Part shown: in pieces, positions 1-64,000 of the stretch
Layout: each line of letters opens with the position of its first letter
How positions within the stretch are numbered: the stretch's first letter is position 1
NCBI GenBank assembly: GCA_022824865.1
Contig: JAJDZD010000072.1
Span: forward strand, 70,848-134,847
Direction of reading: 5' to 3'
Source: Chloroflexota bacterium
GTDB taxonomy: Bacteria > Chloroflexota > UBA11872
DNA length: 64,000 nucleotides
Position numbers and translations under genes: made by a program
The notes under the pieces: generated by a model
The model's database searches: none
Told to the model about the DNA's origin: nothing
What the model saw: the letters and a program-made list of their open reading frames with translations, nothing else

Positions 1-137
1 ACGGCTGCCGGTTCGCGCTAGATGCATGGCAGGCGGGACACGCGACGAACGCTCATAGGTGCGTGAACGCGTCATAGTAGCGAGACCGACGATCGGCTTC
101 CCTATACTCGTCGCATCCCACCCGCAGGTGAAGCCCC

Positions 138-809
138 ATGGCATCGCGCCGCCGACGTCGCACCCGCCGCCAGACCGGCGGAGGTCAAAGCAGCCCCGCA
201 CGCGACGCCAGCCGCGCATCCGGGACGAAAAAGGCTGAGAAACGCGACCAGCGCAAGGGCAGGCAGGGCGGCCAGCAGAAGGGCGGCCTGGGACGCGGAT
301 TCTGGCTGTACATGATCGCGGTGATGGCCCTGTTCATTCCGCTCAACCTGTACTGCCTGAATCAGGCCAGCCCACCTGGCCCGGGCGAGGAGACCGACCA
401 ACAGGCGGCCACGGTTCTCAATTCCATCAACGACCCGCACGAGCCCTACGCCACGGATCCGCCGACCTCCGGGCCGCACGTGACGCAATTGGCCGCGCAC
501 GGCTACCGGACTGACACCCTGGTGGACGAGATTCAGGTCGCGAATCTTTCGCGCGGCTTCGTGATCGTCCACTTCAAGGACACCGGGTTGGAAGCCGAGA
601 TGCGGCAGCTGGCTGCGGAGTTCGAGGGACACGATGTGATCGTGCAGCCCGACGCCAGCCTGCCGGCCGAGACCGCCGTGGCGTTGACGGCCTGGGGCCG
701 GATCGAGCGCCTGGACGCCTACGACAAGGGCCGCGTCTACAACTTCGTGCGCAATTACGCCGGTCTTGGTCAGCCCGCGGCTTCGCCCCCTGCCGGAGGA
801 GGCGGCTGA
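138..809 (+). CDS. Membrane-anchored hypothetical protein, DUF3105-like
   Basis: 223-aa ORF with AGGTGA RBS at 126-131. Arg/Lys-rich N-terminus followed by one TM helix (FWLYMIAVMALFIPLNLY). Conserved SGPH...AHGY region resembles the DUF3105 family. Confidence 0.45.
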   Translation: MASRRRRRTRRQTGGGQSSPARDASRASGTKKAEKRDQRKGRQGGQQKGGLGRGFWLYMIAVMALFIPLNLYCLNQASPPGPGEETDQQAATVLNSINDPHEPYATDPPTSGPHVTQLAAHGYRTDTLVDEIQVANLSRGFVIVHFKDTGLEAEMRQLAAEFEGHDVIVQPDASLPAETAVALTAWGRIERLDAYDKGRVYNFVRNYAGLGQPAASPPAGGGG

Positions 810-3800
810 TTCACGCGCAACTGCACCGGGCCGAGTAATCCCGAAACCAGGGACTCGGCTTCAATGTTGTCCTCGTGCCAGTAGCGGTGCCATGCGTTCC
901 CCATCTTCGTCTCGTCCCGCTTCCAGCGCATTTCGTTGGCGTAGAGGTTGCTTACGCGAACCCGCAGACTATTGGATCCGGTCTGCACAAACCCGCTGAG
1001 GTCGAAGCGGTAGGGCGGCCATAGTCGCACGTCCACCCGCCGATTGTTGACCAGGACTTCGGCATGATGGCGCACGTCGCCGAGGTCCAGCGTCACCTCC
1101 GAATTCGCTTGCTCGGCCGTGAGCTCAAAGCTGCGCTCATAGATGCCGGTGCCGGAATACCAGCCGTATCCAAAGTCCGCCCACGGTTGCAGGGCAATGG
1201 TCGTTGGCCGCGTGAACAGCTCCAGCGGCGCCAAGATGCCGTTGGAGAAGTCGGCCGCCTCAATCTCGACGGTGAGCGTTCGACCGGTGGTGATGTTGTA
1301 AATGCCCTGGATGTCGGGCGTGCGTTCGCGCACGTCCACGTACACCTTGTGGGTGCCCTTGATGTTGGGGATGCCGATTCCAACGCACCCGGCCGGCAGG
1401 CGCTGTCGGTACACGAGCGTGCGGGGAAATGCGACCGGCTCGCCCAGCAGTGGAATGTGCCGCCACGGCTCGACGGGTGGACGTCCCCGCTCCCAGATCG
1501 CCAACGGAGTGTCGCGCTCAAAGGCCAGGCCTGACCACACCTCGGTTGGCGGGGCCTGCACGTCCCACGATTCATCGGACACGATGACGATGGAGCCACC
1601 CGAGCGCAGATCCACCTGGCCCTCGAACAGGAATGAAATCGGCTGGTCGGACACGCACTCCACGTCGGCGACGATGGTGTTCTGGCCCGGCCTGAGGTAG
1701 GGCATGATGTTGTAGGTGACAGGGCTAGACCAGTCCTCGGACTCGCCGAGTTGGGTGCCGTTCATATACACGGTCACTCGGTCCACACCCACGAATGTGG
1801 CCCATGCCTTGATTGGCGGCTCAGTGATTTCGATCGACCGCCGGAACCGCAGACGCCGGTGCTGGTCACTCTTACGCTTGACGGCCCAGCCCCCGTGCTT
1901 GTGGACGCCAGTGATCCAGCTGGCCCGCCAGTTGCCAATGGTGTCGGCCCCCGCCCGCACTAACCAAGTCTCCGGCCAGTCGGCATCGTCGAATTGCGGA
2001 TCGCGCAACTGCTCCAAGCGGCTCGCCCCCAACGAAAAGCTGGCGACTCGCATGACGGGCAACTCGAACCGTCGAATCGAACCCTGACCAGTCGGGGTCC
2101 CACCGCCCAATGCGAAGGTCCAGTCCGTCTTGAAGTCCAGATCCTTGGTCGGCGTCTTCTTGGGCCGTGAGACCCGACTGCGCGAGGCGCGGACGGACGT
2201 GTCGAACACGACGAAGCGAGCGGTGCGCGGAGGAAGCTCAAGCGTGAAGCGACGCTTCCCGCGCGAGCCGGTCGTCGGCAGCGCGGTGGTCTCACCGGTC
2301 TCCGGGTTCCAGACCTCGGGGCGGCCGGGCACGTCGGTGCTAACCGTGGGCGTTGTGTCCACAGCCGAGCGGTTGACGACCATCAAAACCTCGGCGCCGT
2401 CCAGCCGCCGTGGAACGACAAGCACGTCAGCCTCGCTGTCGACCTTGGTCCCCGGAGCCACGATTTCGGCGACGCACTCAAGCGTCTCTGGAAGTGACTC
2501 GGGGACCCGGAATGTCCGGCCCTTGCCAACAGCCGCGCCCGTGGGCGTGGCTGAGGCCTTCCCAAAGAGCGTTCCAACGGCCCGTGTAATCGAGCGGTGC
2601 TTCCAACCCCCGCTGCTGCTGCCGGAAGGACACTCGCCCACCACAATGAGATCGCCGCCCGAACGCACAAACGCGCCCAGGCGGCGCATTGCCTGTGGGC
2701 TGATGACGGGGGTTGGCGGCATAACCAGGGTCGTGATGGTGAGCGCACCCTGCCGGAGGCGGCCGTTTTCGAGGCGCGCGTTCCCATGGCTAATGAACCG
2801 TTCGTCCACGATCTGCACGTCGATGCTGAGGTCGGTCAGACCGTCGATGAGCCCCTCGTACGCCTCCGCGATTTCCCGCGCTCGCGCGTTGGGCCGGCCG
2901 TCCGCGGTATTGGCGGCAATGCTGGTCCACGGGTACAGCACGCCGACGGTGGTTGCGGATCTGGAATGGCCCACTACCGCCGACAGGCGGGCCACGTAGT
3001 CCGACAGACCCTTGAAGTGAGACCAGTACGGATTCTGGTGGCCAAAACTCGGCGGCCAATCGTCGGCCGCCTCGGCGGTGGCCATGGAGTAGAAGAGCCC
3101 GTGGAGCACCAGCATGTTGACGCCGTAGGCGGCCAGCAAGTTGGCGCCGTGCCGAATCTCGTCCAGCGTGACGCCCCAGCCGGCACCGCCGAAGGCCTCC
3201 GCCATCACGCGCGGCCGCCCCGTCATGGCCGCGACCGACACGGCCGGTTTGACCTCGGCCGCTTGCACGGTTCGCGGTCGGGCGTAGCGGAAGCCGTGGT
3301 GATCGGTGCCCGGGATCGTGAGATGGCGCAGGCCGCGGAAGTAGTCGCCTTGCCGGGTCGGATGGGAGGCCACATGCTCTTCGGTGTGACCCGTCCACTC
3401 CAGGCCGTGGCGTTGGCACCACGCGCTGATCTGCGCGAACCACGCCTCCTCGTACAGCGCGGCCACGGTGTCGTAGAAGTCACAGCGGACCTTGACGGTG
3501 TTGTTCCCACCCCGCAGCACCAGCAGCGGGAGTGAGGTCAGCAGGTCGTACCCCTTGTCCTGCTCGAAGCGCGCCGGCAGATCGTCGGTCCAGGGCAGCG
3601 GCTCCGCCGTGATGTAGGGCTCGTCGAAGAAGACCCCGGGAATACCGTCGCCGAAGGCGGCCTGGTGGCGCTGGGCGTAGCCCTCGTAGGCGATATCGAG
3701 GAAGGCCTTCACCGTTGCCGGCCGCAGGTAGTCGATGCGGTCCTCGATCGTGCGGACGGCGAAGCTGAGGACGCGCCATGTCCCTTCCGGGCACTCCCAG

Positions 3801-4327
3801 GTATTGGCTTTGGTCACGTCCACCAGCGTCTCGGGGTCCAGATCGCCATCCGCGTCAAGCCGGGCGGCCACCTGGACCAGCGGCGTCCCGGTTGGGTAGC
3901 GGCCTTCCAGCCCGATCTCAGCCGGACCTTCGACCTCGTGGATCATGCGCGTCAGCGTCTTGGCGTAGTGCTCGCTGCCCCGGGCCAGGACGGCGGACTC
4001 GGTCTGACCGTTACGGCCGCCGGGCGAACCTGCGGCTCCGCTGGGCCAGGCGTACTCGTCGTAGATCCAGGTCTTGAGGCCGGCGTCGCGACCCTTGCGG
4101 ACGGCAAAGTCAACCGCATCCCACCACCGCTCGCCAAAGTACGGGGTCTGCAGGCTTTCGCGCGCGTGCATGAACACGCCGCCGATGCCCTTGTCCGCGA
4201 ACTCCTTAATCTGTCGACCAAGCTCGGCTTCGTGCAGCCGGCCGTTCCAAAACCAGAGCGCCAGCGGCGCATATTCGGGGTCGGGCTGGCCAAAGGACGT
4301 TCGCAGACGATCAAGTGCTCGGCTCAC
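770..4327 (-). CDS. Large glycoside hydrolase-like protein (1185 aa), family unassigned
   Basis: Long ORF with uniform codon usage. N-terminal LALWFWNG...DEYAWPSG resembles the start of a TIM-barrel glycosidase. C-terminal VLVNNRRVDVRLWPPYRFDLSGFV resembles a GH2-type sugar-binding/galactose-binding-like domain. Confidence 0.55.
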   Translation of the reverse strand: MSRALDRLRTSFGQPDPEYAPLALWFWNGRLHEAELGRQIKEFADKGIGGVFMHARESLQTPYFGERWWDAVDFAVRKGRDAGLKTWIYDEYAWPSGAAGSPGGRNGQTESAVLARGSEHYAKTLTRMIHEVEGPAEIGLEGRYPTGTPLVQVAARLDADGDLDPETLVDVTKANTWECPEGTWRVLSFAVRTIEDRIDYLRPATVKAFLDIAYEGYAQRHQAAFGDGIPGVFFDEPYITAEPLPWTDDLPARFEQDKGYDLLTSLPLLVLRGGNNTVKVRCDFYDTVAALYEEAWFAQISAWCQRHGLEWTGHTEEHVASHPTRQGDYFRGLRHLTIPGTDHHGFRYARPRTVQAAEVKPAVSVAAMTGRPRVMAEAFGGAGWGVTLDEIRHGANLLAAYGVNMLVLHGLFYSMATAEAADDWPPSFGHQNPYWSHFKGLSDYVARLSAVVGHSRSATTVGVLYPWTSIAANTADGRPNARAREIAEAYEGLIDGLTDLSIDVQIVDERFISHGNARLENGRLRQGALTITTLVMPPTPVISPQAMRRLGAFVRSGGDLIVVGECPSGSSSGGWKHRSITRAVGTLFGKASATPTGAAVGKGRTFRVPESLPETLECVAEIVAPGTKVDSEADVLVVPRRLDGAEVLMVVNRSAVDTTPTVSTDVPGRPEVWNPETGETTALPTTGSRGKRRFTLELPPRTARFVVFDTSVRASRSRVSRPKKTPTKDLDFKTDWTFALGGGTPTGQGSIRRFELPVMRVASFSLGASRLEQLRDPQFDDADWPETWLVRAGADTIGNWRASWITGVHKHGGWAVKRKSDQHRRLRFRRSIEITEPPIKAWATFVGVDRVTVYMNGTQLGESEDWSSPVTYNIMPYLRPGQNTIVADVECVSDQPISFLFEGQVDLRSGGSIVIVSDESWDVQAPPTEVWSGLAFERDTPLAIWERGRPPVEPWRHIPLLGEPVAFPRTLVYRQRLPAGCVGIGIPNIKGTHKVYVDVRERTPDIQGIYNITTGRTLTVEIEAADFSNGILAPLELFTRPTTIALQPWADFGYGWYSGTGIYERSFELTAEQANSEVTLDLGDVRHHAEVLVNNRRVDVRLWPPYRFDLSGFVQTGSNSLRVRVSNLYANEMRWKRDETKMGNAWHRYWHEDNIEAESLVSGLLGPVQLRVNQPPPPAGGEAAG

Positions 4328-4600
4328 GGGTGTTCAGTCCTGACGAGGGAGCGCGGACGGCGCGCTTCGGCGGGTCATCGTCAGCGCAGGTGCGTGTTGG
4401 GAGGCGCGACGAGGGGGTTGAAAAATGCGAAGGAAGATCGCGCCGGAGCGGCACGCAAGGCCCATTATAAGAGCCACCTCAAAATTACACCAAATTGCTT
4501 GACATAACTTCAATTTTGACGCGTGCCAGGCCGATCGCTTTCGTTCGCACCGCTGGCCCCGGGCACATGTATCCAGGACCAGCGGCGGCGAAGCGCTTTG

Positions 4601-5689
4601 CTATTCCACCGGCCAACCGTCAGGCGTCTCGTTGGCGTCCAGGGCCGACTGAATGGCAGTGGCCGCGTCAGCCGTAACCCAGCCGGTCCAGATACCGGGG
4701 CTGCTCTTGAGCCACCAGAGGGCCACGTCATTGGTACTCGCGTCCGGGTTATCGCGCTGCCATCGGGCAATCGTCTGGTACACCTCAATGTTGAGATCCC
4801 AGGATCTCAGCATCTCCACGACGTCCGGCGCGCCAGTCAGGACGTCGGGATGTACCGCGATCAGGATTGTCGCGTCCTCGTACCCGCACGCCTTGGTGGT
4901 GAACCAGCATTCGTCGCTGTATGCCGGCTCCTTCAGCCGCACCAGGTCCAGCACCAGCGACGGATCGTTCGTACCCCACTGGTACCCCAGCCACGGCTCG
5001 CGCCGCTCATACGCGCCGTAGAGGTCGGCGTTCGCGGCCGCGCTATCCCCCGGATTGACGATGTGTACGTGATCGGTGAGGCCGTAGGCCTCGATCTGGG
5101 CGGCATTCACCTCTTCACAGGCCCAACCGATCATGCACGAGACAAGGCGCGCCTTGTCTCCGGATTCTGTCGTTTGGAACAACGCCTTGTACTGCTCGTC
5201 CTTGAGGTCCTCAACGCTGTCCAACTCTGGATACTCTTCCTGCAGGTAGGCTGGAATTACAAATGCCGACTGCCAGTCCTTGCCCAGACTTTCGCCAATA
5301 GAAACCACCTCGCCGGCCGTCTGCGCCTCCGCCCAGGCTTCATCCTGGTTTGGCAGCCAGATTTCCATTGTGATGTGGCTGTCGCCGCGGCGCAGGCCCT
5401 GAAACAACGGGAGCGTAGCGCCGAACACTACGTCGGTGGGATATCCGTAGCCCTTTTCAACGATATACTGGGCAATCCGGTTCTGTATCTGGGCGCTGGT
5501 CCAGTTGAGGTCGCTAAAGACGAGGGTCTGTTTCTCTCCGGGCGGCGCCTCGACCGTCTTTTCGACACCCACTTCCTGAGTAGCGGTCTTCTCGACAACC
5601 TGCGTCTCGCCGCACGCGGCTGCCACAACGGCGCCGGCAAAGCCTAGTGTCCCTAAGCGCAACATCCGTCGTCGGCTGATGTATTTCAT
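4601..5689 (-). CDS. proX: Glycine betaine/proline ABC transporter substrate-binding lipoprotein
   Basis: Start at ATG 5689 (MKYISRRRMLRLG, Tat/lipoprotein signal ending AAACGETQVVE), preceded by a GAGGAG RBS. OpuAC/ProX-type fold motifs are present. Last gene of the proVWX cluster. Confidence 0.8.
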   Translation of the reverse strand: MKYISRRRMLRLGTLGFAGAVVAAACGETQVVEKTATQEVGVEKTVEAPPGEKQTLVFSDLNWTSAQIQNRIAQYIVEKGYGYPTDVVFGATLPLFQGLRRGDSHITMEIWLPNQDEAWAEAQTAGEVVSIGESLGKDWQSAFVIPAYLQEEYPELDSVEDLKDEQYKALFQTTESGDKARLVSCMIGWACEEVNAAQIEAYGLTDHVHIVNPGDSAAANADLYGAYERREPWLGYQWGTNDPSLVLDLVRLKEPAYSDECWFTTKACGYEDATILIAVHPDVLTGAPDVVEMLRSWDLNIEVYQTIARWQRDNPDASTNDVALWWLKSSPGIWTGWVTADAATAIQSALDANETPDGWPVE

Positions 5690-5936
5690 GAAATAATCTT
5701 CACTCCTCGAGGGTCGACCTTGTCGGCCACCATCGCACTGAGCTGCCGCAAACATGCCTTGGTGCATCAAGACTACTGCTATGCACAACACTTCTTTGTG
5801 CAACTTGCACAACAGCAACCTGTATGCTCACGCTACCTGACGAACGCATACCTGTCAATGCAGTGGTCGATGTGTCTCTCAAATCGCCGACACAAGTCAT
5901 ATTATCCGCGTAATTACGTCAACTATTCAGCGACAA

Positions 5937-7001
5937 CTACCCTACGGATCTCAGCATTTCCTGCCGGCTGCGCGATACGGCTTGTGTAAGACGATCGATG
6001 ATGATGGCCATGAACACAATGGCCAGCCCGGCAATGGCCCCGTTGCCCGGCTGATTCTTTTGCAGCGCCCGCAGCACGTTGTCGCCCAGGCCGCCGGCGG
6101 CCACCATGCTGGCGATGGTCACCATGGACAACGCCATCAGGGTGGTTTGATTGATCCCCGCCATGATCGTCGGTAGCGCCATCGGGATCTGAACTTTCGC
6201 CAGGATTTGCAGCGGCGATGCGCCGAACGATCGAACAGCCTCGATCGTCTCGCTCGGAACCTGGCGGATTCCCAGGTTCGTCAACCGGATGACGGGTGGA
6301 ATAGCGTAGATGATCGTGGCGAAAATCCCGGCTGGCTTCCCCAGGCCAAAGGCCAGAATGCCCGGCAGAAGATAGACAAAGCTCGGCATGGTCTGCATCG
6401 CATCCAAAATGGGGCGCAGCAGGTTGTCGGCGAGCCGGCTCCGCGAACTCCAAATCCCCAGGGGCAGGCCGATCAACACGGCAGTAACCACGGCCACCAC
6501 CATCAGCGCAATGGTGTCGATCATGTTTTCCCACAGGTCCATGAAGCCCACGAAGAGCAGCGCGGCCGCCGTAAACCCCACGAGCCGCCATCCGCCCGCC
6601 GCAAAGGACAGGAAAGCCAGTCCGGTCACAATCGCCGGCCACGGCACCCATTTCAGTCCGCCCTCAATCTGGACCAATACAATGTCCACGGCTGCGCTGA
6701 GTCCGTCGAACAGCCAGCTGCCGTCCTTCGTGATCCGATCAACCGCATCGTCAATGGCTCCGCTTGTGACTTCGCGCACGGTGCGGTCCAGCGTGAGGGA
6801 ACCGCCGCCCGAGGTCGGGATTTCCGAACTGGACACCGTCGTCGGAAAGCCCATATCCACGCCCCATAGCAGCAAGCTGATCAGCAGCACGACGCCAACC
6901 GTCGCCAGCCCCGCCAGCCAGGCGTAGTGACGCCGGAGCAGGTGGATCGGCTTGTGCGGCGTCGAAGTTCGTTGGTCAGGCGCACGGTCGACTTGTGCCA
7001 T
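5937..7001 (-). CDS. proW: Glycine betaine ABC transporter permease
   Basis: Multi-TM permease carrying the EAA-type ABC permease motif region (IYAIPPVIRLTNLGIRQVP). Lies immediately downstream of the ATPase gene. Confidence 0.85.
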   Translation of the reverse strand: MAQVDRAPDQRTSTPHKPIHLLRRHYAWLAGLATVGVVLLISLLLWGVDMGFPTTVSSSEIPTSGGGSLTLDRTVREVTSGAIDDAVDRITKDGSWLFDGLSAAVDIVLVQIEGGLKWVPWPAIVTGLAFLSFAAGGWRLVGFTAAALLFVGFMDLWENMIDTIALMVVAVVTAVLIGLPLGIWSSRSRLADNLLRPILDAMQTMPSFVYLLPGILAFGLGKPAGIFATIIYAIPPVIRLTNLGIRQVPSETIEAVRSFGASPLQILAKVQIPMALPTIMAGINQTTLMALSMVTIASMVAAGGLGDNVLRALQKNQPGNGAIAGLAIVFMAIIIDRLTQAVSRSRQEMLRSVG

Positions 7002-7003
7002 GT

Positions 7004-8206
7004 TTAAGTCTCCTGCTGGCCTTCAGACATTCCGGTGAGCAGCGCCCCGGACCGAATCTCGCCCAACAACGCTTGCGTGTCGCCAACCACGGCGATCGGA
7101 TGCCGGGAGCGCGCCGCGATTGGGATGATGTCTTCGATCAAGGCGTCAGGAGTCGTTGTGGTTGCTGGATCGACTTCCGCGCCCTCGAGGGTACGCTGCC
7201 TCTCATCGATCAGCTCCATAACTGAGTCCTTCGTCAGTACCCCCCGTAGCGTGAAGTCGCGCGCGATCAGGAACACCGCCTCCAGGCTGTGACTATCCAT
7301 AAGGTGCAACGCCGCGCGCGGTCCCTGCCGTTCGTAAACGACGACTTCAGGCTCCTGCATCATGGCTTTGGCCTGTATGACCTTGGCTCGAGAAACGTCC
7401 TGCACGAATTCAGTCACGTATTCGTCCGATGGCAGCGTTACGATCTCCTCCGGCGAGCCCTCCTGGATGATCTCCCCATCCCGCATCACGGCAATGCGGT
7501 CGCCGATCTTCAGCGCTTCGTTCAGATCGTGCGTAATAAACACGATGGTCTTTTGCAGCTTGGTTTGCAGCGAGATAAGTTCGTCTTGCAGTTCCCTGCG
7601 AATGAGTGGGTCCAGCCCGCTGAACGGCTCATCCATCAGCAGCATGTCGGGATTCACGGCCAGCGCGCGGGCGAGCCCGACGCGCTGCTGCATCCCGCCG
7701 CTCATCTCGCGCGGGCGATAGTTTTCCCAGCCGCCAAGCCCCACGGTTTCAATGCTGTCCGACGCCATTCGATAGCGCGTTTCCTTGTCGAGCCCGCGTA
7801 TCTCAAGCCCAAGGGCAACGTTGTCGAGCACCGAACGATGCGGGAGCAGCCCGTAGTTCTGAAACACCATCGCGATCTTCTGTCGACGGAACTGCATCAG
7901 CTGGTTCGTTGAATACGACAGCACATCCTCACCATCGATCGATATGCTGCCGCGCGTGGGTTCCACGAGCCTGATCAGGGCGCGTACTAGGGTTGACTTG
8001 CCGCTGCCCGAAAGCCCCATGACGACGAAGATCTGTCCCCGCTCCACGCTGAACGACACGTCGCGCAGCGCCACGACAAGTCCAAGCTCGTCCTGAATCT
8101 CGCTTCGAGACTTCGAGCTATAGGCGGGATCCAGGGCGCGCTCCGGCTTGTTGCCGAACACCTTCCAGAGTCCCTGCACGTCAACCTGAGGCGCTGACCG
8201 GTGCAT
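7004..8206 (-). CDS. proV: Glycine betaine ABC transporter ATP-binding protein with C-terminal CBS domains
   Basis: Walker A GLSGSGKST, signature LSGGMQQRVGLARAL, Walker B LLMDEPFSGLD. C-terminal tandem CBS-like region is typical of ProV/OpuAA. Confidence 0.9.
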   Translation of the reverse strand: MHRSAPQVDVQGLWKVFGNKPERALDPAYSSKSRSEIQDELGLVVALRDVSFSVERGQIFVVMGLSGSGKSTLVRALIRLVEPTRGSISIDGEDVLSYSTNQLMQFRRQKIAMVFQNYGLLPHRSVLDNVALGLEIRGLDKETRYRMASDSIETVGLGGWENYRPREMSGGMQQRVGLARALAVNPDMLLMDEPFSGLDPLIRRELQDELISLQTKLQKTIVFITHDLNEALKIGDRIAVMRDGEIIQEGSPEEIVTLPSDEYVTEFVQDVSRAKVIQAKAMMQEPEVVVYERQGPRAALHLMDSHSLEAVFLIARDFTLRGVLTKDSVMELIDERQRTLEGAEVDPATTTTPDALIEDIIPIAARSRHPIAVVGDTQALLGEIRSGALLTGMSEGQQET

Positions 8207-8349
8207 GGTGGCAAGTCCCTCGGTCGTCCTCGTCGGCTACCGGTGCCGGGCGGCTGGCGTCCGCTTGCGCTCGATCACGGCTTCCGTCCGACAAGGAACA
8301 AGACGCTGCCCATACTGCCCGAAGACTCCACGGCTTTCATGCCTCGGTC

Positions 8350-9321
8350 GTGAGTGCCGGCTGCAACCAGGGCCGCGTGACAGAATCCAGCAAAGTCGCC
8401 CTGACCAGACGCAATCGATATGACGATGACGCCTCGCCGACGCCGCGCACGATGACTGCCGGGAAGTCCACTCCGCCCGACGACCGGGCAGTTCGGGCCA
8501 TGGTGGACATGCTGGCCGATCACGATCCGGCCATCCGTGCGCGAGTCGTCGCACATCTCGCGCAGGCCGGCGAGCGAGCGGTGGTCGTGCTGAAGGCGGC
8601 CGAACGCACGACCCCGCATCCGGACCGCATTGAGGAGGCGCTGACGGCGATCCACCGCGAACAAGCGCTGCGAGGGCTCGACCGGTTCCGCTCCGTTGAA
8701 CCGGCCGGAGCGGCTGAAACCGGGGCGCTGCTGGTGGCGCGGGTGCTGGATCCGCGCATCGATGCGGACCAAGTGCTTCGGTTCCTTGACAAGCTTGCGG
8801 AGGCAGCGCCGGGCCCGATGCGGGAGGCCGACCCGGCGCAGGCGCTGCGAACGCTGGCCGTCTACATGTACAGCGTGTGCGGGTTCGACGGCGCTCGCAA
8901 CGACTATCCGAACCCGGCCAACAGCCTGCTGGACCAGGTCGTCACCCGCCGCACCGGGCTGCCCATCACCCTCGGCGTCGTCTACCTGGCCGTGGCTCAG
9001 CGGGTCGGGATTCCCTTGGAAGGCGTGGGCCTGCCGGCGCACTTCGTCCTGCGGCATCCCGACGTTGCCGATCGTTCGTACCTCGACCCGTTCAACCGCG
9101 CCCGGCTACTCAACGAGGACGACTGCGCGGAGATCGTCCAGGCCCACGGCTTCTCGATGGGCCCTGAGCATCTGGCTGCGGTCAGCCCACAGGAAATCGC
9201 CGCGCGCATCTGTCGAAACCTGATCCTGGCCTATCGACGCCGGCGGGATGTCGAGCGCGAGGGTCTGGCCCGCGACGCGCATCGCCGGCTGCGCCCCGGC
9301 CAGGACATGCTGACGGTATGA
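8350..9321 (+). CDS. Transglutaminase-like/SirB1 (YchA) family protein
   Basis: Core NSLLDQVVTRRTGLPITLGVVYLAVAQRVGIPLEGVGLPAHFVLRH matches the UPF0162/SirB1_N transglutaminase-like family. True start is uncertain (alternative Met at about 8452 or 8500). Confidence 0.6.
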   Translation: MSAGCNQGRVTESSKVALTRRNRYDDDASPTPRTMTAGKSTPPDDRAVRAMVDMLADHDPAIRARVVAHLAQAGERAVVVLKAAERTTPHPDRIEEALTAIHREQALRGLDRFRSVEPAGAAETGALLVARVLDPRIDADQVLRFLDKLAEAAPGPMREADPAQALRTLAVYMYSVCGFDGARNDYPNPANSLLDQVVTRRTGLPITLGVVYLAVAQRVGIPLEGVGLPAHFVLRHPDVADRSYLDPFNRARLLNEDDCAEIVQAHGFSMGPEHLAAVSPQEIAARICRNLILAYRRRRDVEREGLARDAHRRLRPGQDMLTV

Positions 9322-9415
9322 GGCCGCCACCCGCCGTTGGCGTAGCAGTGTTCGCGAGAGTCGCCTGAACGAACGGCCGCCGACCCGCGTCGGTTTTCAC
9401 GACTGGCAGCTTGGC

Positions 9416-10132
9416 TTGATCGACGTCCAGCGCGTGTACGCGGCGCTGGACGTGGGTTGCGGCGAAGGGCGGATGACTGCAGCCCTCCGCGCGCGAGCCG
9501 CACCTGGCGCCTGGATTGTGGCCCTGGACGTGCAGCCGGACGCCGTGGCCCTCACGCGGGCACAACACCAGGCGGACGGCTTGCAGGCCAGCATCGCATC
9601 CCTGCCGCTGAGCTCCGGTCAGTTCGAACTCGTGACGGCCGGACACGTGCTGCCGTCCGCGGTGGACATCCCGCGCGCCCTGCGCGAGTTGCGGCGCGTG
9701 CTGTCCCCGGGTGGCGTCTTACTGGCTAGCGCCGACAGCGAATCGTCAGGCCGGCGACTACTGGATTGGCACGTGGAGGCCTGCCGGCGGGCCGGCTTGA
9801 CCGATCAGGCCTCGCGAGCCGCCGCGCCATCGGCCCGCGGCAGATTCACATTGGAAAACGGCGCGCACACGCTGTCGCGTACCTTCGATACGGTGGAAGT
9901 CCATGCCCGAGACGACGTGCTGGCGTTCCCTTCGGTCGACACGCTGCTGCGGCTCTATGCCACCGGGCTGCACCTGCGCGGCGCGCCTGCCTTGAACGAT
10001 CCCGGCGACGCTGACGCGCTGGCGGACAAACTGCGACCGCACCTGCGAAACATCGCGTCCGCCGCCGCCGGACCGGACGGCCGCGTGATCGTGCCTCGCC
10101 GTTCCGGTTGCTTCGTCGCTCGAACGCTCTAG
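9416..10132 (+). CDS. Class I SAM-dependent methyltransferase
   Basis: Motif I LDVGCGEG and motif post-I/II (LSPGGVLLAS) are present. Starts with TTG in the track; the frame is open back to 9314, so the N-terminus may be longer. Confidence 0.6.
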   Translation: MIDVQRVYAALDVGCGEGRMTAALRARAAPGAWIVALDVQPDAVALTRAQHQADGLQASIASLPLSSGQFELVTAGHVLPSAVDIPRALRELRRVLSPGGVLLASADSESSGRRLLDWHVEACRRAGLTDQASRAAAPSARGRFTLENGAHTLSRTFDTVEVHARDDVLAFPSVDTLLRLYATGLHLRGAPALNDPGDADALADKLRPHLRNIASAAAGPDGRVIVPRRSGCFVARTL

Positions 10133-10184
10133 TTGTAGACCTCGCAGGCGCCCGCGTAGGCTCACCCTCAAGGAGGCGTCAATC

Positions 10185-10652
10185 ATGTCGGATACAGCAC
10201 AGACCGGGGTTGGACAGGCAATCCGAGGGGTGGCCGGACTCGCCACGCTTGGCACGCTGCTAGCCGCAATTATCGTCACGATTCTGGGGATCGTCGGCGT
10301 CGTTGAAATGGACTGGATCGTTGCCGATCAGACCGTCAGCTTCGCCTACATCGTTGGCATTGGAACCGTCGCGCTCAGCCCGCTCGTCGCGGTCGGAATC
10401 GTCGCGATCGGCCTGGGCAACGCCATCGGCATCGTCGCCATCAGTGCTGGGAACGCCAGCGGCATCATCGCCATCTCCGGCGATAACGCCAGCGGCATCA
10501 TTGCCATCAGCGCCGGCGGCCGGGCCAACGGCATGCTGGTCGGCATCGGCGACGAGGCGCGGGGCGCGTTGGCCGTCGCCTACTCGGGACGCACGGCTGG
10601 GGCCTTCGGCAACTGGCCGGCTTGGCCGGGCGGCGAGTCTTCATCCGCCTGA
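10185..10652 (+). CDS. Small membrane protein with three tandem 13-aa repeats (NA[IS]GI[VI]AIS[AG])
   Basis: AAGGAGG RBS at 10170-10176. Hydrophobic Gly/Ala/Ile-rich sequence. Three tandem 39-bp nucleotide repeats at about 10417-10520. Confidence 0.5.
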   Translation: MSDTAQTGVGQAIRGVAGLATLGTLLAAIIVTILGIVGVVEMDWIVADQTVSFAYIVGIGTVALSPLVAVGIVAIGLGNAIGIVAISAGNASGIIAISGDNASGIIAISAGGRANGMLVGIGDEARGALAVAYSGRTAGAFGNWPAWPGGESSSA

Positions 10653-10868
10653 CTCCAGGGAGCTTCGAGGCGGCTCGTACCCAGCCGCGCGCCACTTACG
10701 GCATTCGTAGCAACCTGGGCTGAGCCACGCCCTCCCGGCAGCTAAGCCTGAACCGACTACAATCCAGCCGACGCCGGGGCGTCGGGCGCGCGCCCACCGG
10801 GCAGCGTGTAGCGGCGGGCACTGGTCGTGGTATGCCCTGGGATCTTGGGGGGCCCGCAAGCAGCACTC

Positions 10869-12941
10869 ATGTCCACCAGCCGCGCGCTAACAATCGCCGC
10901 CATCGTCGGGACCATCCTGCTGATCCCGGTGCTCGTCATCCTGGCGCTGGGCCTTTACGGCTCGTCCATCACCGGCGACTTCCCCCTGGCCGAGGATCAC
11001 GGCCCCGAACTGCAGATCGAACCGCCCAGCGGCGCGGCCGGGTCCGATATCACCATTCGCGGCGTGGACTGGGTGCCGCGAACGCTCGTGCGGGTGGAGA
11101 TGATCGTGGCCTCGGGCCGTCCGTCCCTGACCGCGGACGGTCAGATTGATACGGCCCGATTGTCATCGCCGGCCGTGTACGTCGGCGAGGTCATCGCCTC
11201 ACGGGCCGGAACATTCACCGTCGAGACGCAACTGCCCACCACACTGCCGCTCACCGCTCAATCAGCCATCAGCTTTCGCGCCGAAGCCAGCTACCGCGCC
11301 GGAGAGTTTGCCGGCGCCTCGGAAACCGAATTCGACGTCATCGCCGGCCCCGGCGTCATCGAAGCCACCGTGGTGGACGAAGCGAGCGGCCGACCGCTCG
11401 CCGACGGCTTTGTGGATTTACTTGGCCTGCGCGGCGATGTGCTGGCCATCGTGCCGATTGCGGCCGACGGCACCGCCGCCTTCACCGGGCTGGCGCCGGG
11501 CCAGGGCTATGACGTGCGGGTTCGCGTGCCCGGATACCAGGCGTTGCGGTCCGCCGGAGTCACCGTGGCGGAGACCGAACCTTCGACTGTGCGCTTCGAA
11601 ATGCCGGCCGGCCGGGCCGGCCGGATCGTGGCGGGCGGCGTGCCGCTGGTCGGCGCTCCCGCCTCGACCACGATGGCGGTTATCGATTTACCCTCGCTTA
11701 CGCCATTGCCGCCGGCCGCGGCCAGCGCTTTGCCGGCGGCCTGGGCCATCGCCTCGGATCCTGACCGCGGCCGTGCCTTCACCGTCGACGAAGTCGCCAC
11801 GCACGTCGAGGTGATCGAGGCTGAGGCCGGCGCCGCAGGACCGCCGATCCCGCTCACCTTCTCGCTGGAGGTGCGCGTCGTCGACACCGAAGAAGAGCCG
11901 GTGCCCGACGCCTTCGTGCGGCTGTTCTGGAACGTTCGCGGCACCCGCGTCTTCGTCAAGTCGGAGCGGACCGACGACCAGGGCCGCATCCGTGTTTCCG
12001 ACCTGATCAGCGGCAGCCGGTATGAGGTGTTGGCCACCGCCGACAGCCACTTTCAACCCTTGGGCGAACGCGTGTCCGTCGTGATCAAGCCCAACGTCAT
12101 CTCCACCGCCACCGTCATCATGCGCCGGGAGCCCCGGACCGAGCAGAGCCTTTGGTCGGGCGAGCCGGCCAGGGGATCCGGCGAGCCGGGGTCGGCCGGC
12201 GGCATCGGGTCGCTGTTCCGTCTGGCGCCCCTGGCGGGAACCGACCGCGCGCCTGCCACGGCATTGGTCACCGCGGACATCGCCGTGGAGCCCGCGAACG
12301 GCCGCGTATACGTCACCGGCTCAGACCTCGACCGCGGTCACCTCTTCGTGCTGGACCCGGACACTCGCCAGGTTATCCACGACTGGGAGGTTCCGGCCGG
12401 CGTCGGGGACATCGTGCCGACGGGCGACGGCAAAACCGTCTACCTGGCCAACCGCCCGTTCTCTACGGTGGTTCGCTTCAACGTGGAGACCGGTGAGCAA
12501 GAAGCGCGGGCCGTGGTGCCCTCCTGGCCCGAGGCCCTGATCCGTGACGCCACGGGCCGCCTGTTCGTGGCCAGCCTGCGCGACGGCAGCGTGAGTCGGC
12601 TGGACCCCGACACCCTCGAAGTGCAGCTCACGCGCCGCCTGGAGGAGGGCATCAACCGCCTGGCCATGGACGAACGCACGTCCACCGTCTTCGCCACAAA
12701 CCTCTGGACCGACACGGTGACCGGCCTGGACGCCGAGACCCTGGCCATGCGCTTTCTGTTGCCGGTGGCCAAGTCGCCGCGAGCGGTTGCGCTGGATCCC
12801 GCCAGCGGGTCGCTGATTGTCGGCAGCGCCGACCAGGGCACTGTGGCCATCTACAGCCCCCAGACGTTCGAACTGGCGCAGGCCCTGCGGCTGCACATCC
12901 CGATCAACGACATCGTGACCGTCGCCACGACCGACGCTTGA
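10869..12941 (+). CDS. Membrane-anchored protein with carboxypeptidase-regulatory-like beta domains and C-terminal YVTN-type beta-propeller repeats
   Basis: Start chosen at ATG 10869 (MSTSRALTIAAIVGTILLIPVLVILALGLY signal anchor). Repeated VxVxG beta-sandwich-like segments. C-terminal repeats (RVYVTGSDLDRGHLFVLD, KTVYLANRPFSTVVRFN, LFVASLRDGSVSRLD, LIVGSADQGTVAIY) typical of YVTN/40-residue beta-propeller family. Confidence 0.55.
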   Translation: MSTSRALTIAAIVGTILLIPVLVILALGLYGSSITGDFPLAEDHGPELQIEPPSGAAGSDITIRGVDWVPRTLVRVEMIVASGRPSLTADGQIDTARLSSPAVYVGEVIASRAGTFTVETQLPTTLPLTAQSAISFRAEASYRAGEFAGASETEFDVIAGPGVIEATVVDEASGRPLADGFVDLLGLRGDVLAIVPIAADGTAAFTGLAPGQGYDVRVRVPGYQALRSAGVTVAETEPSTVRFEMPAGRAGRIVAGGVPLVGAPASTTMAVIDLPSLTPLPPAAASALPAAWAIASDPDRGRAFTVDEVATHVEVIEAEAGAAGPPIPLTFSLEVRVVDTEEEPVPDAFVRLFWNVRGTRVFVKSERTDDQGRIRVSDLISGSRYEVLATADSHFQPLGERVSVVIKPNVISTATVIMRREPRTEQSLWSGEPARGSGEPGSAGGIGSLFRLAPLAGTDRAPATALVTADIAVEPANGRVYVTGSDLDRGHLFVLDPDTRQVIHDWEVPAGVGDIVPTGDGKTVYLANRPFSTVVRFNVETGEQEARAVVPSWPEALIRDATGRLFVASLRDGSVSRLDPDTLEVQLTRRLEEGINRLAMDERTSTVFATNLWTDTVTGLDAETLAMRFLLPVAKSPRAVALDPASGSLIVGSADQGTVAIYSPQTFELAQALRLHIPINDIVTVATTDA

Positions 12942-14056
12942 TGGACTGGCGATTTGTGGGCAACGCCCACGCCGTGCGGGTCGTCCGGGGCTCGTTGCGG
13001 GCGGGCCGGGCCGCCCAGACCTATCTGATCGTCGGACCGCCGGGCGTGGGCCGCCGTACCTTTGCCATCCGGCTGGCGCAGGAGATTTGGTGCGCCGGGC
13101 TGCCCGAACCGGTCGAAGGGTCCGACGCGTACCGGTTCCTGGACGACGCCAACGCCATGTGGCGAACCGCCGTGCGGCGCGGCCACCCCGACGAAGAGCC
13201 CGATCCGGACAGACTCACGACTGGGGAAGGCCGGCGCGTGGACCTGCGCTTCGTGCTCACCGCCTACAACGACCTGCACGTGCTGCGTCGCGCGGATCAC
13301 GCACGGGACATCGTGATCGATGGCGTGCGCGAGTGGGGCGCCGGGCTATACCGCACGCCCGCCACCCAACCCATGCGCATCGGCATGATTGACGCGGCGC
13401 ACGAGATCAACGTATTGGCCGCCAACGCGCTGCTGAAAACGCTTGAGGAACCGGGCGCGCACGCCATCCTAATCCTCATGGCGCCCCGAGCTGCCGACGT
13501 GCTGCCGACCATCGTGTCCCGCTGTCGCGTCATCGAGTTGGGTCCGGTGCCGGTGGCCGATATCGCGGCGCATCTGACCGCGATCTCCTCGCTGTCCCCC
13601 GACTCGGCGGGTCAGATCGCGCAGGCGGCTCGTGGGCGGCCCGGCTGGGCGATCCGCATGGCGCGCGACCCGCAGGCTTGGGAGGCCTACCGGAGCGCCC
13701 GCAATGAGGCCGCCGACTTTGAGGAAGCGCCCGTGCCCGCGCGCTTTCGCTCCGTGGACGGCCTGCTGCCGCGTGGCCGTATGGTGGCGCAGACCAACGA
13801 GGCCCTGGCTTGGCTGCGGACGGTCGAGGAGGCGCAGTCGCATACACTGCGCTCAGCGATGCGGGGCCTTCCGCGCGGCGCTCCCGCCGAGCGTCGGGCA
13901 GCCTTGGCGGGTGCCGTCGGGCGTCTGGCCCGACTGCGCGAAACGCAGCGGGCGCTGATCGCCAACGTTTCGCCGCGGCTCGCGCTGGAGGATCTGGCCC
14001 TGCGGCCGGAGCCCGACCCGGGCGACGCTCAAGGAGGTGGTCGTGGTCGCCGCTGA
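12938..14056 (+). CDS. holB: DNA polymerase III subunit delta prime
   Basis: AAA+ clamp-loader signature: GPPGVGRRTFA (P-loop), NALLKTLEEP, SRC motif (TIVSRCRV). Overlaps the preceding gene by 4 nt. Confidence 0.8.
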   Translation: MMDWRFVGNAHAVRVVRGSLRAGRAAQTYLIVGPPGVGRRTFAIRLAQEIWCAGLPEPVEGSDAYRFLDDANAMWRTAVRRGHPDEEPDPDRLTTGEGRRVDLRFVLTAYNDLHVLRRADHARDIVIDGVREWGAGLYRTPATQPMRIGMIDAAHEINVLAANALLKTLEEPGAHAILILMAPRAADVLPTIVSRCRVIELGPVPVADIAAHLTAISSLSPDSAGQIAQAARGRPGWAIRMARDPQAWEAYRSARNEAADFEEAPVPARFRSVDGLLPRGRMVAQTNEALAWLRTVEEAQSHTLRSAMRGLPRGAPAERRAALAGAVGRLARLRETQRALIANVSPRLALEDLALRPEPDPGDAQGGGRGRR

Positions 14057-15059
14057 TGCCCCCGCCAGGACCGCCAGCGCCATTGGCGTTCGCTTTCGCC
14101 GTGCCGGACGGCTCTACTACTACGACCCGGGCGATGCCGACTTGGCCGTCGGCGACTACGTGATCGTCGAGACGCCGCGCGGCCTCACCGCCGCGCGCGT
14201 GGTCATGCCCGCCACCGAGGTCGATCTTGACGACCTGCGCGGGGAGCTGAAGCCGATCGTCCGGCGGGCCACCGACGACGACCTCGTCAGCATGACCAAC
14301 TACCGCACGGAGGAAGTCGAAGCCGAGCGCGTGTTCGCCAGGGCCATCATGGAGAAGCGGCTCCCTATGCAGGCGGTGAAGGCGGAATACACCTTCGACG
14401 GCGCCACTCTCACCCTGCACTTCTCGTCGCGCGAGGCCAGGCTCGAATTGGGCGACCTGGTGGCCGAGATGGCGGCCCGCTTCCGCACGCGTGTGGAGCT
14501 TCGCCAAGTCGGCCCGCGTGAGCGGGCCGCCATGCGCACCGGCATGGGGCGCTGTGGCCGCGAGCTGTGCTGCGCGACGTTCCTGTCGGAATTGGACACC
14601 GTCTCGCTGCGGATGGCCAAGGACCAGAACCTGCCGCTGAACCCCGACAAGATCTCCGGCGCCTGCGGGCGGCTGCTCTGCTGTTTGCAGTACGAACACG
14701 CCGGGTACGTGGAGGACAAGCTGGCGGCCGAGGAGGCGCAGGGCGGTGGCGGCTGCGCCACCAGCGGCGCCTGCGATAGCTGCGGGGTGCACGAACTGAA
14801 GGACGTGCTGGGCCAGGCGGTGGCGCCGGGCCATGAGCCGGAGCCCCAGCCGGAAGCGCCTGAGCCTGAGCGGGCGGAACCGCGACAGCGGAACCGCAAC
14901 AGCCCGCGGCCGGCGCGTGGACGCGAAGCGGGGAGCGATCCGGCGAAAAAGAGCGAGGCTGATTCAGGGCAGGAGACCAGGTCTTCCAGCCCACGGCCAC
15001 GACGGCGCGCACGCCGACGGCGTCGCGGGCGGACGCAGCGGCGGCCGCAGTCCAATTAA
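14037..15059 (+). CDS. ricT: PSP1 domain protein (RicT/YaaT-like) with Arg-rich C-terminal tail
   Basis: PSP1 C-terminal domain with a Cys cluster (CGRELCCATFL...CGRLLCCLQYE). The holB-yaaT adjacency is a widely conserved neighbourhood. Confidence 0.7.
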   Translation: MVVVAADAPARTASAIGVRFRRAGRLYYYDPGDADLAVGDYVIVETPRGLTAARVVMPATEVDLDDLRGELKPIVRRATDDDLVSMTNYRTEEVEAERVFARAIMEKRLPMQAVKAEYTFDGATLTLHFSSREARLELGDLVAEMAARFRTRVELRQVGPRERAAMRTGMGRCGRELCCATFLSELDTVSLRMAKDQNLPLNPDKISGACGRLLCCLQYEHAGYVEDKLAAEEAQGGGGCATSGACDSCGVHELKDVLGQAVAPGHEPEPQPEAPEPERAEPRQRNRNSPRPARGREAGSDPAKKSEADSGQETRSSSPRPRRRARRRRRGRTQRRPQSN

Positions 15060-15112
15060 CCCTCGCGGCCCCCGTTGCCGGGGGCCGCGAGAGTTGAAGC
15101 TGAGGCTCGACG

Positions 15113-16555
15113 CTACGCGTCGTAGTAGAGCATGAACTCGTACGGGTGCGGCCGCAGGTTGACCTCGTCGGCCTCGCGCGTGCGCTTATATTCAAGCCAG
15201 GTGTCAATGACGTCCTGGGTGAACACGTCGCCGACCAGCAGGAACTCGTGGTCGGCTTCCAGCGCGTCCAGTACCTCGTAGAGGGAGCCCGGCACCGACT
15301 GGATCTTGGCCGCTTCCTCGGGTTCCAGCTCGTACAGGTCCATGTCGGCCGGCGGGGGCGGCTCGATCTTGTTGCGAATCCCGTCCAGCCCGGCCATCAG
15401 CAAGGCGGCGAACGCCAGGTACGGGTTCGCCGTCGGGTCGGGCGGGCGGAATTCCACGCGCCGCGCCGCCGGGCTGTTGGAGTACGTGGGAATGCGAATG
15501 CACGCGCTGCGGTTGCGCATGGAGTAAACCAGGTTGACCGGAGCCTCGAAGCCCGGCACCAGGCGCCGGTACGAGTTGGTGGTCGGCGCCGCGAATGCCA
15601 GCAACGACGGCGCGTGCCGCAGCAGCCCGCCGATGTAGTGACGGGCCGTCTCGCTCAACATGGCGTAGCCGGTCTCGTCGTAGAACAGCGGCGTGCCGTC
15701 CTTCCAGAGGCTCTGGTGGACGTGCATGCCCGACCCGTTGTCGCCGAAGATCGGCTTGGGCATGAACGTGACCGTGTACCCGGCCTTCTGCGCCACGTTC
15801 TTGACGATGTACTTGTACAGCATGATCCCGTCGGCGGACTTGACCAGCGGCGCGTACACCAGGTCGATTTCGGCCTGACCGGCGGTGGCGACCTCGTGGT
15901 GGTGCACCTCCACGTCAAGCCCGACTTCGCCAAGCGCCAGCACCATCTGGGTGCGCAGGTCCTGCAGCTTGTCGTTTGGCGGGACGGGGAAGTAGCCCAT
16001 CTTGTGCCGCGGACGGTGACCCAGGTTGGCCACGTGCATGTCGTCGGCGCCGGTGTTCCAGACACCTTCTTCGCTGTCGATGAAGAAGTAGCCGGTGTTG
16101 GCCGTCTGGTCGTAGCGGATGCTGTTGAAGATGAAGAACTCAGCCTCGGGACCCCAGTAGCTGGTGTCGGCGATGCCGCTGTCGATCAGGTGCTGCTCGG
16201 CCTTGCGGGCGATGTTGCGCGGATCGCGGGTGTAGGACTCACCGGTGATCGGGTCGCGGATGTCACAGGACATCACCAGGGTCGGGACTTCCGGAATCGG
16301 GTCCACGAACGCCGTGGCCGGGTCCGGCACCACCAGCATGTCGCTTTCCTGGATCTGCTGGAAGCCGCGGACGCTGGACCCGTCAAAGCCGAGGCCGTCG
16401 TCGAAGAGGTCTTCTTCGAGCTTGTCGATCGGCAGCGAGAAATGCTGCCAGGTGCCCGGCAGGTCCGTGAACCGGAGGTCGAAAATCCGGCAGTCGGCGT
16501 CGCGCGCCTTGCGCATGACGCTTTGGATGAGATCGTCTCGAGAGGGCTCAGACAT
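15113..16555 (-). CDS. glnA: Glutamine synthetase type I
   Basis: 480 aa with a canonical GSI sequence throughout (e.g. [11 protein letters not shown], adenylylation-region NPY). Confidence 0.9.
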
Positions 16556-16910
16556 TGCGATGCCGCTCCTCGCGTTGGCAGCCCGCCCGCCTCCTGCGGC
16601 CTGGCCTGCCGGCTATATATGAAAAACGCCCCGGGGCATCACTGCCATACGGGGCGGGAGGATCAACGTCCCAACGCTCCCACGCTGGAGCGCCGATAGC
16701 CGACATGCATTGCCGACTTGCGGCAATTGTAGGCGGGGGCGCGCTCGACTGTCTACGGGTGGTGGGTCACGTTGATCAGACGCCAGTCCCGGGAGTGATT
16801 CGTGGCCTTTCCACCTCTCGCGAGTAGAGCAACGGTGGGCGTTGAGAGTTCATCTGCGGGGATGCCGATCTTCCCCTCTCTCCCCTTCTTCCAATGTGTA
16901 TCCTCGGTGT

Positions 16911-17120
16911 ATGTCACGCACCAACATCGACATCGACGATCACGCCTGCGCCGAAGTCATGCGCCGCTATCGACTTCCCACCAAGCGCGCCGCCGTCAAC
17001 TTCGCCCTCCGGACCCTCGCGGCCGAGCCCTTGTCCATCGACGAGGCTCGGGCCCTTCGCGGCAGCGGCTGGGAAGGCGATCTTGAGACCATGCGTTCCC
17101 CCCGCCCGCCGTGGTCCTGA
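16911..17120 (+). CDS. vapB: Type II antitoxin VapB ([10 protein letters not shown] family)
   Basis: Start ATG 16911 gives [20 protein letters not shown], typical of VapB-family antitoxins. Overlaps the downstream PIN gene by 10 nt. Confidence 0.75.
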
Positions 17121-17509
17121 TCGACACCTCAGCCTGGATCGAGTTCCTGCGCGACACCGGGTCTCCCGCCTGCCGACACGTCGACGACCTGCTGGACCGC
17201 GACATCGCCATCTGCGATCCCATTCGCATGGAGGTGCTGGCCGGCGCGCGGGACGAGTCCCATCTGCTGAACCTCCGGCGCCTGCTCGCTCGCGCCGTGG
17301 TAATACCAATGCGCCCCACCGACTACGAGGACGCCGCTGCCCTCTATCGCCGCTGCCGCCGCCAGGGCGCCACAGTCCGCAAGCTGATCGACTGCCTCAT
17401 CGCCGCCGTCGCCATTCGCGCCGGCACGCCCGTACTTCATCACGACGCCGACTTCCACATCCTCGCCCGCCACACCAACCTCCAAACCCACGCACCCGCC
17501 CCCAGCTAA
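17111..17509 (+). CDS. vapC: PIN-domain ribonuclease toxin VapC
   Basis: GTG start overlapping the vapB stop. [10 protein letters not shown] (acidic D in beta1), later conserved acidic residues and a HHDADF C-terminal motif. Confidence 0.8.
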
Positions 17510-17785
17510 CCAGAACCACGCCTAGCCTTTCCCCAACCGAGGCCCACGCTATTTCAAGCTGAACCTGCGAAGAGCCTGTCGAGGGGGATCCAACCGTTCG
17601 TGGTGAGCCGGAGCGCCGTCCCCTGCGCCCCGTGTCGAACCACAGCCTCCAGCATCCAAGCCACTCAGGCCATCCTCCCCCTCCTCATCTCAGTTCGCTC
17701 AGCTAGTCCCTCTCGCTCAGGCGCTAGCGCACTTTCCGTTCGCACTCGAAACTTGGGCAGCCCCGCACACATTCGAGGCACTCAC

Positions 17786-18598
17786 ATGCCCCCATTCGCT
17801 GAACTCAACAACCGCGTCGCCATCGTCACCGGCGCCGCCCAGGGCATCGGCCGCAACTCCGCCGTCACCCTCGCCCGCCACGGCATGCCCGTCGTCCTCG
17901 CCGACCTCAACGACGATCGCGGCCATCGCGTCGAGTCCGAAATCCAAGAAGCCGGCGGCCGCGCCGCCTACGTCCACGCCGACGTCGGAACCATGGCCGG
18001 CTGCGAACTGATGGTCCAAACCGCCCTCGACCAGTTCGGCGGCATCTACGCCCTCGTCAACAACGCCCGCTGGCACCCCCACGACAAGCTGGTGGACGTT
18101 ACCGAGGCCGACTGGGACCGCAGCCAGGACGTGCTCATCAAGTCCCACTTCATGGCCTGCAAGCTCGCCATTCCCCACATGATCGCCGGCGGAGGCGGCT
18201 CCATCGTCGGCATCTCATCCGCCCACGCCATCCAGGCCAACGCCATCGAGGGTCCCTACGAAGCCGCCAAGGCCGCCATCAACGCCCTCATGCGTAACGT
18301 CGCCGTCGCCTACGGCGAACACAACATCCGCGCCAACAGCATCCTGCCCGGCGGCATCATGACCGACGTCAAATACGAAGCCGCCGCCCGTGCGCCTACG
18401 CCCGAGCTGGATGCTCGCCAGGCTCTTCAGAACCCCATCTGCCGACGCGGCGACGCCCAGGACATCGCCAACGCCGTGCTATTCCTCGTCTCCGACCTCG
18501 CCAGCTTCGTCACCGGCGAATCCCTCGTCGTCGACGGCGGCCTCTCCATCGAACTCCCCGGCTCCGCCACCAGCCGAATGACCGGTCTCGACGTCTAA
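17786..18598 (+). CDS. SDR-family oxidoreductase
   Basis: Start ATG 17786 (MPPFAELNNRVAIVTGAAQGIGR = TGxxxGxG Rossmann motif). Catalytic YxxxK region (YEAAKAAI) and NAR motif are present. Confidence 0.8.
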   Translation: MPPFAELNNRVAIVTGAAQGIGRNSAVTLARHGMPVVLADLNDDRGHRVESEIQEAGGRAAYVHADVGTMAGCELMVQTALDQFGGIYALVNNARWHPHDKLVDVTEADWDRSQDVLIKSHFMACKLAIPHMIAGGGGSIVGISSAHAIQANAIEGPYEAAKAAINALMRNVAVAYGEHNIRANSILPGGIMTDVKYEAAARAPTPELDARQALQNPICRRGDAQDIANAVLFLVSDLASFVTGESLVVDGGLSIELPGSATSRMTGLDV

Positions 18599-18719
18599 CT
18601 GCCAGCCTTCTGGGTCAGACGACCAAACACTCGGCCGAGGATTCTTGGCGATACGAACGCAGTCACTGCTATAACAACATGATCTGGGAGACAAAGGCGC
18701 CACCATCGCCAGCATCATC

Positions 18720-18950
18720 TTGCGCAACCTCGACGAAGGGCTGAAGCGCCGGCTGAGCATCCGGGCGGCTCAAAATAGTCGATCCATAGAGGACGAAGTC
18801 CGCGACATCCTGCAGACGGCGCTCGGCCACCAGCCCGCGGTGCCGGAGAACCTGGCAACCGCCATTCGCGCCCGCTTCGCGCCCCTGGGCGGCGTTGAGC
18901 TGGACCTGCCGCCACGCTCACCCATGCGCAAGCCGCCCCGATTCGACTGA
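18720..18950 (+). CDS. FitA/VapB-like ribbon-helix-helix antitoxin
   Basis: ILRNLDEGLKRRLSIRAAQNSRSIEDEVRDILQ matches the FitA/plasmid-stability-protein RHH family. Track start is TTG 18720. The in-frame region is open from 18675, so the start is uncertain. Confidence 0.65.
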   Translation: MRNLDEGLKRRLSIRAAQNSRSIEDEVRDILQTALGHQPAVPENLATAIRARFAPLGGVELDLPPRSPMRKPPRFD

Positions 18951-18960
18951 AGCGGCCGCG

Positions 18961-19377
18961 ATGATCGTCCTGGACACCAACGTCGTCTCGGAGTTGATGC
19001 GCCCGAATCCCAGTTCCCGCGTCATGGACTGGGTGGCCGGACAGTCGGTTCTACGCTTGTTCCTCTCCACCGTCAGCGAAGCCGAGTTGCGCTACGGCGT
19101 GGATATCCTCCCACCCGGTAAACGACGAACCCAATTGCTGGACCAGATTGAAGGAATGCTCTCGGAAGACTTCGCCGGCCGCATCCTTCCCTTTGACCGT
19201 GCGGCGGCTCAGGCCTACGCCGTTATAGCTGCCACTCGACGCGCTGCCGGGCGTCCCATCAACCACGCTGACTGCCAGATCGCGGCCGTAGCCGGTTGCC
19301 GAGGAGCGTCAGTGGCAACCCGGGACGCCACCGGCTTCGAGGGGAGTGGGATTGACGTGATTGACCTCTGGGGCTGA
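18961..19377 (+). CDS. PIN-domain toxin (VapC/FitB-like)
   Basis: Start ATG 18961 (MIVLDTNVVSELMRP, classic PIN beta1). Lies 11 nt after the antitoxin stop. C-terminal HADCQIAAVA...ATRD motifs. Confidence 0.8.
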   Translation: MIVLDTNVVSELMRPNPSSRVMDWVAGQSVLRLFLSTVSEAELRYGVDILPPGKRRTQLLDQIEGMLSEDFAGRILPFDRAAAQAYAVIAATRRAAGRPINHADCQIAAVAGCRGASVATRDATGFEGSGIDVIDLWG

Positions 19378-19608
19378 TGGCAGATCGCAGGACTCAAGGT
19401 CAATCGTGCCCATCCGCGCCGTCCACGGGCGCCCGGCATCTATGATCTGCAAGCGCAACGGCTGCGATGCTGAGGCGTAAGGGCCGGATGTGACCAGCGG
19501 TCGGATGTACCGGAATCGTCTGACGATGTCCGAGGTCGCCATTGATCCGCGCTTGCCCCCGGCGGAAACCCTCAATCACTCGCCACGGCTACATCCGAGG
19601 AATCCGCT

Positions 19609-20325
19609 ATGCGGGTGACCGAAAAGCAGCTCGGCGGCTGGTCATTGTTGCTTGGCACTGCGGCGGTGGGATTGGGCTACCTCCTCTCGCCCGGCCGCGG
19701 CGCGGTGGACACGGTGCCCAGCACCAGCCTCAACGACCTTACGCTGGCCATGGCCCGCAACGCCACGCTGTCCTACACCGTGCCCGTCGTGATCATCTGC
19801 GGCGCCCTGCTCATGCTCAACGGATTCCTGACCCTGCGGCGCTATGCCGGTCCAGTCCCCCGGCTCGGCCTTCTGGCAATGGCCATCGCGCTGGTCCTGC
19901 AAATGACCATGCGCGGACTCGACTACATGATCGTCGGCATGGGGCTGGCGGCGCTGGAGAGCGACACCGTGCGGTCGGAGGAATGGCTGCAATCGGCGCT
20001 GGGAATGCAGCGAATGGTGTGGGGGCTGCACTTCACGTCCAGCGTCGCCGGCTACATCGGGATCGTGATTCTGGCCGTGGGTCTCGCATTCCGGCCTGAG
20101 CCCGTGCGTCTCCCACCCACCCTGAACGTCATCGTCGCCGTGCTGGCCGTAGCCTCGCTGGTGGTCTTCATCTCCGCCTGGCATTCGGACGCACTGGAAC
20201 TGGCCTTCGCCCCCGTGTTCGCCGCAATGTCCGTCGCCGGCCTCGTCTACATGGGCTTGTTGGGCCGGGGGTTGGCATCATCCACAGACCACCAGCCCAC
20301 CAAACCGGAAGCCGAACCCAACTGA
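19609..20325 (+). CDS. Hypothetical polytopic membrane protein
   Basis: GAGGAA RBS before the ATG. At least six predicted TM helices. No recognisable motif. Confidence 0.5.
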   Translation: MRVTEKQLGGWSLLLGTAAVGLGYLLSPGRGAVDTVPSTSLNDLTLAMARNATLSYTVPVVIICGALLMLNGFLTLRRYAGPVPRLGLLAMAIALVLQMTMRGLDYMIVGMGLAALESDTVRSEEWLQSALGMQRMVWGLHFTSSVAGYIGIVILAVGLAFRPEPVRLPPTLNVIVAVLAVASLVVFISAWHSDALELAFAPVFAAMSVAGLVYMGLLGRGLASSTDHQPTKPEAEPN

Positions 20326-20387
20326 TCGACACCGAGTCCCTCGCCCGCGAGTTCCGCGCCCGCGTCAATGCCCTGTCGTCCGCCAAG

Positions 20388-20984
20388 GTGCCGCGCGTCC
20401 GGCCCATCCGCCGCGAATTCTCCAGGAAAATCGCATCCGCCCAGCCGGAGCAAGTACTCGAGTTCGCCGCGCGCCTGATAGACCTCGACCTGCGAATCTG
20501 GGCCTACGAGATCGTCCATTACCACCGCCCCACCCTCAGGGCGCTTGACGCCGCAACAATTGAGAACCTCGGTCAGGGCCTCGCCGATTGGGCCTCGGTC
20601 GACGTCTTCGGTGGCTACGTGGCCGGCCCCGCCTGGGTGAATCGCCAGATCAGCGATCAGGACGTTCACCGCTGGGCCAGGTCCCCCGATCGCTGGTGGC
20701 GGCGCACCGCCCTGGTCGCCACCGTCGGCCTCAACACCAAGACCCGCGGCGGCTACGGCGACACCCCCCGCACCCTCGCCGTCTGCGAACTACTGGCCGA
20801 CGACCGCGACGACATGGTCGTCAAAGCCCTCTCCTGGGCCCTCCGAGTCCTCGCCCCCCACGACCACACAGCCGTCCAACACTTCCTCACAACCAACGAG
20901 CCCCGCCTCGCCGCCCGAATAAAACGCGAAACCCACAACAAACTAACCACCGGCCTCAAAAACCCCCGTAAGACATACGTCTGA
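20388..20984 (+). CDS. DNA alkylation repair enzyme (AlkD-like HEAT-repeat protein)
   Basis: Matches the DNA alkylation repair family (IWAYEIVHYHRP..., WWRRTALVATVGLN). The frame is open back to about 20322 and upstream residues (ESLAREFRARVNALSS) also look family-like, so the true start is probably upstream of the GTG at 20388. Confidence 0.6.
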   Translation: MPRVRPIRREFSRKIASAQPEQVLEFAARLIDLDLRIWAYEIVHYHRPTLRALDAATIENLGQGLADWASVDVFGGYVAGPAWVNRQISDQDVHRWARSPDRWWRRTALVATVGLNTKTRGGYGDTPRTLAVCELLADDRDDMVVKALSWALRVLAPHDHTAVQHFLTTNEPRLAARIKRETHNKLTTGLKNPRKTYV

Positions 20985-21039
20985 CCGGCCCATAGGTCTA
21001 GGTGTATTCCTTGCTCACGACCCTGATCACGGCGCATCC

Positions 21040-21627
21040 GTGTCTCCGACCCCCGAGACGGCATTGCGACTGATGTCTGGCCGGGACGAGGCGATGGCCT
21101 CATCGGTTGGTGGCACAGTGGAGCGATGCGCGACCTGGCGAATAGCGGTCACGGCATTGGTAGGTGTCGTCGGCTGCGTGTCGGGCCTCGCGTGGCGACA
21201 TGCGCGGCTGGGCGGACTGGACTTGCTCGATAGTCGGGGCTGGTACACGCCCGCAGACGCGGCGGCCCTGTTCGACGCTCTCGACCGGCTCGACGCGAGC
21301 GCAAGAGTCGTCTATGCAACGACCGCGCTCACCATCGATATGGTCTTTCCGGCCTCCTACGGCCTGCTATTCGCAATCCTGCTGTACCGGCTGTTTCAAG
21401 GCGGCGCGCCGCTATATCTGCTGCCGTTGGCGCTTGCTTCGGCGGATGCGCTGGAGAACGTCACCGTCGCGGCGCTGGCGCTAAGCCATGACGGTCCACC
21501 GTCTCAGCTGGCATGGCTGGCCGCCGTGTTCACCGCGGTCAAGACTGTGCTGATTGTGGCGACGCTGGCTGTGATATGCGTTGGCGGCGTGCGCTGGCTG
21601 TGGACGCGCATACGTCACGTGAGCTGA
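21040..21627 (+). CDS. Hypothetical membrane protein
   Basis: 195-aa ORF with four predicted TM helices. No known motif recognised. Confidence 0.45.
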   Translation: MSPTPETALRLMSGRDEAMASSVGGTVERCATWRIAVTALVGVVGCVSGLAWRHARLGGLDLLDSRGWYTPADAAALFDALDRLDASARVVYATTALTIDMVFPASYGLLFAILLYRLFQGGAPLYLLPLALASADALENVTVAALALSHDGPPSQLAWLAAVFTAVKTVLIVATLAVICVGGVRWLWTRIRHVS

Positions 21628-21969
21628 CCAGGGCCCGTGCCCTTCTTTAGCGGCGCTTCGTACGGATAGCAGCAACCTTTCGCTTTGATTACTCAAGACT
21701 CCGATAGACGTACAGTGCCGCCTCCCACCGATTAGTTCGAAATCCCGTCCTAAGCGCCCCGCCAGTCCAAAGCCAAGAACTTGAAGAGACCGAAACTTTG
21801 GAGTCGCGCCGGGATCAGGTTGGAGACTGACGAACGAGTTAAGCCGAATGATCGCTGACGCAGGTACGGGAAGTGTCGCTTTGAAGGCCAGAAACACTCC
21901 ATGGAGCAACCGTTTCCGGAGACGGCCCGGCACCTTGCCAAACTTTGCCAACCTCATTAACTTTGCATC

Positions 21970-22209
21970 ATGAGCACCATGAACATCTCGCTCCCCCAGG
22001 CCCTCAAGTCTTTTGTGGACCGGCAAGTCACGTCCCGCGGCTACAGCTCGTCGAGCGAATACGTCCGCGAACTGATCCGCAAAGACCAGGATCGTCAGCA
22101 CCTGCGCGGCCTCCTCCTCGAAGGCGCGGCCTCGCCGCCAGCAGGTACCGCCGACACTGCCTACTTCGACCAGCTTCGCGATCGCCTTCGCGAAGCCGGC
22201 CGGCGGTGA
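21970..22209 (+). CDS. parD: ParD-family antitoxin
   Basis: MSTMNISLPQALKSFVDRQVTSRGYSSSSEYVRELIRKDQDRQ is near-identical in pattern to ParD/RHH antitoxins. Confidence 0.8.
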   Translation: MSTMNISLPQALKSFVDRQVTSRGYSSSSEYVRELIRKDQDRQHLRGLLLEGAASPPAGTADTAYFDQLRDRLREAGRR

Positions 22210-22535
22210 CTGAAAAGCCTGTCGAACTTCGCGAACGGGCGCGGCGCGATATCGACGAAGCCGTCGACCACTATCTGACCGACGCTGGGACGTCGATTGC
22301 GCTGGCCTTCATCGACGCGCTGGAAGAAGCGTTCCGCCGAATCGGCCAGCATCCCGCCAGCGGCTCGCCCCGGTACGCACAGGAACTGAGTCTCCCCGGT
22401 CTGCGCTCCCGGATCCTCAGCGGGTTCCCGTATCTGGTCTTCTACGTCGAGCGAGAGGCCGACATCGACGTTTGGAGAGTCCTGCACACGGCGCGCGACG
22501 TCCCCGTCTGGCTGCGGGAACCACCCAACGACTGA
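22206..22535 (+). CDS. parE: ParE/RelE-family toxin
   Basis: GTG start overlaps the parD stop (gtga). Conserved ParE features (AxxDIDEAVDHYL, FPYLVFYVEREADIDVWRVLH). Confidence 0.75.
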   Translation: MTEKPVELRERARRDIDEAVDHYLTDAGTSIALAFIDALEEAFRRIGQHPASGSPRYAQELSLPGLRSRILSGFPYLVFYVEREADIDVWRVLHTARDVPVWLREPPND

Positions 22536-22593
22536 TCATTCCCGACCCACATGGCACCATCCAACCCAATCCACCCCTTCAACCACCTGACCC

Positions 22594-23628
22594 ATGCCCC
22601 CCGACTACGACTGGCAAGCCCTCCACCGCGACGCCCTCGTCATCGACTCCCACAACGACACCATCGTTGGCCTCATCCGTCGTGATGGGCAGAGCATGGC
22701 CGGGCCCGACGCCCCGTCCCGTGACACCCCCGAGAGCCTGATCGGCTACCTGCGCGGACCCGTCGACACCGCTGAAATCCCCATCCAGTCCGACCTCCCC
22801 GCCATGCGCGAAGGCGGCCTGGACTGCGGCTACTTTGCCGTTGACAACACCCGCGCCTGGGGCAACCACCTGGCCTACGTGCTGGATGGATTTGGTTGGT
22901 TTCACGCCGAAATCCAGGCCCATGCGGACCAGATCGCCCTGGCCTTCACCGCCGACGACATCCTGGCCGCCAAGGCCGCCGGCAAAGTCGCCGTCGTCCT
23001 CGCCATTGAGAACTCCGAAGCCCTCGAACGCAGCCTCTACGTCCTGCCCATGCTCTACCAGGTCGGCGTCCGCACCATGACCATCACCCACTCCATCCGC
23101 ACCTACGCCGGCGACGGCGAGCGCGCCCACCGTTCAGGCGGCGGCCTCACCGAATTCGGCCACGACCTCATCGCCTCAATGAACGACCTCGGCATGCTCG
23201 TCGACGTCTCCCACCTCAGCGTCCCCGCCTTCTGGCACGCCATGCGGGCTACCAACGCCCCCGTCATCGCCAGCCACAGCTCCTGCCGCGCCCTCAACGA
23301 ACACGGCCGCAACCTCCACGACGACCAGATGAAAGCCATTGCCGACGGCGGCGGCGTCATCGGTGTCAGTTGCGTCCACCACTTCGTCCACTGGACCAAC
23401 CCCACCCTCGAGCTCTACCTCGACCACGTCGAACACGCCGTCAACGTCGTCGGCATCGACCACGTCGGCTTCGGCTCCGACTTTGACGGCGGCTCATACC
23501 TCCTCGACGACGCCCGCCAGGTCCCCCAGATCACCCGGGGCCTCGCCGCCCGCGGCTGGACCGAACCCCACCTCCGCAAATTCCTCGGCCTCAACCACCT
23601 CCGTGTCTTCCGCGACGTCTGCGGCTGA
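22594..23628 (+). CDS. Membrane dipeptidase (peptidase family M19, renal dipeptidase-like)
   Basis: VIDSHNDT metal-binding start, VDVSHLS, HSSCRAL and GFGSDFDGG motifs typical of M19 dipeptidases. Confidence 0.85.
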   Translation: MPPDYDWQALHRDALVIDSHNDTIVGLIRRDGQSMAGPDAPSRDTPESLIGYLRGPVDTAEIPIQSDLPAMREGGLDCGYFAVDNTRAWGNHLAYVLDGFGWFHAEIQAHADQIALAFTADDILAAKAAGKVAVVLAIENSEALERSLYVLPMLYQVGVRTMTITHSIRTYAGDGERAHRSGGGLTEFGHDLIASMNDLGMLVDVSHLSVPAFWHAMRATNAPVIASHSSCRALNEHGRNLHDDQMKAIADGGGVIGVSCVHHFVHWTNPTLELYLDHVEHAVNVVGIDHVGFGSDFDGGSYLLDDARQVPQITRGLAARGWTEPHLRKFLGLNHLRVFRDVCG

Positions 23629-23783
23629 ACCGACTGCATGTGACGTTGCCGGCGCCGAGCGCTAAGGTTTCGGCTCGGCTGGTTGAGGCGCACATCCGCG
23701 GGCGGTCGGATAAGCGCAGTCACACGTACTCTGGCCGAGCGTCCCTTCTGACTGGGTAGAAGTCTCCCCGGAGGTTCGAGACC

Positions 23784-24572
23784 ATGCGTGTAATCCGTGC
23801 GCTCGTTATCGCGGCTCTGACCGCGATTCTGCTTTCAACACCTGCGCTGGCCCAATGGCCAACCACCTGCGTGTCCCTCAACGACATCGTTGAGAATCAC
23901 CTCGGGAACTACAACAACGTCGGCATCTACCAGCGCGTATTCGGTGATCAGGCCGAACAGGCGTGTCAAAACGACCATCGTGACGATGTTCGCGGTGTGT
24001 TTGCCTGGGCATTCCCCGAAGGCGTTGGACTCGTTGTCCCGGTGCCCGCGCCCGGCGCCACGTCGCCATCCATAACGCCTGCCGAGCTTGAAGCCAAGAT
24101 CGACGGGTTCTTGCACGCCAGCGCGGCGCATACCAACACCGGGAATGAGAGTGTCCAAGAGGCAAATGCGGAGATAATCAGCGCCACCGCGGCTATTCGA
24201 GCCGGCAATGTTGATACTGCGTCAACAGCGGTTTTGCGTGCCGGCGCACACTGGGCTGACGCTGATGACAGCCTCAGAAAGGCGGCTACCGAGATATCCG
24301 CGGCAGCCGCAACGGCGGCGACGGACGATTACGTGGAGACTTCCCGCCTCCTCTACTCGGTCTCGACTTCCCTCTTCGTCGCGGCCGGATTTGCGCGTCA
24401 GATCAGCGATATCAACCTGGAGGTTGCCGAGTTGCTTGCCGCCAGGGACTTCAATCGGGTTGGTCCGCTCCTGGCTGAGAGTCAGAGAATCTCCACGTCG
24501 CTGGCTGAACTCATGGCTGCCGGTGCCGATGAGCTTAGGGCTGCCGGCGTCGCGCTCTCTGAAGGCCGCTAG
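23784..24572 (+). CDS. Secreted hypothetical protein (Sec signal, 4-Cys N-domain, Ala-rich helical C-domain), paralog A
   Basis: Signal peptide MRVIRALVIAALTAILLSTPALA. About 90% identical paralog at 25263-26051. Confidence 0.6.
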   Translation: MRVIRALVIAALTAILLSTPALAQWPTTCVSLNDIVENHLGNYNNVGIYQRVFGDQAEQACQNDHRDDVRGVFAWAFPEGVGLVVPVPAPGATSPSITPAELEAKIDGFLHASAAHTNTGNESVQEANAEIISATAAIRAGNVDTASTAVLRAGAHWADADDSLRKAATEISAAAATAATDDYVETSRLLYSVSTSLFVAAGFARQISDINLEVAELLAARDFNRVGPLLAESQRISTSLAELMAAGADELRAAGVALSEGR

Positions 24573-24687
24573 TCTGTGACCTGCGCCAGGGGCATCCGCC
24601 CCTTGGCGCAGGTCCAACGACTTCAGCACCGCCAGCCTGCTCGCGAGCAGCGCTTGGCGCGCGGCTATCACTTCCGCGCGCCTGCCC

Positions 24688-24800
24688 TCAGTCCCGACTC
24701 ACCCGAATCGCAGCCCTCACGCCCAGCTCCGCCCACGCCCGCTCCGACGTCACCGCCGGCAACCCCTGCATTGCCGCCAGCGTCAAACACGCCCGGTCGC
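24688..24800 (-). pseudogene. Remnant of a VapC PIN-toxin C-terminus (truncated paralog of 26168-26554)
   Basis: Encodes ...GDRACLTLAAMQGLPAVTSERAWAELGVRAAIRVSRD, matching the C-terminal 37 aa of the two intact VapC paralogs. No N-terminal PIN half is present. Confidence 0.5.
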
Positions 24801-24837
24801 CAGGCGCGAGACCTCTGCGCCGATCGAACGCACCCCC

Positions 24838-25107
24838 ATGTCCTCCCCCATGCTCTACCGGGTCGGCGTCCGCACCACGACCATCACCCACGCAGTCCGC
24901 ACCAACGCCGGCGAATTCATCGCCCTCAACTGCGTCAACCACGTCGGCTTCGGCTCCGACTTTGACGGCGGCTCATACCTTCTCGACGACGCCCGCCAGG
25001 TCCCCAAGATCACCCGGGGCCTCGCCGCCCGCGGCTGGCCCGAACCCAACCTCCGCAAATTCCTCGGCCTCAACCACCTCCGCGTCTTCCGCGAAGTCTG
25101 CGGCTAG
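24838..25107 (+). pseudogene. Internally deleted fragment of the M19 dipeptidase gene
   Basis: Encodes MLYRVGVRTTTITHAVRT...HVGFGSDFDGGSYLLDDARQVPKITRGLAARGWPEPNLRKFLGLNHLRVFREVCG, a copy of dipeptidase segments 23050-23100 and 23450-23628 with the middle missing. Confidence 0.6.
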
Positions 25108-25262
25108 CCCGACTACAAGTGACCTAGCCAGCTTCAGACGCTAAGGTTTCGGCTCGGCTGGTTGAGGCGCACATCCGCGGGCGGTCGGATCAGCGCAGTC
25201 ACACGTGCTCTGGCCGAGCGTCCCCGCTGACTGGGCAGAAGTGTCCCGGGAGGTCCGTAACC

Positions 25263-26051
25263 ATGCGTGTAATCCGCGCCCTTTTCATCGCGGCTCTGAC
25301 CGCGATCTTGCTTTCGTCACCTGCGCTGGCCCAATGGCCAACCACCTGCGTGTCACTCAACGACATCGTTGAGAATCACCTCGGGAACCACAACAACGTC
25401 GGCATCTACCAGCGTGTGTTCGGCGATCAGGCCGAACAGGCGTGTCAGAACGACCACCGTGACGATGTTCGCGGTGTCTTTGCCTGGGCATTTCCCGAAG
25501 GCGGTGGACTCGTCGTGCCGGTGCCCGCGACCAGCGCCACGTCGCCATCCATAACGCCTGCCGAGCTTGAAGCAAAGATCGCCGGCTTCTTGCAGGCCGG
25601 CACCGCGCACTTGAATGACGCCAGCGCGAGCATCGGCATGGCCACCCAGGAGATCAACGCCGCCACGGCGGCTACCCAGGCCGGCGACATCAATGCGGCC
25701 ACAAGTGCCATCCGGCGCTCAAGCGCACACTGGGCTGACGTCGACAACAGTCTGAGAGCCTCGGCCATCGAGACGACGAAGGCCGCAGCCGCGGCGGCGG
25801 CGGACAACTTCCCGGAAACGTCCCGACTCCTCTACTCAACCTCAACCACCGTTTTCATCGCGGCCGGAAAAGCACGCCAAATCAGCGACAACAGCTTGGT
25901 AATAGCCGATGAGTTTGCGGACATCAACTCTGAACGGGTCGCTCCGCTCCTGGCCGAGAACCAGAGCCTGTCAATGTCGCTGGCTGACCTCATGGCGGCC
26001 GGCGCCGATGAGAGTCTTCAAGTCGCAGCCGCTCTGGCGGCTGGCCGCTAG
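25263..26051 (+). CDS. Secreted hypothetical protein, paralog B
   Basis: Same signal peptide and domain layout as 23784-24572. The upstream 150 bp is also duplicated. Confidence 0.6.
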   Translation: MRVIRALFIAALTAILLSSPALAQWPTTCVSLNDIVENHLGNHNNVGIYQRVFGDQAEQACQNDHRDDVRGVFAWAFPEGGGLVVPVPATSATSPSITPAELEAKIAGFLQAGTAHLNDASASIGMATQEINAATAATQAGDINAATSAIRRSSAHWADVDNSLRASAIETTKAAAAAAADNFPETSRLLYSTSTTVFIAAGKARQISDNSLVIADEFADINSERVAPLLAENQSLSMSLADLMAAGADESLQVAAALAAGR

Positions 26052-26167
26052 TTCCGGGTCGGCGCCAGGGGACATGCTTCCTTGGCGCCGGCCGGCGGCT
26101 CGTGGATCCGGCGCATCCGTTTGCCCCGGGAGTCGGTTGCACGCCTGGTCCCACCGCGCACCGCCCC

Positions 26168-26554
26168 TCAGTCCCGAATCACCCGCACCTCAACCCCAAC
26201 CTCCAACCCTGCCCACGCCCGATCCGCCGTCACCGCCGGCAGCCCCCGCACTGCCGCCAACTGCAAACACGCCCGATCACCCAGCGAAAGACCTCGGTGC
26301 CTGGTCGGATTCCGTAGCCGACCCGACGCAATTGCCTGGTTCTCGTCAAAGGCAACGACTTCGAGTTCAAGCATCGCCAGGGCGTAGTGCCACTCCGCCG
26401 CGTTCAAGCCCTCATCGGAAAGCCTGGAAACGACCTCTGCGACATTGACCGACGAAGCCACGGCGTCGCCTCGGTATCCCGCCACCACGTCGGCCCCGCG
26501 TTCGCCACGGAAAAGAGCCAACATCGCCGAGGCGTCCAGGACGGCTCGGCTCAC
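26168..26554 (-). CDS. vapC: PIN-domain toxin VapC
   Basis: MSRAVLDASAMLALFRGE (PIN beta1 D) ...LSLGDRACLQLAAVRGLPAVTADRAW. Stop overlaps the upstream antitoxin by 4 nt. Confidence 0.75.
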   Translation of the reverse strand: MSRAVLDASAMLALFRGERGADVVAGYRGDAVASSVNVAEVVSRLSDEGLNAAEWHYALAMLELEVVAFDENQAIASGRLRNPTRHRGLSLGDRACLQLAAVRGLPAVTADRAWAGLEVGVEVRVIRD

Positions 26555-27126
26555 GTGGGCTCCGTCGTCACAGCCTTGGCCCGCCTCGCCTTGATCTCGG
26601 CAATTTCGGCCTCCTCGGCCGCAGCTTCCCGACGTCGCTCGGCAATCAGTTCATCCACCAGGCTCACACCCTCCGGCACGTAGCTGGCAATCATCTGCTG
26701 AACGCGCTTGAACTCCTTCTCGTCATTCACCACCCGCAACTCGTCCCCATCCATCTGCATCACGATGTAATCGCCCTCTTCGACCTCCAGCGCCTTTCGA
26801 TACGCCGCCGGAATCACCACCCGCCCTCCCGGCCCAATCGCCGTTCGCACCAGCACCGGCAGCGAGTCCCCGGCCTCGCCGTCCGCAGCCGGCATCGTCC
26901 GGCTTAACTGGGTCTCCATAAACCCGCTCTGCACCAGCACATTCCGCACATGCTGATAGCGGATACCCAGGAACCCCGCGATCTCCGACCGGCTATATCC
27001 CGCCCGGAACAGCGCCCGAATCTTGTCGGCCTTCGTCGTCAGCCCCGCCACCACCTCATCCGCCGGCTCCCGACAGCACGCACACACACAGCACTCGTCA
27101 TCACAGCAGCAGTCACAACACGCCAT
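26551..27126 (-). CDS. Antitoxin with Cys-rich N-terminal tag, HTH domain and SpoVT/AbrB swapped-hairpin domain
   Basis: Start ATG 27126 has a strong AAGGAGAG RBS. N-terminus is MACCDCCCDDECCVCACC. HTH segment KIRALFRAGYSRSEIAGFLGIRYQHVRNVL. AbrB/MazE-like GRVVIPAAYRKALEVEEGDYIVMQMDGDELRV. Acidic C-terminal tail. Confidence 0.65.
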   Translation of the reverse strand: MACCDCCCDDECCVCACCREPADEVVAGLTTKADKIRALFRAGYSRSEIAGFLGIRYQHVRNVLVQSGFMETQLSRTMPAADGEAGDSLPVLVRTAIGPGGRVVIPAAYRKALEVEEGDYIVMQMDGDELRVVNDEKEFKRVQQMIASYVPEGVSLVDELIAERRREAAAEEAEIAEIKARRAKAVTTEPT

Positions 27127-27231
27127 TAGGTCTCTCCTTCGACCGCCGTGCAATCCACGCGCAGTATGTCCGAATATGGCAAACAAACCAGTCTTTGCCA
27201 AGTGATAGGTTTATATTTTTCGGCTACTGCC

Positions 27232-27618
27232 TCAGTCCCGAATCAACCTCACTTCCACTCCCAGCTCCAACTCCGCCCACGCCCGATCCGCCGTCACCGC
27301 CGGCAACCCCCGCTGCGCCGCCAGCTGCAAGCAAGCTCGGTCAGCGAGCGAGAGACCGAGGTGACGGGTCGCGAGGCGAATTTCGGTGGTGGCTAGTGCC
27401 AGCTCTCTGTCAAGAGGCACGATGTCCAGCGACATACGAACGATGTACTGCCTTACTTCGGTCCTGGACAGACCAAGATCAACTAGCCGGGCCCCGACCT
27501 CGGCGACATTGACCGCCGAGGCCAGAGAACTGCCCAAATATCCGACAACAACCTCCCCGCCGGGCTCGCCTCGCAAAAAAGCCAGCATCGCCGAGGCGTC
27601 CAATACGGCCCGGCTCAC
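27232..27618 (-). CDS. vapC: PIN-domain toxin VapC, paralog
   Basis: About 70% identical to 26168-26554 (MSRAVLDASAMLAFLRGE...). 4-nt overlap with its antitoxin. Confidence 0.75.
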   Translation of the reverse strand: MSRAVLDASAMLAFLRGEPGGEVVVGYLGSSLASAVNVAEVGARLVDLGLSRTEVRQYIVRMSLDIVPLDRELALATTEIRLATRHLGLSLADRACLQLAAQRGLPAVTADRAWAELELGVEVRLIRD

Positions 27619-28232
27619 AAAGCGTCTTCGGCCGCGGCTTCGCGTCGGCGATCGCGAATCAATTCGTCGACCAGGCTCACCCCCTCGGGCACATATCGAG
27701 CGAGCCTCTCCCGAATCCGAAGGGTCTCGGTATCGAAGTTCACCAACCGCAACTCCTCACCCTCGATTCGCATGCTCACGGCGTCGCCCACCTCCAGGCC
27801 TAGCGCCTCACGAAACGCTAACGGGATGACCACCCGTCCGCCGGGGCCTACGACGCCTCGGACCGGATCCATCAGCGGATCCGCGTCCGGAAAGATGCCG
27901 ACCCCTCTGCGCTCTTCGCTGGCAATGCCCTGCCGATCTTTGGGCTGGGCCCGAGCGATCTGACAGATCGTTTCGAGCTTCCGAAGATCCGGCTCACGAG
28001 CAACTCGCCACTGATAGCGGGTGTATTTCTGTCGGTCGGATTCGACATAGGTTCGCAGTAGGCGGCGCAAAGCGTTCGTTCGGCCCCTGTGGCTCTGGTC
28101 CGGCCAAAGCGCTGCGGCTAACTCCTTCGGCGTTATGACTCCATCCGATCTGGCGATTGCGCGGAAGTCGATGCCAGTGTCAGCCGCTGTGGTCGGCGGC
28201 CGGCGGTAGGTGTATCCATGAGTCGCCACCAT
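27615..28232 (-). CDS. AbrB/SpoVT-domain antitoxin, paralog without the Cys-rich tag
   Basis: Start ATG 28232 with a GAAGGAG RBS. GRVVIPLAFREALGLEVGDAVSMRIEGEELRLV swapped-hairpin domain. C-terminal YVPEGVSLVDELIRDRRREAAAE is shared with 26551-27126. Confidence 0.65.
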   Translation of the reverse strand: MVATHGYTYRRPPTTAADTGIDFRAIARSDGVITPKELAAALWPDQSHRGRTNALRRLLRTYVESDRQKYTRYQWRVAREPDLRKLETICQIARAQPKDRQGIASEERRGVGIFPDADPLMDPVRGVVGPGGRVVIPLAFREALGLEVGDAVSMRIEGEELRLVNFDTETLRIRERLARYVPEGVSLVDELIRDRRREAAAEDAL

Positions 28233-28420
28233 GTAGCTCCTTCCCCTGGCGAAGAGCATCTTGAACCTTTCCGAATAATCTTAGAAAAGATTCCAGTTTT
28301 TGGCAAGATCATGACAACTCGTGAATCTTTCGGGCCGACGTTGAGTTCCAGCGGCCAATCCTCCCTTCATTTCCTCGGCGACTACACTGTCCTCCCTACC
28401 CCCATGCCGAGGCCCCACCC

Positions 28421-29305
28421 ATGCAACGCCGCAAACTCGGCCGCATAGACCACCACAGTTCCGTCGTCACCCTCGGCGCCGCCGGCCTTGGCCGCCAGGA
28501 CCTTCCCCAGGCCGTGGTCGACACGGCCGTCCAGCAATCCCTCGCCGCCGGCGTCAACCACCTGGATATCGCCCCCACCTACGGCAACGCCATGGAACAC
28601 ATGGCCCCCTGGATGCCCCGCCTGCTGGACGAAGGCTGGTTCATCGGCGCCAAAACCCGCGGCCGCACCCGTGAGGAAGCCTGGGACAACATCCGCTCCT
28701 GCCAGCAACGCCTCGGAGTCGAGACCTTCGACCTCTTCCAGCTCCACTCCGTCGTCGATTTCGACGACCTCGACCAGGTCACCCAACCCGGCGGCGCCAT
28801 CGAAGCCCTCGTCGAAATGCGTGACCAGGGCCTCACCCGCTACATCGGCATCACCGGCCACGGCCCCCTCGCCCCCGCCGTGCAGCTTCAGGCCCTCAAC
28901 CGCTTCGACTTCGACACCGTCATGTTCCCCCTCGCCGCCGCCATCTACCTCAACCCCGACTACTGCCGCGACGCCCAGGCCCTGCTGGCGGCCTGCCGGG
29001 AACGCAACGTCGGCGTCCAGACCATCAAAATGCTCGCCCGCGGCGGCTGGGGCGATGGCCCCCAGGAACTCAGCTGCTGGTACGACCCCCATCGCGAGCA
29101 GCCCCAGATCGACCAGGCCCTCTGGTGGGTCCTTTCCCAGCCCGTCCACACCGCCCCTTCCACCGGCGAAACCACCCTCCTCCCCCGCATCTTCGACGCG
29201 GCAAGACGCTTCCGCCCCCTCACCCCCGCCCAACAAACCGCCGCCCTCGCCGCCCAACACCCCCCACGCCCCGAACCCCGCCTCGCCATCCCCGCCGTCG
29301 CCTAG
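28421..29305 (+). CDS. Aldo/keto reductase
   Basis: AKR fold motifs (LDIAPTYGN, FDLFQLHSV, GITGHG). Confidence 0.8.
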   Translation: MQRRKLGRIDHHSSVVTLGAAGLGRQDLPQAVVDTAVQQSLAAGVNHLDIAPTYGNAMEHMAPWMPRLLDEGWFIGAKTRGRTREEAWDNIRSCQQRLGVETFDLFQLHSVVDFDDLDQVTQPGGAIEALVEMRDQGLTRYIGITGHGPLAPAVQLQALNRFDFDTVMFPLAAAIYLNPDYCRDAQALLAACRERNVGVQTIKMLARGGWGDGPQELSCWYDPHREQPQIDQALWWVLSQPVHTAPSTGETTLLPRIFDAARRFRPLTPAQQTAALAAQHPPRPEPRLAIPAVA

Positions 29306-29359
29306 CTCGAGACGCGGCGAGCGGCGTGCAGCTACGCGTGTCGGTCTGGTGCCAGCTGT

Positions 29360-29656
29360 CTACGAACCGGCCGCTTGCCGTTCAGCTTGCTCCACGTGCG
29401 AACGCAGCGCCCGGTTGATGTCCGTCTGATACCCGCGACCGTCCGGAGCCTGCTGCTTGAACCACGCCACCACGTCCGCGTCCAGCCGCAGCGTGATCTG
29501 CTGTTTCACCGGCCGGTAGAACAGCCCGCGCTTGGCGCCGGACCAGTCCAGCGTCTCGGGGATGTCCGACGTGTCGATCTGGTCGTCCGGCAACGCCTCA
29601 AGCGCGTCAAGCTCCGCTCGCTGGGCCGCTGTCAGATCAGAAGTGTCCTTCTGCAT
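29360..29656 (-). CDS. brnA: BrnA antitoxin
   Basis: Start ATG 29656 (MQKDTSDL...). YRPVKQQITLRLDADVVAWFK is the BrnA CopG-like signature. Overlaps brnT. Confidence 0.7.
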   Translation of the reverse strand: MQKDTSDLTAAQRAELDALEALPDDQIDTSDIPETLDWSGAKRGLFYRPVKQQITLRLDADVVAWFKQQAPDGRGYQTDINRALRSHVEQAERQAAGS

Positions 29657-29939
29657 AAGCCATCCTTTCGTGAGCCGTGGCCTTCCGTGCGCTGATGATC
29701 CGGCCCACATCGTCACCGGTCGGCCAGTCGTCCTCGGGCCATGTGTGAACGATCAGCACAATCGCCGCACCCACGGTCCCAATCGTTCGCAAGCGATGTT
29801 CACCTTCATACGGGTCACTCCGCGTCATGGCCATGGGATCATCGAAGACACGCGCCGCAGTCTGGAAACTCAGCCCGTGCTTCAGTCGATTGGCTCGATC
29901 CTTCTCCCGATCCCATGTCCAGCGAAGTCGCCCGACCAT
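29637..29939 (-). CDS. brnT: BrnT toxin (DUF497 ribonuclease)
   Basis: WTWDREKDRANRLKHGLSFQTAARVFDDPMAMTRSDP...RIISARKATAHER matches the BrnT family closely. Confidence 0.8.
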   Translation of the reverse strand: MVGRLRWTWDREKDRANRLKHGLSFQTAARVFDDPMAMTRSDPYEGEHRLRTIGTVGAAIVLIVHTWPEDDWPTGDDVGRIISARKATAHERMAYAEGHF

Positions 29940-30008
29940 GCGTAACTACACTATTGTAGTTACAGAGGCCGAGGCATGCAACCGCGCTAAACGACTCGGA
30001 ATCAGTGG

Positions 30009-30836
30009 TTGCGCGTTCCCCTCGACCCGAACAGATCCGAGAAATCGCCGTGGCGTTCGAAAGCTCGGCATGCGGCACTCCCCGTGAGTGATGTCCCGTC
30101 GGCCGCTCGCCCGTGCCGCACGTCAGTGCCGGCCAGCCTCCGCGCCCATTATCGCTGGCTCCTCACCCTCCCCACCCCACCACCCCGGCGCCTCCTTGAC
30201 GTCGGCGCTGGCGACGGCCGCCTCCTCCAAGTCGCCGCCGACCTGGGCATCCCCCACCTAACCGGCCTCGAACGCAAACGCCGCTGGAACCCCGCCAACC
30301 GCGACTTCGCCCCCACCATCGCCGACGCCCACCGCCTCCCCTTCCCAAACGACTCCTTCGACTGCGTCGTCGAAAACGAATCCCTCGAATGGATCAAAAG
30401 CCCCATCCGCTACCTCAAGGAAGCCGCCCGCGTATGCACCCCCAGCGGCCTCGTCATCACCGACGACTCCGACTGGGACACCCTCGTCTACGCCGTCCGG
30501 GACACCGCCCTCGCCCGCCGCGTCTTGCGAGCCTTCTGCGACACCGGCCCCAACGGCTGGATCGGCCGCGCGGCGCCGTCACTCATGCGTCAGGCAGGCC
30601 TGCGCGACATCCAGGTCCACGTCCGCGTCATCACCGAGCGCGAATTCGCCCCCCACACCCTCGGCCACCACCAGGCCCAGATCATCGACGACTGGCTCCG
30701 CCAAACCGGCAACATCACCCCCACCCGACTCGACGACTTCCAGGCCGACCTCCACCACACCGCCCACCGCGGCGATTACCTCTTCACCCTCAACCGCTAC
30801 ATCTGCCTCGGTCGTCCGGCTCCACACTCCTCGTAG
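30009..30836 (+). CDS. Class I SAM-dependent methyltransferase
   Basis: LLDVGAGDGRLL (motif I) and the FDCVVENESLEW region. The start may be the GTG near 30084. Confidence 0.6.
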   Translation: MRVPLDPNRSEKSPWRSKARHAALPVSDVPSAARPCRTSVPASLRAHYRWLLTLPTPPPRRLLDVGAGDGRLLQVAADLGIPHLTGLERKRRWNPANRDFAPTIADAHRLPFPNDSFDCVVENESLEWIKSPIRYLKEAARVCTPSGLVITDDSDWDTLVYAVRDTALARRVLRAFCDTGPNGWIGRAAPSLMRQAGLRDIQVHVRVITEREFAPHTLGHHQAQIIDDWLRQTGNITPTRLDDFQADLHHTAHRGDYLFTLNRYICLGRPAPHSS

Positions 30837-30973
30837 AGTCGGGTCTGAGACCCGCCTCGATCGTCCGCCGCCCAACTCCGTTCGTGGTGAGCCGGCCCGT
30901 AGTCTTCGAAGGGCCGTGTCGAACCACCGGCACGGAGCCTGACCCTGGCCAAAGAGCCCCCTCAAACCACCCG

Positions 30974-31189
30974 CTACCGCCGCCGCCTATCCGGCAGCGA
31001 CATTGCAATCACCAACCCAATTGGTCCCAGGAAAAACCCTACAAAGAACCAGATCGGAACCCACAAATTGCCCCAGACCTCCGGCTCTTCCTTCTTCGAC
31101 GCCACATTTGACGTAGCCACCCCAAACCCAACCGCCACCAGGAACAACACGAAAAACAACGGCTCCGGAATCGCCATCCGCCTGCTCAT
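30974..31189 (-). CDS. Small two-TM membrane protein
   Basis: 71-aa ORF with two hydrophobic helices. Weak support. Confidence 0.35.
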   Translation of the reverse strand: MSRRMAIPEPLFFVLFLVAVGFGVATSNVASKKEEPEVWGNLWVPIWFFVGFFLGPIGLVIAMSLPDRRRR

Positions 31190-31493
31190 TTCGCTGAGCT
31201 AGTCCCCCAACCCTACGCCCCGGCCCTGCGTCTCTCACCCTCCCCGCCCCATTCGTAAGGAGCCCGTCCACGGTGCCAGCCCCCGTTCGTGGTGAGCCGG
31301 TCCGGAGTCTTCGGCGGACCGTGTCGAACCACATCCGTAAGCACCCAACCGCGTATTCTTCCAACCACAACAACCCTCCAGAACTTTTCCCATCCACTTC
31401 CCCTTCGCCGAATTCATCGGTGCCCCTTACGACCTCGGCCTCCAGCACGGCCAGCGTTTCCGCGACCTCGTCCGCCTCCAGCTCGCCGAGACC

Positions 31494-32423
31494 ATGCAAG
31501 GCGCCGCCGACAGCGGCCTCACCGCCGCGGCCGCCCTTGAGTGGGCCCGCCAGCAGCAACCCGCCGTCGAAGCTATTGGCCCCCACTGGATCGACGAGCT
31601 TCAGGGCCTCGCCGACGGCGCCGGCATCCAGTTCGACGAAGCCCTCGCCCTCCAGCTCCGCCCCGGCACCGGCGGACTCCCCGAAGGCTGCACCTCATTC
31701 GCCGCCGTTGGATCCGCCACCGTCGACCGCCAGACCATCTGCGGCCAGAACCGCGACCTCGGCGAGCCCTACCTCCACCGCATGTTCCTCGCCGCGTTCA
31801 GGCCCACCCACGGCCCCCACATCCTCATGCACTGCGTCCCCGGCGAACTCGGCGGCGTCGGCCTCAACAGCCACGGCGTCTGCGTCTTCGCCAACTCCCT
31901 CTGGGGCAAATCCGGTCGCACCTGGATGGCCCCGCCCATCCTCCGCCGCGCCGCCCTCGAATTAGACACGGCCGAAGCTGCCACTCAGCGCATCCGTGCC
32001 ATGTCCGGACCCGCCGTCGGCAACTTCCTCATCGCCGATACCCGCCATGCCCGCAACCTCGAAATCCTGGCCGAAGGCCTCCACGTCACCAATGTCGACG
32101 ACGGCGTCTACGCCCACGCCAACAACTGCACCTCGTCCATCCTCCTCCCCCACGAAGCCACCCGCCGGCCCCTCCCCTACTCCGAAGGCCGCCGCGTCTC
32201 CCTCCAGACCGCCCTCGAGCACCACGCCGGCGCCATCGACACCACCGTCTGCCGCCGCCTCCTCAGCGACGAATCCGGCCGCCCCGAACCCGTCTGCCGC
32301 CCCTTTCGGTCCGGCGACCCCTTCGCCACCATCGCCGCCCTCATCGCCGTCCCCCACACCCAAACCCTCCACCTCAGCTACGGCCCACCCAGCAATAACC
32401 ACTTCACCACCTACCGCCTCTAA
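31494..32423 (+). CDS. Peptidase C45 / acyl-CoA:6-aminopenicillanic-acid acyltransferase-like (Ntn hydrolase); 5-prime end unresolved
   Basis: Gly-Cys autoprocessing site (PEGCTSFAAVG) and downstream family-like sequence. The same frame is open back to 31341 and encodes family-like FAEFIGAPYDLGLQHGQRF, but contains no ATG/GTG/TTG start codon. Confidence 0.55.
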   Translation: MQGAADSGLTAAAALEWARQQQPAVEAIGPHWIDELQGLADGAGIQFDEALALQLRPGTGGLPEGCTSFAAVGSATVDRQTICGQNRDLGEPYLHRMFLAAFRPTHGPHILMHCVPGELGGVGLNSHGVCVFANSLWGKSGRTWMAPPILRRAALELDTAEAATQRIRAMSGPAVGNFLIADTRHARNLEILAEGLHVTNVDDGVYAHANNCTSSILLPHEATRRPLPYSEGRRVSLQTALEHHAGAIDTTVCRRLLSDESGRPEPVCRPFRSGDPFATIAALIAVPHTQTLHLSYGPPSNNHFTTYRL

Positions 32424-32472
32424 CCGCCCCCTCCGCGTCCGCATCCTTGACTCTCGTAGGGGCGCGGTCTCT

Positions 32473-32603
32473 GAGCCTGTTTCATAAGTCGCTCAACCCG
32501 GCGAATTCATGGGTCGACAGGCTCGCCACGAATGGTCCTGAACCTGTAACGCTCGTCCAGAGCTTGTCGAAGGACGAGATTTGGCGACTTATGAAACACC
32601 CTC
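32473..32603. mobile_element. 131-bp MITE-like non-autonomous derivative of the IS at 37998-39667
   Basis: Left end GAGCCTGTTTCATAAG. Right end CTTATGAAACACCCTC, the degenerate inverted copy. Flanked by TCTCT on both sides. Inserted in the loop of a REP-like hairpin (gggcgcggtctct / ctctgacccgccc). Confidence 0.55.
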
Positions 32604-32829
32604 TCTCTGACCCGCCCGTCTTCCTCCACCCTTCTCCGCACTCCCTCTTTGCTCTCACCGCCCACTCCTCTCAGCTCACTCCTTCCTCACCCCCCGTTCG
32701 TGATGATCCTGTCCTGAGCCTGCCGAAGTGGCCGGCCCGGAGTCCTCGGAATGCCGTGTCGAACCATCCCTGTCATTCCGACGGTCCCCCGAGGAATCTC
32801 GACTTTTCCCCTCCCCCTCCTCCTCTTTC

Positions 32830-34284
32830 TCACTGCTCTCCCCTCTTCCCTCTCCCCTTCCCCGGAACAAACATCCCATGCGGCTGCCCAACCACCAGCC
32901 CGCCGTCCCGGCTGAACCCCTCCGGCCGCTCCGCAAGCTCTTGCGCCAACCGCCCTCGCCAGGGCGCAAGACTCGCTTCTGAAGCCAAATCCCGCTCCTC
33001 GTTCGGATCGTCCACCACGTCAAACAAATGCTCCTCGCCCGTCTGGCTGAACCAGATGTACTTATGCCGCTCGTTCACAATCCAGTGATTCCCGTCCGCC
33101 TCCCGGTACTGGCCCGCATGCTCCCCGTGCAGCACGTCCCGCCATTCCGGCGTTTCGCCGCGCATCCACGGCAGCACACTCCGACCCGTCACCGACTCGG
33201 GAATCTCACAGCCCGCCGCGTCCAGCAGCGTCGGCATCACGTCCTGCAGCCCCACCGGCGCCGCCACCTCGACTTGCCTCGGCAACCCCATCGACCGCGG
33301 CGCCCGCGCCAGGAACGGGACGCGGACCGAGGCCTCATACGGCCACGTCTTCGCGAATAGGTGATGATCCCCCAGCATCTCCCCGTGATCCGACACGAAC
33401 ATGATGAACGTGTCGTACAGCAACCCGCGGTCGCGCATGTACTGGAACAGCCGGTTCAACTGCATGTCCACGTGATTCACCAGCCCGTAATAGCCCGCCC
33501 GGCAGTGATGCATCGGCGCCGCGTCCAGGTGCAGCCGTCGGCTCCACCGCTCCATGTCCTCCGAAAGCTCCGGATCCATCCCGCGCCGCGGCCCCTCAAA
33601 CGGCGGAACCCAGTCCCCAACCACCGGTTCCGGCAAATCCATGCGCTCGTACCGGTCAAAGAAGAACGATGGCGGCGTAAACGGCGGATGCGGGTCCATG
33701 AACGACACGTTCAGAAAAAACGGTGCCGTCGGATCGCGCGTTTCCAGGAAATCGATCGCGCGCGACACCGTCCAGAATGTCAGCGTCTTCTCCTCCGGCA
33801 AGTGCGTCGGACGGCCGATCCATCCGTTGGAAGGCGCCCCATTTGCCATCGCCCAGCGGTGCGGCGGAGCCTCGCCGCGCAGCCACGTCAGGTAATCGTT
33901 GTCGCGGCCGCGCGAGCTCTCCGCCAGGTCCATCGCGTCAAAGCCGAATCGGCGCCGCGTCGGTTGCAGGTGCAGCTTGCCGCACAGGTGCGTTTCGTAG
34001 CCCGCGTCTCGCAACTCCCCCGCCAGCGTCGCCGGCGGATCCCACTCCGGATGCCCGGTCATCCCCACCATCCCGTTCGCCGAGGGCGCCTGCCCCGACA
34101 TCAGCACCCGGCGCGCCGGAACGCACGACGGACACTCCGAATACCCGCGCCGGAAATGCGTCCCCGAAGCCCCGATCCAATCCATCGCCGGCGTCTCCAA
34201 CACCGGATGCCCATCCAACCCCAGCGCATCTCCCCGCTGCTGATCCGTCACAACCAACAAAACATTCGGCCGCCCCTCACCCAT
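32830..34284 (-). CDS. Sulfatase (arylsulfatase family), copy 1
   Basis: Start ATG 34284 with a GGAAGGAG RBS. Sulfatase motif SCVPARRVLMSGQ (C-x-P-x-R) and VLLVVTDQQRGD. About 90% identical to 36419-37876. Confidence 0.8.
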   Translation of the reverse strand: MGEGRPNVLLVVTDQQRGDALGLDGHPVLETPAMDWIGASGTHFRRGYSECPSCVPARRVLMSGQAPSANGMVGMTGHPEWDPPATLAGELRDAGYETHLCGKLHLQPTRRRFGFDAMDLAESSRGRDNDYLTWLRGEAPPHRWAMANGAPSNGWIGRPTHLPEEKTLTFWTVSRAIDFLETRDPTAPFFLNVSFMDPHPPFTPPSFFFDRYERMDLPEPVVGDWVPPFEGPRRGMDPELSEDMERWSRRLHLDAAPMHHCRAGYYGLVNHVDMQLNRLFQYMRDRGLLYDTFIMFVSDHGEMLGDHHLFAKTWPYEASVRVPFLARAPRSMGLPRQVEVAAPVGLQDVMPTLLDAAGCEIPESVTGRSVLPWMRGETPEWRDVLHGEHAGQYREADGNHWIVNERHKYIWFSQTGEEHLFDVVDDPNEERDLASEASLAPWRGRLAQELAERPEGFSRDGGLVVGQPHGMFVPGKGRGKRGEQ

Positions 34285-34365
34285 CACCCCTACTCCTTCC
34301 CCGTCCAACCCTCACGACTCCCCCCACCACAAACCCTATACCCCCATCCGGCCCCTCTTTCGTAC

Positions 34366-34386
34366 GGGCGGGTCTCTGACCCGCCC
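34366..34386. repeat. REP-like perfect hairpin GGGCGGGTC-TCT-GACCCGCCC (intact copy)
   Basis: 9-bp stem and 3-nt loop, followed by the conserved GTCTTCCGCTCGTGATC tail. The same unit recurs at 36169-36189 and, interrupted, at 32459-32616 and 37985-39680. Confidence 0.7.
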
Positions 34387-34642
34387 GTCTTCCGCTCGTG
34401 ATCTACTGGCCGCCCCCGCATATTTCGTACAGACCGCCTTTCGATCCCGCCCGTCGTCCTCTTCCTCTTCCTCGGCCACCCGCGAATCATTACCCTCTCC
34501 TGGGAGACCTTTGCAAAACGCCTCTCGACCTCGAAAATGTGTCCGCTCTTAATCCCTCTCCTGGGGGAGAGGGTTGGGGTGAGGGGTCTTCCGCGCAACC
34601 AACGATGGGTTACGCAAAGGTCTCATTAGGGAGAGATATGTC

Positions 34643-36127
34643 GTGAGCCACACGCCCGCAAACGCGCGCAGCCCCAACGTCCTCATCGTCCTCTGCGACC
34701 AGCTCCAACGCGACTTCGTCGGCGCCTACGGCCATCCCCTCGCCCACACCCCCAACATCGACCGCCTGGCTGCCCGCGGCGTCAAGCTCGCCCATGCCTA
34801 CGTGCCCAAGCCCCAGTGCGCCCCTGCCCGCGCCTCCATGTTCACCGGCCGCTATCCCCACCAGCACCAGCTCATGATGAACAACGCCGCCATCACCTGG
34901 CAGACCCCCGTCGGCCCCCTCGCCAACCGCCCCGACCTGCCCGAGACTGTCCCCTCCCTCGGCCAGGCCTTCCAGGCCGCCGGCTACCGACTCGGCTACA
35001 CCGGCCCCTGGCACATGGGCAACGACGAAACCCCCCAGCACGGCTTCACCGACTTCTGGCGCACCTATCGCTACTGGCAAGACGGCCGCGACTACTACGT
35101 CCAGTACCTGGAAAAGCTCGGCCTGGACCAACTATTTCACGACGAGCATCAGCGCGCCAACATGGCCCGCGCCGCCCGCACCGATCACGCCCAGCCGTCC
35201 ATGGCCACCGAGATCCCAACGGAGCACACCCGCACCGCCTGGGCCGTCAGGCAGACCCTGGAGTTCCTCGATAGCGCCGACACCCGCCCCTGGCTCTTCT
35301 GCTGCTCCATCAAAGACCCCCATCCCCCCGTCCTGCCGCCCCCCGAATTCGCCGACCTCGTCTCACCCGACGACGTCCGCTTCGTCCCCTCCTGGGTCGA
35401 CGACCTCTCGGACAAACCCGCCCTCCAGCGCGACTCCGCCAGCGTCCGCTGGACCTCCTACATGACCGACGACCAGTGGCGTCAATACATCGCCCACTAC
35501 CACGGCCTCAACGCCCACATCGACACCGAAGTCGGTCGGCTACTACAGGGCCTCGACCAGCGCGGCCTCACCGGCAACACCCTCGTCATCTTCCTCTCCG
35601 ACCACGGCGAAATGATGGGCTCCCACCACATGGCCCACAAAGGCCCCTACATGTACGAAGACGTCTACGCCATCCCCTTCATCGCCCACTGGCCCGGCCA
35701 TGTCGAAGGCGGCCGTACCCACCCCGACCTCTTCTCCACCGTCGACTTCACCCCCTCCCTCGGCGCCCTCTGTGGCGTGCCCGTCGATGCCGGCGCCGGC
35801 CTCGACCAGTCCGCCGTGCTCACCGATGGCGAGACGGGCCCCCGCGACGCCATCTTCGCCGAGTTCTACGGCCAGGGCTCCGAGGCCGAACGCGGCCTCA
35901 TGGCCATCAAATCCATCCGCACCCACGACTGGAAACTCAACATCTACCTCAACGACCGCTCCGAGCTCTACCACCTCGCCACCGACCCCCACGAACTCAC
36001 CAACCTCATCGACCACCCCGACCACCAGGCCACCAAACGCCACCTCGCCCACCGCATCCTCCACTGGCTCCGCCAAACCGACGACCCCCTAACCGAGGTC
36101 TTCGCCAACGAAGCCGTATCCACCTAG
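34643..36127 (+). CDS. Sulfatase (arylsulfatase family), distinct subfamily
   Basis: GTG start 34643 with a GGGAGAG RBS. PQCAPARASMFTGRYP (C-x-P-x-R), VLIVLCDQLQRD, DHGEMMGSHH. Confidence 0.85.
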   Translation: MSHTPANARSPNVLIVLCDQLQRDFVGAYGHPLAHTPNIDRLAARGVKLAHAYVPKPQCAPARASMFTGRYPHQHQLMMNNAAITWQTPVGPLANRPDLPETVPSLGQAFQAAGYRLGYTGPWHMGNDETPQHGFTDFWRTYRYWQDGRDYYVQYLEKLGLDQLFHDEHQRANMARAARTDHAQPSMATEIPTEHTRTAWAVRQTLEFLDSADTRPWLFCCSIKDPHPPVLPPPEFADLVSPDDVRFVPSWVDDLSDKPALQRDSASVRWTSYMTDDQWRQYIAHYHGLNAHIDTEVGRLLQGLDQRGLTGNTLVIFLSDHGEMMGSHHMAHKGPYMYEDVYAIPFIAHWPGHVEGGRTHPDLFSTVDFTPSLGALCGVPVDAGAGLDQSAVLTDGETGPRDAIFAEFYGQGSEAERGLMAIKSIRTHDWKLNIYLNDRSELYHLATDPHELTNLIDHPDHQATKRHLAHRILHWLRQTDDPLTEVFANEAVST

Positions 36128-36418
36128 CACGTCAAGTCAGAACCCCGCCCTGATTCCGTCTGTCGTAGGGGCGGGTCCTCGACCCGCCCGTCTTCCGCGC
36201 AACCACCAGCCCCTACCCATTCGTGGTGAGCCGGTCCGCTGCCGTGTGGCCCAGGCTGCGCCCAACCTGGGACCCTCCGCCGGGGACCACACCCCCGCAC
36301 TACCCAACCCACCCCGCCAATCCCCCTCCGTCATCCCGGCGTCCCCAGAGAGCCTGCCCTGAGCTTGCCGAAGAGCCTGCCCTGAGCCTGTCGAAGGGGG
36401 ATCCAGTCTTCCTCCCCT

Positions 36419-37876
36419 CTAACTCCTCTTCCCTCTCCCCTCTCCCTTTCCGCCCGGAACAAACATCCCATGCGGCTGCCCAACAACCAGGCCACCGTCC
36501 CGGCTAAACCCCTCCGGCCGATCCGCCAGCTCCTCCGCTAACCGCCCCCGCCACGGACCAAGATCGGTGTTTGGTGCCAGATCCCGCTCCTCATTCGGAT
36601 CCTCCACCACGTCAAACAAATGCTCCTCGCCCGTCTGGCTGAACCAGATGTACTTGTGCCGCTCATTCACGATCCAGTGATTCCCGTCCGCCTCCCGGTA
36701 CTGCCCCGCGTGCTCCCCGTGCAGCACGTCGCGCCACTCCGGTGATTCCCCACGCATCCACGGCAGCACGCTGCGACCCGTCACCGATTCCGGAATCTCA
36801 CAGCCCGCCGCATCCAGCAGCGTCGGCATCACGTCCTGCAGACCCACCGGCGCCGCCACCTCCACCTGGCTGGGGAATCCCATCGACCGCGGCGCCCGCG
36901 CCAGGAACGGCACCCGAACCGACGCCTCGTACGGCCACGTCTTTGCGAATAAGTGGTGATCGCCCAGCATCTCCCCGTGATCCGACACAAACATGATGAA
37001 CGTGTCATACAGCAAGCCCTTATCCCGCATGTACTGGAACAACCGGTTCAGCTGCATGTCCACGTGATTCACCAGCCCGTAATAGCCCGCCCGGCAGTGG
37101 TGCATCGGCGCCGGGTCCAGGTGCAGTCGACGGCTCCATCGCTCGGTGTGCTCGGAAAGCTCCGGATCCATCCCGCGCCGCGGCCCCGGGAACTCCGGCA
37201 CCCAGTCGCCAATCACCGGCTCCGGCAGGTCCATGCGCTCATACCGGTCGAAAAAGAACGCCGGCGGCGTAAACGGCGGATGCGGATCCATGAACGAGAC
37301 GTTCAGGAAGAACGGCGCCGTCGGATCGCGCCTCTCAAGGAAGTCGATTGCTCGCGACACCGTCCAGAACGTCTGCGTTTTCTCCTCCGGCAGATGCGTC
37401 GGACGTCCGATCCATCCGTTCGAGGGCGCCCCATGGGCCATCGCCCAGCGGTGCGGCGGCGCCTCGCCCCGCAGCCACGTCAGGTAATCGTTGTCCAGGG
37501 TGCGCGAGCTGTTCGCCAGGTCCATCGCCTCAAACCCAAAGCGCCGCCGCGTCGGTTGCAGGTCCAGCTTGCCGCTCATGTGTGTTTCATAGCCCACGTC
37601 GCGCAACTCGCCTGCCACCGTCGCCGCCGGATCCCATTCCGGGTGCGAGATCATCCCCGCCATCCCGTTCGCCGACGGCGCCTGCCCCGACATCAGCACC
37701 CGGCGCGCCGGAGCACACGACGGATACTCCGTGTACCCCCGCCGGAAATGCGTCCCCGAAGCCCCAATCCAATCCATCGCCGGCGTCTCCAGCACCGCAT
37801 GCCCATCCAACCCCAGCGCATCCCCCCGCTGCTGATCCGTCACAATCAACAAGACATTCGGCTGCCCCTCACCCAT
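36419..37876 (-). CDS. Sulfatase, copy 2 (paralog of 32830-34284)
   Basis: Start ATG 37876 (MGEGQPNVLLIVTDQQRGD). SCAPARRVLMSGQ motif. The flanking non-coding sequence is also duplicated. Confidence 0.8.
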   Translation of the reverse strand: MGEGQPNVLLIVTDQQRGDALGLDGHAVLETPAMDWIGASGTHFRRGYTEYPSCAPARRVLMSGQAPSANGMAGMISHPEWDPAATVAGELRDVGYETHMSGKLDLQPTRRRFGFEAMDLANSSRTLDNDYLTWLRGEAPPHRWAMAHGAPSNGWIGRPTHLPEEKTQTFWTVSRAIDFLERRDPTAPFFLNVSFMDPHPPFTPPAFFFDRYERMDLPEPVIGDWVPEFPGPRRGMDPELSEHTERWSRRLHLDPAPMHHCRAGYYGLVNHVDMQLNRLFQYMRDKGLLYDTFIMFVSDHGEMLGDHHLFAKTWPYEASVRVPFLARAPRSMGFPSQVEVAAPVGLQDVMPTLLDAAGCEIPESVTGRSVLPWMRGESPEWRDVLHGEHAGQYREADGNHWIVNERHKYIWFSQTGEEHLFDVVEDPNEERDLAPNTDLGPWRGRLAEELADRPEGFSRDGGLVVGQPHGMFVPGGKGEGRGKRS

Positions 37877-37997
37877 CACCCCTACTCCTTCCCCATCCAA
37901 CCCTCGCCAATCCCCCACCACAAACCCTATACCCCCATCCGTTCGTGGTGAGCCCTGTCGAACCACCCGGCCCCTATCTTCGTAGGGGCGGGTCTCT

Positions 37998-39667
37998 GAG
38001 CCTGTTTCATAAAGTGGGTGGTGTTGCGTGACGGCGCCGCCGGCCAGCGGGCCGGCGTGGGTGGAGGTGAGGGGGTATGCCGCATCGACCGATGAGCCGC
38101 GAGCAGCAATGGCTGCTGCCTCCGAGCCTGGACGAGCTGGTGCCGGCCGATCATCCGGCCCGCTTCGTGGCCGAGTTCGTCGATGCCCTCGACGGCGGCG
38201 CCTGGGCTGCCATGGGCATCGACCTCGCCGGGGATCCCCTGGGCGCGCCGGCCTACCACCCGCGGGCGCTGCTGAGTGTCTGGGTGTACGGCTTCATGAC
38301 CGGGGTCCGGTCGAGTCGGAAGTTGGAGGCGGCCTGCCGGGAGCAACTGCCGTACCTGTGGCTGACGGGGTGCCAGACGCCGGATCACATCACCTTGTGG
38401 CGGTTCTACGCCGTCCATCGAGCCGGGATGCGGCAGCTGTTCACGCGCACGGTCCGGATGGCGCTGCGGCTGCAGCTGGTGGCGTTGGCGGTGCAGGCCG
38501 TGGACGGCACCAAAGTCGACGCCAACGCCAGCGGGGCCCGGACCTACGATTCGGCGGGGCTGCGCCGGCTGCTGGACCGGGTGGAGGGCGCGATCGACGA
38601 CCTGGAAGCGCAGCACGAAGCGGGCGACGAGCCGCGGCCAGCCCGGCTGCCGGCGGCCTTGGCCACCCGGCGGCGGTTACGCACGCAGGTGCGGACGGCC
38701 CTCGCGACGCTGGACCAGCCCACGTCGCCCACGCGGATCAATCTGACCGATGCGGACGCGCCGCTGATGAAGACGCGGCAGGGGGTGCGGCCGGCCTACA
38801 ACGCCCAGGCGATGGTCGCGCCGGTGGCCCGGGGGGCCGCGGGCGGCGGCCGCCTGATCACCGCGGTCGCGGTGGTGGATGACCCGGCCGATGCGGCGCA
38901 GTTGCCGCCCATGCTGGCGCAGGCCGAGGCCGCGACCGGTACGCCAGCGGACCTGACGGTGGCCGATGCGGGCTATCACTCGGGGGCGGCGCTGGCGGCC
39001 TGTGCGCGCCGCGGCCACCGCGTGGCCATGCCGGAGGCGCAGGCGCGGGCCCTGCAGCAGCCGTATCACAAGGACCGCTTCAGCTACGAGGCGGCGCGCG
39101 ACCGCTATCGCTGTCCGGCCGGGCAGTGGCTGCGCTTCACGCGCACGAAGACCACGCAGGGCACCGCCATGCGGCTCTACCGGGCCTCCGGGGCCGTCTG
39201 CCGGGCCTGTCCGGCCTTCGGAATCTGTACGACCGACGGGCGGCATGGACGCGGCTTGGAAATCGGGCCGCACGACGCCCTGCTACGGCGGCATCGGGCC
39301 TGGATGGCCACGCGCGCGGCCCAGCACTGGGTAGCGCAGCGCCCGGCCCTCGTCGAACCCGTCTTCGGCATCATCAAAGACCAGCAAGGGGCTCGCCGCT
39401 TCCTGCTGCGCGGGCTGGCCAATGTCAAGGCCGAGTGGGCCCTGCTCGCCACCGCCTTCAACCTGCGCACGCTCTGGCGGCTCTGGCGGGCGCCACCCAC
39501 CGAACCCGCCGGGTGGGATGCGGCGATGACCACCGCTGGCGCGCCCGCCTAGCCCCCGGTGACGCCTCAGCGCGTCGGCGCAGCCTCGTCACATCGCCGG
39601 AAGCCACCCGTCCAGGCCGCACGATGGCGTGAGCCTGCCCCCTGAATACGCCTAATGAAACAGGCTC
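37998..39667 (+). mobile_element. IS element (1670 bp), IS5/IS1182-family, with 13-bp terminal inverted repeats and 4-bp CTCT target-site duplication
   Basis: TIR GAGCCTGTTTCAT at 37998-38010 and its reverse complement ATGAAACAGGCTC at 39655-39667. CTCT at 37994-37997 and 39668-39671. Removing the element plus one CTCT regenerates the REP hairpin GGGCGGGTCTCTGACCCGCCC. Confidence 0.7.
38077..39552 (+). CDS. DDE transposase, IS5/IS1182 family (DUF772-type N-terminus)
   Basis: 491 aa. N-terminal LPPSLDELVPADHPARFV and WLTGCQTPDHITLWRF. DDE region with DAGYHS. C-terminal LLRGLANVKAEWALLATAFNLRTL is typical of this family. Confidence 0.8.
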   Translation: MPHRPMSREQQWLLPPSLDELVPADHPARFVAEFVDALDGGAWAAMGIDLAGDPLGAPAYHPRALLSVWVYGFMTGVRSSRKLEAACREQLPYLWLTGCQTPDHITLWRFYAVHRAGMRQLFTRTVRMALRLQLVALAVQAVDGTKVDANASGARTYDSAGLRRLLDRVEGAIDDLEAQHEAGDEPRPARLPAALATRRRLRTQVRTALATLDQPTSPTRINLTDADAPLMKTRQGVRPAYNAQAMVAPVARGAAGGGRLITAVAVVDDPADAAQLPPMLAQAEAATGTPADLTVADAGYHSGAALAACARRGHRVAMPEAQARALQQPYHKDRFSYEAARDRYRCPAGQWLRFTRTKTTQGTAMRLYRASGAVCRACPAFGICTTDGRHGRGLEIGPHDALLRRHRAWMATRAAQHWVAQRPALVEPVFGIIKDQQGARRFLLRGLANVKAEWALLATAFNLRTLWRLWRAPPTEPAGWDAAMTTAGAPA

Positions 39668-40001
39668 CTCTGACCCGCCCGTCTTCCGCTCGTGATCGAC
39701 GGGCCGCCCCCGCCTCTTTCGCAGGCGCGTCATCTCCGACCCGCCCGTCTTCCTCTTCCTCCGCCATCCCGGCGTCTCCGGCCGGGACCCAGCAGCACCC
39801 AACAACCCGAACGCATCCAAGCCATCCCTGGCAACCCACCCAGACCAAATGCTCCCAACCGTCCCCTCCGCCTCCCACTACTCACTGCTCTCCGCTCACT
39901 CCCTCCCCACCCGCCATCGCCCTGTCCCACGCCGCCGTCATCGGCGACGGTGACCGCCGACGCTACAATCGGATCACCGGACGGGTCACTGGAGAGCTTC
40001 A

Positions 40002-40298
40002 ATGGATGTACGCGAGGCTGCACGCACAGCCAAGACGTATATCGCCAATGTCTTTGCCGACGAGGCTATTGATGAAGTCGGACTCGAGGAAGTCGACTTT
40101 GACGACCATTCGAATCTCTGGAAGATAACCATCAGCTTCCTGCGTCCCAGGGGCGAAATGGACAGATTCCAGGCTGCGGCATCAGGCTATCCGGCCGGTA
40201 CCCCCACAATGCGTCGTTCCTTCAAGGTTGTGAACATCGACGACGGGTCCGGCAGCGTCGTTTCCGTCAAGCACCGGGTGGTGGAAGGCGCCGACTGA
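40002..40298 (+). CDS. Small acidic hypothetical protein (98 aa), upstream partner of a PIN-like gene
   Basis: GGAGAG RBS. Highly acidic (ADEAIDEVGLEEVDFDDHS). Ends 4 nt before the next ORF. No known family recognised. Confidence 0.5.
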   Translation: MDVREAARTAKTYIANVFADEAIDEVGLEEVDFDDHSNLWKITISFLRPRGEMDRFQAAASGYPAGTPTMRRSFKVVNIDDGSGSVVSVKHRVVEGAD

Positions 40299-40302
40299 CT
40301 CG

Positions 40303-40761
40303 TTGCCCGCCGCATGCTATCTCGACGCCAATCTGCTCGTGCTCCTCGTTGTCGGCGCCACGGATCAAGCCCTGGTACGTAGGCATCGTCGCCTGCAAGC
40401 ATTCGACCCTGATGACTATGAGCTTCTGGTCGAATTGCTCGGGAATTACCCGCAAGTACTGGTAACGCCAAATACACTCACCGAAACGTCCAATCTGCTA
40501 AGTCAACATGCCGAACCCCAGCGATCCAGGTTCTTTGAAACGTTCCGATCACTAATCGAAATCAACAAGGAAATAGTCGTGGAAAGCCGGCAAGCCTCAG
40601 GAAACGCATCTTTCAAGCGCCTGGGACTGACCGATGCCGCGCTTCTTGAGGTAGTCACCGCGGACACCCCGCTGATCACGGTGGACCTGGACTTATACGT
40701 GGCAGCCTTAGCAAAGTCGCCAGGTGCAGCCATAAACTTCACGCATCTCCAGCACCTCTAG
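40303..40761 (+). CDS. PIN-like domain protein
   Basis: CYLDANLLVLL (beta1 Asp), then LTETSN, LTDAALLEV and ITVDLDLYVAA acidic positions, consistent with a divergent PIN fold. Confidence 0.5.
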   Translation: MPAACYLDANLLVLLVVGATDQALVRRHRRLQAFDPDDYELLVELLGNYPQVLVTPNTLTETSNLLSQHAEPQRSRFFETFRSLIEINKEIVVESRQASGNASFKRLGLTDAALLEVVTADTPLITVDLDLYVAALAKSPGAAINFTHLQHL

Positions 40762-40987
40762 TCGTCCCCCTCTTGCGTAGGTGCCGCGTTTCCAACCGGC
40801 CTCTTCCGCGCAACCACGCCCGAAGTACGCAGAGGTCTCCCGTTACGACACCGTCCCTGCCCCCGCAGTCCTCTTCTCCCCTCCGCCTCTTTTCTCAACG
40901 CTCACTACTCTCAGCTCACTCCTTCCTCCGGCGTCCATCCTCAACCCGCCCCAAGTAAGCTAGCCCGACCCCCACGCCACCTCTCGC

Positions 40988-43936
40988 ATGCCCCGCACCG
41001 CCGAACACACCGTCAACGTCGAACTCGCCCGCCTCCTGCGCACTAGGCACCCGCGTTGGCGCAACGGCATCGGCGTTGAACAGACCGGCGTGCTGGCCGA
41101 CGCCCCCGCCCAGCGCCCCGACATCCTCATCCAGCATCCCGGCGGCCTGCCCGTCGTCATCGAGACCGAGTACCGCCCGGCTCGCGAAGTTGAACAGGAC
41201 GCCAGCAGCCGCCTCGGCGCGGTCGTCGCGGCCACCGGCGAAGCAATAGAGCAAGCCGTCGCCCTCCGCGTGCCCGTGGAACTCCGCGGCGTCAACCAGG
41301 CCCAACTGCCCCAACGCGTCGCCGAGGCCGCCTTCGACTACTGCGTCTTCACCGAGGGTGCCGAAGGCCCCGACCGCTGGCCCGCCAGCGGCTGGCTTAC
41401 CGGCGGCGTCGACGACCTCGCCGGCTTCATTGAACACACCGCCCTATCGGAGCGCCGCATCGCCCGCGGGACCTTAATTCTTGAAGTCGGCGTTCGTCAG
41501 GCCGCGGGTCGTCTTGAGGCCATGCTGCTAGAACCGGAAGGGATATTGGGCCGACGAGCGGCCGTCCTGCACCAGCAGCCCGGAGAGCAAACCGAGCGCA
41601 TGGCCATGGCGATCGTGGCCAACGCCATGACCTTTCACGCCACGCTCGTCGCAGCCAAGCTTGATGTCCGCTCGTTCGACGATCTGCGCCGGGATTCCTC
41701 GCTCAACCGTCTGAGCCGATCCATAGTCCTCGGGGAATGGCGCCGAATCCTCAGGGAGATCAACTACTGGCCGATCTTCCGGATTGCCGATGAGCTCATG
41801 TCGCCGGTCTCGGCCCGCGAAGCCTCGTCAATCCTCGAGCACTTGGCCAAAGTCGCCGACGAGCTGCACCAAATCGGCACGTCCACCACCCACGACCTCT
41901 CCGGCCAGATGTTCGGCCGTCTGATTACGGACCGGAAGTTCCTGGCCACCTTCTACACGCTTCCTGCCTCCGCCTCGCTACTGGCCGAACTGGCGGCGAC
42001 TCGTCTCGAAGTCGATTGGGCGGATTCCGTAGCTTTCACCGACCTGCGGATTGCCGATCTGGCCTGCGGCACCGGTGCCCTGCTGGCCTCGGCTTACCGC
42101 GCGGTGGCGTCCCGCCATCGCCGCGCCGGCGGCGACGATGCTCCGCTCCACGCAACCATGATGGAGCACTCACTCATCGGTGCCGACATCATGCCGGCCG
42201 CCTCCCACCTCACCGCCTCCACGCTCTCCAGCGCGCATCCCGGTGTGCCGTTTGATCGTACCCGCATACACACCATGCCCTACGGCGACCCAGAGCCTGA
42301 CGATCCCAGCGGGCGCGGTACCGCCATCGGCTCCCTGGATCTGATCCTCAGCGACGCCCAGCCGTCCCTCTTCGGTACCGGCCAGCACGCCGTCCGGGGC
42401 CGCGACCCGTCCCTAAGCGCCGAATCCTCGCCGGCGCATGTGCGGCAGGGCGACGAACTTCATGTGCCCCAGGGCTCGGTTGATCTCATGATCATGAATC
42501 CACCGTTCACCAGCCCGACAAATCACGCAGCGCAAAATAATGTCCCGATACCTTCGTTTGCTGGATTCGCCACCGGCGAGGACGAACAGCGAAGGATGTC
42601 GGAGGTACTCCGAGAGATTCGGAGGTGCCTGGAGCATCCTGTAGGTCACGGCAACGCCGGCCTCGCTTCCAACTTCATTGACCTCGCACACGCGAAGACA
42701 AAGCCGGGCGGGGTGCTCGCCCTTGTCTTGCCGCTGGCGGTGGTCTCAGGAAGCGCATGGTCATCGGCGCGGCGGATGCTGGCCCGCGACTACAGCGATC
42801 TGATAATCGTCACGATCGCGGCCGTCGGTGACACTGATCGTGCGTTCTCGTCGGACACCAGCATCGGCGAGGCGCTCGTTGTCGCAACACGGCGGGATGG
42901 CCCGGTCCACACAGACGAATCTGCGGCCGAAACGCTCTATGTGAGTCTCGGCAGGCGACCGCAGAGTCTGGCTGAGGCATCAGAGATCGCCCGCGCGGCT
43001 CGTTGTCTGCCAGATTCAGGTGGCGGGCTCTTTCAAATCGGTGACGAGACAGTCGGCTGTTTCATCCGCGCCACACTTGCTGACAGCGGATGCGCTGCGG
43101 TGCGTGAGCCGGGTGTCGCACAAGCTGCGCTTGCGGTGAGAGAGGGCTCGTTGCGCCTGCCTCGTATGCGCGAGGCGCACTCTTTGCCAATAGCTCTGCT
43201 GGCTGAACTTGGCCACCGCGGGCTGGTTCACCGCGACATCAACGGTAGAAACTCTGACGGTTCTCCCCGTGGCCCCTTCGATGTCATGCCGCGACTCGGC
43301 GCGGCGTCGGCGTACCCAATGCTCTGGCAACACGGCGCTAAACGTGAGCGGCGGCTCCGCGTAGAACCGGATACGGAGGGCCGCGTTCGGCAAGACTGTG
43401 AAACCAAAGCCATTGACGTATGGGAAACAGCAACTCGGCTCCATTTGACCCTGGACTTCCGCCTCAACTCGCAAAGCTTGGCCGTCTGCCTCACCCCCGA
43501 ACCTTCGATCGGAGGCCGAGCCTGGCCTAACTTTCGGCTATTGAACGCCGCAGGCGAAGAGGCGGTCGCGCTCTGGGCGAACAGCACCTTGGGACTGATG
43601 AGCTTTTGGTTGACTGGCGGGCGCCAGCAGCAGGGTCGCTCGATCATGACCATTTCTCAGTTGCCCGAACTGCCAACACTCGACGTACGCCAACTCAGCA
43701 TGGAACAGATCGAGCGATCCCACCGCATCTTCGCCGACTTCCTCGACTATGAATTCCTCCCCGCCAACGAGGCCTACCACGACCCTGTCCGCCAGGCACT
43801 CGACCAGGCCGTCCTCATCGACCTCCTCGGCCTCCCCGAATCCATCCTCGATCCCCTCGCCCTCCTCCGCCTTCAATGGTGCGCCGAACCCACCGTCCAC
43901 GGCGGCAAATCCACTAAGCCCCCTGAGCTACCGTAG
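40988..43936 (+). CDS. Large N6-adenine DNA methyltransferase fused to an HSDR_N-like nuclease-fold N-terminal domain (Type IIG/IIL-like single-chain restriction-modification candidate, 982 aa)
   Basis: N-terminal RPDILIQHPGGLPVVIETEY resembles the HSDR_N PD-(D/E)xK-fold domain, but the Lys is replaced. Motif I LRIADLACGTGALL. Motif IV VDLMIMNPPFTSPT (NPPF). I-then-IV order indicates gamma class. About 450 aa of C-terminal domain could be a target-recognition domain. Confidence 0.65.
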   Translation: MPRTAEHTVNVELARLLRTRHPRWRNGIGVEQTGVLADAPAQRPDILIQHPGGLPVVIETEYRPAREVEQDASSRLGAVVAATGEAIEQAVALRVPVELRGVNQAQLPQRVAEAAFDYCVFTEGAEGPDRWPASGWLTGGVDDLAGFIEHTALSERRIARGTLILEVGVRQAAGRLEAMLLEPEGILGRRAAVLHQQPGEQTERMAMAIVANAMTFHATLVAAKLDVRSFDDLRRDSSLNRLSRSIVLGEWRRILREINYWPIFRIADELMSPVSAREASSILEHLAKVADELHQIGTSTTHDLSGQMFGRLITDRKFLATFYTLPASASLLAELAATRLEVDWADSVAFTDLRIADLACGTGALLASAYRAVASRHRRAGGDDAPLHATMMEHSLIGADIMPAASHLTASTLSSAHPGVPFDRTRIHTMPYGDPEPDDPSGRGTAIGSLDLILSDAQPSLFGTGQHAVRGRDPSLSAESSPAHVRQGDELHVPQGSVDLMIMNPPFTSPTNHAAQNNVPIPSFAGFATGEDEQRRMSEVLREIRRCLEHPVGHGNAGLASNFIDLAHAKTKPGGVLALVLPLAVVSGSAWSSARRMLARDYSDLIIVTIAAVGDTDRAFSSDTSIGEALVVATRRDGPVHTDESAAETLYVSLGRRPQSLAEASEIARAARCLPDSGGGLFQIGDETVGCFIRATLADSGCAAVREPGVAQAALAVREGSLRLPRMREAHSLPIALLAELGHRGLVHRDINGRNSDGSPRGPFDVMPRLGAASAYPMLWQHGAKRERRLRVEPDTEGRVRQDCETKAIDVWETATRLHLTLDFRLNSQSLAVCLTPEPSIGGRAWPNFRLLNAAGEEAVALWANSTLGLMSFWLTGGRQQQGRSIMTISQLPELPTLDVRQLSMEQIERSHRIFADFLDYEFLPANEAYHDPVRQALDQAVLIDLLGLPESILDPLALLRLQWCAEPTVHGGKSTKPPELP

Positions 43937-44084
43937 ATTTTTCCGTCGCGCACTCAATTCCAGCAACGAAACGGAAGAGAACGATGGTGATCACTTGACA
44001 CCAGGCACGAATCCTAGCGACTCATCTATTTCGATACAGGACCTTCATGAAGATGAACTAGAGCATGTAATCAGAGTTTTTTCA

Positions 44085-45029
44085 ATGCGTATCGGATTGG
44101 ATCGGATCATCAAGAGCGCATCCGTCTCAAAGATTGTTCCAATAGACGATTTACTCGAAGCACTATCGTTGGATGAATGGCCAGCTGAAAGCGCAACACT
44201 TGACGAGCTTATATGGTGCTCGGAGCCACTCACACATGAGGACTTCAAGCGCTTACGTGAATATTCTGTGCACTGGCAGAAGACTAGTCAAGACTGGCGA
44301 CTTTGGATAGCTCGTGAGCCTTCGTTGCCGGCAGACGATAGAATGTTCTTTGACAAGCGTCGAATAATGATTAGTATATTCACCGTATATCGGATCTATA
44401 TAGATGCAGCGCATCAGAAACAATATCGATCCGCCCTGAGGCTTTGGCACCTAAAGAGATTGGCACCCACGATCCTTTTTACTGTAATTGTTCTAATTGT
44501 TATAGCCCTCAACAGCTGGCAGGCATCCGAGACGCTTACGCTGGATTTCTGGAAGACTATTCTGTTTCAGTACGTGGCATTTGGCGCGGTAATCTACACT
44601 TCACACTACATGACAGGAAAGCTCGGCTTTATCCACGGAGTGCTAACACTAACTGTCGTTTGGTTGTTCCCTTTCCACTTTTTCTTATTTGGAACGATTG
44701 AGGCTCTTGCAATCGACGTGCCACAATGGCAAACCGAACTGATGTCTTTAGGACTTAGCGTGCTAGTTGGGTTATTGATGGCGGAATTAAGGCACCCTTT
44801 AAAGAGCGTCAGTCAAATGCATTCAGAAGGCGGATGGGCGATAGTTTACAAAAATGTGTTGGCGACTCCGGCACTCGTGATGGCGCCGACCTACGGAGCC
44901 ATTAAGATAGTTGAATACTTGATCAGGGTATCGGTTCACAACAATCAGTTGGCAATTGTAGCAGTTCCTATCGGACTAATTGTCATCGTGGCGAGTGCGG
45001 AATTGATACGACGTGAGCTAAGTCGTTAG
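44085..45029 (+). CDS. Hypothetical membrane protein (N-terminal soluble domain plus 5 TM helices) encoded in an AT-rich insert
   Basis: First in-frame ATG after the upstream stop is 44085. GC content of 43937-45330 drops to roughly 45-48% against about 67% background. Five hydrophobic helices in the C-terminal 200 aa. Confidence 0.5.
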   Translation: MRIGLDRIIKSASVSKIVPIDDLLEALSLDEWPAESATLDELIWCSEPLTHEDFKRLREYSVHWQKTSQDWRLWIAREPSLPADDRMFFDKRRIMISIFTVYRIYIDAAHQKQYRSALRLWHLKRLAPTILFTVIVLIVIALNSWQASETLTLDFWKTILFQYVAFGAVIYTSHYMTGKLGFIHGVLTLTVVWLFPFHFFLFGTIEALAIDVPQWQTELMSLGLSVLVGLLMAELRHPLKSVSQMHSEGGWAIVYKNVLATPALVMAPTYGAIKIVEYLIRVSVHNNQLAIVAVPIGLIVIVASAELIRRELSR

Positions 45030-45289
45030 AAGGTGGGCTGAGCAATACAATGGATAGGAGGCTATAGCGACACGGATTGATAGACCGTGCTTTCAACGAC
45101 AGAATCGATGGAGATATGGCATTCGGACCGAAGCGTGAGCGCACAACGACTAACACTTGAGAAGATTGCAAACCACTCGAAGCGCAGAATGGATGAAATC
45201 GTTATATCCGTTGACTCTCGATCGATTCATAAGTCGAAGCGAGCGGTGCTCCCGTCGCTGAAGACTGGTTTCGTTCGTCGATTACGTGA

Positions 45290-45649
45290 TCAGCCTTCGA
45301 CTATCGAGTCAGGATGGCGGCAAGGAACCCTATAAATTCCAAGGACATTCAAGACGCTGACCAGCAGTAGGCTGACTATCCAGGTCTTGAGATTCTCAAC
45401 ATCGGCCTTTGTCGCGCACTGCCGAAACAATTCACCGCGGAGCCGATCAAACTCCTCGCGTAACTCCGCCCGCGTCAACGGCGGATCCCCGGCGTTCAAC
45501 TCGGCCGTTCGGACGCTTCCCCTCCTAAGTGGCGCAATCACCGCGCCCGCTGAAGGATTCCCAAGCTGCCCGAACAATCCTCTCGCTCGATCACACCCGC
45601 CCGACCCCGCCGGGACCTCGCCTCCACGCCGGCATCCCCGGCGCCGCAC
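45290..45649 (-). CDS. Small coiled-coil protein with C-terminal TM anchor, paralog A (start uncertain)
   Basis: Shares GNPSAGAVIAPLR...PLTRAELREEFDRLRGELFR.CATKAD...LK.W followed by a hydrophobic helix with 46706-46981. Its partner starts at the position aligned to Leu here, so a non-ATG start or the upstream ATG at 45649 are both possible. Confidence 0.45.
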   Translation of the reverse strand: MRRRGCRRGGEVPAGSGGCDRARGLFGQLGNPSAGAVIAPLRRGSVRTAELNAGDPPLTRAELREEFDRLRGELFRQCATKADVENLKTWIVSLLLVSVLNVLGIYRVPCRHPDSIVEG

Positions 45650-45704
45650 CGCCCCATCTATTCGCTTGATCAGTCAGGTCCGATAGACTGAATGACTCAC
45701 TTCG

Positions 45705-45980
45705 ATGCGAGTCCGTGAAATGGCCACGCTCCAGGTCGGCGTGCCTCCAAATGACCCCGAAGTCATGCTTGCCGAGATGCAACGCGAGCTGGATGACGTT
45801 CGTTGGATCGAGGACAACATGGCCGCGCTCGTCGAGGAGTACGGCATCAAGTTTGTCGCGGTCCGTCACCGCAAGGTTATTGGCTCGTCACACCGACTCA
45901 CCCTGCTTCTTGAAGACCTCAGGGAGCGCGACATTGCCCCAGGATCGGCCTCCATCGAAGTGCTCTACCGCCAGGAATAG
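45705..45980 (+). CDS. Small hypothetical protein (91 aa), upstream partner of a retropepsin-like protease
   Basis: Ends 6 nt before the protease ORF. No family recognised. Confidence 0.45.
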   Translation: MRVREMATLQVGVPPNDPEVMLAEMQRELDDVRWIEDNMAALVEEYGIKFVAVRHRKVIGSSHRLTLLLEDLRERDIAPGSASIEVLYRQE

Positions 45981-45986
45981 CCGACC

Positions 45987-46463
45987 GTGGCAATCCTTGG
46001 CACGGCAAGGCCTCCGAGCCCGGGGGCAAGTCCCGCGCCGTACATCCCTACCTGGGTCTACGCGCGCTACCCGGGAGCCGACAGGCGGCAGCACGTGACG
46101 GTTTCCTTCATGGTCGACACTGGAGCCGACCGAACCGTTCTGTCCCTTCGCAAGGCACGCGATCTCATAGGCGCCGATTGGAACGCTGTCTGTCAGACAT
46201 CCGTCACCCTCGAGGGCATTGGTGGTGCTCAGCCCTATTGGGAAGTTCCCATGCGGATCTGGTTCAGGGACGCCTCGGTCCAACGCTTTGTCTCTGTCGA
46301 GTCGCAAGTCCTGGTTCCGTTCTATTCAGAAGTTCAGGACTTGGCCGAACGCTCGAGTGAGCGCCGAGGTCGCGAACCGATCTCTTTACTGGGTCGCGAC
46401 GTCTTCGGCCACATGCGTCTCGAATTCGACCTTTCCCAGCCTGAGCAAGTAGTTCTGCGCTAG
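45987..46463 (+). CDS. Retropepsin-like (clan AA) aspartic protease, small single-domain bacterial/archaeal type
   Basis: FMVDTGADRTVLS contains the D-T-G-A catalytic signature of retroviral-type aspartic proteases. Size (158 aa) matches the small AF_0612-like family. LLGRDVF near the C-terminus is like the dimerisation strand. Confidence 0.55.
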   Translation: MAILGTARPPSPGASPAPYIPTWVYARYPGADRRQHVTVSFMVDTGADRTVLSLRKARDLIGADWNAVCQTSVTLEGIGGAQPYWEVPMRIWFRDASVQRFVSVESQVLVPFYSEVQDLAERSSERRGREPISLLGRDVFGHMRLEFDLSQPEQVVLR

Positions 46464-46705
46464 CGGCGGCCGTCAGTCGCCTCGGTGTCGCCGAGCCGAG
46501 GGCGAACTGCAAACGCGTGCTCAATTCGGATTACAAGACTCCCGATTAGGTCCCCGAAGCCATCGCGCACTAGACTATGACGATTGCGACTGGCTAGGTC
46601 TTGAAGGCGTTGCGGCCTGTAGCGCGATACTAACGGGCGATAAGCCTGTCCGCTTCGCGGTATCGGAAGTTCGCGAACTCCGCAATCATCGCCTGCCGCC
46701 GCGAC

Positions 46706-46981
46706 CTAGCGAGTCAGTAGAGTTGCGATTACCCCGGCCGTTCCAAGGAGATTAAGCACAACGACCAATAAGACACCAACCAGCCACGCTTTGAGATCCG
46801 CAAAGTCCGCCTTCGTCGCGCAGTGTCGAAACAGCTCACCACGGAGCCGATCAAACTCCTCACGCAACTCCGCCCGCGTCAGCGGGGCAGCCGAGGTCTT
46901 CGAGTCTGCCACTCGGACGTTTCCCTTCCTAAGTGGCGCAATCACCGCGCCCGCTGAAGGATTCCCATGCCGCCCGAACAA
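46706..46981 (-). CDS. Small coiled-coil protein with C-terminal TM anchor, paralog B
   Basis: MFGRHGNPSAGAVIAPLRKGNV...PLTRAELREEFDRLRGELFRHCATKADFADLKAWLVGVLLVVVLNLLG. Same architecture as 45290-45649. Confidence 0.5.
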   Translation of the reverse strand: MFGRHGNPSAGAVIAPLRKGNVRVADSKTSAAPLTRAELREEFDRLRGELFRHCATKADFADLKAWLVGVLLVVVLNLLGTAGVIATLLTR

Positions 46982-47299
46982 TCCTCTCGACCAATGCTAC
47001 CCAAACAACCCCGCCAAAGTTCCGGACGACCCCACCAGCGGTTCACCTTGATCGCAGCTGCGGCCGCTCTCAATCCCTTGTACCTTCCGCCGGCCTTGGA
47101 TTGACCAAGGCCACAGAGAGCGGGCCGGGACAGACCGAAAATCCCCGGGTCCGGTGAGACCGGAGGAGAGCAGGGTCGTCCCGGCCCTGACGCTGCCCCA
47201 GAGCCTGCAACCGCAAGGCTTAGTGCGGGGTCAACGTCCCTCGAGCCTACCCAATCGCCCCACCACCCCAAATCCCCGTCGGCATCCATACGCCCAGGC

Positions 47300-47400
47300 G
47301 CCACCCGCACCTCACCCCCAGCCCCCGACCCCATCCCATCCCTTTCCCTTCCCTTCCCCTCCCCCTCTCACTCCTCTGCCCTCTCCCCTCTACCCTTCTT
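47300..47400. repeat. Pyrimidine-rich direct repeat, copy A (about 100 bp)
   Basis: CCACCCGCACCTCACCCCCAGCCCCCGACCCCATCCCATCCCTTTCCCTTCCCTTCCCCTCCCCCTCTCACTCCTCTGCCCTCTCCCCTCT. Repeats at 47583-47685 with more than 90% identity. Confidence 0.7.
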
Positions 47401-47582
47401 CAAGTCCCCCACGTGCCACCGCCACCCTTGCCGGGACTGCCGGCACTCGCAGCACGGCCTGCACTGACTGCGTTGCCAGCAACGCTGGCAGCCCCCTGGT
47501 CGGCGACAGTCCGCCCACCACCCACCCGAAGGCCTTGCGGCCGGCGGGGTCCAAGTCTTCCCAAGCCCGCCAAACCTTCAAC

Positions 47583-47685
47583 CGCACGCGCACCTCGCCC
47601 CCAGCCCCCGACCCCATCCCATCCCTTTCCCTTCCCTTCCCATCCCCCTCTCACTTCTCTCCCCTCTCCCCTCTCCCCTTCCTCC
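47583..47685. repeat. Pyrimidine-rich direct repeat, copy B
   Basis: Second copy 283 bp downstream of copy A. The top strand is more than 90% C/T. Confidence 0.7.
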
Positions 47686-47801
47686 CCGGCACTTGAACCA
47701 GCCCATCGTTGACGCTTCAATTCACCCCGAGCCCCGATTGCCCGTTACCCCGGGGAGCTAACCCATTGCCCCGTCACCCCGGCCAACCTCTTGCCGAGGC
47801 C

Positions 47802-48428
47802 ATGGACGCCACTAGCGAGATAGGCCCAAGACTCTGGCTCTGGTGGACCCTTGCCACCGTCGCTGGCTGGGCCGTGGGCGAGTTCTTCTTCCGGGCGTCT
47901 GGTGAGTTTGTATGGGCTGCCATCCTGTTCAGGGGCGCCCACGTGCTGGGCGTCGGCGGGGCCGTGCTGCAAGCCCTTGTGCTTCGCCGGCATCTGCCGC
48001 GAGCCGCCTGGTGGGTTCTGGCAACCGGCGTTGCCGCCGTCCTGGGTGGTATCGCGGTGCTCGCCGCTATTGTCGACGTGCCCTACCTCACGCGAGGATT
48101 CGAAGTGCCGTCCATCGCGCTCATCCTGTTGTCCGTCCTTGCAAGCGGACTTCTCGTCGGCGCTTTCCAGTGGCTGATCTTGCGTCGGCACGTCGCTCGG
48201 GCTGGCTGGTGGGTTCCCGCCAGCGGCCTCAGCCTCACCCTCGGCTGGCTCGTCGGCGCCGTCGTGGTCGAAATCGCACTCGACCCCCGGTACCACCCCG
48301 CCGCAGTCGATCTAATCGCCGGCCTCGTGAGCGCCACCATCTACGGCGCCCTCACCGGCCATACCCTGTCTCGCCTTCTCCAATCCAGGAAGCCCAACCC
48401 CCACAACACCCAGCCCGTCCCGCACTGA
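47802..48428 (+). CDS. Hypothetical membrane protein with internal two-fold repeat (LRRH.xRAxWWV)
   Basis: Start chosen at MDATSEIGPRLWLWW. Two homologous halves each contain LxLRRHxxRAxWWV followed by TM helices. Confidence 0.45.
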   Translation: MDATSEIGPRLWLWWTLATVAGWAVGEFFFRASGEFVWAAILFRGAHVLGVGGAVLQALVLRRHLPRAAWWVLATGVAAVLGGIAVLAAIVDVPYLTRGFEVPSIALILLSVLASGLLVGAFQWLILRRHVARAGWWVPASGLSLTLGWLVGAVVVEIALDPRYHPAAVDLIAGLVSATIYGALTGHTLSRLLQSRKPNPHNTQPVPH

Positions 48429-48990
48429 CACCCCGTTCACGCCATCAGCGTCTCGATCGCTCAGCCCAACCCACCCGTCACGCCTAACCAACAGCCGACA
48501 AACCCCACACGCCGGCACAGCCCTCCACGCCCAGCGAGTTCACCGCACCCCCGGCACCCGTCGGTCACCCTGACACTTGCCCCTCGTCCTCCGAGAGTGT
48601 ACACTACTGGTACACCGTTCGCAACCTCACCCGGAGTCCCCATTGTCCACGCCACCAATCCGCCACCCACCATCGCCGGCCCCCGAAACAGCCGTCCGCG
48701 CCCAGTCGTCCAGCCCCCGGACCGCCATCAGCGCAGCGATTCGCCTGCTCTGGATCCTCCTCACCCTCACACCCCTCTCGCTCACCTGGATCCCCGCCAC
48801 TCTGGGTTTTCTCCCACCCGCGCTGCGCCCATCCCCCGACGCCGCCACTCCGCTCCCATCCCCGTCAAACCCACCCATCCACCCACCCCTACCCCACCGC
48901 CCAACCCCCGCATTGGCCTCGCCTCCCCGCACCAAATCGCCGCCCCCGAACGCCCTCCAGACCCCGCCAAAACACACCCCGCGCCGCCTC

Positions 48991-49014
48991 AAGAGTTTTT
49001 TGGAAAAAACTCTT
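48991..49014. promoter_or_regulatory. Perfect AT-rich palindrome AAGAGTTTTTT-gg-AAAAAACTCTT, 210 bp upstream of the isomerase/oxidoreductase/aminotransferase operon
   Basis: 11-bp inverted repeat with a 2-bp spacer, embedded in 65-70% GC pyrimidine-rich DNA. Candidate operator. It is a poor intrinsic terminator because the stem is AT-only. Confidence 0.4.
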
Positions 49015-49225
49015 ATGCGCGCGAGGCCCCCCATTTCGACCCCTCCAGCCACCCGCGTCAGCACCCACCCGCGGCTGCGGCCGCCGTTTCCCGTTCCTCC
49101 GTCCCCGTCTTCTCTCACTGCTCACTGCTCTCAGCTCACTCCTTCCGCCCCACCCGGCCTCGGTTGACATCCCACCCCACCCCGGCACGATTGACGCAGC
49201 CCGCATCCCGGAGCGCAACACCTCC

Positions 49226-50086
49226 ATGCCCTACCGCCTCGCCGCCCTCACCATCCCCTACGCCCGCGACGGCCTCTCCCGCCGCCGCGCCTACGCCGGC
49301 ATCGCCCGCGTCGGCTTCACCCACGTCGGTCTCTACGACCGCCACGACGAAGGCCCCCTCTGGCCCGATGGCGCCGATGCCTCCGCGGCCCGCGCCGCCG
49401 TCCAGCCCGCCCTTGACGCCGGCCTCCAGGTCGACCACAAGTCCCACGGCGGGGTCACTTCCGACCCCGGGGAACCCGAACGCTTCCTCATGGCCATCGA
49501 GCTCGCCGCCGAATCCGGCGTGCCCGCCCTGGTCTGCTGGGGCCCCTACGAATACCCGGCCGATGGTTTCCCCGACCATCCCAAGTCCGGTCCCGCCTGG
49601 CAGGCGGAGGTCGACGGCTTCTACGCCGCCTTTGAACCCGGCGTGCGCGCCGCCGAGGATGCGGGCGTCCTGCTGCTGCCCAAGCCCCACACGGGCGTCG
49701 GCAAGCACGGCGCCGCCCTGCGCGAGTTGCACGACCGCTTCGACTCGCCGGCGGTCGGCGTCTGTTACGACACCGGCAACGTCCACTATTACGAGGGCCT
49801 GGACCCGGTGGAGGACATCGCTCCCGTGGCCGGCCTCTGCCGCCAGCTCATCATGAAGGACCACATCGGCCCCCGCGGCGCGCCCGTCTTCCGCACTCCC
49901 GGCGACGGCGATATCGACCACCAGGCCGTCATTGCCAGGCTTGCCGCCGCCGGTTTCGACGGCACGCTGACCAACGAACGTGTGGACGTTTCGGGCGCCG
50001 AGGCGATCGACGTCGAACTCGGTCGCGCCCGCCGTCATATGCTGGCGGTGGCCGACGCCGCGTTCGGGGAGTCCACCGGTGCCTGA
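49226..50086 (+). CDS. Sugar phosphate isomerase/epimerase (xylose-isomerase-like TIM barrel)
   Basis: 286 aa with an AP-endonuclease-2/xylose-isomerase-like TIM-barrel pattern (metal-binding E/D/H positions, e.g. CYDTGNVHYYEG). Confidence 0.7.
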   Translation: MPYRLAALTIPYARDGLSRRRAYAGIARVGFTHVGLYDRHDEGPLWPDGADASAARAAVQPALDAGLQVDHKSHGGVTSDPGEPERFLMAIELAAESGVPALVCWGPYEYPADGFPDHPKSGPAWQAEVDGFYAAFEPGVRAAEDAGVLLLPKPHTGVGKHGAALRELHDRFDSPAVGVCYDTGNVHYYEGLDPVEDIAPVAGLCRQLIMKDHIGPRGAPVFRTPGDGDIDHQAVIARLAAAGFDGTLTNERVDVSGAEAIDVELGRARRHMLAVADAAFGESTGA

Positions 50087-51164
50087 GACTGTTGGCGTCG
50101 GCATGCTCGGCTACGGCTTCATGGCCGCCGCCCACCTGTCCGGCCTCAGGCAGGTGCCCGGCGCCCGCGTCACCGCCATCGCCGGCCCCAACCGGGAACG
50201 CGCCTCGACTGTGGCCGCCGCCCACGGCGTTCCGTCCGTCTACCCCGACGAGCACACGTTGCTGGCCGATCCGTCCGTTGACGCCGTCGTGATTACCTCA
50301 CCCGACGACCAGCACTACGCGCAGACCATGGCCTGCATCGAGGCCGGCAAGCATGTCTTCGTCGAGAAGCCGATCTCGCTGGACGCCATGCAGGCCCGCG
50401 AGATGTACATGGCCGCCATGTCGGCCGGCGTTCGGACGGGAGTCGGGTTCACCCTGCGTTGGAACCCGCTGATCGAGCGCATCGCCGCGATGGTCCAGGC
50501 CGGCGAGTTGGGCCAGTTAGTCAGCGTGCACTGCCAGCGGTTCAACCGGCGCTTGCTGGGCGACGTTCCCGTGATGGAGTGGCGCTACGACCCGAGCCGC
50601 GGCCGCAGCGGCGTCCTGGGCGACCTGGGCAGCCACATGATCGACCTGGCCCAGTTCCTGGCGGGACCGATTACCGCGGTGGCCGCCGACCTGAACACTG
50701 TGCGGCCGCACGCCCTGGATCCCGAGAGCGGCGCCGAGGTTCCGCTTACGCTGGACGACGATGCGGTGCTCAGCGTCCGCTTCGCCAGTGGCGCCCACGG
50801 CACGATTTCCACCAGCCGCGTCGGCGCCGTGGACTCGCACCTGCCGCTGGGCCGCAGCAGCTTCCTGATCAACGGCACGGAGGCCGGCGTGCTGACCGAC
50901 TGCGTTTTGCAGGCCACGATCAACCGGGTTGGGCAGGAGCCCGAACTGGTCGACCCCGGCCTGCCGCTGGACGACGCCGATCACGCCGGCATCCTGGCCT
51001 TTTTCGGCGAGCGCATGATGCGCGGCTTCGTGGACTCAATCCTTGAGGATCGCGACGTGCCGCCCACACTCATGGACGGACTGCGCACCCAGGAGGTCAT
51101 CGACTGTGCCCTGGAAGCCGCGCGGACCCGCCGCTGGGTTGACGTGCCCCCGACTCATGGCTGA
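50079..51164 (+). CDS. Gfo/Idh/MocA-family NAD(P)-dependent oxidoreductase
   Basis: GTG 50079 overlaps the upstream stop. N-terminal Rossmann GMLGYGFMAAAH, EKP motif (VFVEKPISLD) and a C-terminal alpha/beta domain. Confidence 0.8.
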   Translation: MPETVGVGMLGYGFMAAAHLSGLRQVPGARVTAIAGPNRERASTVAAAHGVPSVYPDEHTLLADPSVDAVVITSPDDQHYAQTMACIEAGKHVFVEKPISLDAMQAREMYMAAMSAGVRTGVGFTLRWNPLIERIAAMVQAGELGQLVSVHCQRFNRRLLGDVPVMEWRYDPSRGRSGVLGDLGSHMIDLAQFLAGPITAVAADLNTVRPHALDPESGAEVPLTLDDDAVLSVRFASGAHGTISTSRVGAVDSHLPLGRSSFLINGTEAGVLTDCVLQATINRVGQEPELVDPGLPLDDADHAGILAFFGERMMRGFVDSILEDRDVPPTLMDGLRTQEVIDCALEAARTRRWVDVPPTHG

Positions 51165-52326
51165 CACCAGCACGTTTGCCAAGTTGAGGGAGGCGATTCC
51201 CGCCATCCGCCACTACCACTGCCTCAACTCGGGCGGCGTCGCGCCGACTCCGCAAGCCACGATCGATCTGCAGCAGGCGCTATACGACCGCGAAGCGGTT
51301 ATGACCACGACGAATCCCGACCTGCGTGAGATCTACAGCAAGGAACTCGCTGCGCTGCGAAGCGAAATTGCGGTGCTTATCAACGCCGACCCCGATGAGA
51401 TCGCACTCATCCGCGCCGTCTCCGAGGCCGTCTCATTCGTCGCCGCCGCCCTCCGGTTGCAGCGCGGCGACCGGGTCATCCTCACGGCCGCGGAGCATCC
51501 CAGCGGCTACCTGGCCTGGCTGACGCTGCGGGATCGGATTGGTTTGGAACTCGTGGCCATCGAAGCCGACGGCCATGACGATGCCTTTGTGAGCGACGTG
51601 GAAAAGGCGATGACGCCGAACACGCGCGCGTTCTGCCTGAGCCACGTCACCACGGAGCGCGGCATTGTGTTGCCGGTGGACAGGGTGTCCGCGCTGGCCC
51701 GCGAGCGCGGCGTCGTGACCGTGGTGGACGCCGCCCAGTCCTTCGGCGCTCGGCCCACCGACATGCGGCAGCTTGGCTGCGACGTGTACACCTTCCCCGC
51801 CTTCAAGTGGAGCATGGGTCCCTACGGCGTGGGCGCCATGTACGTGCGTCGCGACGCCCAGAAGCGTCTGCATCCCTGGGGCAGCGGGGCCGGGGCGGTG
51901 TCGCAGTCGAGCTTCCCGCCCGGCGAGGCCCATCTGCACGAGAACGCCCAGCGCTATGAGTTTGGGGCCCGGCCCTTTGCCCTCTACGCGGCCTGGCGCG
52001 CCTCGATCAAGATCCTCGGTGACCTGGGACTTGAAGCCATCCAGCAGCGCAGCGCGGCACAGGCGGCCGAGGCTCGAGCGGTGTTCAGCGACCTGCCCGG
52101 CGCCAGTATCCGAACACCCGAGCAAGGCGATGCGCGCTCAGGGATCTTCACGGTCGGGCTGGAAGGCGCCGACGGCATGGCGCTGGCCAACCACTGTCTG
52201 AAAGCTCACCGCATCCTCTGCCGAGCGGCGGACCATCACACGGCGGTGCGCCTCTCCTTCCACGCCTTCAACGACGCGAGCGACATCCAGGCGGCGGCCA
52301 ACGCCTTCGAGGACTTCCCGGCCTAG
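51157..52326 (+). CDS. Aminotransferase class V (cysteine desulfurase/isopenicillin-N-epimerase-like PLP enzyme)
   Basis: Start ATG 51157 overlaps the upstream stop by 8 nt. Fold-type I PLP pattern with a lysine in TFPAFKWSMGPYGVGAMYV. Confidence 0.7.
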   Translation: MADTSTFAKLREAIPAIRHYHCLNSGGVAPTPQATIDLQQALYDREAVMTTTNPDLREIYSKELAALRSEIAVLINADPDEIALIRAVSEAVSFVAAALRLQRGDRVILTAAEHPSGYLAWLTLRDRIGLELVAIEADGHDDAFVSDVEKAMTPNTRAFCLSHVTTERGIVLPVDRVSALARERGVVTVVDAAQSFGARPTDMRQLGCDVYTFPAFKWSMGPYGVGAMYVRRDAQKRLHPWGSGAGAVSQSSFPPGEAHLHENAQRYEFGARPFALYAAWRASIKILGDLGLEAIQQRSAAQAAEARAVFSDLPGASIRTPEQGDARSGIFTVGLEGADGMALANHCLKAHRILCRAADHHTAVRLSFHAFNDASDIQAAANAFEDFPA

Positions 52327-52814
52327 ACCCCGCGAATCTGCTCGAGGCTGCGGGCCATGGCGATGGCGGCAAGGGCCGCGTCGCCGCCGCGGTTGCCGAA
52401 CTTGCCGCCGCAGCGGTTGATGGCCTGCTCGACTGTTTCGGCGGTCACGATCCCGTAGATCACCGGCGTCTTGGAGTTCAGCGCCACCTGGGCGATTCCC
52501 CGCGCCGACTCCTGCGCGACGTGGTCGTAATGCGTGGTTTCCCCACGGATGATGCAGCCCAGGCAGATCACAACATCCGGCTTCTCGGCCTCGATCAGGT
52601 CCCGCGCCGCCACCGGCAACTCGAAGGAACCCGGAACCCAGGCGATCGTCTGGTCGCCCTCGGCCACGCCGTGACGCCGCAGTTCGCGCTGGCAGGCCTC
52701 CAACAGGTGGCTCACGAAGAACTCGTTGAAGCGCGCGGCGGCGATGCTCACCCGCAACCCTTCGCCGTCCAGCGGCGGATCGATCACTCGCGATTCGTTC
52801 GTTTGCTCGCTCAT
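52323..52814 (-). CDS. ribH: 6,7-dimethyl-8-ribityllumazine synthase
   Basis: Start ATG 52814 (MSEQTNESRV...). RVSIAAARFNEFFVSHLLEAC and WVPGSFELP lumazine synthase motifs. Overlaps the ribBA stop. Confidence 0.85.
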   Translation of the reverse strand: MSEQTNESRVIDPPLDGEGLRVSIAAARFNEFFVSHLLEACQRELRRHGVAEGDQTIAWVPGSFELPVAARDLIEAEKPDVVICLGCIIRGETTHYDHVAQESARGIAQVALNSKTPVIYGIVTAETVEQAINRCGGKFGNRGGDAALAAIAMARSLEQIRGV

Positions 52815-54004
52815 AGCTCGTGCCCCATTCGTGCGCGCTTGGTTTCCAGGTAGCGGCGGTTGTGCGCGCCCGGCTCCACTGCCAGTGGCAACTGTTCGAC
52901 GACCTTCAGTCCGTAGGCCCGGAAGCCTGCGGTTTTCTTGGGGTTGTTGGTCAGCAGGCGCAGGCCGCTGATGCCAAGCTCGCGCAGGATCTGCGCGCCG
53001 ACGCCGTAGTCGCGCAGGTCGGCGGCGAATCCCAGGTGACGGTTGGCGTCCACGGTGTCCAGGCCCCGATCTTGCAGTTCGTAGGTGCGCAGCTTGTTGG
53101 CCAAGCCGATGCCGCGGCCTTCCTGCCGCATGTACAGCACCACGCCGCGGCCTTCGTTGGCGATCCTCGCCAGGGCGGCGTCCAGCTGGTCGCCGCAGTC
53201 GCAGCGCATCGAGCCGAAGACGTCGCCGGTGAGGCACTCGGAATGCACTCGCACCAGCGGCGGCGAGTCTCCGGTCAGATCGCCAAGCGTCAGCGCCACG
53301 TGGTCTTCTCCGGTTGTCGTGTCATGAAAGGCCACGGCCTGGAAGGACCCACTGGCCGTCGGCAATTTGGCGGCGGCGACCTGATAGACGACGCGCTCAT
53401 TGGCCCGCCGGTGGTGGACGATCTGGCTGATGCGCACGACGGGGATGCGTGAATCGCCCGATGTCGAGGTCAGCCAGGGTTCCTGGAAGGCTGCGGCGTC
53501 CGGCGTGTCGACGTGTGAGAGCACGGCCACGGGCGCAAGTCCCGCCAGCACGGACAGGTCGACGGCGGCTTCAGTGTGTCCCAGGCGTCGGAGTACGCCA
53601 CCTTCGCGTGCCCGAATCGGCGTGACGGGACCTGGCGATTGGAAGTCGGCGCCATTGCGAATGGACGCCAGGGCCCGCACCACCGCGGCCGTTTGCTCGT
53701 CGCCGGTCGCCGCAGAATCGTCGGCGAGGCCCACGGATGCGGCCAGCGCCGGGCGCCGTGCCAGCGGGTCTTCCGAATCCGGCAGCTGTTCGGTTAGCCC
53801 AAGATCGTCGAGCCGGCGTGCGGCGGCAGGGGCGTAAATCTCGCCGTTGCCCAGGTCGCGCAGGTGGTTCAAGGTCTCGGCTCGCAGGTTCTCACCGGCT
53901 GCCACAACGTCCAGATCCGGTTGCGCCAGGCCGTCGTCGACGACCGCCACAATGCCGCCGCGCCTGATGCACTCAGTCGCGGTGGCAACCGCGTTGTGGG
54001 TCAT
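52811..54004 (-). CDS. ribBA: Bifunctional 3,4-dihydroxy-2-butanone-4-phosphate synthase / GTP cyclohydrolase II
   Basis: DHBP synthase N-half (VVDDGLAQPDLDVV..) and GTP cyclohydrolase II C-half with a CxxC zinc site (CLTGDVFGSMRCDCG). Confidence 0.9.
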   Translation of the reverse strand: MTHNAVATATECIRRGGIVAVVDDGLAQPDLDVVAAGENLRAETLNHLRDLGNGEIYAPAAARRLDDLGLTEQLPDSEDPLARRPALAASVGLADDSAATGDEQTAAVVRALASIRNGADFQSPGPVTPIRAREGGVLRRLGHTEAAVDLSVLAGLAPVAVLSHVDTPDAAAFQEPWLTSTSGDSRIPVVRISQIVHHRRANERVVYQVAAAKLPTASGSFQAVAFHDTTTGEDHVALTLGDLTGDSPPLVRVHSECLTGDVFGSMRCDCGDQLDAALARIANEGRGVVLYMRQEGRGIGLANKLRTYELQDRGLDTVDANRHLGFAADLRDYGVGAQILRELGISGLRLLTNNPKKTAGFRAYGLKVVEQLPLAVEPGAHNRRYLETKRARMGHEL

Positions 54005-54651
54005 CGTGTTTCGTCCAGCTTGTAGCCGGCGGCCCGCAACTGTTCGATGGATGGACCACTCTCTTGCTCGGGCTCCGGCACGCGTCCGTACTTGGCCAGG
54101 ATGTCGACTTCAAGGTTGGCCCGGTAGCCGATTGGCGCGTGGCCCAGGGTGACGGAACGCAACGTGTGCGGGATCAGAGCCACTGCGAACGTCGCTTCGT
54201 GCGGATCGACGACGGTCAGGCTTGCGCCGTCGAGCGCCACGAAGCCCTTGGAGACGATGTACCGCATGAGGTCCGGTGGGACGGCAAATCGCACGAGGTC
54301 CGAGTCGCCGTCAGGTTGGCGTTCGATCAGTTCGGCCGTGGCATCCACGTGGCCCTGCACGTAGTGCCCGCCCATGCGGTCGCCGTAGGCGAGCGGGCGT
54401 TCCAGGTTGACGGGACTGTCGACGGCGAGCTGACCGAGGTTCGTCAGTCGCAGAGTCTCGGGGACGGCCTCCACTGAAATCTCGTTAATCGTCACGTTGA
54501 CGGCGGTCAGGCAGGCGCCGTTGACCGCGATGGAGTCGCCGACGCGCACACCGCCGGCGCAGATGTCCGACCGAAGGGTGAGCCGGCGTAAGCCCTCGGC
54601 GTCCTCTAAGCGAACTACGCGTCCGAGGTCCTCAACGATGCCGGTGAACAC
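54001..54651 (-). CDS. ribE: Riboflavin synthase alpha subunit
   Basis: MFTGIVEDLG start and duplicated lumazine-binding half-domains (SLTV.. twice). Confidence 0.85.
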   Translation of the reverse strand: MFTGIVEDLGRVVRLEDAEGLRRLTLRSDICAGGVRVGDSIAVNGACLTAVNVTINEISVEAVPETLRLTNLGQLAVDSPVNLERPLAYGDRMGGHYVQGHVDATAELIERQPDGDSDLVRFAVPPDLMRYIVSKGFVALDGASLTVVDPHEATFAVALIPHTLRSVTLGHAPIGYRANLEVDILAKYGRVPEPEQESGPSIEQLRAAGYKLDETR

Positions 54652-54652
54652 T

Positions 54653-55738
54653 TCAGTTCACCGCCGGTCCGTAGCGCTGCAGGTCGCCCTCGATCAGGGT
54701 GTCCTCGCCGACGCTGCTCAGCTGCGGGCGGTCCAGCAGTGATTCGACATCAGCGGGCGCTGAGAGGCCGTCCCGCATGGTCCAGGGCGCGACGAAGACC
54801 GCTAGGCTGTCGACGGCGCCGGTGGCCAGAAATGCCCCGGTAAGGGTTGGTCCGGCCTCAAGCAGCACGGTAGAGAGACGAAGTGCGCCAAGGGCCTCCA
54901 ACGCTGCATTGATGTCAACGCGTCCGGCGGCTGTGTGCGGGCAGATCAGCACCTCAGCGCCGGCTTCGTTGAGTTGGCCGACGCGCTGGGATGGCACGGC
55001 TGCCGTTGTCAGTATGAGCGAGCGGCCGTCGTGACCAACGACTCGAGACGACGGCGAGGTGCGCGCCAGGGAATCAACAACCACGCGGAGGGGCTGCCGG
55101 CCGTCGGTGGGCGGCGGGCGCACGGTGAGGCGCGAGTCGTCGACCAGAATCGAATCGACGCCGGTGATGATGGCGTCGGCCGCGTTGCGCATTGCGTGGA
55201 CGCGCCGCCAGGCGGAATCGCCGGTGATCCGGCCGCCGCCGGACGGCCTGGCAACCTTGCCGTCTGAGGTCACGGCCCACTTGGCAGTCACGTAGGGACG
55301 GCCGGTGTCGGCGAGCTTGAAGTGACCCTGTGCGAGGTCGCTGGCCGCCCGCGCGCCGACGCCGGTCACGACTTGCACCCCGTGACCGCGCAGGTAGTCG
55401 AAGCCGCCGCCGCGGACTCCGGGGTTCGTGTCGGGAATCGCCGCGACTACGCGCCTGATGCCGGCGCGCAGGATCGCCTCGGTGCATGGGGGCGTGTGTC
55501 CGTGGTGATTGCAGGGTTCGAGCGTGACGGCCAGCGTGGCGCCGCGCGCGCGGGGACCGGCGGCCCGCAAGGCCATGACTTCGGCGTGGTCGCCTCCGGC
55601 TGGTTGGGTGGCGCCTTCGCCGAGGATGGTTCCATCGTTATCGACGACGACGGCGCCAACCGGTGGGTTGGGGTGCGTACGGCCCCGCGCCTGGCGCGCC
55701 ACATCCAGGGCACGAGCCATGGCGGACTCGTGTCTCAT
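54653..55738 (-). CDS. ribD: Bifunctional diaminohydroxyphosphoribosylaminopyrimidine deaminase / 5-amino-6-(5-phosphoribosylamino)uracil reductase
   Basis: CMP/dCMP deaminase zinc motif (HAEVMAL...PCNHHGHTPPC) and C-terminal RibD reductase domain. Confidence 0.85.
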   Translation of the reverse strand: MRHESAMARALDVARQARGRTHPNPPVGAVVVDNDGTILGEGATQPAGGDHAEVMALRAAGPRARGATLAVTLEPCNHHGHTPPCTEAILRAGIRRVVAAIPDTNPGVRGGGFDYLRGHGVQVVTGVGARAASDLAQGHFKLADTGRPYVTAKWAVTSDGKVARPSGGGRITGDSAWRRVHAMRNAADAIITGVDSILVDDSRLTVRPPPTDGRQPLRVVVDSLARTSPSSRVVGHDGRSLILTTAAVPSQRVGQLNEAGAEVLICPHTAAGRVDINAALEALGALRLSTVLLEAGPTLTGAFLATGAVDSLAVFVAPWTMRDGLSAPADVESLLDRPQLSSVGEDTLIEGDLQRYGPAVN

Positions 55739-55842
55739 TGCGGCGTGGGCGCTCTGGCGTTCGCTCAGGGCAGTCGTCAGGTCGCGGGCCCCCGACGCGT
55801 CGAACCGCCGGGGCGCGGACGTGCACGCGTAGCACGCCCACG

Positions 55843-55986
55843 GCGCCTTCTCCCTTCCGGACTGTACCGTCGGCTCCGGATTCGCACCGGATCAGCCGGC
55901 GAACGCCGGCTCGCGGGCTTGGCCTCGGGCCTCACCGCCGGTCGGGAATTTCCAGGCGCGAGCGCCGGGATCACCCTGCCCCGAAG
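55843..55986 (-). ncRNA. FMN riboswitch (RFN element) leader of the rib operon
   Basis: Minus-strand sequence reads GGGGCAGGGTGA..GGAAATTCCCGACCGGCGGTGAGG...GGTGCGAATCCGGAGCCGACGGTACAGTCCGGAAGGGAGAAGG. It contains the conserved RFN cores GGGCAGGGTGAAATTCCCGACCGGCGGT and GATTC.GAGCCGACGGTA.AGTCCGGA.GGGAGAAGG. Located about 105 nt upstream of the ribD start. Confidence 0.75.
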
Positions 55987-56090
55987 GCACGTATGTGCGT
56001 GGGTCAAGCATACGCCCGTGCATCGCGGCGTCCAATCGCCGCCGTATGCTCCGACAACGAACATACGACTGTCGGCCGGAGCGAGGCGTG

Positions 56091-56735
56091 ATGATGCCGG
56101 ACGATCACATCGTGATCGGGTTGACCGGAAACCTGGGCGCCGGCAAGTCGACCGTCGGGCGGATTGCGGGTGAGTTGGGCGCGCGCGTCATCGATTCCGA
56201 TCAGACAGTGCGCGACCTGCTGGCGAACGATCCGGAGTTGGCGGGGAGCATCCGAAACGCGTTTGGCTCCGAGGTCATGCTGGACGGCCGACCGGACCGT
56301 GCGGCGCTGGCGGGGATCGTGTTCAACGATTCGGACGCCCTCGCGCGCCTGGAAGAACTCATCTATCCGCGGGTCGGTGAGCGAACGGCCGAATTGTTGG
56401 CGGAACCGACCACGGCGCCCGCCACCATCATTGAGGCCATCAAGGTGGTAGAGGGTCCGAGCGTGCAACGGTTGGACGCTCTGTGGATCGTGGAATCGAC
56501 GCCTGAACTCCAGGTCGAGCGAGCGGCTGCCACGGGTCGCATCACGCCGGCCGAGGCGCGCCGCCGAATGGCCGTGCAATCCAGCGCCGACGACAAGGAA
56601 CGCCTGTTCAGGAACCGACGACCTGGACGACCCGTTTGGCGCATCGACAACAGCGCCGACCTGAAGGCGCTGCAGGAGCGAGTCGCGCTCGTGTGGCAGG
56701 AGAGCCTGGCGCTCTCTACCGAACCGCCGAAGTAG
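56091..56735 (+). CDS. coaE: Dephospho-CoA kinase
   Basis: MMPDDHIVIGLTGNLGAGKSTV (P-loop GxxGxGKST) and the CoaE fold. Confidence 0.8.
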   Translation: MMPDDHIVIGLTGNLGAGKSTVGRIAGELGARVIDSDQTVRDLLANDPELAGSIRNAFGSEVMLDGRPDRAALAGIVFNDSDALARLEELIYPRVGERTAELLAEPTTAPATIIEAIKVVEGPSVQRLDALWIVESTPELQVERAAATGRITPAEARRRMAVQSSADDKERLFRNRRPGRPVWRIDNSADLKALQERVALVWQESLALSTEPPK

Positions 56736-56777
56736 CCGTCCCGTCAGCGACCGCGTAGGGCGGTCAGAAGCGTCGGC

Positions 56778-57764
56778 TCAGGCGCAGAGTTCGTGGCTGT
56801 TGTCCCAGCGGTGGGCGCGGATCGGCACTGGGTTGTCCATGAGCCGATGCAGCGTGTCCTCCCACGACTGCTTCCAGGCCGCTGCGTCGTGCAACTCCGT
56901 CTCCGGGTTCGCGCGGCTGCGCGCCACCCAGCTTGGGAAGTAGGTGCGACCGGTGGATTGGCCGGTGGGGTTGTAGCGCAGGTCAAAGCTCCAGCGGACG
57001 CTATCGCTGTGATTGGTCAGCGAGGCGTGCATGCAACCCTTGTGCATCAGCAGCACGTCGCCCGGCGACATGGGCAGCGGCCTGGCGCGTTCCTTGGGAA
57101 TCAACTGGGTCGGAATGGTGGTCGCATTGAGCCCTCGCTCGTTGGGCATCGTGCAGTGCACCTGCAGGCCGTCCCGGTAACTTCCGGGCACGACCATCAG
57201 GCAGCCGTTGCGCTCCGTGGCTTCGGTTAGCGGCAACCAGACCGTGAGCATATTGGTGTCGTCGGCTTCCTCGTGGACCACGCCGTTGTCCTGGTGCCAG
57301 CCGGTGGTCGTGACCAGGCCGGTTCCCTCGTTCTTGGTGACGTAGCGTTCCGGCGGCTTGATGCGCACGTGCTGGACCGGGTTGGAGGTGATCTCGGGGC
57401 CGATCAAGGACTCAACGGCGTCCAGCAAGCGCTCGTTGCGCAGCAGGGCAAATACGGCCGGTCCAAAGTGGTATTTGGTGTCCGAATTGATCGAGGCGGT
57501 GTTGATCGGAATGGTGATGTCGAACGGCCGTGGGTCAAGCAGCCCGGCTTCGCGGGTGATGGCGATCGTGCGCCGGTCAAAGGGCAACTCGTCATAGGTG
57601 CTGGAGATCTCGCCGTCGCGGAACATGCGCTCGGCTTCCCGGTCGAGAATCTCGGCGTACTCGTCCATGACCGGTTGCAGGTCCTCTTCGGGGGACAAGA
57701 TGCCGCGGGCGACGACGAATCCGTCGCGGTCGAAATCGGCCAGTTGTTCGGCTGTGAGGTGCAT
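56778..57764 (-). CDS. Phytanoyl-CoA dioxygenase (PhyH)-family Fe(II)/2-oxoglutarate oxygenase
   Basis: PhyH family pattern with an HxD...H facial triad (WHQDNGVV ... HKGCMHAS). Confidence 0.7.
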   Translation of the reverse strand: MHLTAEQLADFDRDGFVVARGILSPEEDLQPVMDEYAEILDREAERMFRDGEISSTYDELPFDRRTIAITREAGLLDPRPFDITIPINTASINSDTKYHFGPAVFALLRNERLLDAVESLIGPEITSNPVQHVRIKPPERYVTKNEGTGLVTTTGWHQDNGVVHEEADDTNMLTVWLPLTEATERNGCLMVVPGSYRDGLQVHCTMPNERGLNATTIPTQLIPKERARPLPMSPGDVLLMHKGCMHASLTNHSDSVRWSFDLRYNPTGQSTGRTYFPSWVARSRANPETELHDAAAWKQSWEDTLHRLMDNPVPIRAHRWDNSHELCA

Positions 57765-57854
57765 GGTGGTATATCGGAGTCGAAGTTCTTGAGAGTCTAG
57801 CCCAAACCGACGGGCATTTTGCGACTTTGGCCGGGTTTATTCGGTGCCTTCTGC

Positions 57855-58154
57855 CTAGGTTCGGCTGAGTGCCACGAGCAGGATGGCCGCGGCGAATCCG
57901 CCGACTCCAACGGCGATCGCCAGGGCACTGCTGAAAAGCAGCACCCCGGCGGACTGTCCGCGCTGCCCGCTGGGATTCGGCGCGTTCAAGGCCAGGTAGG
58001 CGGCGAGGGCCACGATCGCTGCTACGAGTATGGCGCCGCCCGCCCGCACGTTCTCGATGAGGAAGTACGTTCCGGCCAGCACGACTCCGAACGCCAGCGC
58101 ACTGGCCACCAGCGTGCGCCGCCAGCGAATTCTCAGGTTCACGAAATCGAGCAT
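57855..58154 (-). CDS. Small 3-TM membrane protein (weak)
   Basis: 99-aa hydrophobic ORF. It occupies the region that the six-frame track assigns to an N-terminal extension of the TPP enzyme. Confidence 0.35.
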   Translation of the reverse strand: MLDFVNLRIRWRRTLVASALAFGVVLAGTYFLIENVRAGGAILVAAIVALAAYLALNAPNPSGQRGQSAGVLLFSSALAIAVGVGGFAAAILLVALSRT

Positions 58155-58262
58155 ACGCTAGCCATTGCGCTGTCTTTGGGGGCTCCGGTTGCCGTGCCGG
58201 GTGCGGCGTGTCACCGTAGGCGCACGACCGCTCGGAAGCGCGTGCCCGGAAGGACGAACGAC

Positions 58263-59921
58263 GTGACTGGCGCCGATGCCCTGGTCCAGATCCTCAAAGC
58301 CGAAGGCGTGAAGCAGGTGTTCTGCTTTCCCTACACGCCGGTCATGGAAGCCATGGCCCGCGCCGATCTCCGCATCCTGCTGACCCGGCAGGAACGGGTG
58401 GCCGGCAACATGGCCGACGGCGTATCCCGCTCGACGAACGGGCGCGAGATCGGCACCTGGACCGTGCAACAGTCGGCCGGCGTGGAAAACGCGTTTGCCG
58501 CGATTGCGCACTCCTACACGGACTCGACGCCGGTGCTGTTCGTGCCCGGCCACCCCGGCATGCCCAAGACCAGCGTCCCGCCGGCCTTCGAAGGCGTGCG
58601 GAATTACCAGGCCACCATTCGCCACGGGGCCGTCGTGGGCTCGGCGGCCGAGGTGCCGCAGCGGGCGCGCATGGCGTTCACGGCCCTGCGGTCGGGCCGT
58701 CCCGGACCGGTGATGTTGGAAATGCCGGTGGAGGTCTGCGCGGAGGAGTTCACCGGGCCGCTCGACTACACGCCGATCCGCCCCGCCCGCTCGGCGGCCG
58801 ATAGCGGCGCGGTATCGGAAACCGCGGACCTGCTGCTGCGAGCCGGGTCCATCCTCATCTGGGCCGGCCAGGGCGTGCTCTACGCCGAGGCTTCAGACGA
58901 ATTGCAGGAAGTCGCCGAACTGCTGGGCGCACCCGTCATGTGCACCCTGCAGGGCAAGAGCGCCATTTCCGAGAAGCACGAGCTCTCGGCCGGCGTTGGC
59001 GCCTATGTGCGTACGGCCATGGCCGCCCACTACCTGGAGACGGCGGACACCGTGCTGGTGGTCGGCTCGAGTCTCAGCCGCATGTCGTTCACGCCCGATC
59101 TGCCCGAAGGCAAGACCATCATTCACGCCACCAACGACTCGGTGGACCTGAACAAGAGCTACGAGACGGCGGTTCCCATTCTCGCCGACGCCAAGCTGTT
59201 CCTGCGCCAGCTGGCCGATGAGCTGCGCGTGCGCGTTGGCGATGGTCGCGAAGCCGAGCGCCAGCAGACGGCGGCAGACATCGCCACCATGAAGCGCAAC
59301 TGGTTCGCGGACTACACCGCCCACTTCAACGACGACTCAGAGCCGATCAACGCCTACCGCATGCTGCGTGAACTCTGGAGTGTGCTGGACCCGGACACGA
59401 GCATGCTGACGCACGAGTCCGGCGCGTCGCGCGACATCCAGAGCGTGTTCTACCAGTCGACGGTTCCCCGCAGCTATCTCGGTTGGGGACAGTCGTCCCA
59501 GCTTGGCTTCTCGATCGGCCTGGCGATGGGAGCCAAGATCGCCAATCCCGACAAGACCATCGTCAACGTCATGGGCGACGGGGCCGTGGGGATGACGGGC
59601 ATGGACTGGGAGACGGCGGCGCGGGAGAACCTGCCGATCCTCAGCGTCATCAAGCACGATGCCATTTTCAGCGGCTACGACAAGAACATTCCGGAGTCGA
59701 TCGAAAAGTTCGGCTCGTCGACGCTGCACGGCGACTACGCCGGCGTGGCCGCGGCGCTGGGATGCCACGCGGAGTCGGTGTCCGCCATCGGCGACTTGCG
59801 ACCGGCGCTGTTGCGCGGCCTGCGCGCGGTGAAGGAGGGACAGCCCGCCGTGGTGGACGTATCCACCGCCGAAACGCGGGAGTTGTCGATGGCGCCCGGG
59901 GCTCGCCTGTACGACCGGTAA
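58263..59921 (+). CDS. Thiamine-pyrophosphate-dependent enzyme (acetolactate-synthase-like family)
   Basis: GTG start 58263 (VTGADALVQILKAEGVKQVFCFP). TPP-binding GDGAVGMTGMDWETAARENLPI motif (GDG...N). Confidence 0.75.
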   Translation: MTGADALVQILKAEGVKQVFCFPYTPVMEAMARADLRILLTRQERVAGNMADGVSRSTNGREIGTWTVQQSAGVENAFAAIAHSYTDSTPVLFVPGHPGMPKTSVPPAFEGVRNYQATIRHGAVVGSAAEVPQRARMAFTALRSGRPGPVMLEMPVEVCAEEFTGPLDYTPIRPARSAADSGAVSETADLLLRAGSILIWAGQGVLYAEASDELQEVAELLGAPVMCTLQGKSAISEKHELSAGVGAYVRTAMAAHYLETADTVLVVGSSLSRMSFTPDLPEGKTIIHATNDSVDLNKSYETAVPILADAKLFLRQLADELRVRVGDGREAERQQTAADIATMKRNWFADYTAHFNDDSEPINAYRMLRELWSVLDPDTSMLTHESGASRDIQSVFYQSTVPRSYLGWGQSSQLGFSIGLAMGAKIANPDKTIVNVMGDGAVGMTGMDWETAARENLPILSVIKHDAIFSGYDKNIPESIEKFGSSTLHGDYAGVAAALGCHAESVSAIGDLRPALLRGLRAVKEGQPAVVDVSTAETRELSMAPGARLYDR

Positions 59922-60061
59922 CTTCGAAGCGCGTCGGCGGTGACGCTTCCGTAGCGCGGCGGGCTGGTCGGGCTATGGCGCACGCTCAGTGCGCCGTGCA
60001 TGTCCTCGCACCCTAGACTGCCGACGCCGTATACGCCTGCCTGCCGTCCTGGAGAGCCGCA

Positions 60062-60385
60062 ATGCCTGAGGTCACCGTGATAGCCACCATCCATCCCAAG
60101 CCCGGTCATACCGACGAGTTGATTCGCAAAATGCAGGACAACGTGCGCAACGTGCACGAGGAGGACGGCTGCCTGCACTACACGTATCACCGGGGCCTTG
60201 ACGACCCCGACGCCCTGGTCGTGATCGAGCGTTGGGAGTCGGAGGAACACCTGGCCGCGCACGCGGCCGCGCCGCACATGAAGGCGTTCGGCGAACTGGC
60301 CGCCGAACACCGGGCCGCCCCGTCCGAGGTCGTTCGCTACCGGATGGTTGACACCGACGGCGATCCGGAGAAGTCGCACTTCTAG
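60062..60385 (+). CDS. Antibiotic biosynthesis monooxygenase (ABM) family protein
   Basis: 107-aa ferredoxin-like ABM pattern (VIATIHPKPG..., ERWESEEHLAAH). Confidence 0.7.
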   Translation: MPEVTVIATIHPKPGHTDELIRKMQDNVRNVHEEDGCLHYTYHRGLDDPDALVVIERWESEEHLAAHAAAPHMKAFGELAAEHRAAPSEVVRYRMVDTDGDPEKSHF

Positions 60386-60435
60386 CCGGCTGATCCAGCC
60401 TCGGGCCGGATTCAGGTTCGGCTCGCGCCCTTACG

Positions 60436-61737
60436 TCACTTCGGGGCTGTCATCCCGGCCAGCATCGCGTCGGTGATGAATCGGCCCAGCCCGAACATCT
60501 TGCGGTCCGAATACCAGAGGGTGCGCTCGCCGTTGTGCTCAGTGAGGCTGGCGTACATGGAAAGCCACGGGCGGTAAAAGGGCGGTACGCCAACGCCGTT
60601 GGTGTCGAACAGAAACTTCGGGTCACTGAACCATATGGGCTGGTGAGCCCCGGGACGAAATTCGCCCACCGATATGAACTGCGGCCGTCTGGCGTTGGTG
60701 TTGTCGGTTGGACCGGCAGCGCCATGACTCCAGCCATCGTGGTTCTGGAGGAATTGCAGGTAGCGGCCATCCCGCAGGCGGTAGAGCGGCGTTGGGGACA
60801 CCGGGTTTTCCATCGGCGCTCCTCCGTCCTTGAAGCGCAGCATCTCGGTGGGCCGCCAGGAGTGGCCGTGGTCGTCGGACACCGTGTACCAGATCTGTCC
60901 GTTGCGGGTGCGCATGACCGTAAACAGGCGGTCGTCCGGTAGCAGCGCCACCGCTGGCTCCTGGCAGAACGACAAGTCCGGCGGCGCGTCCGGATCGGTT
61001 GTGATGGGGACTGAAATGAGCTCTTCGCTGTCCGGAAGCCAGGTAATCCGCACCTCGTGCGGCTCGGGTCCCTCGTCGATATTGTCGAAGCGCATGAACT
61101 GGCAGCGGCACTCGCTGTTGAAGATCTTGGCCGCGCCGTCCGGCTTACGGACGACGAGCGGTCGTGCGGCCGCGGCGGATGACCACTCGGTGTATCCCAC
61201 CAGCACGCGGTCGCGCGCGTCCCGGATCGGCTTCTGCCACACCAGGGCATTGGTGCCCACGCTCGGGTCGGGGTGGCTCAGGATGGTTCGTCGGTACGGA
61301 ATGCCGACGTTGCCGGGCGTCCAGGTTCGGCCATCGTCATCGGAGTAGCTGCAGCGCATGAAGCTGGTTGTGTAGTCGGTCCCGACGGCCGTCGCCTTGT
61401 TGTAGAAGACGTAGATGCGGCCCGCGCGGCTGATCACCGGAAACCCGAAGCAGGCCACCTGGCCGTACTTTGGGCCCGGCGGATCAAACTCGCCAGGCTC
61501 GGACCAGGTGCGGCCGCCGTCTTCGCTGCGCGCATGGAGCACGGTCTGGTCCGAGGCGTCGGCCTTAGCGCCGTATGTCCAAACGGCCAGTAGATCTCCC
61601 TCCGGGGTCACATCTACCAGGACGTGATCAACCGCCTCGACAAACTGCGGCGGTTGCCTGGGCAGGAAGAGAACCAGATCAGGGTTGGTGCGGCGCCAGT
61701 CGTCGCTGAAGCACTCAAAGTCGCCGGCGACTGGCAT
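60436..61737 (-). CDS. BNR/Asp-box repeat protein (sialidase/exo-alpha-sialidase-like beta-propeller glycosidase)
   Basis: Three Asp-box motifs: SEDGGRTWS, SDDDGRTWT, SDDHGHSWR. Confidence 0.65.
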   Translation of the reverse strand: MPVAGDFECFSDDWRRTNPDLVLFLPRQPPQFVEAVDHVLVDVTPEGDLLAVWTYGAKADASDQTVLHARSEDGGRTWSEPGEFDPPGPKYGQVACFGFPVISRAGRIYVFYNKATAVGTDYTTSFMRCSYSDDDGRTWTPGNVGIPYRRTILSHPDPSVGTNALVWQKPIRDARDRVLVGYTEWSSAAAARPLVVRKPDGAAKIFNSECRCQFMRFDNIDEGPEPHEVRITWLPDSEELISVPITTDPDAPPDLSFCQEPAVALLPDDRLFTVMRTRNGQIWYTVSDDHGHSWRPTEMLRFKDGGAPMENPVSPTPLYRLRDGRYLQFLQNHDGWSHGAAGPTDNTNARRPQFISVGEFRPGAHQPIWFSDPKFLFDTNGVGVPPFYRPWLSMYASLTEHNGERTLWYSDRKMFGLGRFITDAMLAGMTAPK

Positions 61738-62083
61738 CGGACGCCCCCGCTTGCCATTACCGCGGACGCGCCGCCCGGGCAGCGGCAGCCTAGATCGTCG
61801 TCCGCCCCCGAGCGAACCGCTCGGGCTGAATGCGGCAGGTAGTACATACGGAGACGTAAGCGACCAGGGAGCTCGCCGCGACTCCCACCTGTCTCAGCCC
61901 GCGTCGTGCGTTGGCCTGGGCTCGATCGCCCAGCGAAATTGAGCGCCTCCGGCACCGCTCAGCCATCAGGACGCGCCCAAACCTGATGAGTGAACAATCG
62001 ATGCTCTTGACAATGAGTGCTAAGGCAACTACTATGACTCTTGTTGGGTTGATAGCGAAGGGCAAAGGGGCCCGAGGCGCGTA

Positions 62084-62554
62084 GTGGCGGAAGAGCAGAA
62101 GGAGCCGACTAGGCCGATAGGTCTTGTGGCCAGCACTGTCGTTGCAGCCCACGCCAAGTTGGCGGGTGACGTGCTGGCACCCTTCAAGATCGTGCCGGTC
62201 CAGTGGGCCATCCTTGAGCAGTGTGTCCCCGCTCAGGGCACCACGGCCACGTTGCTGGCGCGAGTCATTCCAATCGACTCCGCCTCCATCAGCCGCAACG
62301 TAGAGCGGCTGGTACGGCTCGGCCTGCTGCAACGGCAACGGCTTGAGCGCGACCGGCGCATCGTACGTTTGACTCTCACGGACGACGGCCGAGCCATCCT
62401 CCCGGAAATCATGAAGCGGATGAAGGTCGTCGACGCTACGCTCTTGGACGGGGTGACGGAGCAAGAGCTTGACGGTTTTCTTCGGACTGTGCGCAAGGTC
62501 GCGGCCAACGTGGCGCGCTCCGCCGAGCTAGCCGATCCCGGCGGCCCCGGCTAA
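62084..62554 (+). CDS. MarR-family transcriptional regulator
   Basis: Winged-helix MarR pattern (QWAILEQC..., ISRNVERLVRLGLLQRQRLERDRRIVRLTLTDDG). Confidence 0.75.
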   Translation: MAEEQKEPTRPIGLVASTVVAAHAKLAGDVLAPFKIVPVQWAILEQCVPAQGTTATLLARVIPIDSASISRNVERLVRLGLLQRQRLERDRRIVRLTLTDDGRAILPEIMKRMKVVDATLLDGVTEQELDGFLRTVRKVAANVARSAELADPGGPG

Positions 62555-62698
62555 GCCAGGCCGAGCGTCCTGAGACGCTTTGGCTGGTGATCCCGCTCTT
62601 GTCCAGAGTCCTTTGCACGTCAAGGAACAGGGGCTGGAGCGTGTCTTACGCCGCATGGCAGCGCTTCCCGCCCCTCGCCCGTTGAGGGACTCCCCGGG

Positions 62699-62793
62699 CG
62701 GAGGTGCATGGGAGTCGAACCCACCTGGAACGCTCACCAGCGCCCCACAACGGTTTTGAAGACCGCGAGGACCACCCGGCCCCGTCCACCTCC
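62699..62793 (-). tRNA. selC: Candidate selenocysteine tRNA (tRNA-Sec, anticodon UCA), 95 nt
   Basis: Minus-strand sequence is GGAGGTGGACGGGGCCGGGTGGTCCTCGCGGTCTTCAAAACCGTTGTGGGGCGCTGGTGAGCGTTCCAGGTGGGTTCGACTCCCATGCACCTCCG. Acceptor is 8 nt (one G.G mismatch at pair 8). 6-bp D-stem with 4-nt loop. Anticodon loop CTTCAAA is identical to E. coli selC. Long variable arm. T-loop TTCGACT is identical to E. coli selC. Discriminator is G. Confidence 0.55.
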
Positions 62794-63119
62794 ACGTCCA
62801 CGCTAGCAGGTTTGGAGGGGAAATCCGGGACGCCAGCGACCGCGCCCGACCGTTCGCGTGAGCGGGAAGATCATGCGGCATGCACGCTGCTCAGCCGGGC
62901 GCCACCGCGGGTGATCCTCATGCTCGCGAACGGCATCAACGGGCTGTGAACCCAGATATGAGGGCAGAGACGTGGATTGTTGCGCTGGGTTGGTCCGACC
63001 TTGCGACTGTGCCCGAGCCCAGACGCAGTTTGTCGCCTGACAGTTTGTCGACGAATTGCCGTCGCGGTAGACTAATTCGGGTCGGGATCTTTGTACGATG
63101 AATTGACCGGGAGGTCGCT

Positions 63120-64000
63120 ATGTCCCCAACGATGACGCGTCGCCGAATGCTTGCCGGGGCCGCGGGTACGGTTGGCGCCACCGTATTGGCGGCCTGTGGC
63201 GAGACCCAGGTCGTAGAGGTGGAGAAGATCGTTACCCAGGAGGTGATCAAGGAAGTCCCGGTCGAGAAGATTGTGACGCAGACGCAGATCAAGGAAGTTG
63301 CAGTCGAGAAGATTGTGACGCAGACGCAAATCAAGGAAGTCCAGGTGGACCGGGTCGTAACCCAGGTCGTCGAGAAGGTCGTTGAGGCGCCGCCAGCGGC
63401 CCGCACGGTGAAGTTCAATTTTGAGACGGACCATACGGCCGGTCCTCGAGGCAAGTCGACGCAGTGGGCGATTGATCGCTACAACCAGATCAAGCCGAAC
63501 ACGATCGTCAAGTTCATTGCGCAGCCGGATCAATTCACTGAAAAAATCAATATTCAGGCGGTCGCCGGCACTCTTTCCGAGATCAGTCTGCTGAGCGACC
63601 GGGTATTCCAGCAGTGGGTTGACGCCGGAACGTGGCTGCAGATCAACGATCTTCTAGCCAAGAACCCTGACTTCACGCCCGCGGAGTACCACTTCTCAGG
63701 CGAGGTGTATACGGACAACAAGGAGCTGCCCGGCCCGCTGCCCTACGACGACACGATGCGCGGACCGCAATACGGCATGCCCTACCAGGGCGCTGGAATC
63801 GCGGCCTTCATCTACAACGTCGATCTCCTGAATGCCGCCGGCGTTCCGGAGCCCACGGATGGCTGGTCGTACGACGACATGCTTGAGGGCGCCATGAAGG
63901 TCCGTGATCAGGAGACAGGGGTCTGGGGACTCAACTCCGGCATCCTTGGCATGCAGCACCAGTGTTGGGGCTTTAACGGGCTCCAGAAATACATCCTGGG
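63120..64000 (+). CDS. ABC transporter extracellular solute-binding lipoprotein (sugar-type), 3-prime partial at window end
   Basis: GGGAGG RBS. Tat-lipoprotein signal MSPTMTRRRMLAGAAGTVGATVLAACGETQVVE. Three tandem 13-aa linker repeats (VEKIVTQTQIKEV). SBP family-1-like body. The ORF runs off the window end. Confidence 0.75.
   Translation, partial: MSPTMTRRRMLAGAAGTVGATVLAACGETQVVEVEKIVTQEVIKEVPVEKIVTQTQIKEVAVEKIVTQTQIKEVQVDRVVTQVVEKVVEAPPAARTVKFNFETDHTAGPRGKSTQWAIDRYNQIKPNTIVKFIAQPDQFTEKINIQAVAGTLSEISLLSDRVFQQWVDAGTWLQINDLLAKNPDFTPAEYHFSGEVYTDNKELPGPLPYDDTMRGPQYGMPYQGAGIAAFIYNVDLLNAAGVPEPTDGWSYDDMLEGAMKVRDQETGVWGLNSGILGMQHQCWGFNGLQKYIL

Follow-up and report, generated by a model that had tools for sequence, protein, structure and literature searches.

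Organization of the Locus

The window, that is, the whole stretch of 64,000 nucleotides of Chloroflexota DNA that was analyzed, carries two paralogous toxin-antitoxin modules on its minus strand. The antitoxin of one of them (vapB) begins with a cysteine-rich tail, referred to here as the tag. The features discussed below are the following:

27615..28232, minus strand: untagged paralogous antitoxin, starting MVATHGYTYRRPP after AAGGAG-CTAC
27232..27618, minus strand: paralogous vapC (PIN), 63% identical to the toxin of the tagged module
27173..27201, minus strand: putative sigma-70-like promoter of the tagged vapBC operon, a consensus match only
27132..27139, minus strand: Shine-Dalgarno sequence AAGGAGAG, followed by a 5-nt spacer (ACCTA) and the ATG
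27126-27124, minus strand: ATG of the tagged vapB
27064..27126, minus strand: Cys-rich N-terminal tail, M1-P21 (MACCDCCCDDECCVCACCREP), modeled by AF2 without secondary structure (pLDDT 50-56)
26899..27063, minus strand: helix-turn-helix (HTH) domain, residues 22-76 (GLTTKADKIRALFRAGYSRSEIAGFLGIRYQHVRNVL), predicted by AF2 and Foldseek
26725..26850, minus strand: AbrB/MazE/SpoVT swapped-hairpin domain, residues 93-134, predicted by Pfam, TIGR01439 and Foldseek
26554..26724, minus strand: C-terminal helical region, residues 135-191, with the invariant YVPEGVSLVDEL..RRRE, defined by conservation and by AF2 helices 135-149 and 156-188
26168..26554, minus strand: vapC, a 128-residue PIN-domain toxin (Pfam PIN, E 5.2e-13)

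The ORF of the tagged vapB runs over 26554-27126 of the minus strand (191 residues), with the stop codon at 26551-26553. vapC starts at a GTG within a 4-nt overlap (GTGA) with this stop, and a GGAG of its own lies 5 nt before the GTG. This overlap and the Pfam match support a PIN toxin partner for the antitoxin described in an earlier reading of the same DNA (the initial annotation). The toxin sequence has acidic residues at the expected motifs (D7, E40, D93, D111), and a PDB search gave it a single, weak match (3dbo, E 0.24). At all 52 places analyzed in the related loci and the window, the antitoxin homologue is followed by a toxin ORF, in most cases about 128 residues long. Judged by its sequence, the module is of the VapBC/AbrB kind, and the Cys-rich tail is a new feature on this known kind. 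With canonical AbrB-type VapB antitoxins it shares the swapped-hairpin domain, the presumed toxin-binding region at the C-terminus, the overlapping PIN gene and a promoter that is probably autoregulated. The subfamily differs from them in adding an N-terminal HTH (one or two copies), and the Cys-rich tail occurs in this clade only.

The paralogous module (27232-28232) lies directly upstream. As the initial annotation had stated, its antitoxin lacks the tag: the protein contains no Cys, and H-x-Y-x-Y takes the place of the C-x-C-x-C of the tagged protein. The 105-nt gap between the stop of the upstream vapC (27232) and the tagged ATG holds the predicted promoter, composed of TTGGCA, a 17-nt spacer and CATATT, with TG preceding the -10 element. 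No inverted repeats of at least 8 nt were reported in the promoter of the tagged vapBC; a 7-nt pair, TGGCAAA/TTTGCCA, was spotted there by eye.

Genes for an aldo/keto reductase and an M19 dipeptidase flank the tagged module in the window as well as in three related MAGs, which indicates vertical inheritance at a stable site. The site carries variable toxin-antitoxin and defence cargo. The PADLOC defence models gave no match.

Translation Start of the Tagged Antitoxin

Where does translation begin? The initial annotation had set the start at the tag because of a strong ribosome-binding site, and this placement stands: the Shine-Dalgarno sequence of the window is followed after 5 nt by the ATG, and a GGAG-type sequence precedes the tag start by 5-9 nt in 15 of 15 tagged loci (as GGA or GGGG in two). 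The upstream sequences of these 15 loci are not conserved, with three or more unrelated types among them. A longer ORF from a TTG (27201) was rejected, as it has no ribosome-binding site and its added residues are not conserved in relatives.

It could be argued that the tract is non-functional, either because translation starts downstream (at the GTG of V25/V26, or at M22 in relatives) or because a low-complexity expansion is tolerated. Gene callers indeed disagree, some public gene models start within or after the tag (P0051, MCERRP; P0049, MDEV; P0021, VVDGL), and a GGGAG is found 12 nt before the GTG of V25. However, L004, the locus of P0051, contains a full in-frame tag plus its own GGAG, so that the tag is under-annotated and not absent. 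The Shine-Dalgarno sequence and start codon upstream of the tag are conserved, the codon for V14 is usually GTC or GTT, i.e., no start codon, neither frameshifts nor stops occur among 41 tag variants, and the Cys residues are kept through synonymous changes. A tract without function is thus considered very improbable.

Sequencing error, which the initial annotation had named as a possible refutation, does not account for the tag either. Assemblies from NCBI, ENA and Logan contain the identical protein, and independent MAGs yield 41 different versions of the tag, so the tag is not a sequencing artefact.

Domain Organization

By its predicted domains, the gene product is a VapB-type antitoxin, composed of an HTH, an AbrB domain and a presumed toxin-binding C-terminus, to which an N-terminal tail of about 20 residues is added. 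The HTH and the AbrB domain that the initial annotation placed in frame with the tag are supported by both profile and structure comparisons. Pfam PF04014 matches residues 101-132 (E 1.9e-6) with 28.1 bits, above its cut-off of 24.7, and TIGR01439 scores 27.3 bits, just below its cut-off of 28.3. The AF2 model of the one-HTH protein, obtained from a 78-sequence alignment, comprises a confident four-helix HTH at residues 28-75 (helices 32-41, 46-53, 57-66 and 71-75; pLDDT 85-90); behind it come a linker of low confidence (79-101), a hairpin resembling that of AbrB and a long helix at the C-terminus. Foldseek relates the modeled HTH to LuxR/GerE-type DNA-binding domains (LiaR, DosR) and the AbrB part to 1yfb (AbrB-N, probability 0.96), while homologues match Pfam HTH_23 and HTH_7. 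By analogy with VapB antitoxins, residues 135-191 are presumed to form the toxin-binding segment. The tail is predicted to be disordered, as apo thiolate peptides are; in the Foldseek search against the PDB only the AbrB and HTH parts found matches, and the tag found none.

Homologues with two HTH domains (242-259 residues) contain three Cys-bearing segments, of which the N-terminal tag is the first. An invariant C80-x-C82-x-C84-E-R-x-P (ERRP) lies directly before the second HTH, and an invariant C143-V-C145-P precedes the AbrB domain. These two segments place thiols at every domain boundary of the two-HTH proteins, and their Cys codons, like those of the tag, vary synonymously. In the AF2 model of a two-HTH homologue the HTH domains are confident, and each of the three Cys segments appears as a linker of low confidence between them. 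No metal-site geometry can be inferred from either the one-HTH or the two-HTH model.

Conservation of the Cysteine-Rich Tail

The first 18 residues of the antitoxin (MACCDCCCDDECCVCACC) are encoded by 27126-27073. The peptide, ORF and coordinates given in the initial annotation are correct, its lower bound of 27070 adding R19, but the Cys count of the tag has to be revised from 12 to 10, all within the 17 residues after Met. All Cys codons of the antitoxin are located inside the tag.

The core of the tag reads C3-C4-x-C6-x-C8-x4-C13-x-C15-x-C17-x-R19-x-P21. Among 41 distinct 21-residue tags, Cys is found in 41 at positions 4, 8 and 15, in 40 at position 17, in 39 at positions 6 and 13, and in 35 at position 3. 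R19 and P21 are invariant in the same set and V14 is conserved. Cys is optional at positions 7, 12, 16 and 18; Asp or Glu predominates at positions 5 and 9-11. A CopY-type CxCx4CxC motif (C6-x-C8-x4-C13-x-C15) is shared by the window protein and 42 of 48 distinct tags.

Could such a tract arise by chance? Cys accounts for 1.1% of the residues encoded by the confident genes of the window, and no comparable Cys tract was found in the other real ORFs of about 520 kb (the window plus about 460 kb of related loci), so the tag is far beyond chance expectation. A Pfam search with three tag sequences (E <= 10) returned no match and no metallothionein family, and a PDB sequence search with the tag alone gave no relevant match. 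To see whether other proteins bear the tag, metagenome contigs were scanned for the seven-Cys core with a degenerate DNA pattern; the scan hit 120 loci, almost all of them (TGY)n repeats, and was uninformative.

Codon Usage in the Tag

The nucleotide sequence offers a second view of the constraint acting on the tail. In 14 tagged loci, 91 of the 98 core codons encode Cys, and both TGT and TGC are seen in each of the seven core columns. With synonymous variation of this sort, it is the peptide that selection preserves, not a DNA repeat; the codon comparison shows a translated tail whose amino acids are subject to purifying selection.

The initial annotation had instead described the coding DNA as a GT-rich simple repeat, prone to slippage and thereby to phase or length variation. 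The only runs in the tract are (TG)5 and (CTG)3, and Tandem Repeats Finder detected no repeat in 26900-27300 even at a score of 30. Most relatives have GTC or GTT codons that break up the (TG)5 run, the longest present. Tag length, whose comparison across strains had been recommended, is identical in 56 of 62 tagged proteins; the remaining six vary, all in frame. Rare length variants of this kind, such as P0030 (two residues more), P0015 (two fewer) and P0054 (nine fewer), are what a slippage-prone repeat has in its favor. The palmitoylation-like lipid anchor that had also been suggested sits poorly with a DNA-binding, and by inference cytoplasmic, antitoxin that has no signal, lipobox, membrane or secretion features. 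Neither slippage nor anchoring is regarded as credible beyond a very slim chance.

Codon choice within the tag is uneven. TGT makes up 53% of the Cys codons in tags against a background of 14% in neighboring genes (Fisher P 6e-12, for loci that are not phylogenetically independent). This excess hints at an additional constraint at the nucleotide or translation level, which lies outside a metal-binding model.

Distribution and Relatives Lacking the Tag

A search of 5.8 billion proteins recovered 1583 relatives, of which the closest, about 60, are tagged and come without exception from Chloroflexota MAGs. A profile built from tagged proteins recovered 3223 family members (clusters) among 1.84 billion representatives at 50% identity. 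Among the best 150 of these 3223, two aligned to tag positions 1-21, P0030 with one HTH and P0059 with two, and no CxCxC cluster was found among the other 147 of the best 150 profile matches. Relatives that lack the tag belong to Chloroflexota, Alpha- and Gammaproteobacteria and other phyla. On these sequence searches, the HTH-AbrB antitoxins are a very large family, in which the tag is a rare addition restricted by lineage. No Cys-tagged AbrB-type antitoxin was found in the open-access literature, in agreement with the initial annotation, which knew of none.

What do the nearest tag-less relatives have at the same place? At the site of C13-x-C15-x-C17 they carry H-x-Y-x-Y (MATHTYDYDRQP) or H-x-H-x-H (MHTHEHAQQP). 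Cys, Tyr and His can each serve as a metal ligand. Because TGY, TAY and CAY are single-nucleotide neighbors, the C, Y and H variants may derive from one another by mutation. An ATCUN-type N-terminus (X-X-His after removal of Met) was considered and rejected as a general account, since it fits relatives starting MATH but not those starting MVATH, MTHG or MHTH.

A Candidate Metal- or Thiol-Responsive Tail

We give about an even chance to the reading that the tail is a metallothionein-like thiolate peptide whose binding of Cu(I), Zn(II) or Cd(II), or whose oxidation, alters antitoxin stability or DNA binding. The metal or redox responsiveness put forward in the initial annotation is thereby retained as the best-supported reading, with indirect support from the conserved spacing, the synonymous Cys codons, the CopY motif and the predicted disorder. 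Fixed spacing, acidic spacers, 7-10 thiols in 18 residues and predicted disorder are what would be expected of a small thiolate metal-binding peptide.

Metallothioneins and metallothionein-like clusters (fungal Cu-MTs, mycobacterial MymT, the copper fist of yeast Ace1) are Cys-dense, built of Cys-x-Cys units and unstructured without metal. The tagged VapB, with its 7-10 Cys, repeated Cys-x-Cys and predicted lack of structure, resembles them in motif and composition. In contrast to them, it matches no Pfam family, its Cys cluster is a tail on a larger regulator and not free-standing, and metal binding is putative.

Another parallel is CopY of Enterococcus hirae, where a four-Cys motif of identical spacing likewise forms a short disordered appendage at one terminus of a DNA-binding repressor. 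The 14-residue CxCx4CxC motif of CopY by itself binds Cu(I) and Zn(II), dimerizes and is disordered in the metal-free state, and binding to it switches DNA binding (PMC12648655). The motif is C-terminal in CopY, whereas in the tagged VapB it is N-terminal and flanked by at least three extra conserved Cys. The two proteins have no sequence homology: CopY contains a BlaI/MecI-type winged helix and the tagged VapB a LuxR-like HTH plus AbrB. Their operons differ as well, that of CopY encoding copper ATPases and that of the tagged VapB a PIN toxin, with no copper genes near.

Among type II antitoxins, MqsA of E. coli has a Cys-ligated zinc site at its N-terminus. Its degradation by ClpXP depends on zinc occupancy and oxidation, which sets a precedent for the proposed mechanism (PMC8808172). 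In MqsA, however, the zinc is held by a folded four-Cys domain with a second role in binding the toxin (MqsR), and the protein carries an XRE HTH, whereas the tail of the tagged VapB is a predicted coil. MqsA did not appear among the PDB sequence search matches of the tagged VapB. In M. tuberculosis, VapBC has been tied to copper stress (PMC12893294).

How would a tail of this kind act? The seven fixed Cys, together with up to three optional ones, would chelate Cu(I), Zn(II) or Cd(II), and possibly As(III) or Hg(II), whereas in the metal-free tail they would oxidize to disulfides. As AbrB domains dimerize, two tails would lie beside two HTH domains. The metal or redox state of the tails may then affect HTH geometry or oligomerization, and hence operator binding, and may also make the tail more or less accessible to proteases. 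By either path, liberation of the PIN toxin would come to depend on metal or thiol stress. We infer both the metal binding and its regulatory consequence. Some observations point the other way: there are no adjacent metal genes (none for metal homeostasis at the window locus or the related MAG loci), no curated family match and no modeled geometry, and the TGT excess finds no explanation. Closely related modules also do without the tag, an example being P0065 (locus L047), a tag-less module that is 77% identical and starts ARAVYSY.

Alternatively, the metal site could be constitutive and structural, a permanent Zn(II) knuckle or bridge that dimerizes or positions the HTH domains without any sensing, the alternating H/Y strand of the tag-less relatives doing the same job without thiols. 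The fixed spacing and the invariant triads at each HTH boundary would suit such a site, as would the alternating C/H/Y pattern at the same position in relatives and the dimerization driven by the CopY motif. Yet AF2 gives the tail no ordered structure, 7-10 thiols exceed the need of a single structural Zn site, and the number of optional Cys is variable (5 to 10). We consider a purely structural role unlikely. Structural and sensory readings fit the same data and are inseparable computationally.

Cysteine Codons and Translation

A different possibility is that the codons matter as such. With 7-10 Cys codons, including CC doublets, at its very beginning, synthesis of VapB could be sensitive to charged tRNA-Cys. 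Starvation for Cys, or cleavage of tRNA-Cys by a VapC (perhaps the one encoded here), would stall ribosomes and lower the antitoxin level, while vapC, having its own Shine-Dalgarno sequence, would still be translatable. Two mycobacterial systems lend some substance to this scenario. Leaderless polycysteine short ORFs act as Cys-responsive attenuators that sense Cys by ribosome pausing, two consecutive Cys codons being sufficient (10.1101/834739), and the PIN toxin VapC4 of M. tuberculosis cuts tRNA-Cys and brings ribosomes to a halt at Cys codons (PMC13096801). The confinement of every antitoxin Cys codon to the tag, the strong over-use of the wobble-read TGT in tags and the GGAG of vapC also fit.

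The tagged tract and the mycobacterial attenuators have in common dense, consecutive Cys codons at the 5' end of the first ORF of an operon. An attenuator is a separate short ORF, however, whereas the tract opens the reading frame of a 191-residue protein and has fixed spacing; it also differs in lacking a conserved structure that sequesters the ribosome-binding site and downstream genes of cysteine metabolism, none of which were found near the tagged module at the window locus or at the related MAG loci. Against a translation sensor stands, moreover, the conservation of exact Cys positions and spacing and not of Cys number alone, and the invariant internal triads of the two-HTH proteins would be needless for a sensor at the 5' end. 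Nor does the RNA speak for it: conservation does not extend to the 5' UTRs of the tagged loci, and local folding is unexceptional (z = -1.34). The toxins offer no support either: on clustering, those of tagged and untagged modules intermix, and the toxins beside tagged antitoxins form no separate clade. On balance, sensing through translation appears decidedly unlikely.

A conserved RNA switch or attenuator was rejected, given this fold score, the unpaired Shine-Dalgarno sequence and the three unrelated UTR types before the same tag.

In an extended form of the scenario, the TGT-rich tract would be a tRNA-Cys sensor, responding to starvation or to its own VapC, that turns the module into a bistable toxin switch, with a Cu- or thiol-responsive protein also possible. 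This combination is rated as quite improbable. If true, it would amount to a self-amplifying switch and a two-level cysteine/metal checkpoint, undescribed for any toxin-antitoxin system.

Implications

How type II antitoxins sense stress is poorly understood, and the zinc site of MqsA is among the few direct chemical links. Should the tail prove to be a metallothionein-like appendage of VapB, it would constitute a second, chemically different link between signal and antitoxin, and at about 20 residues a simple, portable module through which copper, zinc, cadmium or thiol oxidation could act on a toxin-antitoxin switch. The tail is missed or clipped in some public gene models, and short sensory tails on regulators may therefore be under-reported. 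The names of several of the MAGs (COS, RHO) resemble those of sponge-microbiome sets (PMC8163846) and, judged by these names only, the tag carriers appear to be sponge-associated Chloroflexota. In these bacteria, toxin-antitoxin systems are abundant.

N-terminal tags and their counterparts

Tag-less close relatives of the Cys-tagged antitoxin, among them the paralogue of the window (N-terminus at 28232) and the homologous proteins P0071-P0116, open with alternating His/Tyr motifs (MATHTYDYDRQP, MHTHEHAQQP, MVATHGYTYRRPP) that fall at the exact position of CxCxC. More distant family members lack such N-terminal motifs. The homologues P0007 and P0017 are Cys-tagged antitoxins of 191 and 174 residues, respectively, and the longest contig on record has the same length for both (385,625 bp), which suggests the presence of two tagged modules in some genomes.

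In public gene models, the annotated start of some orthologues lies within or downstream of the tag (MCERRP..., MDEV... and VVDGL...; P0051, P0049 and P0021), so that the deposited proteins are devoid of the Cys tail. For P0051, the DNA of the corresponding locus (L004, JAPPKM010000194.1) shows an in-frame coding sequence for the tail that has an RBS of its own.

TGT accounts for 53% (51/96) of the Cys codons of tagged antitoxin genes (tags of window 27064-27126 and of the related loci L002-L026), compared with 14% (27/194) for the neighboring genes at these loci and 13/93 for the window. The same shift is seen in the internal CxCxC triads of the two-HTH proteins, tagged homologues with a second HTH. 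Why is TGT in excess? Avoidance of TGC repeats or hairpins is one possibility; slow wobble decoding is another.

Promoters

The predicted promoters of both vapBC pairs contain a common 15-nt element, identical at 13 of 15 positions, which covers the -35 hexamer:

27188-27202, CCAGTCTTTGCCAAG
28293-28307, CCAGTTTTTGGCAAG

In the tagged operon, this element belongs to an inverted pair of 7 nt (TGGCAAA...TTTGCCA). The element is a candidate common operator.

Genomic neighborhood

A further toxin-antitoxin module lies about 2 kb away from the vapBC pairs:

29363-29939, minus strand, BrnT/BrnA pair, a type II toxin-antitoxin module (Pfam E-values of 1.9e-22 and 7.4e-15)

In related MAGs, ParE and McrBC genes are also located in this region, so that toxin-antitoxin and defence genes form a small island here, at a syntenic position in the chromosome.

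The window also contains a segmental duplication (23453-24821 vs 24932-26301) with 67-92% identity and a period of 1479-1480 bp. The duplicated segment includes the start of a vapC gene, thereby leaving a truncated vapC remnant. The resulting features are:

23784-24572 and 25263-26051, two copies of a 262-aa putative secreted protein
24688-24942, minus strand, truncated vapC remnant with no antitoxin
24838-25107, fragment copied from the 3' end of the M19 dipeptidase gene

Two RNA features are found elsewhere in the window:

55841-55992, minus strand, FMN riboswitch (96 bits)
62697-62793, minus strand, selenocysteine tRNA gene (71 bits with Rfam; anticodon TCA according to ARAGORN)

Follow-up and report, generated by a model that had tools for sequence, protein, structure and literature searches.

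A probable IS1182-type MITE of low copy number at the tip of a REP-like hairpin in a Chloroflexota genome

How does a gene-less unit of 131 bp come to lie at the tip of a short, repeated extragenic hairpin, and whose transposase would have put it there? The question is raised by a 64,000-nt stretch of Chloroflexota DNA (the window, to which coordinates refer unless a locus from another assembly, numbered L, is named), in which the unit lies 5.4 kb from a full-length insertion sequence (IS). The two elements and the hairpin halves around them are as follows.

32473–32603, forward strand: 131-bp non-autonomous element (putative MITE), with terminal inverted repeats (TIRs) at 32473–32493 and 32583–32603 that match at 19/21 positions
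32468–32472, no strand assigned: left copy of the target duplication of the MITE, TCTCT
32604–32608, no strand assigned: right copy of the target duplication of the MITE, TCTCT
32456–32469, forward strand: left half of the MITE-split REP-like hairpin, GTAG head and arm GGGCGCGGTC, with one extra C
32609–32624, forward strand: right half of the MITE-split hairpin, arm GACCCGCCC and conserved tail GTCTTCC
37998–39667, forward strand: IS1182-family insertion sequence of 1670 bp; the 13 terminal bp are the same at both ends, with 16/20 matches over the first 20
38077–39552, forward strand: transposase gene of 491 aa, apparently intact, with NF033551 and Pfam domains
37982–37997, forward strand: left half of the IS-split hairpin, GTAG GGGCGGGTC, with the left CTCT duplication at 37994–37997
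39668–39687, forward strand: right half of the IS-split hairpin, CTCT at 39668–39671 followed by arm GACCCGCCC and tail GTCTTCC

The left end of the 131-bp unit is GAGCCTGTTTCATAAGTCGCT and its right end, read as the reverse complement, is GAGGGTGTTTCATAAGTCGCC (21 bp each, 19/21 matching). The outer 13–15 bp are those of the 1670-bp IS, the ends of which are GAGCCTGTTTCATAAAGTGG and GAGCCTGTTTCATTAGGCGT. When up to two mismatches are allowed, the 13-mer GAGCCTGTTTCAT matches the 64-kb window at the four termini of the MITE and the IS and nowhere else; by arithmetic, about 0.002 exact matches are expected by chance per 128 kb over both strands. Through its ends the unit can fold into a long hairpin (-28.7 kcal/mol, z = -4.3). 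An earlier reading of the sequence alone had described a 131-bp MITE with ends of the IS type, and had named, as the outcome that would speak against it, a unit unique in the genome with a TIR likeness limited to 11–13 bp by chance. All sequence features of that description are present at the coordinates listed above, and the confinement of the 13-mer to four termini disposes of the chance likeness.

The 491-aa product of the transposase gene matches NCBIfam model NF033551 (IS1182 equivalog) with 355.9 bits (cutoff 270) over model positions 2–488 of 488, and IS5 models remain far under their cutoffs. Pfam domains DUF772 (PF05598, 1.4e-15), DDE_Tnp_1_6 (PF13751, 8e-20) and DDE_Tnp_1 (PF01609, 7.8e-10) are found in the same protein. 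IS1182 elements are about 1.3–2 kb long with a single transposase ORF (ISfinder size range), and the window IS has TIRs and a single 491-aa ORF in 1670 bp. The transposase family is large (3118 proteins at E <= 1e-50), the nearest relatives of the window enzyme being 81–88% identical. Three relatives (L020–L022) have transposases of 81–84% aa identity and full-length elements of 83–86% DNA identity, at non-syntenic sites. A look-up of the exact transposase protein returned one locus on record, the window's own, met again in SRR16351687.

At 131 bp the unit is too short to code for a transposase, and its ends are like those of autonomous ISs, agreeing at 15/15 positions with the left end of the window IS, at 17/20 with the right end, and at 20/20 with the left end of the L009-type IS. 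The 5-bp length of its duplication, TCTCT, is that of the IS clade, since L009, L014, L021 and L022 are also flanked by 5-bp duplications. The unit is dispersed over three non-syntenic loci in three assemblies, and L038 provides the empty site for the copy in L035 (see below). Beyond its ends, the interior has no similarity to the window IS or to any other IS of the clade. The earlier description of the MITE as derived from the neighbouring IS therefore cannot be kept: the interior matches nothing in that IS, and the unit is no deletion derivative of it. A remnant of a full-length IS whose interior had been deleted at 32473–32603 would likewise carry the ends of an IS of this clade, but an interior that resembles no IS of the clade, and the presence of the 131-bp unit with the same interior at two other loci, contradict such an origin, which is extremely improbable. 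The unit is very probably a low-copy MITE of a Chloroflexota clade of IS1182-family insertion sequences.

The hairpin recurs as an extragenic palindrome of the form GTAG GGGCGGGTC tct GACCCGCCC GTCTTCC. The MITE stands between cGTAGgggcgcggTCTCT and TCTCTgacccgcccgtcttcc, and the IS between cGTAGgggcgggtCTCT and CTCTgacccgcccgtcttcc. Five to six copies of the hairpin are present, all at 30.8–39.8 kb and none in the remainder of the window, and the arm motif GACCCGCCCGTCT, expected 0.29 times, occurs 5 times. Copies other than the two split ones are:

34362–34393, forward strand: intact paralogous hairpin, GTAC GGGCGGGTC tct GACCCGCCC GTCTTCC
36165–36196, forward strand: second intact hairpin, GTAG GGGCGGGTC ctc GACCCGCCC GTCTTCC
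30833–30858, forward strand: diverged hairpin copy, GTAG AGTCGGGTC tga GACCCGCCT
39724–39753, forward strand: degenerate hairpin copy, right arm and tail intact and left arm decayed, with a weak fold (z = -1.4)

The reconstructed MITE target folds with the insertion at the loop, and the flanks bear out the sequence-only reading in that the MITE interrupts a further copy of the repeated hairpin, at the tip, and is flanked by a target duplication. The extra C in the left arm (GGGCGCGGTC against GGGCGGGTC) makes this a variant rather than an identical copy of the hairpin. The duplications are also not the same CTCT at both sites, as had been supposed: that of the MITE is the 5-bp TCTCT and that of the IS is CTCT, which can be read as CTCTG when the initial G of the IS is assigned to the target. 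As single-stranded DNA the intact copies have strong folds. The intact hairpin at 34362–34393, which folds with -15 kcal/mol (z = -6.3), has flanks homologous to the IS site on both sides (82% over 94 nt; a segmental paralogue) and is therefore the empty-site equivalent of the IS target, giving gggcgggtCTCTgacccgccc when empty and ...CTCT[IS]CTCT... when filled. The right flank of the hairpin at 36165–36196 matches the flank of the MITE site in L003. The search for empty hairpin sites that had been proposed was thus productive, with the copy at 34362–34393 for the IS and L038 for the L035 MITE. A terminator scan called none of the hairpins, as they are missing a T-tract, and an Rfam search of 30–41 kb gave no relevant match. 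The hairpin arms were also considered as the true ends of the elements; this was ruled out, the arms varying from event to event around a constant GAGSSTGTTTCA core and intact hairpins existing.

A scan of a genome collection, from which the source genome is absent, returned 15 loci with the 20-bp end pattern. In L003 (Chloroflexota MAG OZ242271, 3815–3945) there is a 131-bp copy that is 88.5% identical to the window MITE. Its neighbours are a DUF4276 gene on one side and a methyltransferase gene on the other, so that it is non-syntenic with the window, and L003 was ruled out as an orthologous locus as the genes differ on both sides. This copy splits a gggcgg.../gacccgccc hairpin and has TCTGA and TCTCA at its sides. 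The third copy, of 130 bp and 85.5% identity, was met among orthologues of the upstream C45/AAT gene (L035, 2225–2354), where it has an aldo-keto reductase gene on one side and a small ORF on the other. Its target is a GTAG palindrome different from that of the window, GTAGGGGTACCC-CTTGT-GGGTACCC, which is intact in the collinear L038 and becomes ...CTTGT[130 bp]CTTGT... in L035; the two loci differ by exactly the unit and CTTGT, besides a single base changed in a run of C. On either side of 32423–39960 the window is also syntenic with L038, which, after its window-homologous left flank, has a MITE-free hairpin, GTAGGGGCCGCGTCTCTGACCGGCC, related to that of the window and with TCTCT present once. 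The presence/absence pair and the MITE-free hairpin of L038 together indicate that the MITE inserts as a unit. MITE-free hairpins are found downstream of C45/AAT in L037 as well as L038, and the orthologous loci L034–L036 have no hairpin at the position of the MITE hairpin of the window, so that these three provide no clean empty site for the window MITE.

Could the three copies instead descend from one ancient insertion, carried along as the repeat modules around it were rearranged or spread, with the unit never having transposed by itself? In all three the unit has one orientation with respect to the GTAG head; the intergenic regions are built as mosaics from repeat modules that they share, and the window and L003 copies have split members of one hairpin family and have left flanks that are similar in part. 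Against this, L035 and L038 differ by a clean insertion of the unit with a 5-bp duplication and are otherwise collinear, the L035 target hairpin (GGGTACCC) differs in sequence from that of the window, the flanking genes are unlike at all three sites, and a common orientation in three of three would arise by chance with a probability of 0.25. A single ancient insertion is thus very unlikely. Even less can be said for a chance resemblance, or for a part of a host palindromic repeat array unrelated to transposons. The region is rich in small repeats and nothing further favours this idea; it is contradicted by an end core found only at four termini in 64 kb, by the inverted 21-bp ends, the target duplication and the empty orthologous site, and by flanking palindromes that change between events around constant ends, and its probability is next to nil.

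Pairwise differences among the three copies are 12–15%, so that recent activity is not indicated. A single copy lies in the 64-kb window and its 4.9-kb extension, and the exact-end pattern gave one copy per representative genome in a collection without the source genome; in the available data the family is low-copy and old. In a metagenome scan the 20-bp end pattern had three matches, none of them to the 131-bp family or the source genome, and scans of viral contigs with the end pattern and an interior pattern gave none. A protein search with the ORF running through the MITE, for spurious ORFs over other copies, returned no candidate, and the Logan contig that extends the window by 4.9 kb has no MITE, IS end or hairpin.

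The surroundings of the C45/AAT gene vary in other ways. In L037 (4029–4060) and L038 (4096–4127) a hairpin, GTAGGGGCGGGTTTCAAACCCGCCCGTCTTC, overlaps the end of C45/AAT such that its GTAG head supplies the TAG stop codon of the gene; the window gene ends in TAA, and this hairpin is missing. Downstream of this gene, L038 has just two GTAG hairpins, followed by a pair of genes for 98 aa and 152 aa proteins (40002–40761 in the window). Compared with L038 4099–4420, window positions 32423–39960 hold an extra 7.5 kb that consists of the MITE-bearing REP, three paralogous sulfatase genes, two intact hairpins and the IS-bearing REP, and this may be a hairpin-bounded indel. The AAT orthologue of L034, a complete relative of 3.83 Mb, has IS110-family (DEDD) transposase genes on both sides (2867–3811 and 5030–5971); the IS110 family is known for REP insertion.

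The question of how the hairpins are chosen was addressed with 14 insertions that carry the GAGSSTGTTTCA core: the IS and MITE of the window, the MITEs of L003 and L035, the ISs of L009, L012, L014 and L020–L022, a 180-bp MITE in L016, MITEs of 170 and 171 bp in L004 and L013, and a 1433-bp non-coding element in L002. Targets were reconstructed by removing the element and one duplication, and were then folded. Twelve of the 14 form a hairpin with the insertion at the loop, and the remaining two insertions (L014, L022) adjoin a hairpin without being inside it. Perfect flank-spanning stems of at least 6 bp were found for 7 of the first 11 events, compared with 3.3% of 20,000 random control positions. 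Clean 5-bp duplications occur in eight events (window MITE, L035, L009, L014, L021, L022, L004 and L013), their sequences being TCTCT, CTTGT, TTGAA (twice), TTGGA, ACAAG, TAGGG and TTCAA, and are missing in L012, L002 and L020. Both arms are kept and the loop is duplicated in the window IS, the window MITE, L035, L009, L021, L004 and L013. GTAG or its complement is part of 9 of the 14 targets by our own count. The loops vary by target (TCT, TTGAA, CTTGT, CGATA), as do the stems, and these differences argue for recognition of shape over sequence. What the clade recognises may be the shape of the tips of REP-like palindromes, extruded as hairpins or cruciforms, which it would cut with a dyad-centred stagger of about 5 bp, a tentative reading that is more doubtful than not. 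The suggestion that the MITE can serve as an internal control for loop targeting proved useful, and extends to the 14 events, 12 at loops. In a more distant branch (P0103, 64% aa identity), targets are the 4-bp palindromes TGCA and TATA, and hairpins are absent.

In L023–L032, the 1705-bp P0103 IS is found in most of the places sampled at the same TGCA/TATA site within a DDE_Tnp_1_4 transposase gene, in both orientations, and this looks like an IS that nested in another IS and then spread with it as a unit.

Which transposase would move the MITE is a separate matter. When the first 20 nt are compared, 14–17 positions agree between the ends of the MITE and those of the window IS, and the two ends of the window IS match each other at just 16/20. 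The window transposase must tolerate that much divergence, and mobilisation of the MITE by the enzyme encoded at 38077–39552 is for this reason plausible; judged from these end sequences, the chances that it is the mover are no better than about even. The MITE may also be of this IS clade and have as its partner the lineage of L009 and L014, with left end GAGGGTGTTTCATAAGTCGC, whose transposase has 63% aa identity to that of the window (an L009-type IS end is CATAAGTCGC). To the left end of the L009, L014, L012 and L005 ISs, the right end of the MITE matches at 20/20 positions and its left end at 18/20, and in the Dehalococcoidia MAG CBDBGE01 this type of IS (L005, L012, L014) co-occurs with the 180-bp MITE of L016, which has the same 20-bp end. 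Such a partner is absent from the window and its short extension, however; the 16/20 agreement between the window IS ends means that its enzyme already copes with the divergence seen in the MITE ends, and the L009-type IS itself already has unlike bases at positions 4–5 (CC or GG) of its two ends. A partnership with the L009/L014 lineage is possible, at somewhat worse than even chances. The same somewhat adverse odds apply to its corollary, that the window IS would be a bystander sharing the clade-wide end core and target preference.

Other small elements with the same end core are found in related genomes. The 180-bp MITE of L016 (776–955) has an unrelated interior, lies in the loop of CCGGGCT-CGAT-AGCCCGG, and carries the exact 20-bp end of the three full IS copies of its genome (L005, L012, L014). 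A family of 170–172-bp MITEs in the Dehalococcoidia MAG CBDCYP01 (L004 1023–1192, L013 6649–6819, L002 2970–3141) is situated in the loops of GGCGGGTTTCAAACCCGCC hairpins, in both orientations and with the duplications TTGAA and TTCAA. CBDCYP01 also has a 1433-bp element without a long ORF (L002 1709–3141), the left end of which is common to four loci, including L008 and L013, and the right 172 bp of which look like a nested MITE. Still shorter units, bounded by GAGGCTGTTTCATAAGTC... and ...TGAAACAGCCTC, occur in L011 (Saprospirales, 6297–6340, 44 bp), L015 (Acidocella, 2104–2186, 83 bp) and L018 (metagenome, 226–369, 144 bp); they stand above chance pattern matches because each has an inverted partner, and they may be minimal MITEs or terminator-like hairpins derived from IS1182-type ends.

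Several other repeats share the intergenic regions of the window. A second family has the form CCGTTCGTGGTGAGCC[optional inner hairpin GGxCCGxAGTCTTCGxxGGxCC]GTGTCGAACCAC and is found at 17588–17659, 30872–30943, 31277–31348, 32688–32766, 36211–36244 and 37938–37965; an Rfam match is absent from the 30–41 kb searched. Two of its boxes, at 32508–32535 (reverse strand) and 32552–32580 (forward strand), make up most of the MITE interior, and it is also present in L034–L036, directly after the AAT stop codon. Its short forms look like a variable 7-bp stem with a conserved 13-nt loop, (T/A)GAGCYTGTCGAA, and the loop core GAGCCTGTCGAA is similar to the end core of the transposons, GAGCCTGTTTCA, and to GAGCCTGTCTCAA in the P0103 IS. 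A 62-nt pyrimidine-rich repeat, ...CTCACTxCTCTCAGCTCACTCCTTCC..., occurs at 32635–32696, 39855–39916, 40875–40936 and 49095–49156, directly upstream of a forward-strand ORF in three of the four copies. An intergenic block of about 114 nt, 74–85% identical between genomes, is found in the window (39757–39869), L003 (3567–3680) and L020 (9625–9753 and 13363–13456); in the window and L003 it lies between a family hairpin and a large downstream gene (of methyltransferase type in L003). The widespread hairpin repeat ccctctcctgggggagagggttggggtgaggg is 97% identical between window 34554–34585 and L016 4100–4132, in a different MAG, and has a sub-threshold Rfam match to whalefall-1 (22.5 bits against 37). 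It adjoins the IS insertions of L014, L012 and L005, those of L012 and L014 being in or directly beside members of the repeat.

In the staphylococcal IS1182-family elements IS1272 and TnSha1, integration into DNA hairpins or palindromes depends little on primary sequence and is often at gene-terminal or intergenic stem-loops; insertion is at the stem, part of the hairpin is deleted and no duplication is formed (PMC4923244, PMC5678879). Siguier et al. (2015), as cited in these two papers, reported that some IS1182-family members target palindromes, the citations giving no detail. The window IS is like IS1272 and TnSha1 in the family of its transposase and in its integration into a hairpin, but differs in that neither arm is lost and about 5 bp of loop sequence are duplicated, which corresponds to a pathway in the model of PMC5678879 that duplicates the loop alone. 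Stem-loop replacement of the IS1272 type does not describe these insertions, as the arms are kept and the loop is duplicated at seven loci; a few events (L012, L002, L020) are without a clean duplication.

Among MITEs, the nearest parallel in form is with those partnered by the IS1182-family ISMac2 in Methanosarcina acetivorans: one is of 160 bp, with 14 copies, 26-bp inverted repeats and a 4-bp duplication, and a second is of 169 bp with 7 copies, as listed in the MITE table of PMC3852290, where target structures do not appear. Both they and the window MITE are short non-coding units with the ends of an IS1182-family IS; going by that listing, theirs are archaeal and of higher copy, whereas the window MITE is from Chloroflexota, low-copy and specific for hairpin loops.

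With its GTAG (GTRG) head, GC-rich palindrome and extragenic position, the target has the form of a REP, and its likeness to REPs is one of form. IS1397 inserts in the loop of REPs. Targeting of REPs has been recorded for the IS3, IS110, IS4, IS256 and IS5 families, with IS1182 not listed (PMC1525189), and examples include IS1397 and ISKpn1 (IS3) and ISPpu9, ISPpu10 and IS621 (IS110) (PMC1525189; PMC12288879 for ISPpu9). All of these have host repetitive extragenic palindromes as targets, as is seen here, but IS3 elements encode a frameshifted DDE enzyme and IS110 elements an RNA-guided DEDD enzyme, both unrelated to the window transposase. The excerpts available from PMC2817692 describe REP/RAYT palindromes that share with the window target the GTAG head, GC-rich palindrome, short loop, extragenic position and repetition, for example GTAGGGTGGGTCTTGACCCACC of Haemophilus parasuis (Table 1); the REP hosts in those table excerpts are all Proteobacteria, whereas the host here belongs to the Chloroflexota.

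A mechanism can be proposed on this basis. The MITE would carry just the transposase-binding ends (core GAG-SS-TGTTTCA-N-AAGTCG) and no genes, so it must be moved in trans by a DDE transposase. Integration would be aimed at the tips of short GC-rich palindromes, mostly GTAG-headed REP-like extragenic hairpins, where the transposase would cut across the loop with a stagger of about 5 bp. Repair would then leave the loop bases duplicated on either side of the element, with one arm of the hairpin in each flank, and the full-length IS 5.4 kb away would have arrived in a second copy of the hairpin by the same process. Two steps are conjectural: that the hairpin is recognised as a structure and not as a sequence, and that the neighbouring IS, not a related lineage, would supply the transposase.

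Hairpin targeting by IS1182 members, MITEs derived from IS1182 elements and insertion sequences in REPs are already published. The combination of an IS1182 clade, a loop-centred 5-bp duplication, GTAG palindromes and several MITE families in Chloroflexota appears to be undescribed in the literature consulted. At this locus the IS, the MITE and intact target hairpins lie within 8 kb, and empty sites are provided by related genomes; it is therefore a compact natural illustration of IS1182-family loop targeting with a 5-bp duplication. As such it is a clean but ordinary case of known transposon behaviour and leaves general concepts unchanged. It is relevant to annotation, in that the intergenic regions of Chloroflexota MAGs are mosaics of GTAG palindromes, small mobile elements and other repeat boxes, which can break assemblies and yield spurious ORFs. 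If shape recognition is true, the clade would be a natural example of a loop-duplicating pathway that has so far only been modelled, with MITEs as built-in controls, and a tractable system for structure-directed DDE integration. It would also add a second mobile layer on REPs, in a phylum in which REPs are little described.

Follow-up and report, generated by a model that had tools for sequence, protein, structure and literature searches.

An IS1182-family insertion sequence at the centre of a REP hairpin in a Chloroflexota genome and the probable targeting of palindrome centres by its clade

The window, by which we mean the whole 64,000-nucleotide stretch of a Chloroflexota contig that was analysed, carries on its forward strand, at 37998-39667, an insertion sequence of 1670 bp that runs GAGCCTGTTTCAT ... 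ATGAAACAGGCTC and is bounded by perfect 13-nt inverted repeats, the left one (GAGCCTGTTTCAT, 37998-38010, plus strand) being shared with the relatives L002-L004 and L145-L159 and the right one (39655-39667, minus strand) being its reverse complement. Its transposase gene (38077-39552, plus strand) encodes 491 aa without interruption, with matches to the Pfam families DUF772 (E-value 1.4e-15), DDE_Tnp_1 (7.8e-10) and DDE_Tnp_1_6 (8e-20). The preliminary description had labelled the element IS5/IS1182; the second half of this label stands, as the transposase scores 355.9 bits against the NCBIfam model NF033551 of the IS1182 family (cut-off 270; model positions 2-488 of 488), while the first half is to be dropped, all IS5 profiles having remained below their cut-offs (NF033581, the best, at 49.8 bits against 140, and NF033578 at 29.4 against 275). 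Elements of the IS1182 family in ISfinder possess a single ORF, a length of about 1.3-1.95 kb and terminal inverted repeats, and the 1670 bp element with its one 491-aa ORF and 13-bp perfect inverted repeats has this size and layout; the variable direct repeats and palindromic targets of some members of the family are likewise seen, as a 4-bp duplication at a hairpin apex here and as duplications of 4-5 bp in relatives. No further copy of the exact element was found, its transposase being on record at this locus only (as L001, which is this locus in a Logan assembly, and in a singleton 90% cluster), and it thus appears to be single-copy, while its intactness suggests that it may be active. Two small ORFs that follow the element gave no match in Pfam. 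On its other side lies sulfatase copy 2 (36419-37966, minus strand; Pfam Sulfatase), which is 91% identical to sulfatase copy 1 at 32830-34308, and the element is located 31 bp upstream of the longest ORF start of copy 2.

The sequences flanking the element are the two halves of a hairpin. The left flank (37986-37997) reads GGGCGGGTCTCT and the right flank (39668-39680) CTCTGACCCGCCC, each containing one copy of a CTCT target site duplication (37994-37997 and 39668-39671) that is present singly at empty sites. A GTAG head and the left arm GGGCGGGTC of the split hairpin occupy 37982-37994, as judged from sequence and DNA folding, and the right arm GACCCGCCC with the conserved tail GTCTTCC occupies 39672-39687, both on the plus strand. 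When the element is taken out in silico together with one CTCT, GGGCGGGTCTCTGACCCGCCC is restored, as had been proposed, and this 21-mer is found exactly once more in the window, at 34366-34386, with 0.01 chance matches expected. It there forms part of an intact paralogous hairpin 5′ of sulfatase copy 1 (34364-34388, plus strand), with an 11-bp stem, a folding energy of -15 kcal/mol and a z-score of -5.9. The preliminary description had also placed an identical 21-mer at 36169, but the plus-strand repeat at 36169-36189 (GGGCGGGTCCTCGACCCGCCC) has the same arms with another loop. The reconstructed target folds as DNA into a 9-bp stem GGGCGGGTC/GACCCGCCC closed by the 3-nt loop TCT, with energies in the range of -11.8 to -15 kcal/mol and z-scores of -4 to -5.9. 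The CTCT duplication hence comprises this loop and the innermost base of the left arm, so that the insertion described as lying in the loop is indeed at the hairpin tip but takes in one stem base. The orthologous site in L109 is empty with the hairpin intact (...CTTCGTAGGGGCGGGTCTCTGACCCGCCCGTCTTCC...), and the element is thus absent from both the paralogous site at 34366 and the L109 orthologous site; exact ends, inverted repeats and empty sites all agree with a precise insertion into the hairpin with duplication of CTCT.

The hairpin belongs to a repeat of which the window holds four good copies and about two degenerate ones, all within 32-40 kb, with stems of 9-11 bp in DNA folds, energies of -11.8 to -15 kcal/mol and z-scores of -3.7 to -5.9. 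A degenerate second copy, TTTCGCAGGCGCGTCATCTCCGACCCGCCCGTCTTCC, lies downstream of the element (39717-39753, plus strand), and the same tandem arrangement is seen at the paralogous site (34425-34459) and at the L109 orthologous site. REP sequences are recognised by a conserved 5′ GT(A/G)G head beside a palindrome (PMC2817692, Table 1), and GTAG or GTAC precedes the stem at 32456, 34361, 36165 and 37982. In a census of public genomes that required an exact 18-mer, the right half of the hairpin, at least 143 matches were listed, at least 80 of them with the left arm and loop; these hairpin copies lie in at least 57 blocks of public genomes, at least 14 of them in OZ253587.1, 65 of the 80 listed carry a GT[AG][GC] head, and among the matches listed almost all are in Chloroflexota metagenome-assembled genomes (MAGs); the orthologous loci came from this census as well. 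A search of the hairpin against Rfam returned no family. A lead to RAYT-like genes was obtained by tblastn with a RayT sequence, the matches being then checked against Pfam and NCBIfam: ORFs in L090 and L074 that are flanked by these REPs match Pfam Y1_Tnp (29.2 bits for L090, cut-off 23) and score 60.9 and 63.9 bits against the NCBIfam model REP_Tyr_transpos, below its cut-off of 80. These RAYT-like proteins contain REP-derived inserts, and no RAYT-like gene was found within the window. The GTAG head, the many copies across Chloroflexota genomes and the RAYT-like genes flanked by the repeat agree with its earlier designation as REP-like. With the RAYT-associated REPs of Nunvar 2010 (PMC2817692) it shares an architecture in which a GC-rich palindrome follows a GTAG head (GTAGGGGCGGGTCTCTGACCCGCCC here, GTAGGGTGGGTCTTGACCCACC in Haemophilus parasuis), as well as an apparent multi-copy nature, an occurrence in arrays and a probable association with Y1-transposase-like genes; it differs from them in occurring in Chloroflexota MAGs and in the RAYT-like proteins, which fall under the NCBIfam cut-off and carry REP-derived inserts.

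Another REP copy of the window is split at its apex by a non-coding 131 bp miniature element (MITE; 32473-32603, plus strand) with termini GAGCCTGTTTCATAAGTCGC and, in reverse complement, GAGGGTGTTTCATAAGTCGC, which form 21-nt inverted repeats matching at 19 of 21 positions. Its context is GTAGGGGCGCGGTCTCT, MITE, TCTCTGACCCGCCCGTCTTCC: on the plus strand, the GTAG head, left arm and loop of the REP lie at 32456-32472, and the duplicated loop (TCTCT), right arm and tail at 32604-32624, the target duplication being TCTCT or CTCT. The MITE termini match the left end of a P0010-type insertion sequence at 20 of 20 positions and the end of the window element at 15 of 15, and MITE and insertion sequence occupy the same position in two REP copies. 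Two copies of the MITE were seen, the second of which, 88% identical, resides in a different REP of L082.

The related elements share the terminus GAGCCTGT(T/C)(T/C)CA; a protein search of metagenomes added 10 short contigs with usable ends. Full elements in L002, L003 and L004 are 83-86% identical in nucleotide sequence over exactly 37998-39667, and relatives at 66-67% amino acid identity occupy sites (duplication bracketed) such as GGGGCGATT[CGCG]AATCGCCCC, GGGGGCGCTT[CACG]AAGCGCCCCC, GGGGCAGGGC[CAAG]CCCTGCCCC and GGGCGGGT[CTGAG]ACCCGCCCC. Target structure was scored by counting apices in minimum-free-energy folds and by searching for dyads, in place of a gapless 'stem10' score that was discarded because a shift of register by one base affects it. 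Among 29 insertion sites of related elements, 25 have the duplication at the tip of a hairpin that encloses it with at least 7 pairs, as compared to 272 of 1740 control windows (16%; Fisher p 2e-16), the controls being random positions with no limitation to intergenic DNA, in which hairpins are enriched; mean DNA folding energies are -10.4 kcal/mol for the sites and -4.7 kcal/mol for the controls. In strong palindromes the centre of the duplication is no more than 0.5 bp from the dyad in 10 of 10 cases. One hairpin in a single sample carries the insertion sequence in both orientations (L146 and L150), as expected for symmetric recognition. Most targets of the clade are REPs whose shared GTAGGGG head keeps a fixed distance of 8 nt to the duplication, and recognition of sequence and of structure are therefore not separable. 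Exceptions are the element of L002, whose transposase is 81% identical and which is in no convincing hairpin, and the P0103 group (64% identical) at TGCA/TATA sites without hairpins, a group that consists mostly of one repeated composite nested in another insertion sequence and offers two independent sites, neither of them a hairpin. The flanks of L004, L158 and L159 do not match each other across the element, which points to later recombination. The preliminary description had held that the element targets a structured repeat and had proposed scoring the flanks of its genome-wide copies; the hairpin preference is borne out by the relatives and by the MITE in another REP copy, but for the exact, single-copy element it is deduced from these, and assignment to the class of REP-targeting elements, with 25 of 29 sites at apices and mostly GTAG-type heads, holds for the clade and not for that one element.

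It could be argued that insertion is untargeted and that both the insertion sequence and the MITE came to lie in REPs by chance, or by survival in neutral, REP-rich intergenic DNA, as the stretch at 32-40 kb is dense in REPs, intergenic insertions are the likeliest to survive, and L002 and the P0103 group lie outside hairpins. Survival bias, however, does not extend to base-pair precision: two independent elements of the window occupy identical positions in two REP copies, centring on the dyad is within 0.5 bp in 10 of 10 strong palindromes, apices are hit in 25 of 29 sites against 16% of controls, and the window has no insertion in any of its 18 other perfect hairpins or in its tens of kb outside hairpins, which leaves untargeted insertion improbable. 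Slightly less probable still is that the 131 bp at 32473-32603 are not a MITE of this clade but a REPIN-like unit moved by a REP-associated tyrosine transposase, its position being unrelated to that of the insertion sequence. RAYT-like genes are present in related genomes and the 131-bp element is flanked by REP sequence, but it is bordered by the halves of a single REP instead of by a pair of complete inverted REPs, its termini of 21 nt agree with clade ends (20/20 and 15/15), and a loop duplication of 4-5 bp is typical of DDE insertion. The mutual reverse complementarity of the two flanks also resembles an extension of the inverted repeats, in which case these would reach out to GGGCGGGTC.../...GACCCGCCC, the hairpin halves would be parts of the element, and 'empty' hairpins would be excision footprints or solo ends. 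We consider this the least credible of the alternatives, for in relatives the same termini are flanked by other palindromes, intact hairpins carry a single CTCT and no sequence of the element's ends, and the hairpin is frequent in genomes, mostly with no insertion sequence nearby.

Taken with these alternatives, the evidence argues strongly for an intact IS1182-family insertion sequence having integrated at the dyad of a REP hairpin 5′ of sulfatase copy 2, and for targeting of palindrome centres throughout its clade. Target choice would then characterise the transposase clade as a whole, including the 131-bp MITE, and would be directed to the centre of GC-rich palindromes, mostly REPs with differing stem sequences, with a 4-5 bp duplication centred on the dyad. 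Most likely a transpososome of two-fold symmetry would bind the palindrome, whether this is extruded as a hairpin or cruciform or stays a symmetric duplex, and cuts staggered by 4 bp, sometimes 5 bp, would fall across the dyad and leave the two hairpin arms flanking the element. We tentatively go further and suggest, as a possibility somewhat less likely than its opposite, that the clade reads the dyad of a hairpin by shape and not by sequence, with a stagger that fits the parity of the palindrome (even: 4 bp exactly centred; odd: 4 bp half a base off or 5 bp centred), and that in Chloroflexota it has specialised on RAYT-maintained REPs. If so, three mobile systems (REP/RAYT, IS1182 and its MITE) would be layered on one 21-nt hairpin, IS1182 would be the sixth IS family with REP targeting, and these sites would constitute a natural dataset on a DDE enzyme that recognises DNA structure.

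In IS1397 and ISKpn1, insertion takes place in the loop and yields a short duplication. These IS3 elements of Enterobacteriaceae share with the present one a specific insertion in REP or palindromic units of BIMEs (PMC1525189) and differ in an unrelated IS3 transposase encoded by two ORFs joined by frameshifting. Of the IS110 elements ISPpu9, ISPpu10, ISPa11 and IS621, all or nearly all copies are inside REP sequences (PMC1525189, PMC12288879); unlike the present element, however, they rely on DEDD recombinases without terminal inverted repeats or typical duplication, and their targeting is sequence-guided by a bridge RNA (bioRxiv 10.64898/2026.03.19.712850), as opposed to dyad-centred DDE integration. 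The earlier statement that REP targeting is known for a few IS families accords with these reports for IS3 and IS110 members (PMC1525189). Within the IS1182 family, passages of PMC5678879 and PMC4923244 that cite Siguier 2015 mention that some members target palindromes, and the staphylococcal IS1272/TnSha1 targets hairpins or inverted repeats whose primary sequence is little conserved (PMC4923244, PMC5678879). IS1272, however, replaces or partly deletes its target hairpin without target duplication, whereas here both arms are kept and the 4-5 bp apex is duplicated, which corresponds to the 'loop duplication' model, pathway c of PMC5678879; the host phylum, Chloroflexota, and the targets, REPs and not terminators, also differ. 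Palindrome targeting in IS1182 members and REP targeting in other IS families are thus already known, and the locus adds a clear new case. How DDE transposases choose their targets by structure is poorly understood, and the published IS1182 evidence is thin, comprising one staphylococcal element that deletes its target and a review remark; the locus and its relatives are precise and internally controlled, with paralogous and orthologous empty sites, a MITE at the same hairpin position and about 25 independent dyad-centred insertions into hairpins that differ in stem sequence. The locus moreover shows that Chloroflexota possess REP-type repeats, with RAYT-like genes, and that these repeats serve as landing pads for other mobile DNA, which bears on how genome plasticity and assembly breaks in Chloroflexota MAGs are read.

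With regard to timing, the 5′ flanks of the two sulfatase copies can be aligned, and L109, a Chloroflexota sequence of 93% nucleotide identity with the same three-sulfatase synteny, has both copies and the intact hairpin, L108 being likewise syntenic with both copies. The insertion therefore lies in a duplicated 5′ flank, as had been described, and is younger than the sulfatase duplication and than the divergence from the nearest relatives available. A likely consequence is that sulfatase copy 2 was parted from its upstream region by 1.67 kb, and the presence of the element 31 bp upstream of this recently duplicated gene may alter its expression.

The IS at 37998-39667, which runs from GAGCCTGTTTCAT... 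to ...ATGAAACAGGCTC and possesses perfect 13-nt inverted repeats at its termini, is flanked by GGGGCGGGTCTCT on the left (37985-37997) and CTCTGACCCGCCC on the right (39668-39680). Removal of the element with one CTCT yields GGGCGGGTCTCTGACCCGCCC, an exact match to which is present at 34366-34386 (0.01 chance matches expected), so that the placement of the IS within a hairpin with duplication of CTCT, as proposed in the preliminary description, is borne out. The hairpin was also said to be intact at 34366, which is exact, and at 36169 (GGGCGGGTCCTCGACCCGCCC), which holds only approximately as the arms are unchanged but the loop differs. When folded as DNA the motif has a loop of 3 nt on a stem of 9 bp, which is lengthened to 11 bp at 34364-34388, and its fold energy is -11.8 to -15 kcal/mol (z -3.7 to -5.9); CTCT thus takes in the whole loop and the final left-arm base next to it. 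Two loci from Chloroflexota MAGs, L108 and L109, show synteny to 32.8-38.0 kb (92-96% nucleotide identity) and contain all three sulfatases, and the orthologous position of L109 reads ...GTCGAACCACCCGGCCCCTATCTTCGTAGGGGCGGGTCTCTGACCCGCCCGTCTTCCGATCGTGATC..., in which both flanks are fused via a single CTCT; integration was therefore precise, taking place at the dyad and duplicating 4 bp. Sulfatase copies 1 and 2 (32830-34308 and 36419-37966, both minus strand) are 91% identical to each other and their 5′ flanks align, which, coupled with the empty site in L109, confirms the earlier dating of the insertion after the sulfatase duplication; it also postdates the split from the L108/L109 relatives. 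The original observation is confirmed and its interpretation supported, with corrections.

The sole long ORF of the IS (38077-39552) encodes a 491-aa transposase with the Pfam domains DUF772, DDE_Tnp_1 and DDE_Tnp_1_6, and a full-length match to the NCBIfam model NF033551 'IS1182 family transposase' (355.9 bits, cut-off 270) retains the IS1182 half of the initial IS5/IS1182 assignment, while the IS5 half was rejected as every IS5 profile in NCBIfam scored well under its cut-off. The exact transposase forms a singleton cluster recorded at the present locus only, L001 being the same locus in another assembly and not an independent copy; its nearest relatives (P0002-P0005) are 81-88% identical, beyond which lies a very large family at 62-68% identity. 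With a full-length ORF, perfect termini and an intact duplication, the IS is probably still functional.

Close relatives of the IS have unchanged termini. Among them, the L004 element occupies the same REP family in reversed orientation, that of L003 lies in a degenerate palindrome resembling a REP, with 5 bp duplicated, that of L161 has palindromic flanks, and the L002 site examined revealed no convincing hairpin. Multi-copy relatives of 66-67% identity were taken with their flanks, their ends being set by copy-to-copy comparison, and nearly all copies lie between the arms of a GC-rich palindrome whose central 4-5 bp are duplicated, as in GGGGCGATT[CGCG]AATCGCCCC, GGGGGCGCTT[CACG]AAGCGCCCCC, GTAGGGGCACGA[TATA]TCGTGCCCCTAC and GGGCGGGT[CTGAG]ACCCGCCCCTACG (duplication in brackets). 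The preference for the apex is clade-wide: at 25 of 29 independent sites the duplicated bases lie at the apex of the lowest-energy hairpin and are enclosed by 7 or more pairs, as compared to 272 of 1740 random windows from the same loci (Fisher p 2e-16), and mean fold energy was -10.4 kcal/mol at insertion sites as compared to -4.7 in random windows. In all ten strong palindromes the duplication centre was no more than 0.5 bp away from the dyad: in even palindromes 4 bp are duplicated, exactly centred, and in odd ones either 4 bp, half a base off, or a centred 5 bp. On two contigs of one sample (L146/L150, ERZ25766727) a single hairpin, GGGGGCGCTT CACG AAGCGCCCCC, adjoining a PIN / PSK_trans_fac pair, holds the IS in opposite orientations.

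Stem sequences vary between targets and a few targets are non-REP (L130, L132), and recognition of symmetry or structure is therefore favoured, although most targets have the head GTAGGGG in common, spaced 8 nt from the duplication, and it is possible that sequence contributes as well. Hairpin targeting is not universal in the family, since the independent sites examined for the P0103 group (64% identical) are not hairpins; in L135-L144, P0103 lies inside a different IS (DDE_Tnp_1_4), nested at TGCA, and the resulting composite recurs on many contigs. Perfect hairpins whose stems reach 8 bp or more number 20 in the window (approximately 9 expected), of which the 18 intact non-REP-type hairpins hold no element, occupation being confined to the REP type; good REP copies number four (32456, 34366, 36169 and 37982), and two of them are split, one by the IS and one by a MITE. 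The clade-wide sites and this MITE in a second REP copy uphold the view that the element targets a structured repeat.

The MITE, a non-coding element of 131 bp (32473-32603) with 21-nt inverted repeats, shares its termini with the IS, its tips being identical to the IS ends: GAGCCTGTTTCAT recurs at 32473, with an opposite-strand copy bearing two mismatches at 32603. It interrupts a further copy of the same hairpin at the same split point (GTAGGGGCGCGGTCTCT | element | TCTCTGACCCGCCCGTCTTCC), and an 88% identical copy in a different genome, in L082 (3794-3963), interrupts another (GTAGTGGCGGCGTCTGA | element | TCTCAGACCCGCCC), while the hairpins are intact at near-orthologous positions in L111 and L037. 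Its termini agree over 20 nt with the left end of the P0010-type IS, GAGCCTGTTTCATAAGTCGC, and over 15 nt with the window IS, and by sequence it is assigned to this IS clade.

The right half of the hairpin plus tail, GACCCGCCCGTCTTCC, occurs exactly five times in the window, and a scan of species-representative genomes (one per species) with GACCCGCCCGTCTTCCKC returned at least 120 blocks. Among the matches listed, 80 of 143 possess the left arm, with up to 2 edits allowed, together with a loop of 2-6 nt, 65 of these 80 have a GT[AG][GC] head, and the hosts are Chloroflexota MAGs almost throughout, with at least 14 copies in OZ253587.1 and tandem arrays in L090. The hairpin is of REP type, a GTAG head preceding a GC-rich palindrome being the layout that Nunvar et al. 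(PMC2817692) tabulate for REPs; an Rfam search with it matched no family. ORFs resembling REP-associated tyrosine transposases (RAYTs) lie between the same hairpins in L090 (2885-3571), L074 (1820-2563) and L026 (4529-5254, broken into two ORFs); that of L090 matches Pfam Y1_Tnp (29.2 bits, cut-off 23), and the RAYT-like ORFs score 61-64 bits against NCBIfam REP_Tyr_transpos, under its cut-off of 80. These genes contain in-frame, REP-derived-looking inserts between the HUH and tyrosine motifs (repeated GRRAGLRPAPT / EDGRVGDAAPT units), and in L090 (~2100-3720, minus strand) seven REPs are arrayed head to tail around the gene, repeating every ~100 bp.

Integration is most likely the work of a DDE transpososome with two-fold symmetry, which would bind the palindrome in the form of a cruciform, a hairpin or a symmetric duplex and make cuts staggered by 4-5 bp across the dyad. 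IS1272/TnSha1 of the IS1182 family likewise uses hairpin targets, without sequence conservation, but deletes them without duplication (PMC4923244, PMC5678879), which the present elements do not; they behave like the loop-only duplication drawn as a theoretical pathway in PMC5678879. That some IS1182 members target palindromes is quoted in both papers from Siguier et al. 2015, and a survey of REP targeting records the IS3, IS110, IS4, IS256 and IS5 families, IS1182 being absent from it (PMC1525189). As hairpin targeting by IS1182 and REP targeting by other families are documented, the reading of the IS as an IS1182 element that targets hairpins and as an IS that targets REPs, both known kinds, is well supported; new here are the host phylum, the MITE partner and the unusually clean dyad-centring data.

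A second repeat motif, GAGCCTGCCCTGAGC(C/T)TG(C/T)CGAA, is tandemly duplicated at 36340-36400, is found in L015, L020, L048, L100, L110 and L118, and lies directly 5′ of REP hairpins in other Chloroflexota loci (GTAGAGCCTGCCCTGAGCTTGTCGAAxGGGGGCGG...); it and the IS terminus have GAGCCTGT in common, and the MITE interior contains similar GAGC(C/T)TGTCGA(A/C) blocks. Just 3′ of the IS are two small adjacent ORFs of 98 and 152 aa (within 40002-40761), the second PIN-toxin-like by eye; neither these nor the following 982-aa ORF (40988-43936) matched Pfam. On the other side, the longest ORF of sulfatase copy 2 begins 31 bp from the IS left end, and the IS has probably severed this gene from its earlier upstream region. 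A third small palindromic repeat of variable length, GTTCGTGGTGAGCC...GTGTCGAACCAC, at 37930-37967 and 36208-36240 and in L037, L082 and L109, explains why the 5′ flanks of the sulfatase copies differ by 29 bp. The intergenic perfect hairpin CCCTCTCCtgggGGAGAGGG (34552-34573), with divergent sulfatases on either side, had a weak, sub-threshold Rfam match to whalefall-1, and in L132 a related IS is inserted into the nearly identical ccctctccCCAAggagaggg. At least four loci of related Chloroflexota MAGs (L044, L096, L108 and L109) retain the three-sulfatase cluster (32830-37966).

Follow-up and report, generated by a model that had tools for sequence, protein, structure and literature searches.

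Type IIG and IIL restriction-modification (RM) enzymes, such as RM.BpuSI, MmeI and DrdV, are single chains of ~900–1000 aa that include an endonuclease, an N6-adenine methyltransferase and a target-recognition domain in this order, and they have no partner genes. The nuclease motif of BpuSI is given as PD-x15-ExK (PMC3185434). VapBC toxin-antitoxin (TA) pairs consist of a PIN-fold protein with four acidic residues and a small partner with an AbrB, RHH, Phd/YefM or HTH domain. Among the bacterial retropepsin-like proteases (comparison papers PMC4140852, PMC11957791), clan AA members such as Rickettsia APRc, Pseudomonas RimB and the TIGR02281 DTGA family are single-lobe proteins of ~150 aa that include DTGA and GRD motifs. 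Genes of these and other kinds can be clustered in defence islands, and prophage ends are described as commonly carrying defence genes (Rousset et al., bioRxiv 10.1101/2021.01.21.427644). RM and TA genes are also reported to be enriched in sponge symbionts (PMC5649159, PMC5099237).

The stretch of DNA analysed here (the window, 64 kb) has an overall GC content of 0.65 and, judging from MAG names, would come from a high-GC Chloroflexota of the sponge-associated MAG kind. The region at 38–49 kb resembles defence islands and prophage-end hot spots in having clustered, unrelated defence-type genes, variable content, IS and repeat edges and, in relatives, a terminase gene at the boundary. Unlike in classic defence islands, resemblance to known defence classes is limited to the RM-like C and the TA-like A-B, and no PADLOC system was called. 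Neither an integrase nor a full prophage is present at the island. Because each module was found elsewhere without the others, the region is probably a horizontally assembled, strain-variable accessory island that represents a mosaic of self-contained modules and not one machine.

Borders and variable content of the island

All components named in the earlier note for the 7-kb stretch at 40–47 kb were present at or near the positions it gave, with small corrections of the coordinates. The left edge is formed by an IS1182-family insertion sequence (approximately 37998–39668, + strand), the transposase ORF of which (38077–39552) matches the NCBIfam model transpos_IS1182 (E 3.8e-106) and the Pfam models DDE_Tnp_1_6 and DUF772. 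A 13-nt terminal inverted repeat, GAGCCTGTTTCAT, was found at both ends, and the element occurs as one copy only within the 64-kb window. It is inserted within a REP-like repeat, and both flanks match intact copies at 34344–34406 and 32454–32624. The left border thus consists of an IS copy and REP repeats, as first described.

Further C/T-rich REP-like copies, assigned to families D2–D5 in the repeat search, lie between B and C (40869–40931, + strand) and at 39859–39911, 47302–47404, 47585–47687 and 49089–49151. A 26-mer of this repeat, CTCACTGCTCTCAGCTCACTCCTTCC, has four matches as compared with none expected, and repeats of this kind are also present in intergenic DNA of the relatives. On the right side, where 2 kb of pyrimidine-rich repeat DNA had been reported, the repeats were recovered but not as a continuous tract; they form two blocks around ORF I (47709–48428, + strand), which encodes a 239-aa protein with several predicted transmembrane (TM) segments. 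It is uncertain whether I is a member of the island. It has no homologue in any relative locus compared, and its best Pfam match is weak (5TM-5TMR_LYT, E 0.043).

The island genes have GC3 values of 0.50–0.77, as compared with 0.80–0.91 for the flanking metabolic genes, which include a sulfatase and sugar/riboflavin genes. Comparison with related genomes showed that the content of the region varies. In L093, a close relative with a 96% identical glutamine synthetase, the C-D block adjoins the glutamine synthetase gene, whereas the two are 25 kb apart in the window. The cargo 3' of C is F-G-H in L002, L003 and L009, D in L005 and L006, other low-GC ORFs in L010, and a gene for a 198-aa TM protein, an H-like gene and D in L093. 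Upstream of C, a FAD-oxidoreductase (DAO) gene is found in L002, L003, L008 and L009 and A-B with IS1182 in the window; A-B was found at no C locus in the relatives. Variable content among close relatives, set between ordinary flanks, is typical of a defence island. The variability of the 40–47 kb segment suspected in the earlier note was supported by the relocation in L093 and the differences 3' of C. The varying cargo and the different GC3 of the metabolic flanks likewise speak against conserved housekeeping content.

C, a single-chain RM-like enzyme

The largest island gene, C (40988–43936, + strand), encodes a protein of 982 aa. Its motifs and structure model (pLDDT 84.6, pTM 0.88) agree with the fusion of a nuclease-like and an N6-adenine methyltransferase domain that had been read from the sequence. 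An endonuclease-like domain (approximately aa 1–150) is followed by a helical linker, the methyltransferase (approximately aa 300–630) and a C-terminus that resembles a recognition domain. The best Foldseek match was the type IIG enzyme RM.BpuSI (E 1.7e-16), followed by PglX/BrxX, DrdV, CamA and LlaBIII, and MmeI was also among the structural matches. Whole-chain comparison with BpuSI gave TM scores of 0.34–0.38.

In the methyltransferase, motif I DLACGTG (residues 357–363) precedes motif IV MNPPF (503–507), and both are conserved, which is the order of the gamma class of N6-adenine methyltransferases. The N-terminal domain is modelled as α-β-β-β-α-β (H6–18, E28–30, E46–48, E56–62, H68–73, E89–95) and includes a nuclease-like motif PD-x13-ExE, with P44-D45 located before strand 2 (E46–48) and E59-T60-E61 on strand 3. 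When examined alone, this domain gave no sequence match in the PDB and no independent fold match. As compared with the PD-x15-ExK motif of BpuSI, a glutamate takes the place of the catalytic lysine. Residues 631–780 are among the least conserved, with 53–60% identity in relatives that are 76–89% identical elsewhere. The structure of C could be aligned to PglX over 599 aa, to MmeI over 487 aa and to CamA over 450 aa, and these lengths, taken as totals and not residue by residue, exceed a methyltransferase core alone. Structure and conservation thus both point to a variable C-terminal target-recognition domain.

In contrast to known type IIG enzymes, C is not matched significantly by any curated profile for this type or by any Pfam or NCBIfam model, and its sequence identity to the solved enzymes is 8–14%. 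No Pfam cut-off was reached (N6_Mtase, E 0.088), and the Eco57I and MmeI models were not matched. Among PADLOC models, REase_MTase_IIG matched weakly (E 0.0086–0.057), and the best matches were MTase_II (1e-10) and mad2 (3e-10); by contrast, an unrelated enzyme encoded in L096 matches the type IIG profiles with an E value of 5e-143. Assignment of C as the methyltransferase of a BREX, DISARM or MADS system (PglX, DrmMI or MAD2, respectively) was rejected, as no PglZ/BrxC/BrxL, DrmA-C or MAD1-8 were found in the window or in the neighbourhoods of the relatives, and the NCBIfam MAD2 score was 14.7 bits against a cut-off of 720.

Full-length homologues or clusters of C number more than 2400, and a scan of the genome collection gave 555 confirmed matches. 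Members are 52–56% identical across MAGs of Chloroflexota, Latescibacterota, Proteobacteria, Gemmatimonadota, Actinomycetota, Spirochaetota and Cyanobacteria, many of them with sponge-related names. Most of the 79 genome loci compared, which come from many phyla, have C as a solitary gene. No neighbour is conserved over these loci and synteny is seen only at clade level. Separate R, M or S partners are thus lacking, as expected for a self-sufficient enzyme. Given its predicted fold, motifs and solitary occurrence, C is probably a single-chain RM enzyme of the type IIG/IIL architecture, for which methylation and cleavage activities can be predicted. The C-terminal region would recognise the DNA site, the gamma-class methyltransferase would place m6A on host sites, and the N-terminal PD-x13-ExE domain would cut unmodified incoming DNA.

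Alternatively, C might be an orphan or anti-restriction adenine methyltransferase of mobile elements with an N-terminal domain that is inactive or only binds DNA. The island would then be without restriction, and C would protect mobile DNA or act in epigenetic regulation. Plasmid-borne relatives are consistent with this proposal. In Nitrosospira pNRS527-2, a C relative directly follows T4SS transfer genes, and in Aminobacter pUSP4 a shorter relative lacking the N-terminal domain, annotated as 'N-6 DNA methylase', lies beside a gene for a zincin-like metallopeptidase that we take to be ArdC-like. Partial relatives on plasmids, this one included, are annotated as plain N-6 DNA methylases. The glutamate in place of the canonical lysine of PD-(D/E)xK and the weak matches to curated type IIG profiles also favour it. 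However, 14 sequences, which extend from Chloroflexota to the 39% identical betaproteobacterial plasmid homologue of Nitrosospira, all retain P44-D45 and E59-T60-E61, and this invariance across phyla indicates selection on a catalytic site. Moreover, the N-terminal domain is retained in all full-length homologues among the matches listed, and D...ExE is a working variant of the motif in BamHI. An orphan methyltransferase is therefore unlikely, and C is treated below as an RM-type enzyme.

Modules accompanying C

Upstream of C, a gene for an acidic protein of 98 aa and pI 4.9 (A; 40002–40298, + strand) is separated by 4 nt from a gene for a 152-aa protein (B; 40303–40761, + strand). This is the tight linkage of an acidic protein to a PIN-like protein noted at the outset, and the PIN fold of B was established by Foldseek. 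The top PDB matches of the AlphaFold model (pLDDT 82) are all PIN/VapC proteins, namely PAE0151, PAE2754, VapC20 and FitB (probability ~1.0, TM 0.5–0.68). D8 and E61 of the acidic tetrad are invariant, and D111 and D128 are at least 90% conserved. The model and the full tetrad thus show B to be a PIN-fold, VapC-like putative nuclease, as predicted for the toxin of a VapBC pair. Unlike typical PIN toxins, B is below the Pfam PIN thresholds, and sub-threshold matches were obtained for 11 of 45 homologues. B is not basic (pI 5.1).

An A homologue (92–93 aa, 45–50% identity) lies 8 nt 5' of each B homologue examined (L084–L091), and a joined A+B query retrieved 2123 proteins, of which all 120 among the matches listed were B-like. 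A-B therefore resembles VapBC in the conserved pairing and in the small acidic protein encoded 4–8 nt upstream. It differs in that searches with Pfam, NCBIfam, PADLOC and PDB profiles revealed no AbrB, RHH, Phd/YefM or HTH domain in A; A had no match of any kind in these or in PHROG. From the conserved tight pairing, A is presumed to be an antitoxin or regulator of B, and the two would form a TA-like pair in which A neutralises B. In the genomes represented by L084–L091, the slot downstream of A-B is occupied by PtuA and PtuB (Septu), PtuA alone, a Ppl-like gene, or PDC-S39 or PDC-S31.

Directly after the C stop codon begins a low-GC segment (43937 to ~45300; GC 0.46), identified from composition profiles, which includes the lowest-GC kilobase of the 64 kb. 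It is absent in L002 and L009, where F-G directly follows C, and blastn placed the break-points at window position 43914 (L002 10933) and window position 45662 (L002 11080). The segment carries D (43995–45029, + strand; GC 47%), a gene for a 344-aa membrane protein with a soluble N-terminal domain of ~155 aa and 4–6 TM helices. Thus, the AT-rich insert starting at the methyltransferase stop and its multi-TM product were as proposed, and only the start of the gene had to be corrected; alignment of homologues placed it at TTG 43995 and not at ATG 43749 or ATG 44085. D is probably co-transcribed with C.

A search of 1.84 billion representatives gave 37 clusters of D at E≤1e-3. No match was found in Pfam, PADLOC, PHROG or the PDB, and D has no known relative outside its own family. 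D has a GC content of 43–49% in each host examined, as compared with 56–69% for the flanks or locus. A single-chain RM gene is located beside the D family in 6 of 10 contexts, which are not independent, as several come from related genomes. A C-family gene adjoins D or is close to it in the window and in L005, L006, L093 and P0242, and D occurs without one in L092, L094, L096 and L097. In L096, D is downstream of an unrelated MmeI/Eco57I-type IIG RM gene with a ParE gene between them. Recognised defence systems were found near D homologues as well as A-B homologues in other genomes. D is the sole truly novel piece of the island, and our best guess, by association, is that it serves as a membrane effector, either for accessory defence or of the abortive-infection type.

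F (45705–45980, + strand) and G (45987–46463, + strand) follow the low-GC segment. F encodes a small protein of 86–91 aa, and its likely start is ATG 45720, which brings it to the length of its homologues (86 aa). Of four F proteins scanned, three gave weak sub-threshold matches to DUF5678 (E 0.03–0.19). G (158 aa) is a retropepsin-like aspartic protease of clan AA that just exceeds the Pfam cut-off for Asp_protease_2 (E 4.6e-5, 24.5 against 24.3 bits) and also exceeds that for RVP (E 1e-4, 23.0 against 20.7 bits). The motifs DTGADRT (44–50) and SLLGRDV (133–139) are invariant in 16 homologues, as expected for a single-lobe retropepsin. By analogy with the known clan AA proteases, G is expected to act as a homodimer. 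In contrast to them, it has no signal peptide or membrane anchor and is always paired with a ~86-aa protein encoded upstream. The G family is small, with only 18 clusters found, all in close relatives. F is retained beside G in L002, L003 and L009 (78% identity) and in L095 (57%), in which F-G stands by itself among housekeeping genes. Component B of the PADLOC candidate PDC-M08 (PDC-M08B) was matched weakly by 6 of 16 members of the G family (best E 0.0044) and not significantly by G of the window (E 0.041), and F had no PADLOC match. F-G is an independent pair, with G as a predicted dimeric retropepsin-like protease, and in build it resembles a TA or protease-substrate module.

The F-G pair is bracketed by two TM paralogs, E (45290–45649, − strand) and H (46706–46981, − strand), and this arrangement, read earlier from the sequence, is supported by the motifs of G and a repeat of 275 nt shared by E and H (45337–45611 and 46741–47015, 78% identical). 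H is a basic protein of 91 aa that includes a helical region and, at its C-terminus, a TM anchor (residues 67–85); it had no match in Pfam, NCBIfam, PADLOC or PHROG. Residues 1–67 of H align to positions 45577–45377 in E, which also has one C-terminal TM segment. E likely starts near 45577 (~96 aa) and is a truncated duplicate, in which other sequence takes the place of the last ~15 codons where the low-GC segment joins. Just past the H stop lies a vestige of 18 codons (46651–46704, − strand) that derives from the 3' end of a gene for the large subunit of a phage terminase (TerL). The sequence SRRQAMIAEFANFRYREA aligns to aa 372–389 of TerL in L009 with 61% identity (E 0.001 for a search space of 3.9 kb). 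In L009 and L002, longer TerL 3' fragments occupy the corresponding position.

Origin of the island

The modules are of the kinds that are found in defence islands, as the earlier note had suggested, given the PIN fold of B, the RM-like C and the Septu, Ppl-like and PDC neighbours of A-B homologues. Its proposal that they work together as a single undescribed combination did not hold, as each occurs without the others. Likewise, the statement that no gene other than the methyltransferase can be assigned to a named family stands for A, D and E/H but not for the rest, e.g. B (PIN/VapC) and G (retropepsin). PADLOC, suggested as a baseline, called no complete system in the window; the structure of C is RM-like, and A-B resembles a TA pair.

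In the mosaic island favoured here, the ancestral layout in the clade would be C facing a convergent terminase gene, with cargo (D, F-G and other low-GC genes) accumulating or being swapped between the 3' ends of the two. The tail-anchored E/H proteins, which alternate with terminase 3' fragments in the relatives, would mark the joints of the cargo. The window would then be a rearranged derivative that gained D and a duplicated H-like copy and kept only the 18-codon vestige of the terminase gene. A more speculative extension, which we regard as a long shot, is that D and the related 198-aa TM protein of L093 represent a new class of low-GC membrane gene, carried as a cassette 3' of single-chain RM genes and acting as a second-line effector of the abortive-infection type or as an RM modulator. 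The alternating TerL 3' fragments and H-like repeats would then mark an undescribed site of cassette accretion or exchange, one that works although the stretches examined include no integrase gene.

A decayed prophage end, in which H and E are holin/XhlA-like, G is a phage protease and C a phage-borne methyltransferase, all as relics or with phage functions, is rather improbable. It would explain why a terminase gene or its 3' fragments end the cargo in each of the six related genomes whose flanks are long enough (seven loci: L002/L003, L005, L006, L009, L010 and L093), with the vestige in the window, and why H homologues (49–64% identity) directly follow TerL or TerL fragments in L002, L003, L009 and L093. 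The terminase gene of L093 also has a precomputed Terminase_3C match. However, this gene is located 1.7 kb from the glutamine synthetase gene and no other phage structural genes were seen. In all other phyla C is solitary and unlinked to a terminase gene, none of A, B, D, E, F, G and H has a PHROG match, and D is absent from 50,697 phage genomes. As defence genes are common at prophage ends, this explanation overlaps with that of a mosaic island.

It is very doubtful that C and D, possibly with F-G-H, form one multi-gene defence system in which C senses or marks DNA and D executes abortive infection. In favour of such a system, D starts 58 nt 3' of the C stop on the same strand, five contexts have a D-family gene beside a C-family gene or no more than 2 kb from it, D is 279 nt downstream of the unrelated type IIG gene in L096, and the C-F-G-H adjacency is kept in L002, L003 and L009. 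However, of the 79 C loci from the genome collection, only L005 and L006 carry D, and D has no adjacent RM gene in L092, L094 and L097. F-G occurs alone in L095. Moreover, D proteins keep a foreign GC content and are 31–40% identical where the C partners are 78–87% identical, so that cargo swapping fits better than co-evolution.

As a mosaic, the whole island agrees with established ideas on defence islands and on the enrichment of RM and TA genes in sponge symbionts. The A-B pair offers a practical marker of a slot for defence cargo, and D, a rare orphan family, is a reasonable candidate for defence screens given its genomic company. The C family is a large, unannotated RM-type family that matches no curated profile and would supply new recognition specificities. 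Since defence annotators miss this family, the defence content of sponge-type symbionts is under-counted.

Composition and borders of the island

The open reading frames that the earlier note had listed at 40–47 kb are all present, with the corrections given below. Gene A (40002–40298) encodes an acidic 98-aa protein (pI 4.9) and is followed after 4 nt by gene B (40303–40761), which encodes a 152-aa PIN/VapC-fold protein. Next come the genes for C, a single-chain restriction-modification (RM)-like enzyme of 982 aa (40988–43936), and for the membrane protein D, with its start moved to the TTG codon at 43995. They are followed by E (45290–45649, minus strand), the small-protein gene F (45705–45980, probable start at 45720), G for a retropepsin-like aspartic protease (45987–46463), and H (46706–46981, minus strand), which like its paralogue E codes for a tail-anchored protein. 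As had been noticed for the AT-rich insert, low-GC DNA begins with the base that follows the C stop codon; it encodes D, and the kilobase from 44 to 45 kb has the lowest GC content in the 64-kb window (0.46, overall 0.65). Third-position GC content is 0.50–0.77 in genes A to I, as compared with 0.80–0.91 in the flanking genes.

The left edge is formed by an IS1182-family element (~37998–39668) with 13-nt inverted repeats, located within a REP-like repeat, in agreement with the border proposed before. Intact copies of the repeat (32454–32624 and 34344–34406) occur among three consecutive sulfatase genes (Sulfatase plus SGSH_C domains; 32830–37966) that make up the left flank. Because these copies are uninterrupted, the insertion appears to be recent. 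On the right, the 2 kb of repeat DNA in the earlier note resolves into two C/T-rich blocks (46990–47700 and 48430–49200), which are indeed repetitive, and a gene between them, I (47709–48428), encoding a basic multi-TM protein of 239 aa. This protein has no homologue among the fetched loci of relatives, its best match being a weak one to 5TM-5TMR_LYT. Xylose-isomerase-like, GFO/IDH, aminotransferase and riboflavin genes follow. C/T-rich repeats also lie between the modules. The two right-hand blocks, like a 6.5-kb stretch of locus L010 (14000–20500), consist of degenerate C/T-rich repeats and show extreme strand asymmetry (GC skew -0.4 to -0.5), the plus strand being C/T- or C/A-rich.

An Rfam search of 36–50 kb gave no match, promoter and terminator scans gave results at chance level, and no tRNA gene was found at the island borders; the sole tRNA gene in the window is for tRNA-SeC (anticodon TCA; 62697–62793, minus strand). 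GC skew is negative throughout 17000–50000 (~33 kb) and about zero in the remainder. Two SpoVT/AbrB (MazE_antitoxin) reading frames on the minus strand (26551–27201 and 27615–28259), 13 kb to the left of the island, may be additional toxin-antitoxin-like modules. Two tandemly spaced paralogues of 262 aa (23784–24572 and 25263–26051) are 70% identical, carry signal peptides and have no match in Pfam; in L005, a low-GC gene related to them directly precedes the C gene (8277–9080).

The restriction-modification-like enzyme C

A search with C returned 2401 homologues at E≤1e-3, nearly all of full length (~980 aa), and Pfam domains were absent from all of them; for C itself every Pfam match was under the cut-off. 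Matches to curated libraries were weak (PADLOC MTase_II, 1e-10; mad2, 3e-10; type IIG profiles, 0.009–0.06). A model built from a 60-sequence alignment (pLDDT 84.6, pTM 0.88) was ranked by Foldseek closest to the type IIG enzyme RM.BpuSI (E 1.7e-16), followed by PglX/BrxX, DrdV, CamA and LlaBIII. Classification of C as a BREX, DISARM or MADS methyltransferase was rejected, since the partner genes are absent.

The methyltransferase motifs DLACGTG and MNPPF are conserved. The modelled fold of residues 1–150 is alpha-beta-beta-beta-alpha-beta, with P44-D45 preceding strand 2 and E59-T-E61 on strand 3; the nuclease motif of BpuSI is given in PMC3185434 as PD-x15-ExK. Both elements of C are invariant in 14 of 14 sequences, among them one from Nitrosospira plasmid pNRS527-2 that is 39% identical. 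The ExE variant of the motif is functional in BamHI. Residues 631–780 are among the least conserved, with 53–60% identity as compared with 76–89% elsewhere in the same relatives, as would be expected of a recognition domain. At the 79 genome loci compared, shared neighbours of C reflect within-clade synteny and nothing else. Our conclusion is that C, an RM-type enzyme in a single chain, is self-sufficient, has a predicted nuclease activity and belongs to a family outside the curated models. A PDB search with the isolated N-terminal domain gave chance-level matches and hence no independent match. That C is instead an orphan or anti-restriction methyltransferase is unlikely, given the invariance of the putative nuclease residues.

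The nearest relatives of C in the genome collection are from Chloroflexota MAGs. Farther ones, at 52–56% identity, are from Latescibacterota, Alpha- and Gammaproteobacteria, Longimicrobiales, Acidimicrobiia, Spirochaetales, Synechococcus, Rhodothermales and Bryobacterales. At this level of identity the family extends over eight or more phyla of MAGs, many of them sponge-named (loci L005–L083). Several genomes have at least two copies (e.g. OZ242010.1, OZ251446.1 and OZ251497.1, as well as a Spirochaetales MAG with copies on four contigs). This distribution suggests that the C family has spread horizontally and widely inside one habitat, and an origin in sponge microbiomes is suggested by names of taxa, e.g. 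Spongiisociaceae and Poriferihabitaceae. Sponge symbionts are enriched in RM and toxin-antitoxin genes (PMC5649159, PMC5099237).

Terminase fragments and cargo turnover

In L009, L010 and L093, a lone 436-aa gene for the phage terminase large subunit (TerL) converges on the C gene. The L009 and L093 proteins are 83% identical, and TerL matches PDB entry 4znj (E 4e-8). The cargo of L002, L005, L006, L009 and L010 ends in fragments of the TerL gene 3' end (TerL3', last 65–145 codons), and a vestige of 18 codons is present in the window (46651–46704). The gene order is C, F, G, TerL3', H, TerL in L009 (terminase and H-like region at 14077–16174), and C, F, G followed by two TerL3'-H repeats and a final TerL3' in L002 (12091–13536). 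C and D precede TerL3' in L005 (14311–14700) and L006 (14148–14342), whereas L010 has C, other low-GC reading frames, TerL3' (13969–14121) and, farther on, TerL (20616–21923). The low-GC frames after C in L010 (12892–13793) encode proteins of 140 and 128 aa, and the 128-aa one has a coiled coil as well as a TM segment. L093 has C, a low-GC gene for a 198-aa TM protein, an H-like gene, D and TerL (7149–8453), and the window C, D, E, F, G, the vestige and H.

Relative to L002, the window has gained D and E, together 1.7 kb, in the interval from C to F. L093 is from a closely related genome, with 96% identity in glutamine synthetase, and its C-D-TerL block adjoins the glutamine synthetase gene, which in the window is 25 kb from C. 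The region as housekeeping content was thus rejected, as content and position vary among relatives. These comparisons show turnover of cargo between repeated joints. The terminase gene and its fragments could also mark the region as a phage relic, which is distinctly unlikely. No integrase was seen in the C-terminase loci examined. The alternation of TerL3' repeats with H-like and cargo genes suggests a site of cassette accretion or exchange.

Independent modules of the island

The TTG start of D, inferred by alignment with homologues of 328–356 aa, lies ~30 codons upstream of the ATG in the existing gene call and gives a protein of 344 aa. It consists of a ~155-aa N-terminal soluble domain with conserved tryptophans and 4–6 TM helices. 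An exhaustive HMMER search of 1.84 billion representatives revealed 37 clusters of the family, and D had no match in Pfam, PADLOC, PHROGs, PDB or phage genomes. All homologues examined have 43–49% GC in hosts of 56–69% GC.

In the window, L005 and L006, D lies immediately 3' of a C-family gene; it is 2 kb downstream of one in L093, where the 198-aa TM protein (4292–4888) ends in VALVELMRREIDR, matching the C-terminal motif of the D family. In P0242, a D-family protein encoded after a C 3' end, the N-terminal extension is that 3' end in another frame. Elsewhere D is 20 nt past a ParE gene, itself overlapping the 3' end of a genuine type IIG RM gene unrelated to C (L096; E 5e-143), on an island also carrying TIR, PIN, HKD-Snf2 and GmrSD genes; is preceded by HNH_2, HigB and HTH/ImmA genes (L094); is near SIR2_2 and an integrase (L092); or adjoins DUF5677 (L097) or transposase debris (L101, L102). 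Our best guess, by association alone, is that D is a defence-related membrane effector. An obligatory partnership of D with C was rejected, as D occurs in only two of the 79 C loci of the genome collection. Despite the adjacent positions, a true single C-D system is very doubtful: D proteins share just 31–40% identity where the neighbouring C proteins share 78–87%, which favours cassette exchange over co-inheritance.

A 275-nt repeat (78% identity) is common to E and H, and the last ~15 codons of E diverge at the border of the low-GC DNA; hence E is a truncated duplicate. H-like proteins, which are basic and tail-anchored, matched no known family. In G, DTGADRT and SLLGRDV are invariant, and the protein is narrowly above the Asp_protease_2 and RVP cut-offs. 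Searching with F and G joined gave G homologues alone, in 18 clusters of close relatives. F is upstream of G in L002, L003, L009 and L095. Weak matches of F to DUF5678 and of G to PDC-M08B are leads only. In L095, F-G lies amid housekeeping genes without C or H, and F-G-H as a component of the C system was rejected accordingly.

The model of B (pLDDT 82) had structural matches exclusively to PIN/VapC proteins. Conservation is complete at D8 and E61 and at least 90% at D111 and D128, and 11 of 45 homologues have sub-threshold Pfam PIN matches; PDB profile or sequence searches with A and B gave chance-level matches. A joined A+B query returned 2123 proteins, and all 120 among the matches listed were B-like. 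At eight loci from strain variants of one population (L084–L091; ~3700–7200 in each), a 92–93-aa A homologue, 45–50% identical, is always 8 nt upstream of B. Downstream are PtuA and PtuB (Septu), PtuA alone, Ppl-like, PDC-S39, PDC-S31 or unknown genes. Since these vary by locus, A-B precedes a slot for defence cargo. The PIN pair clearly marks a hot spot for defence genes at these loci, and in the window the slot holds C. A-B is missing from every fetched C locus, and hence A-B and C are not one functional unit.

The reading of the region as a defence or accessory island is largely right, and its proposal that one undescribed combination is present is not borne out, as the modules occur independently. 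The island comprises known kinds of modules, namely a type IIG-like enzyme of an unannotated family, a PIN protein paired with an unfamiliar partner and a retropepsin pair, together with one orphan membrane family.
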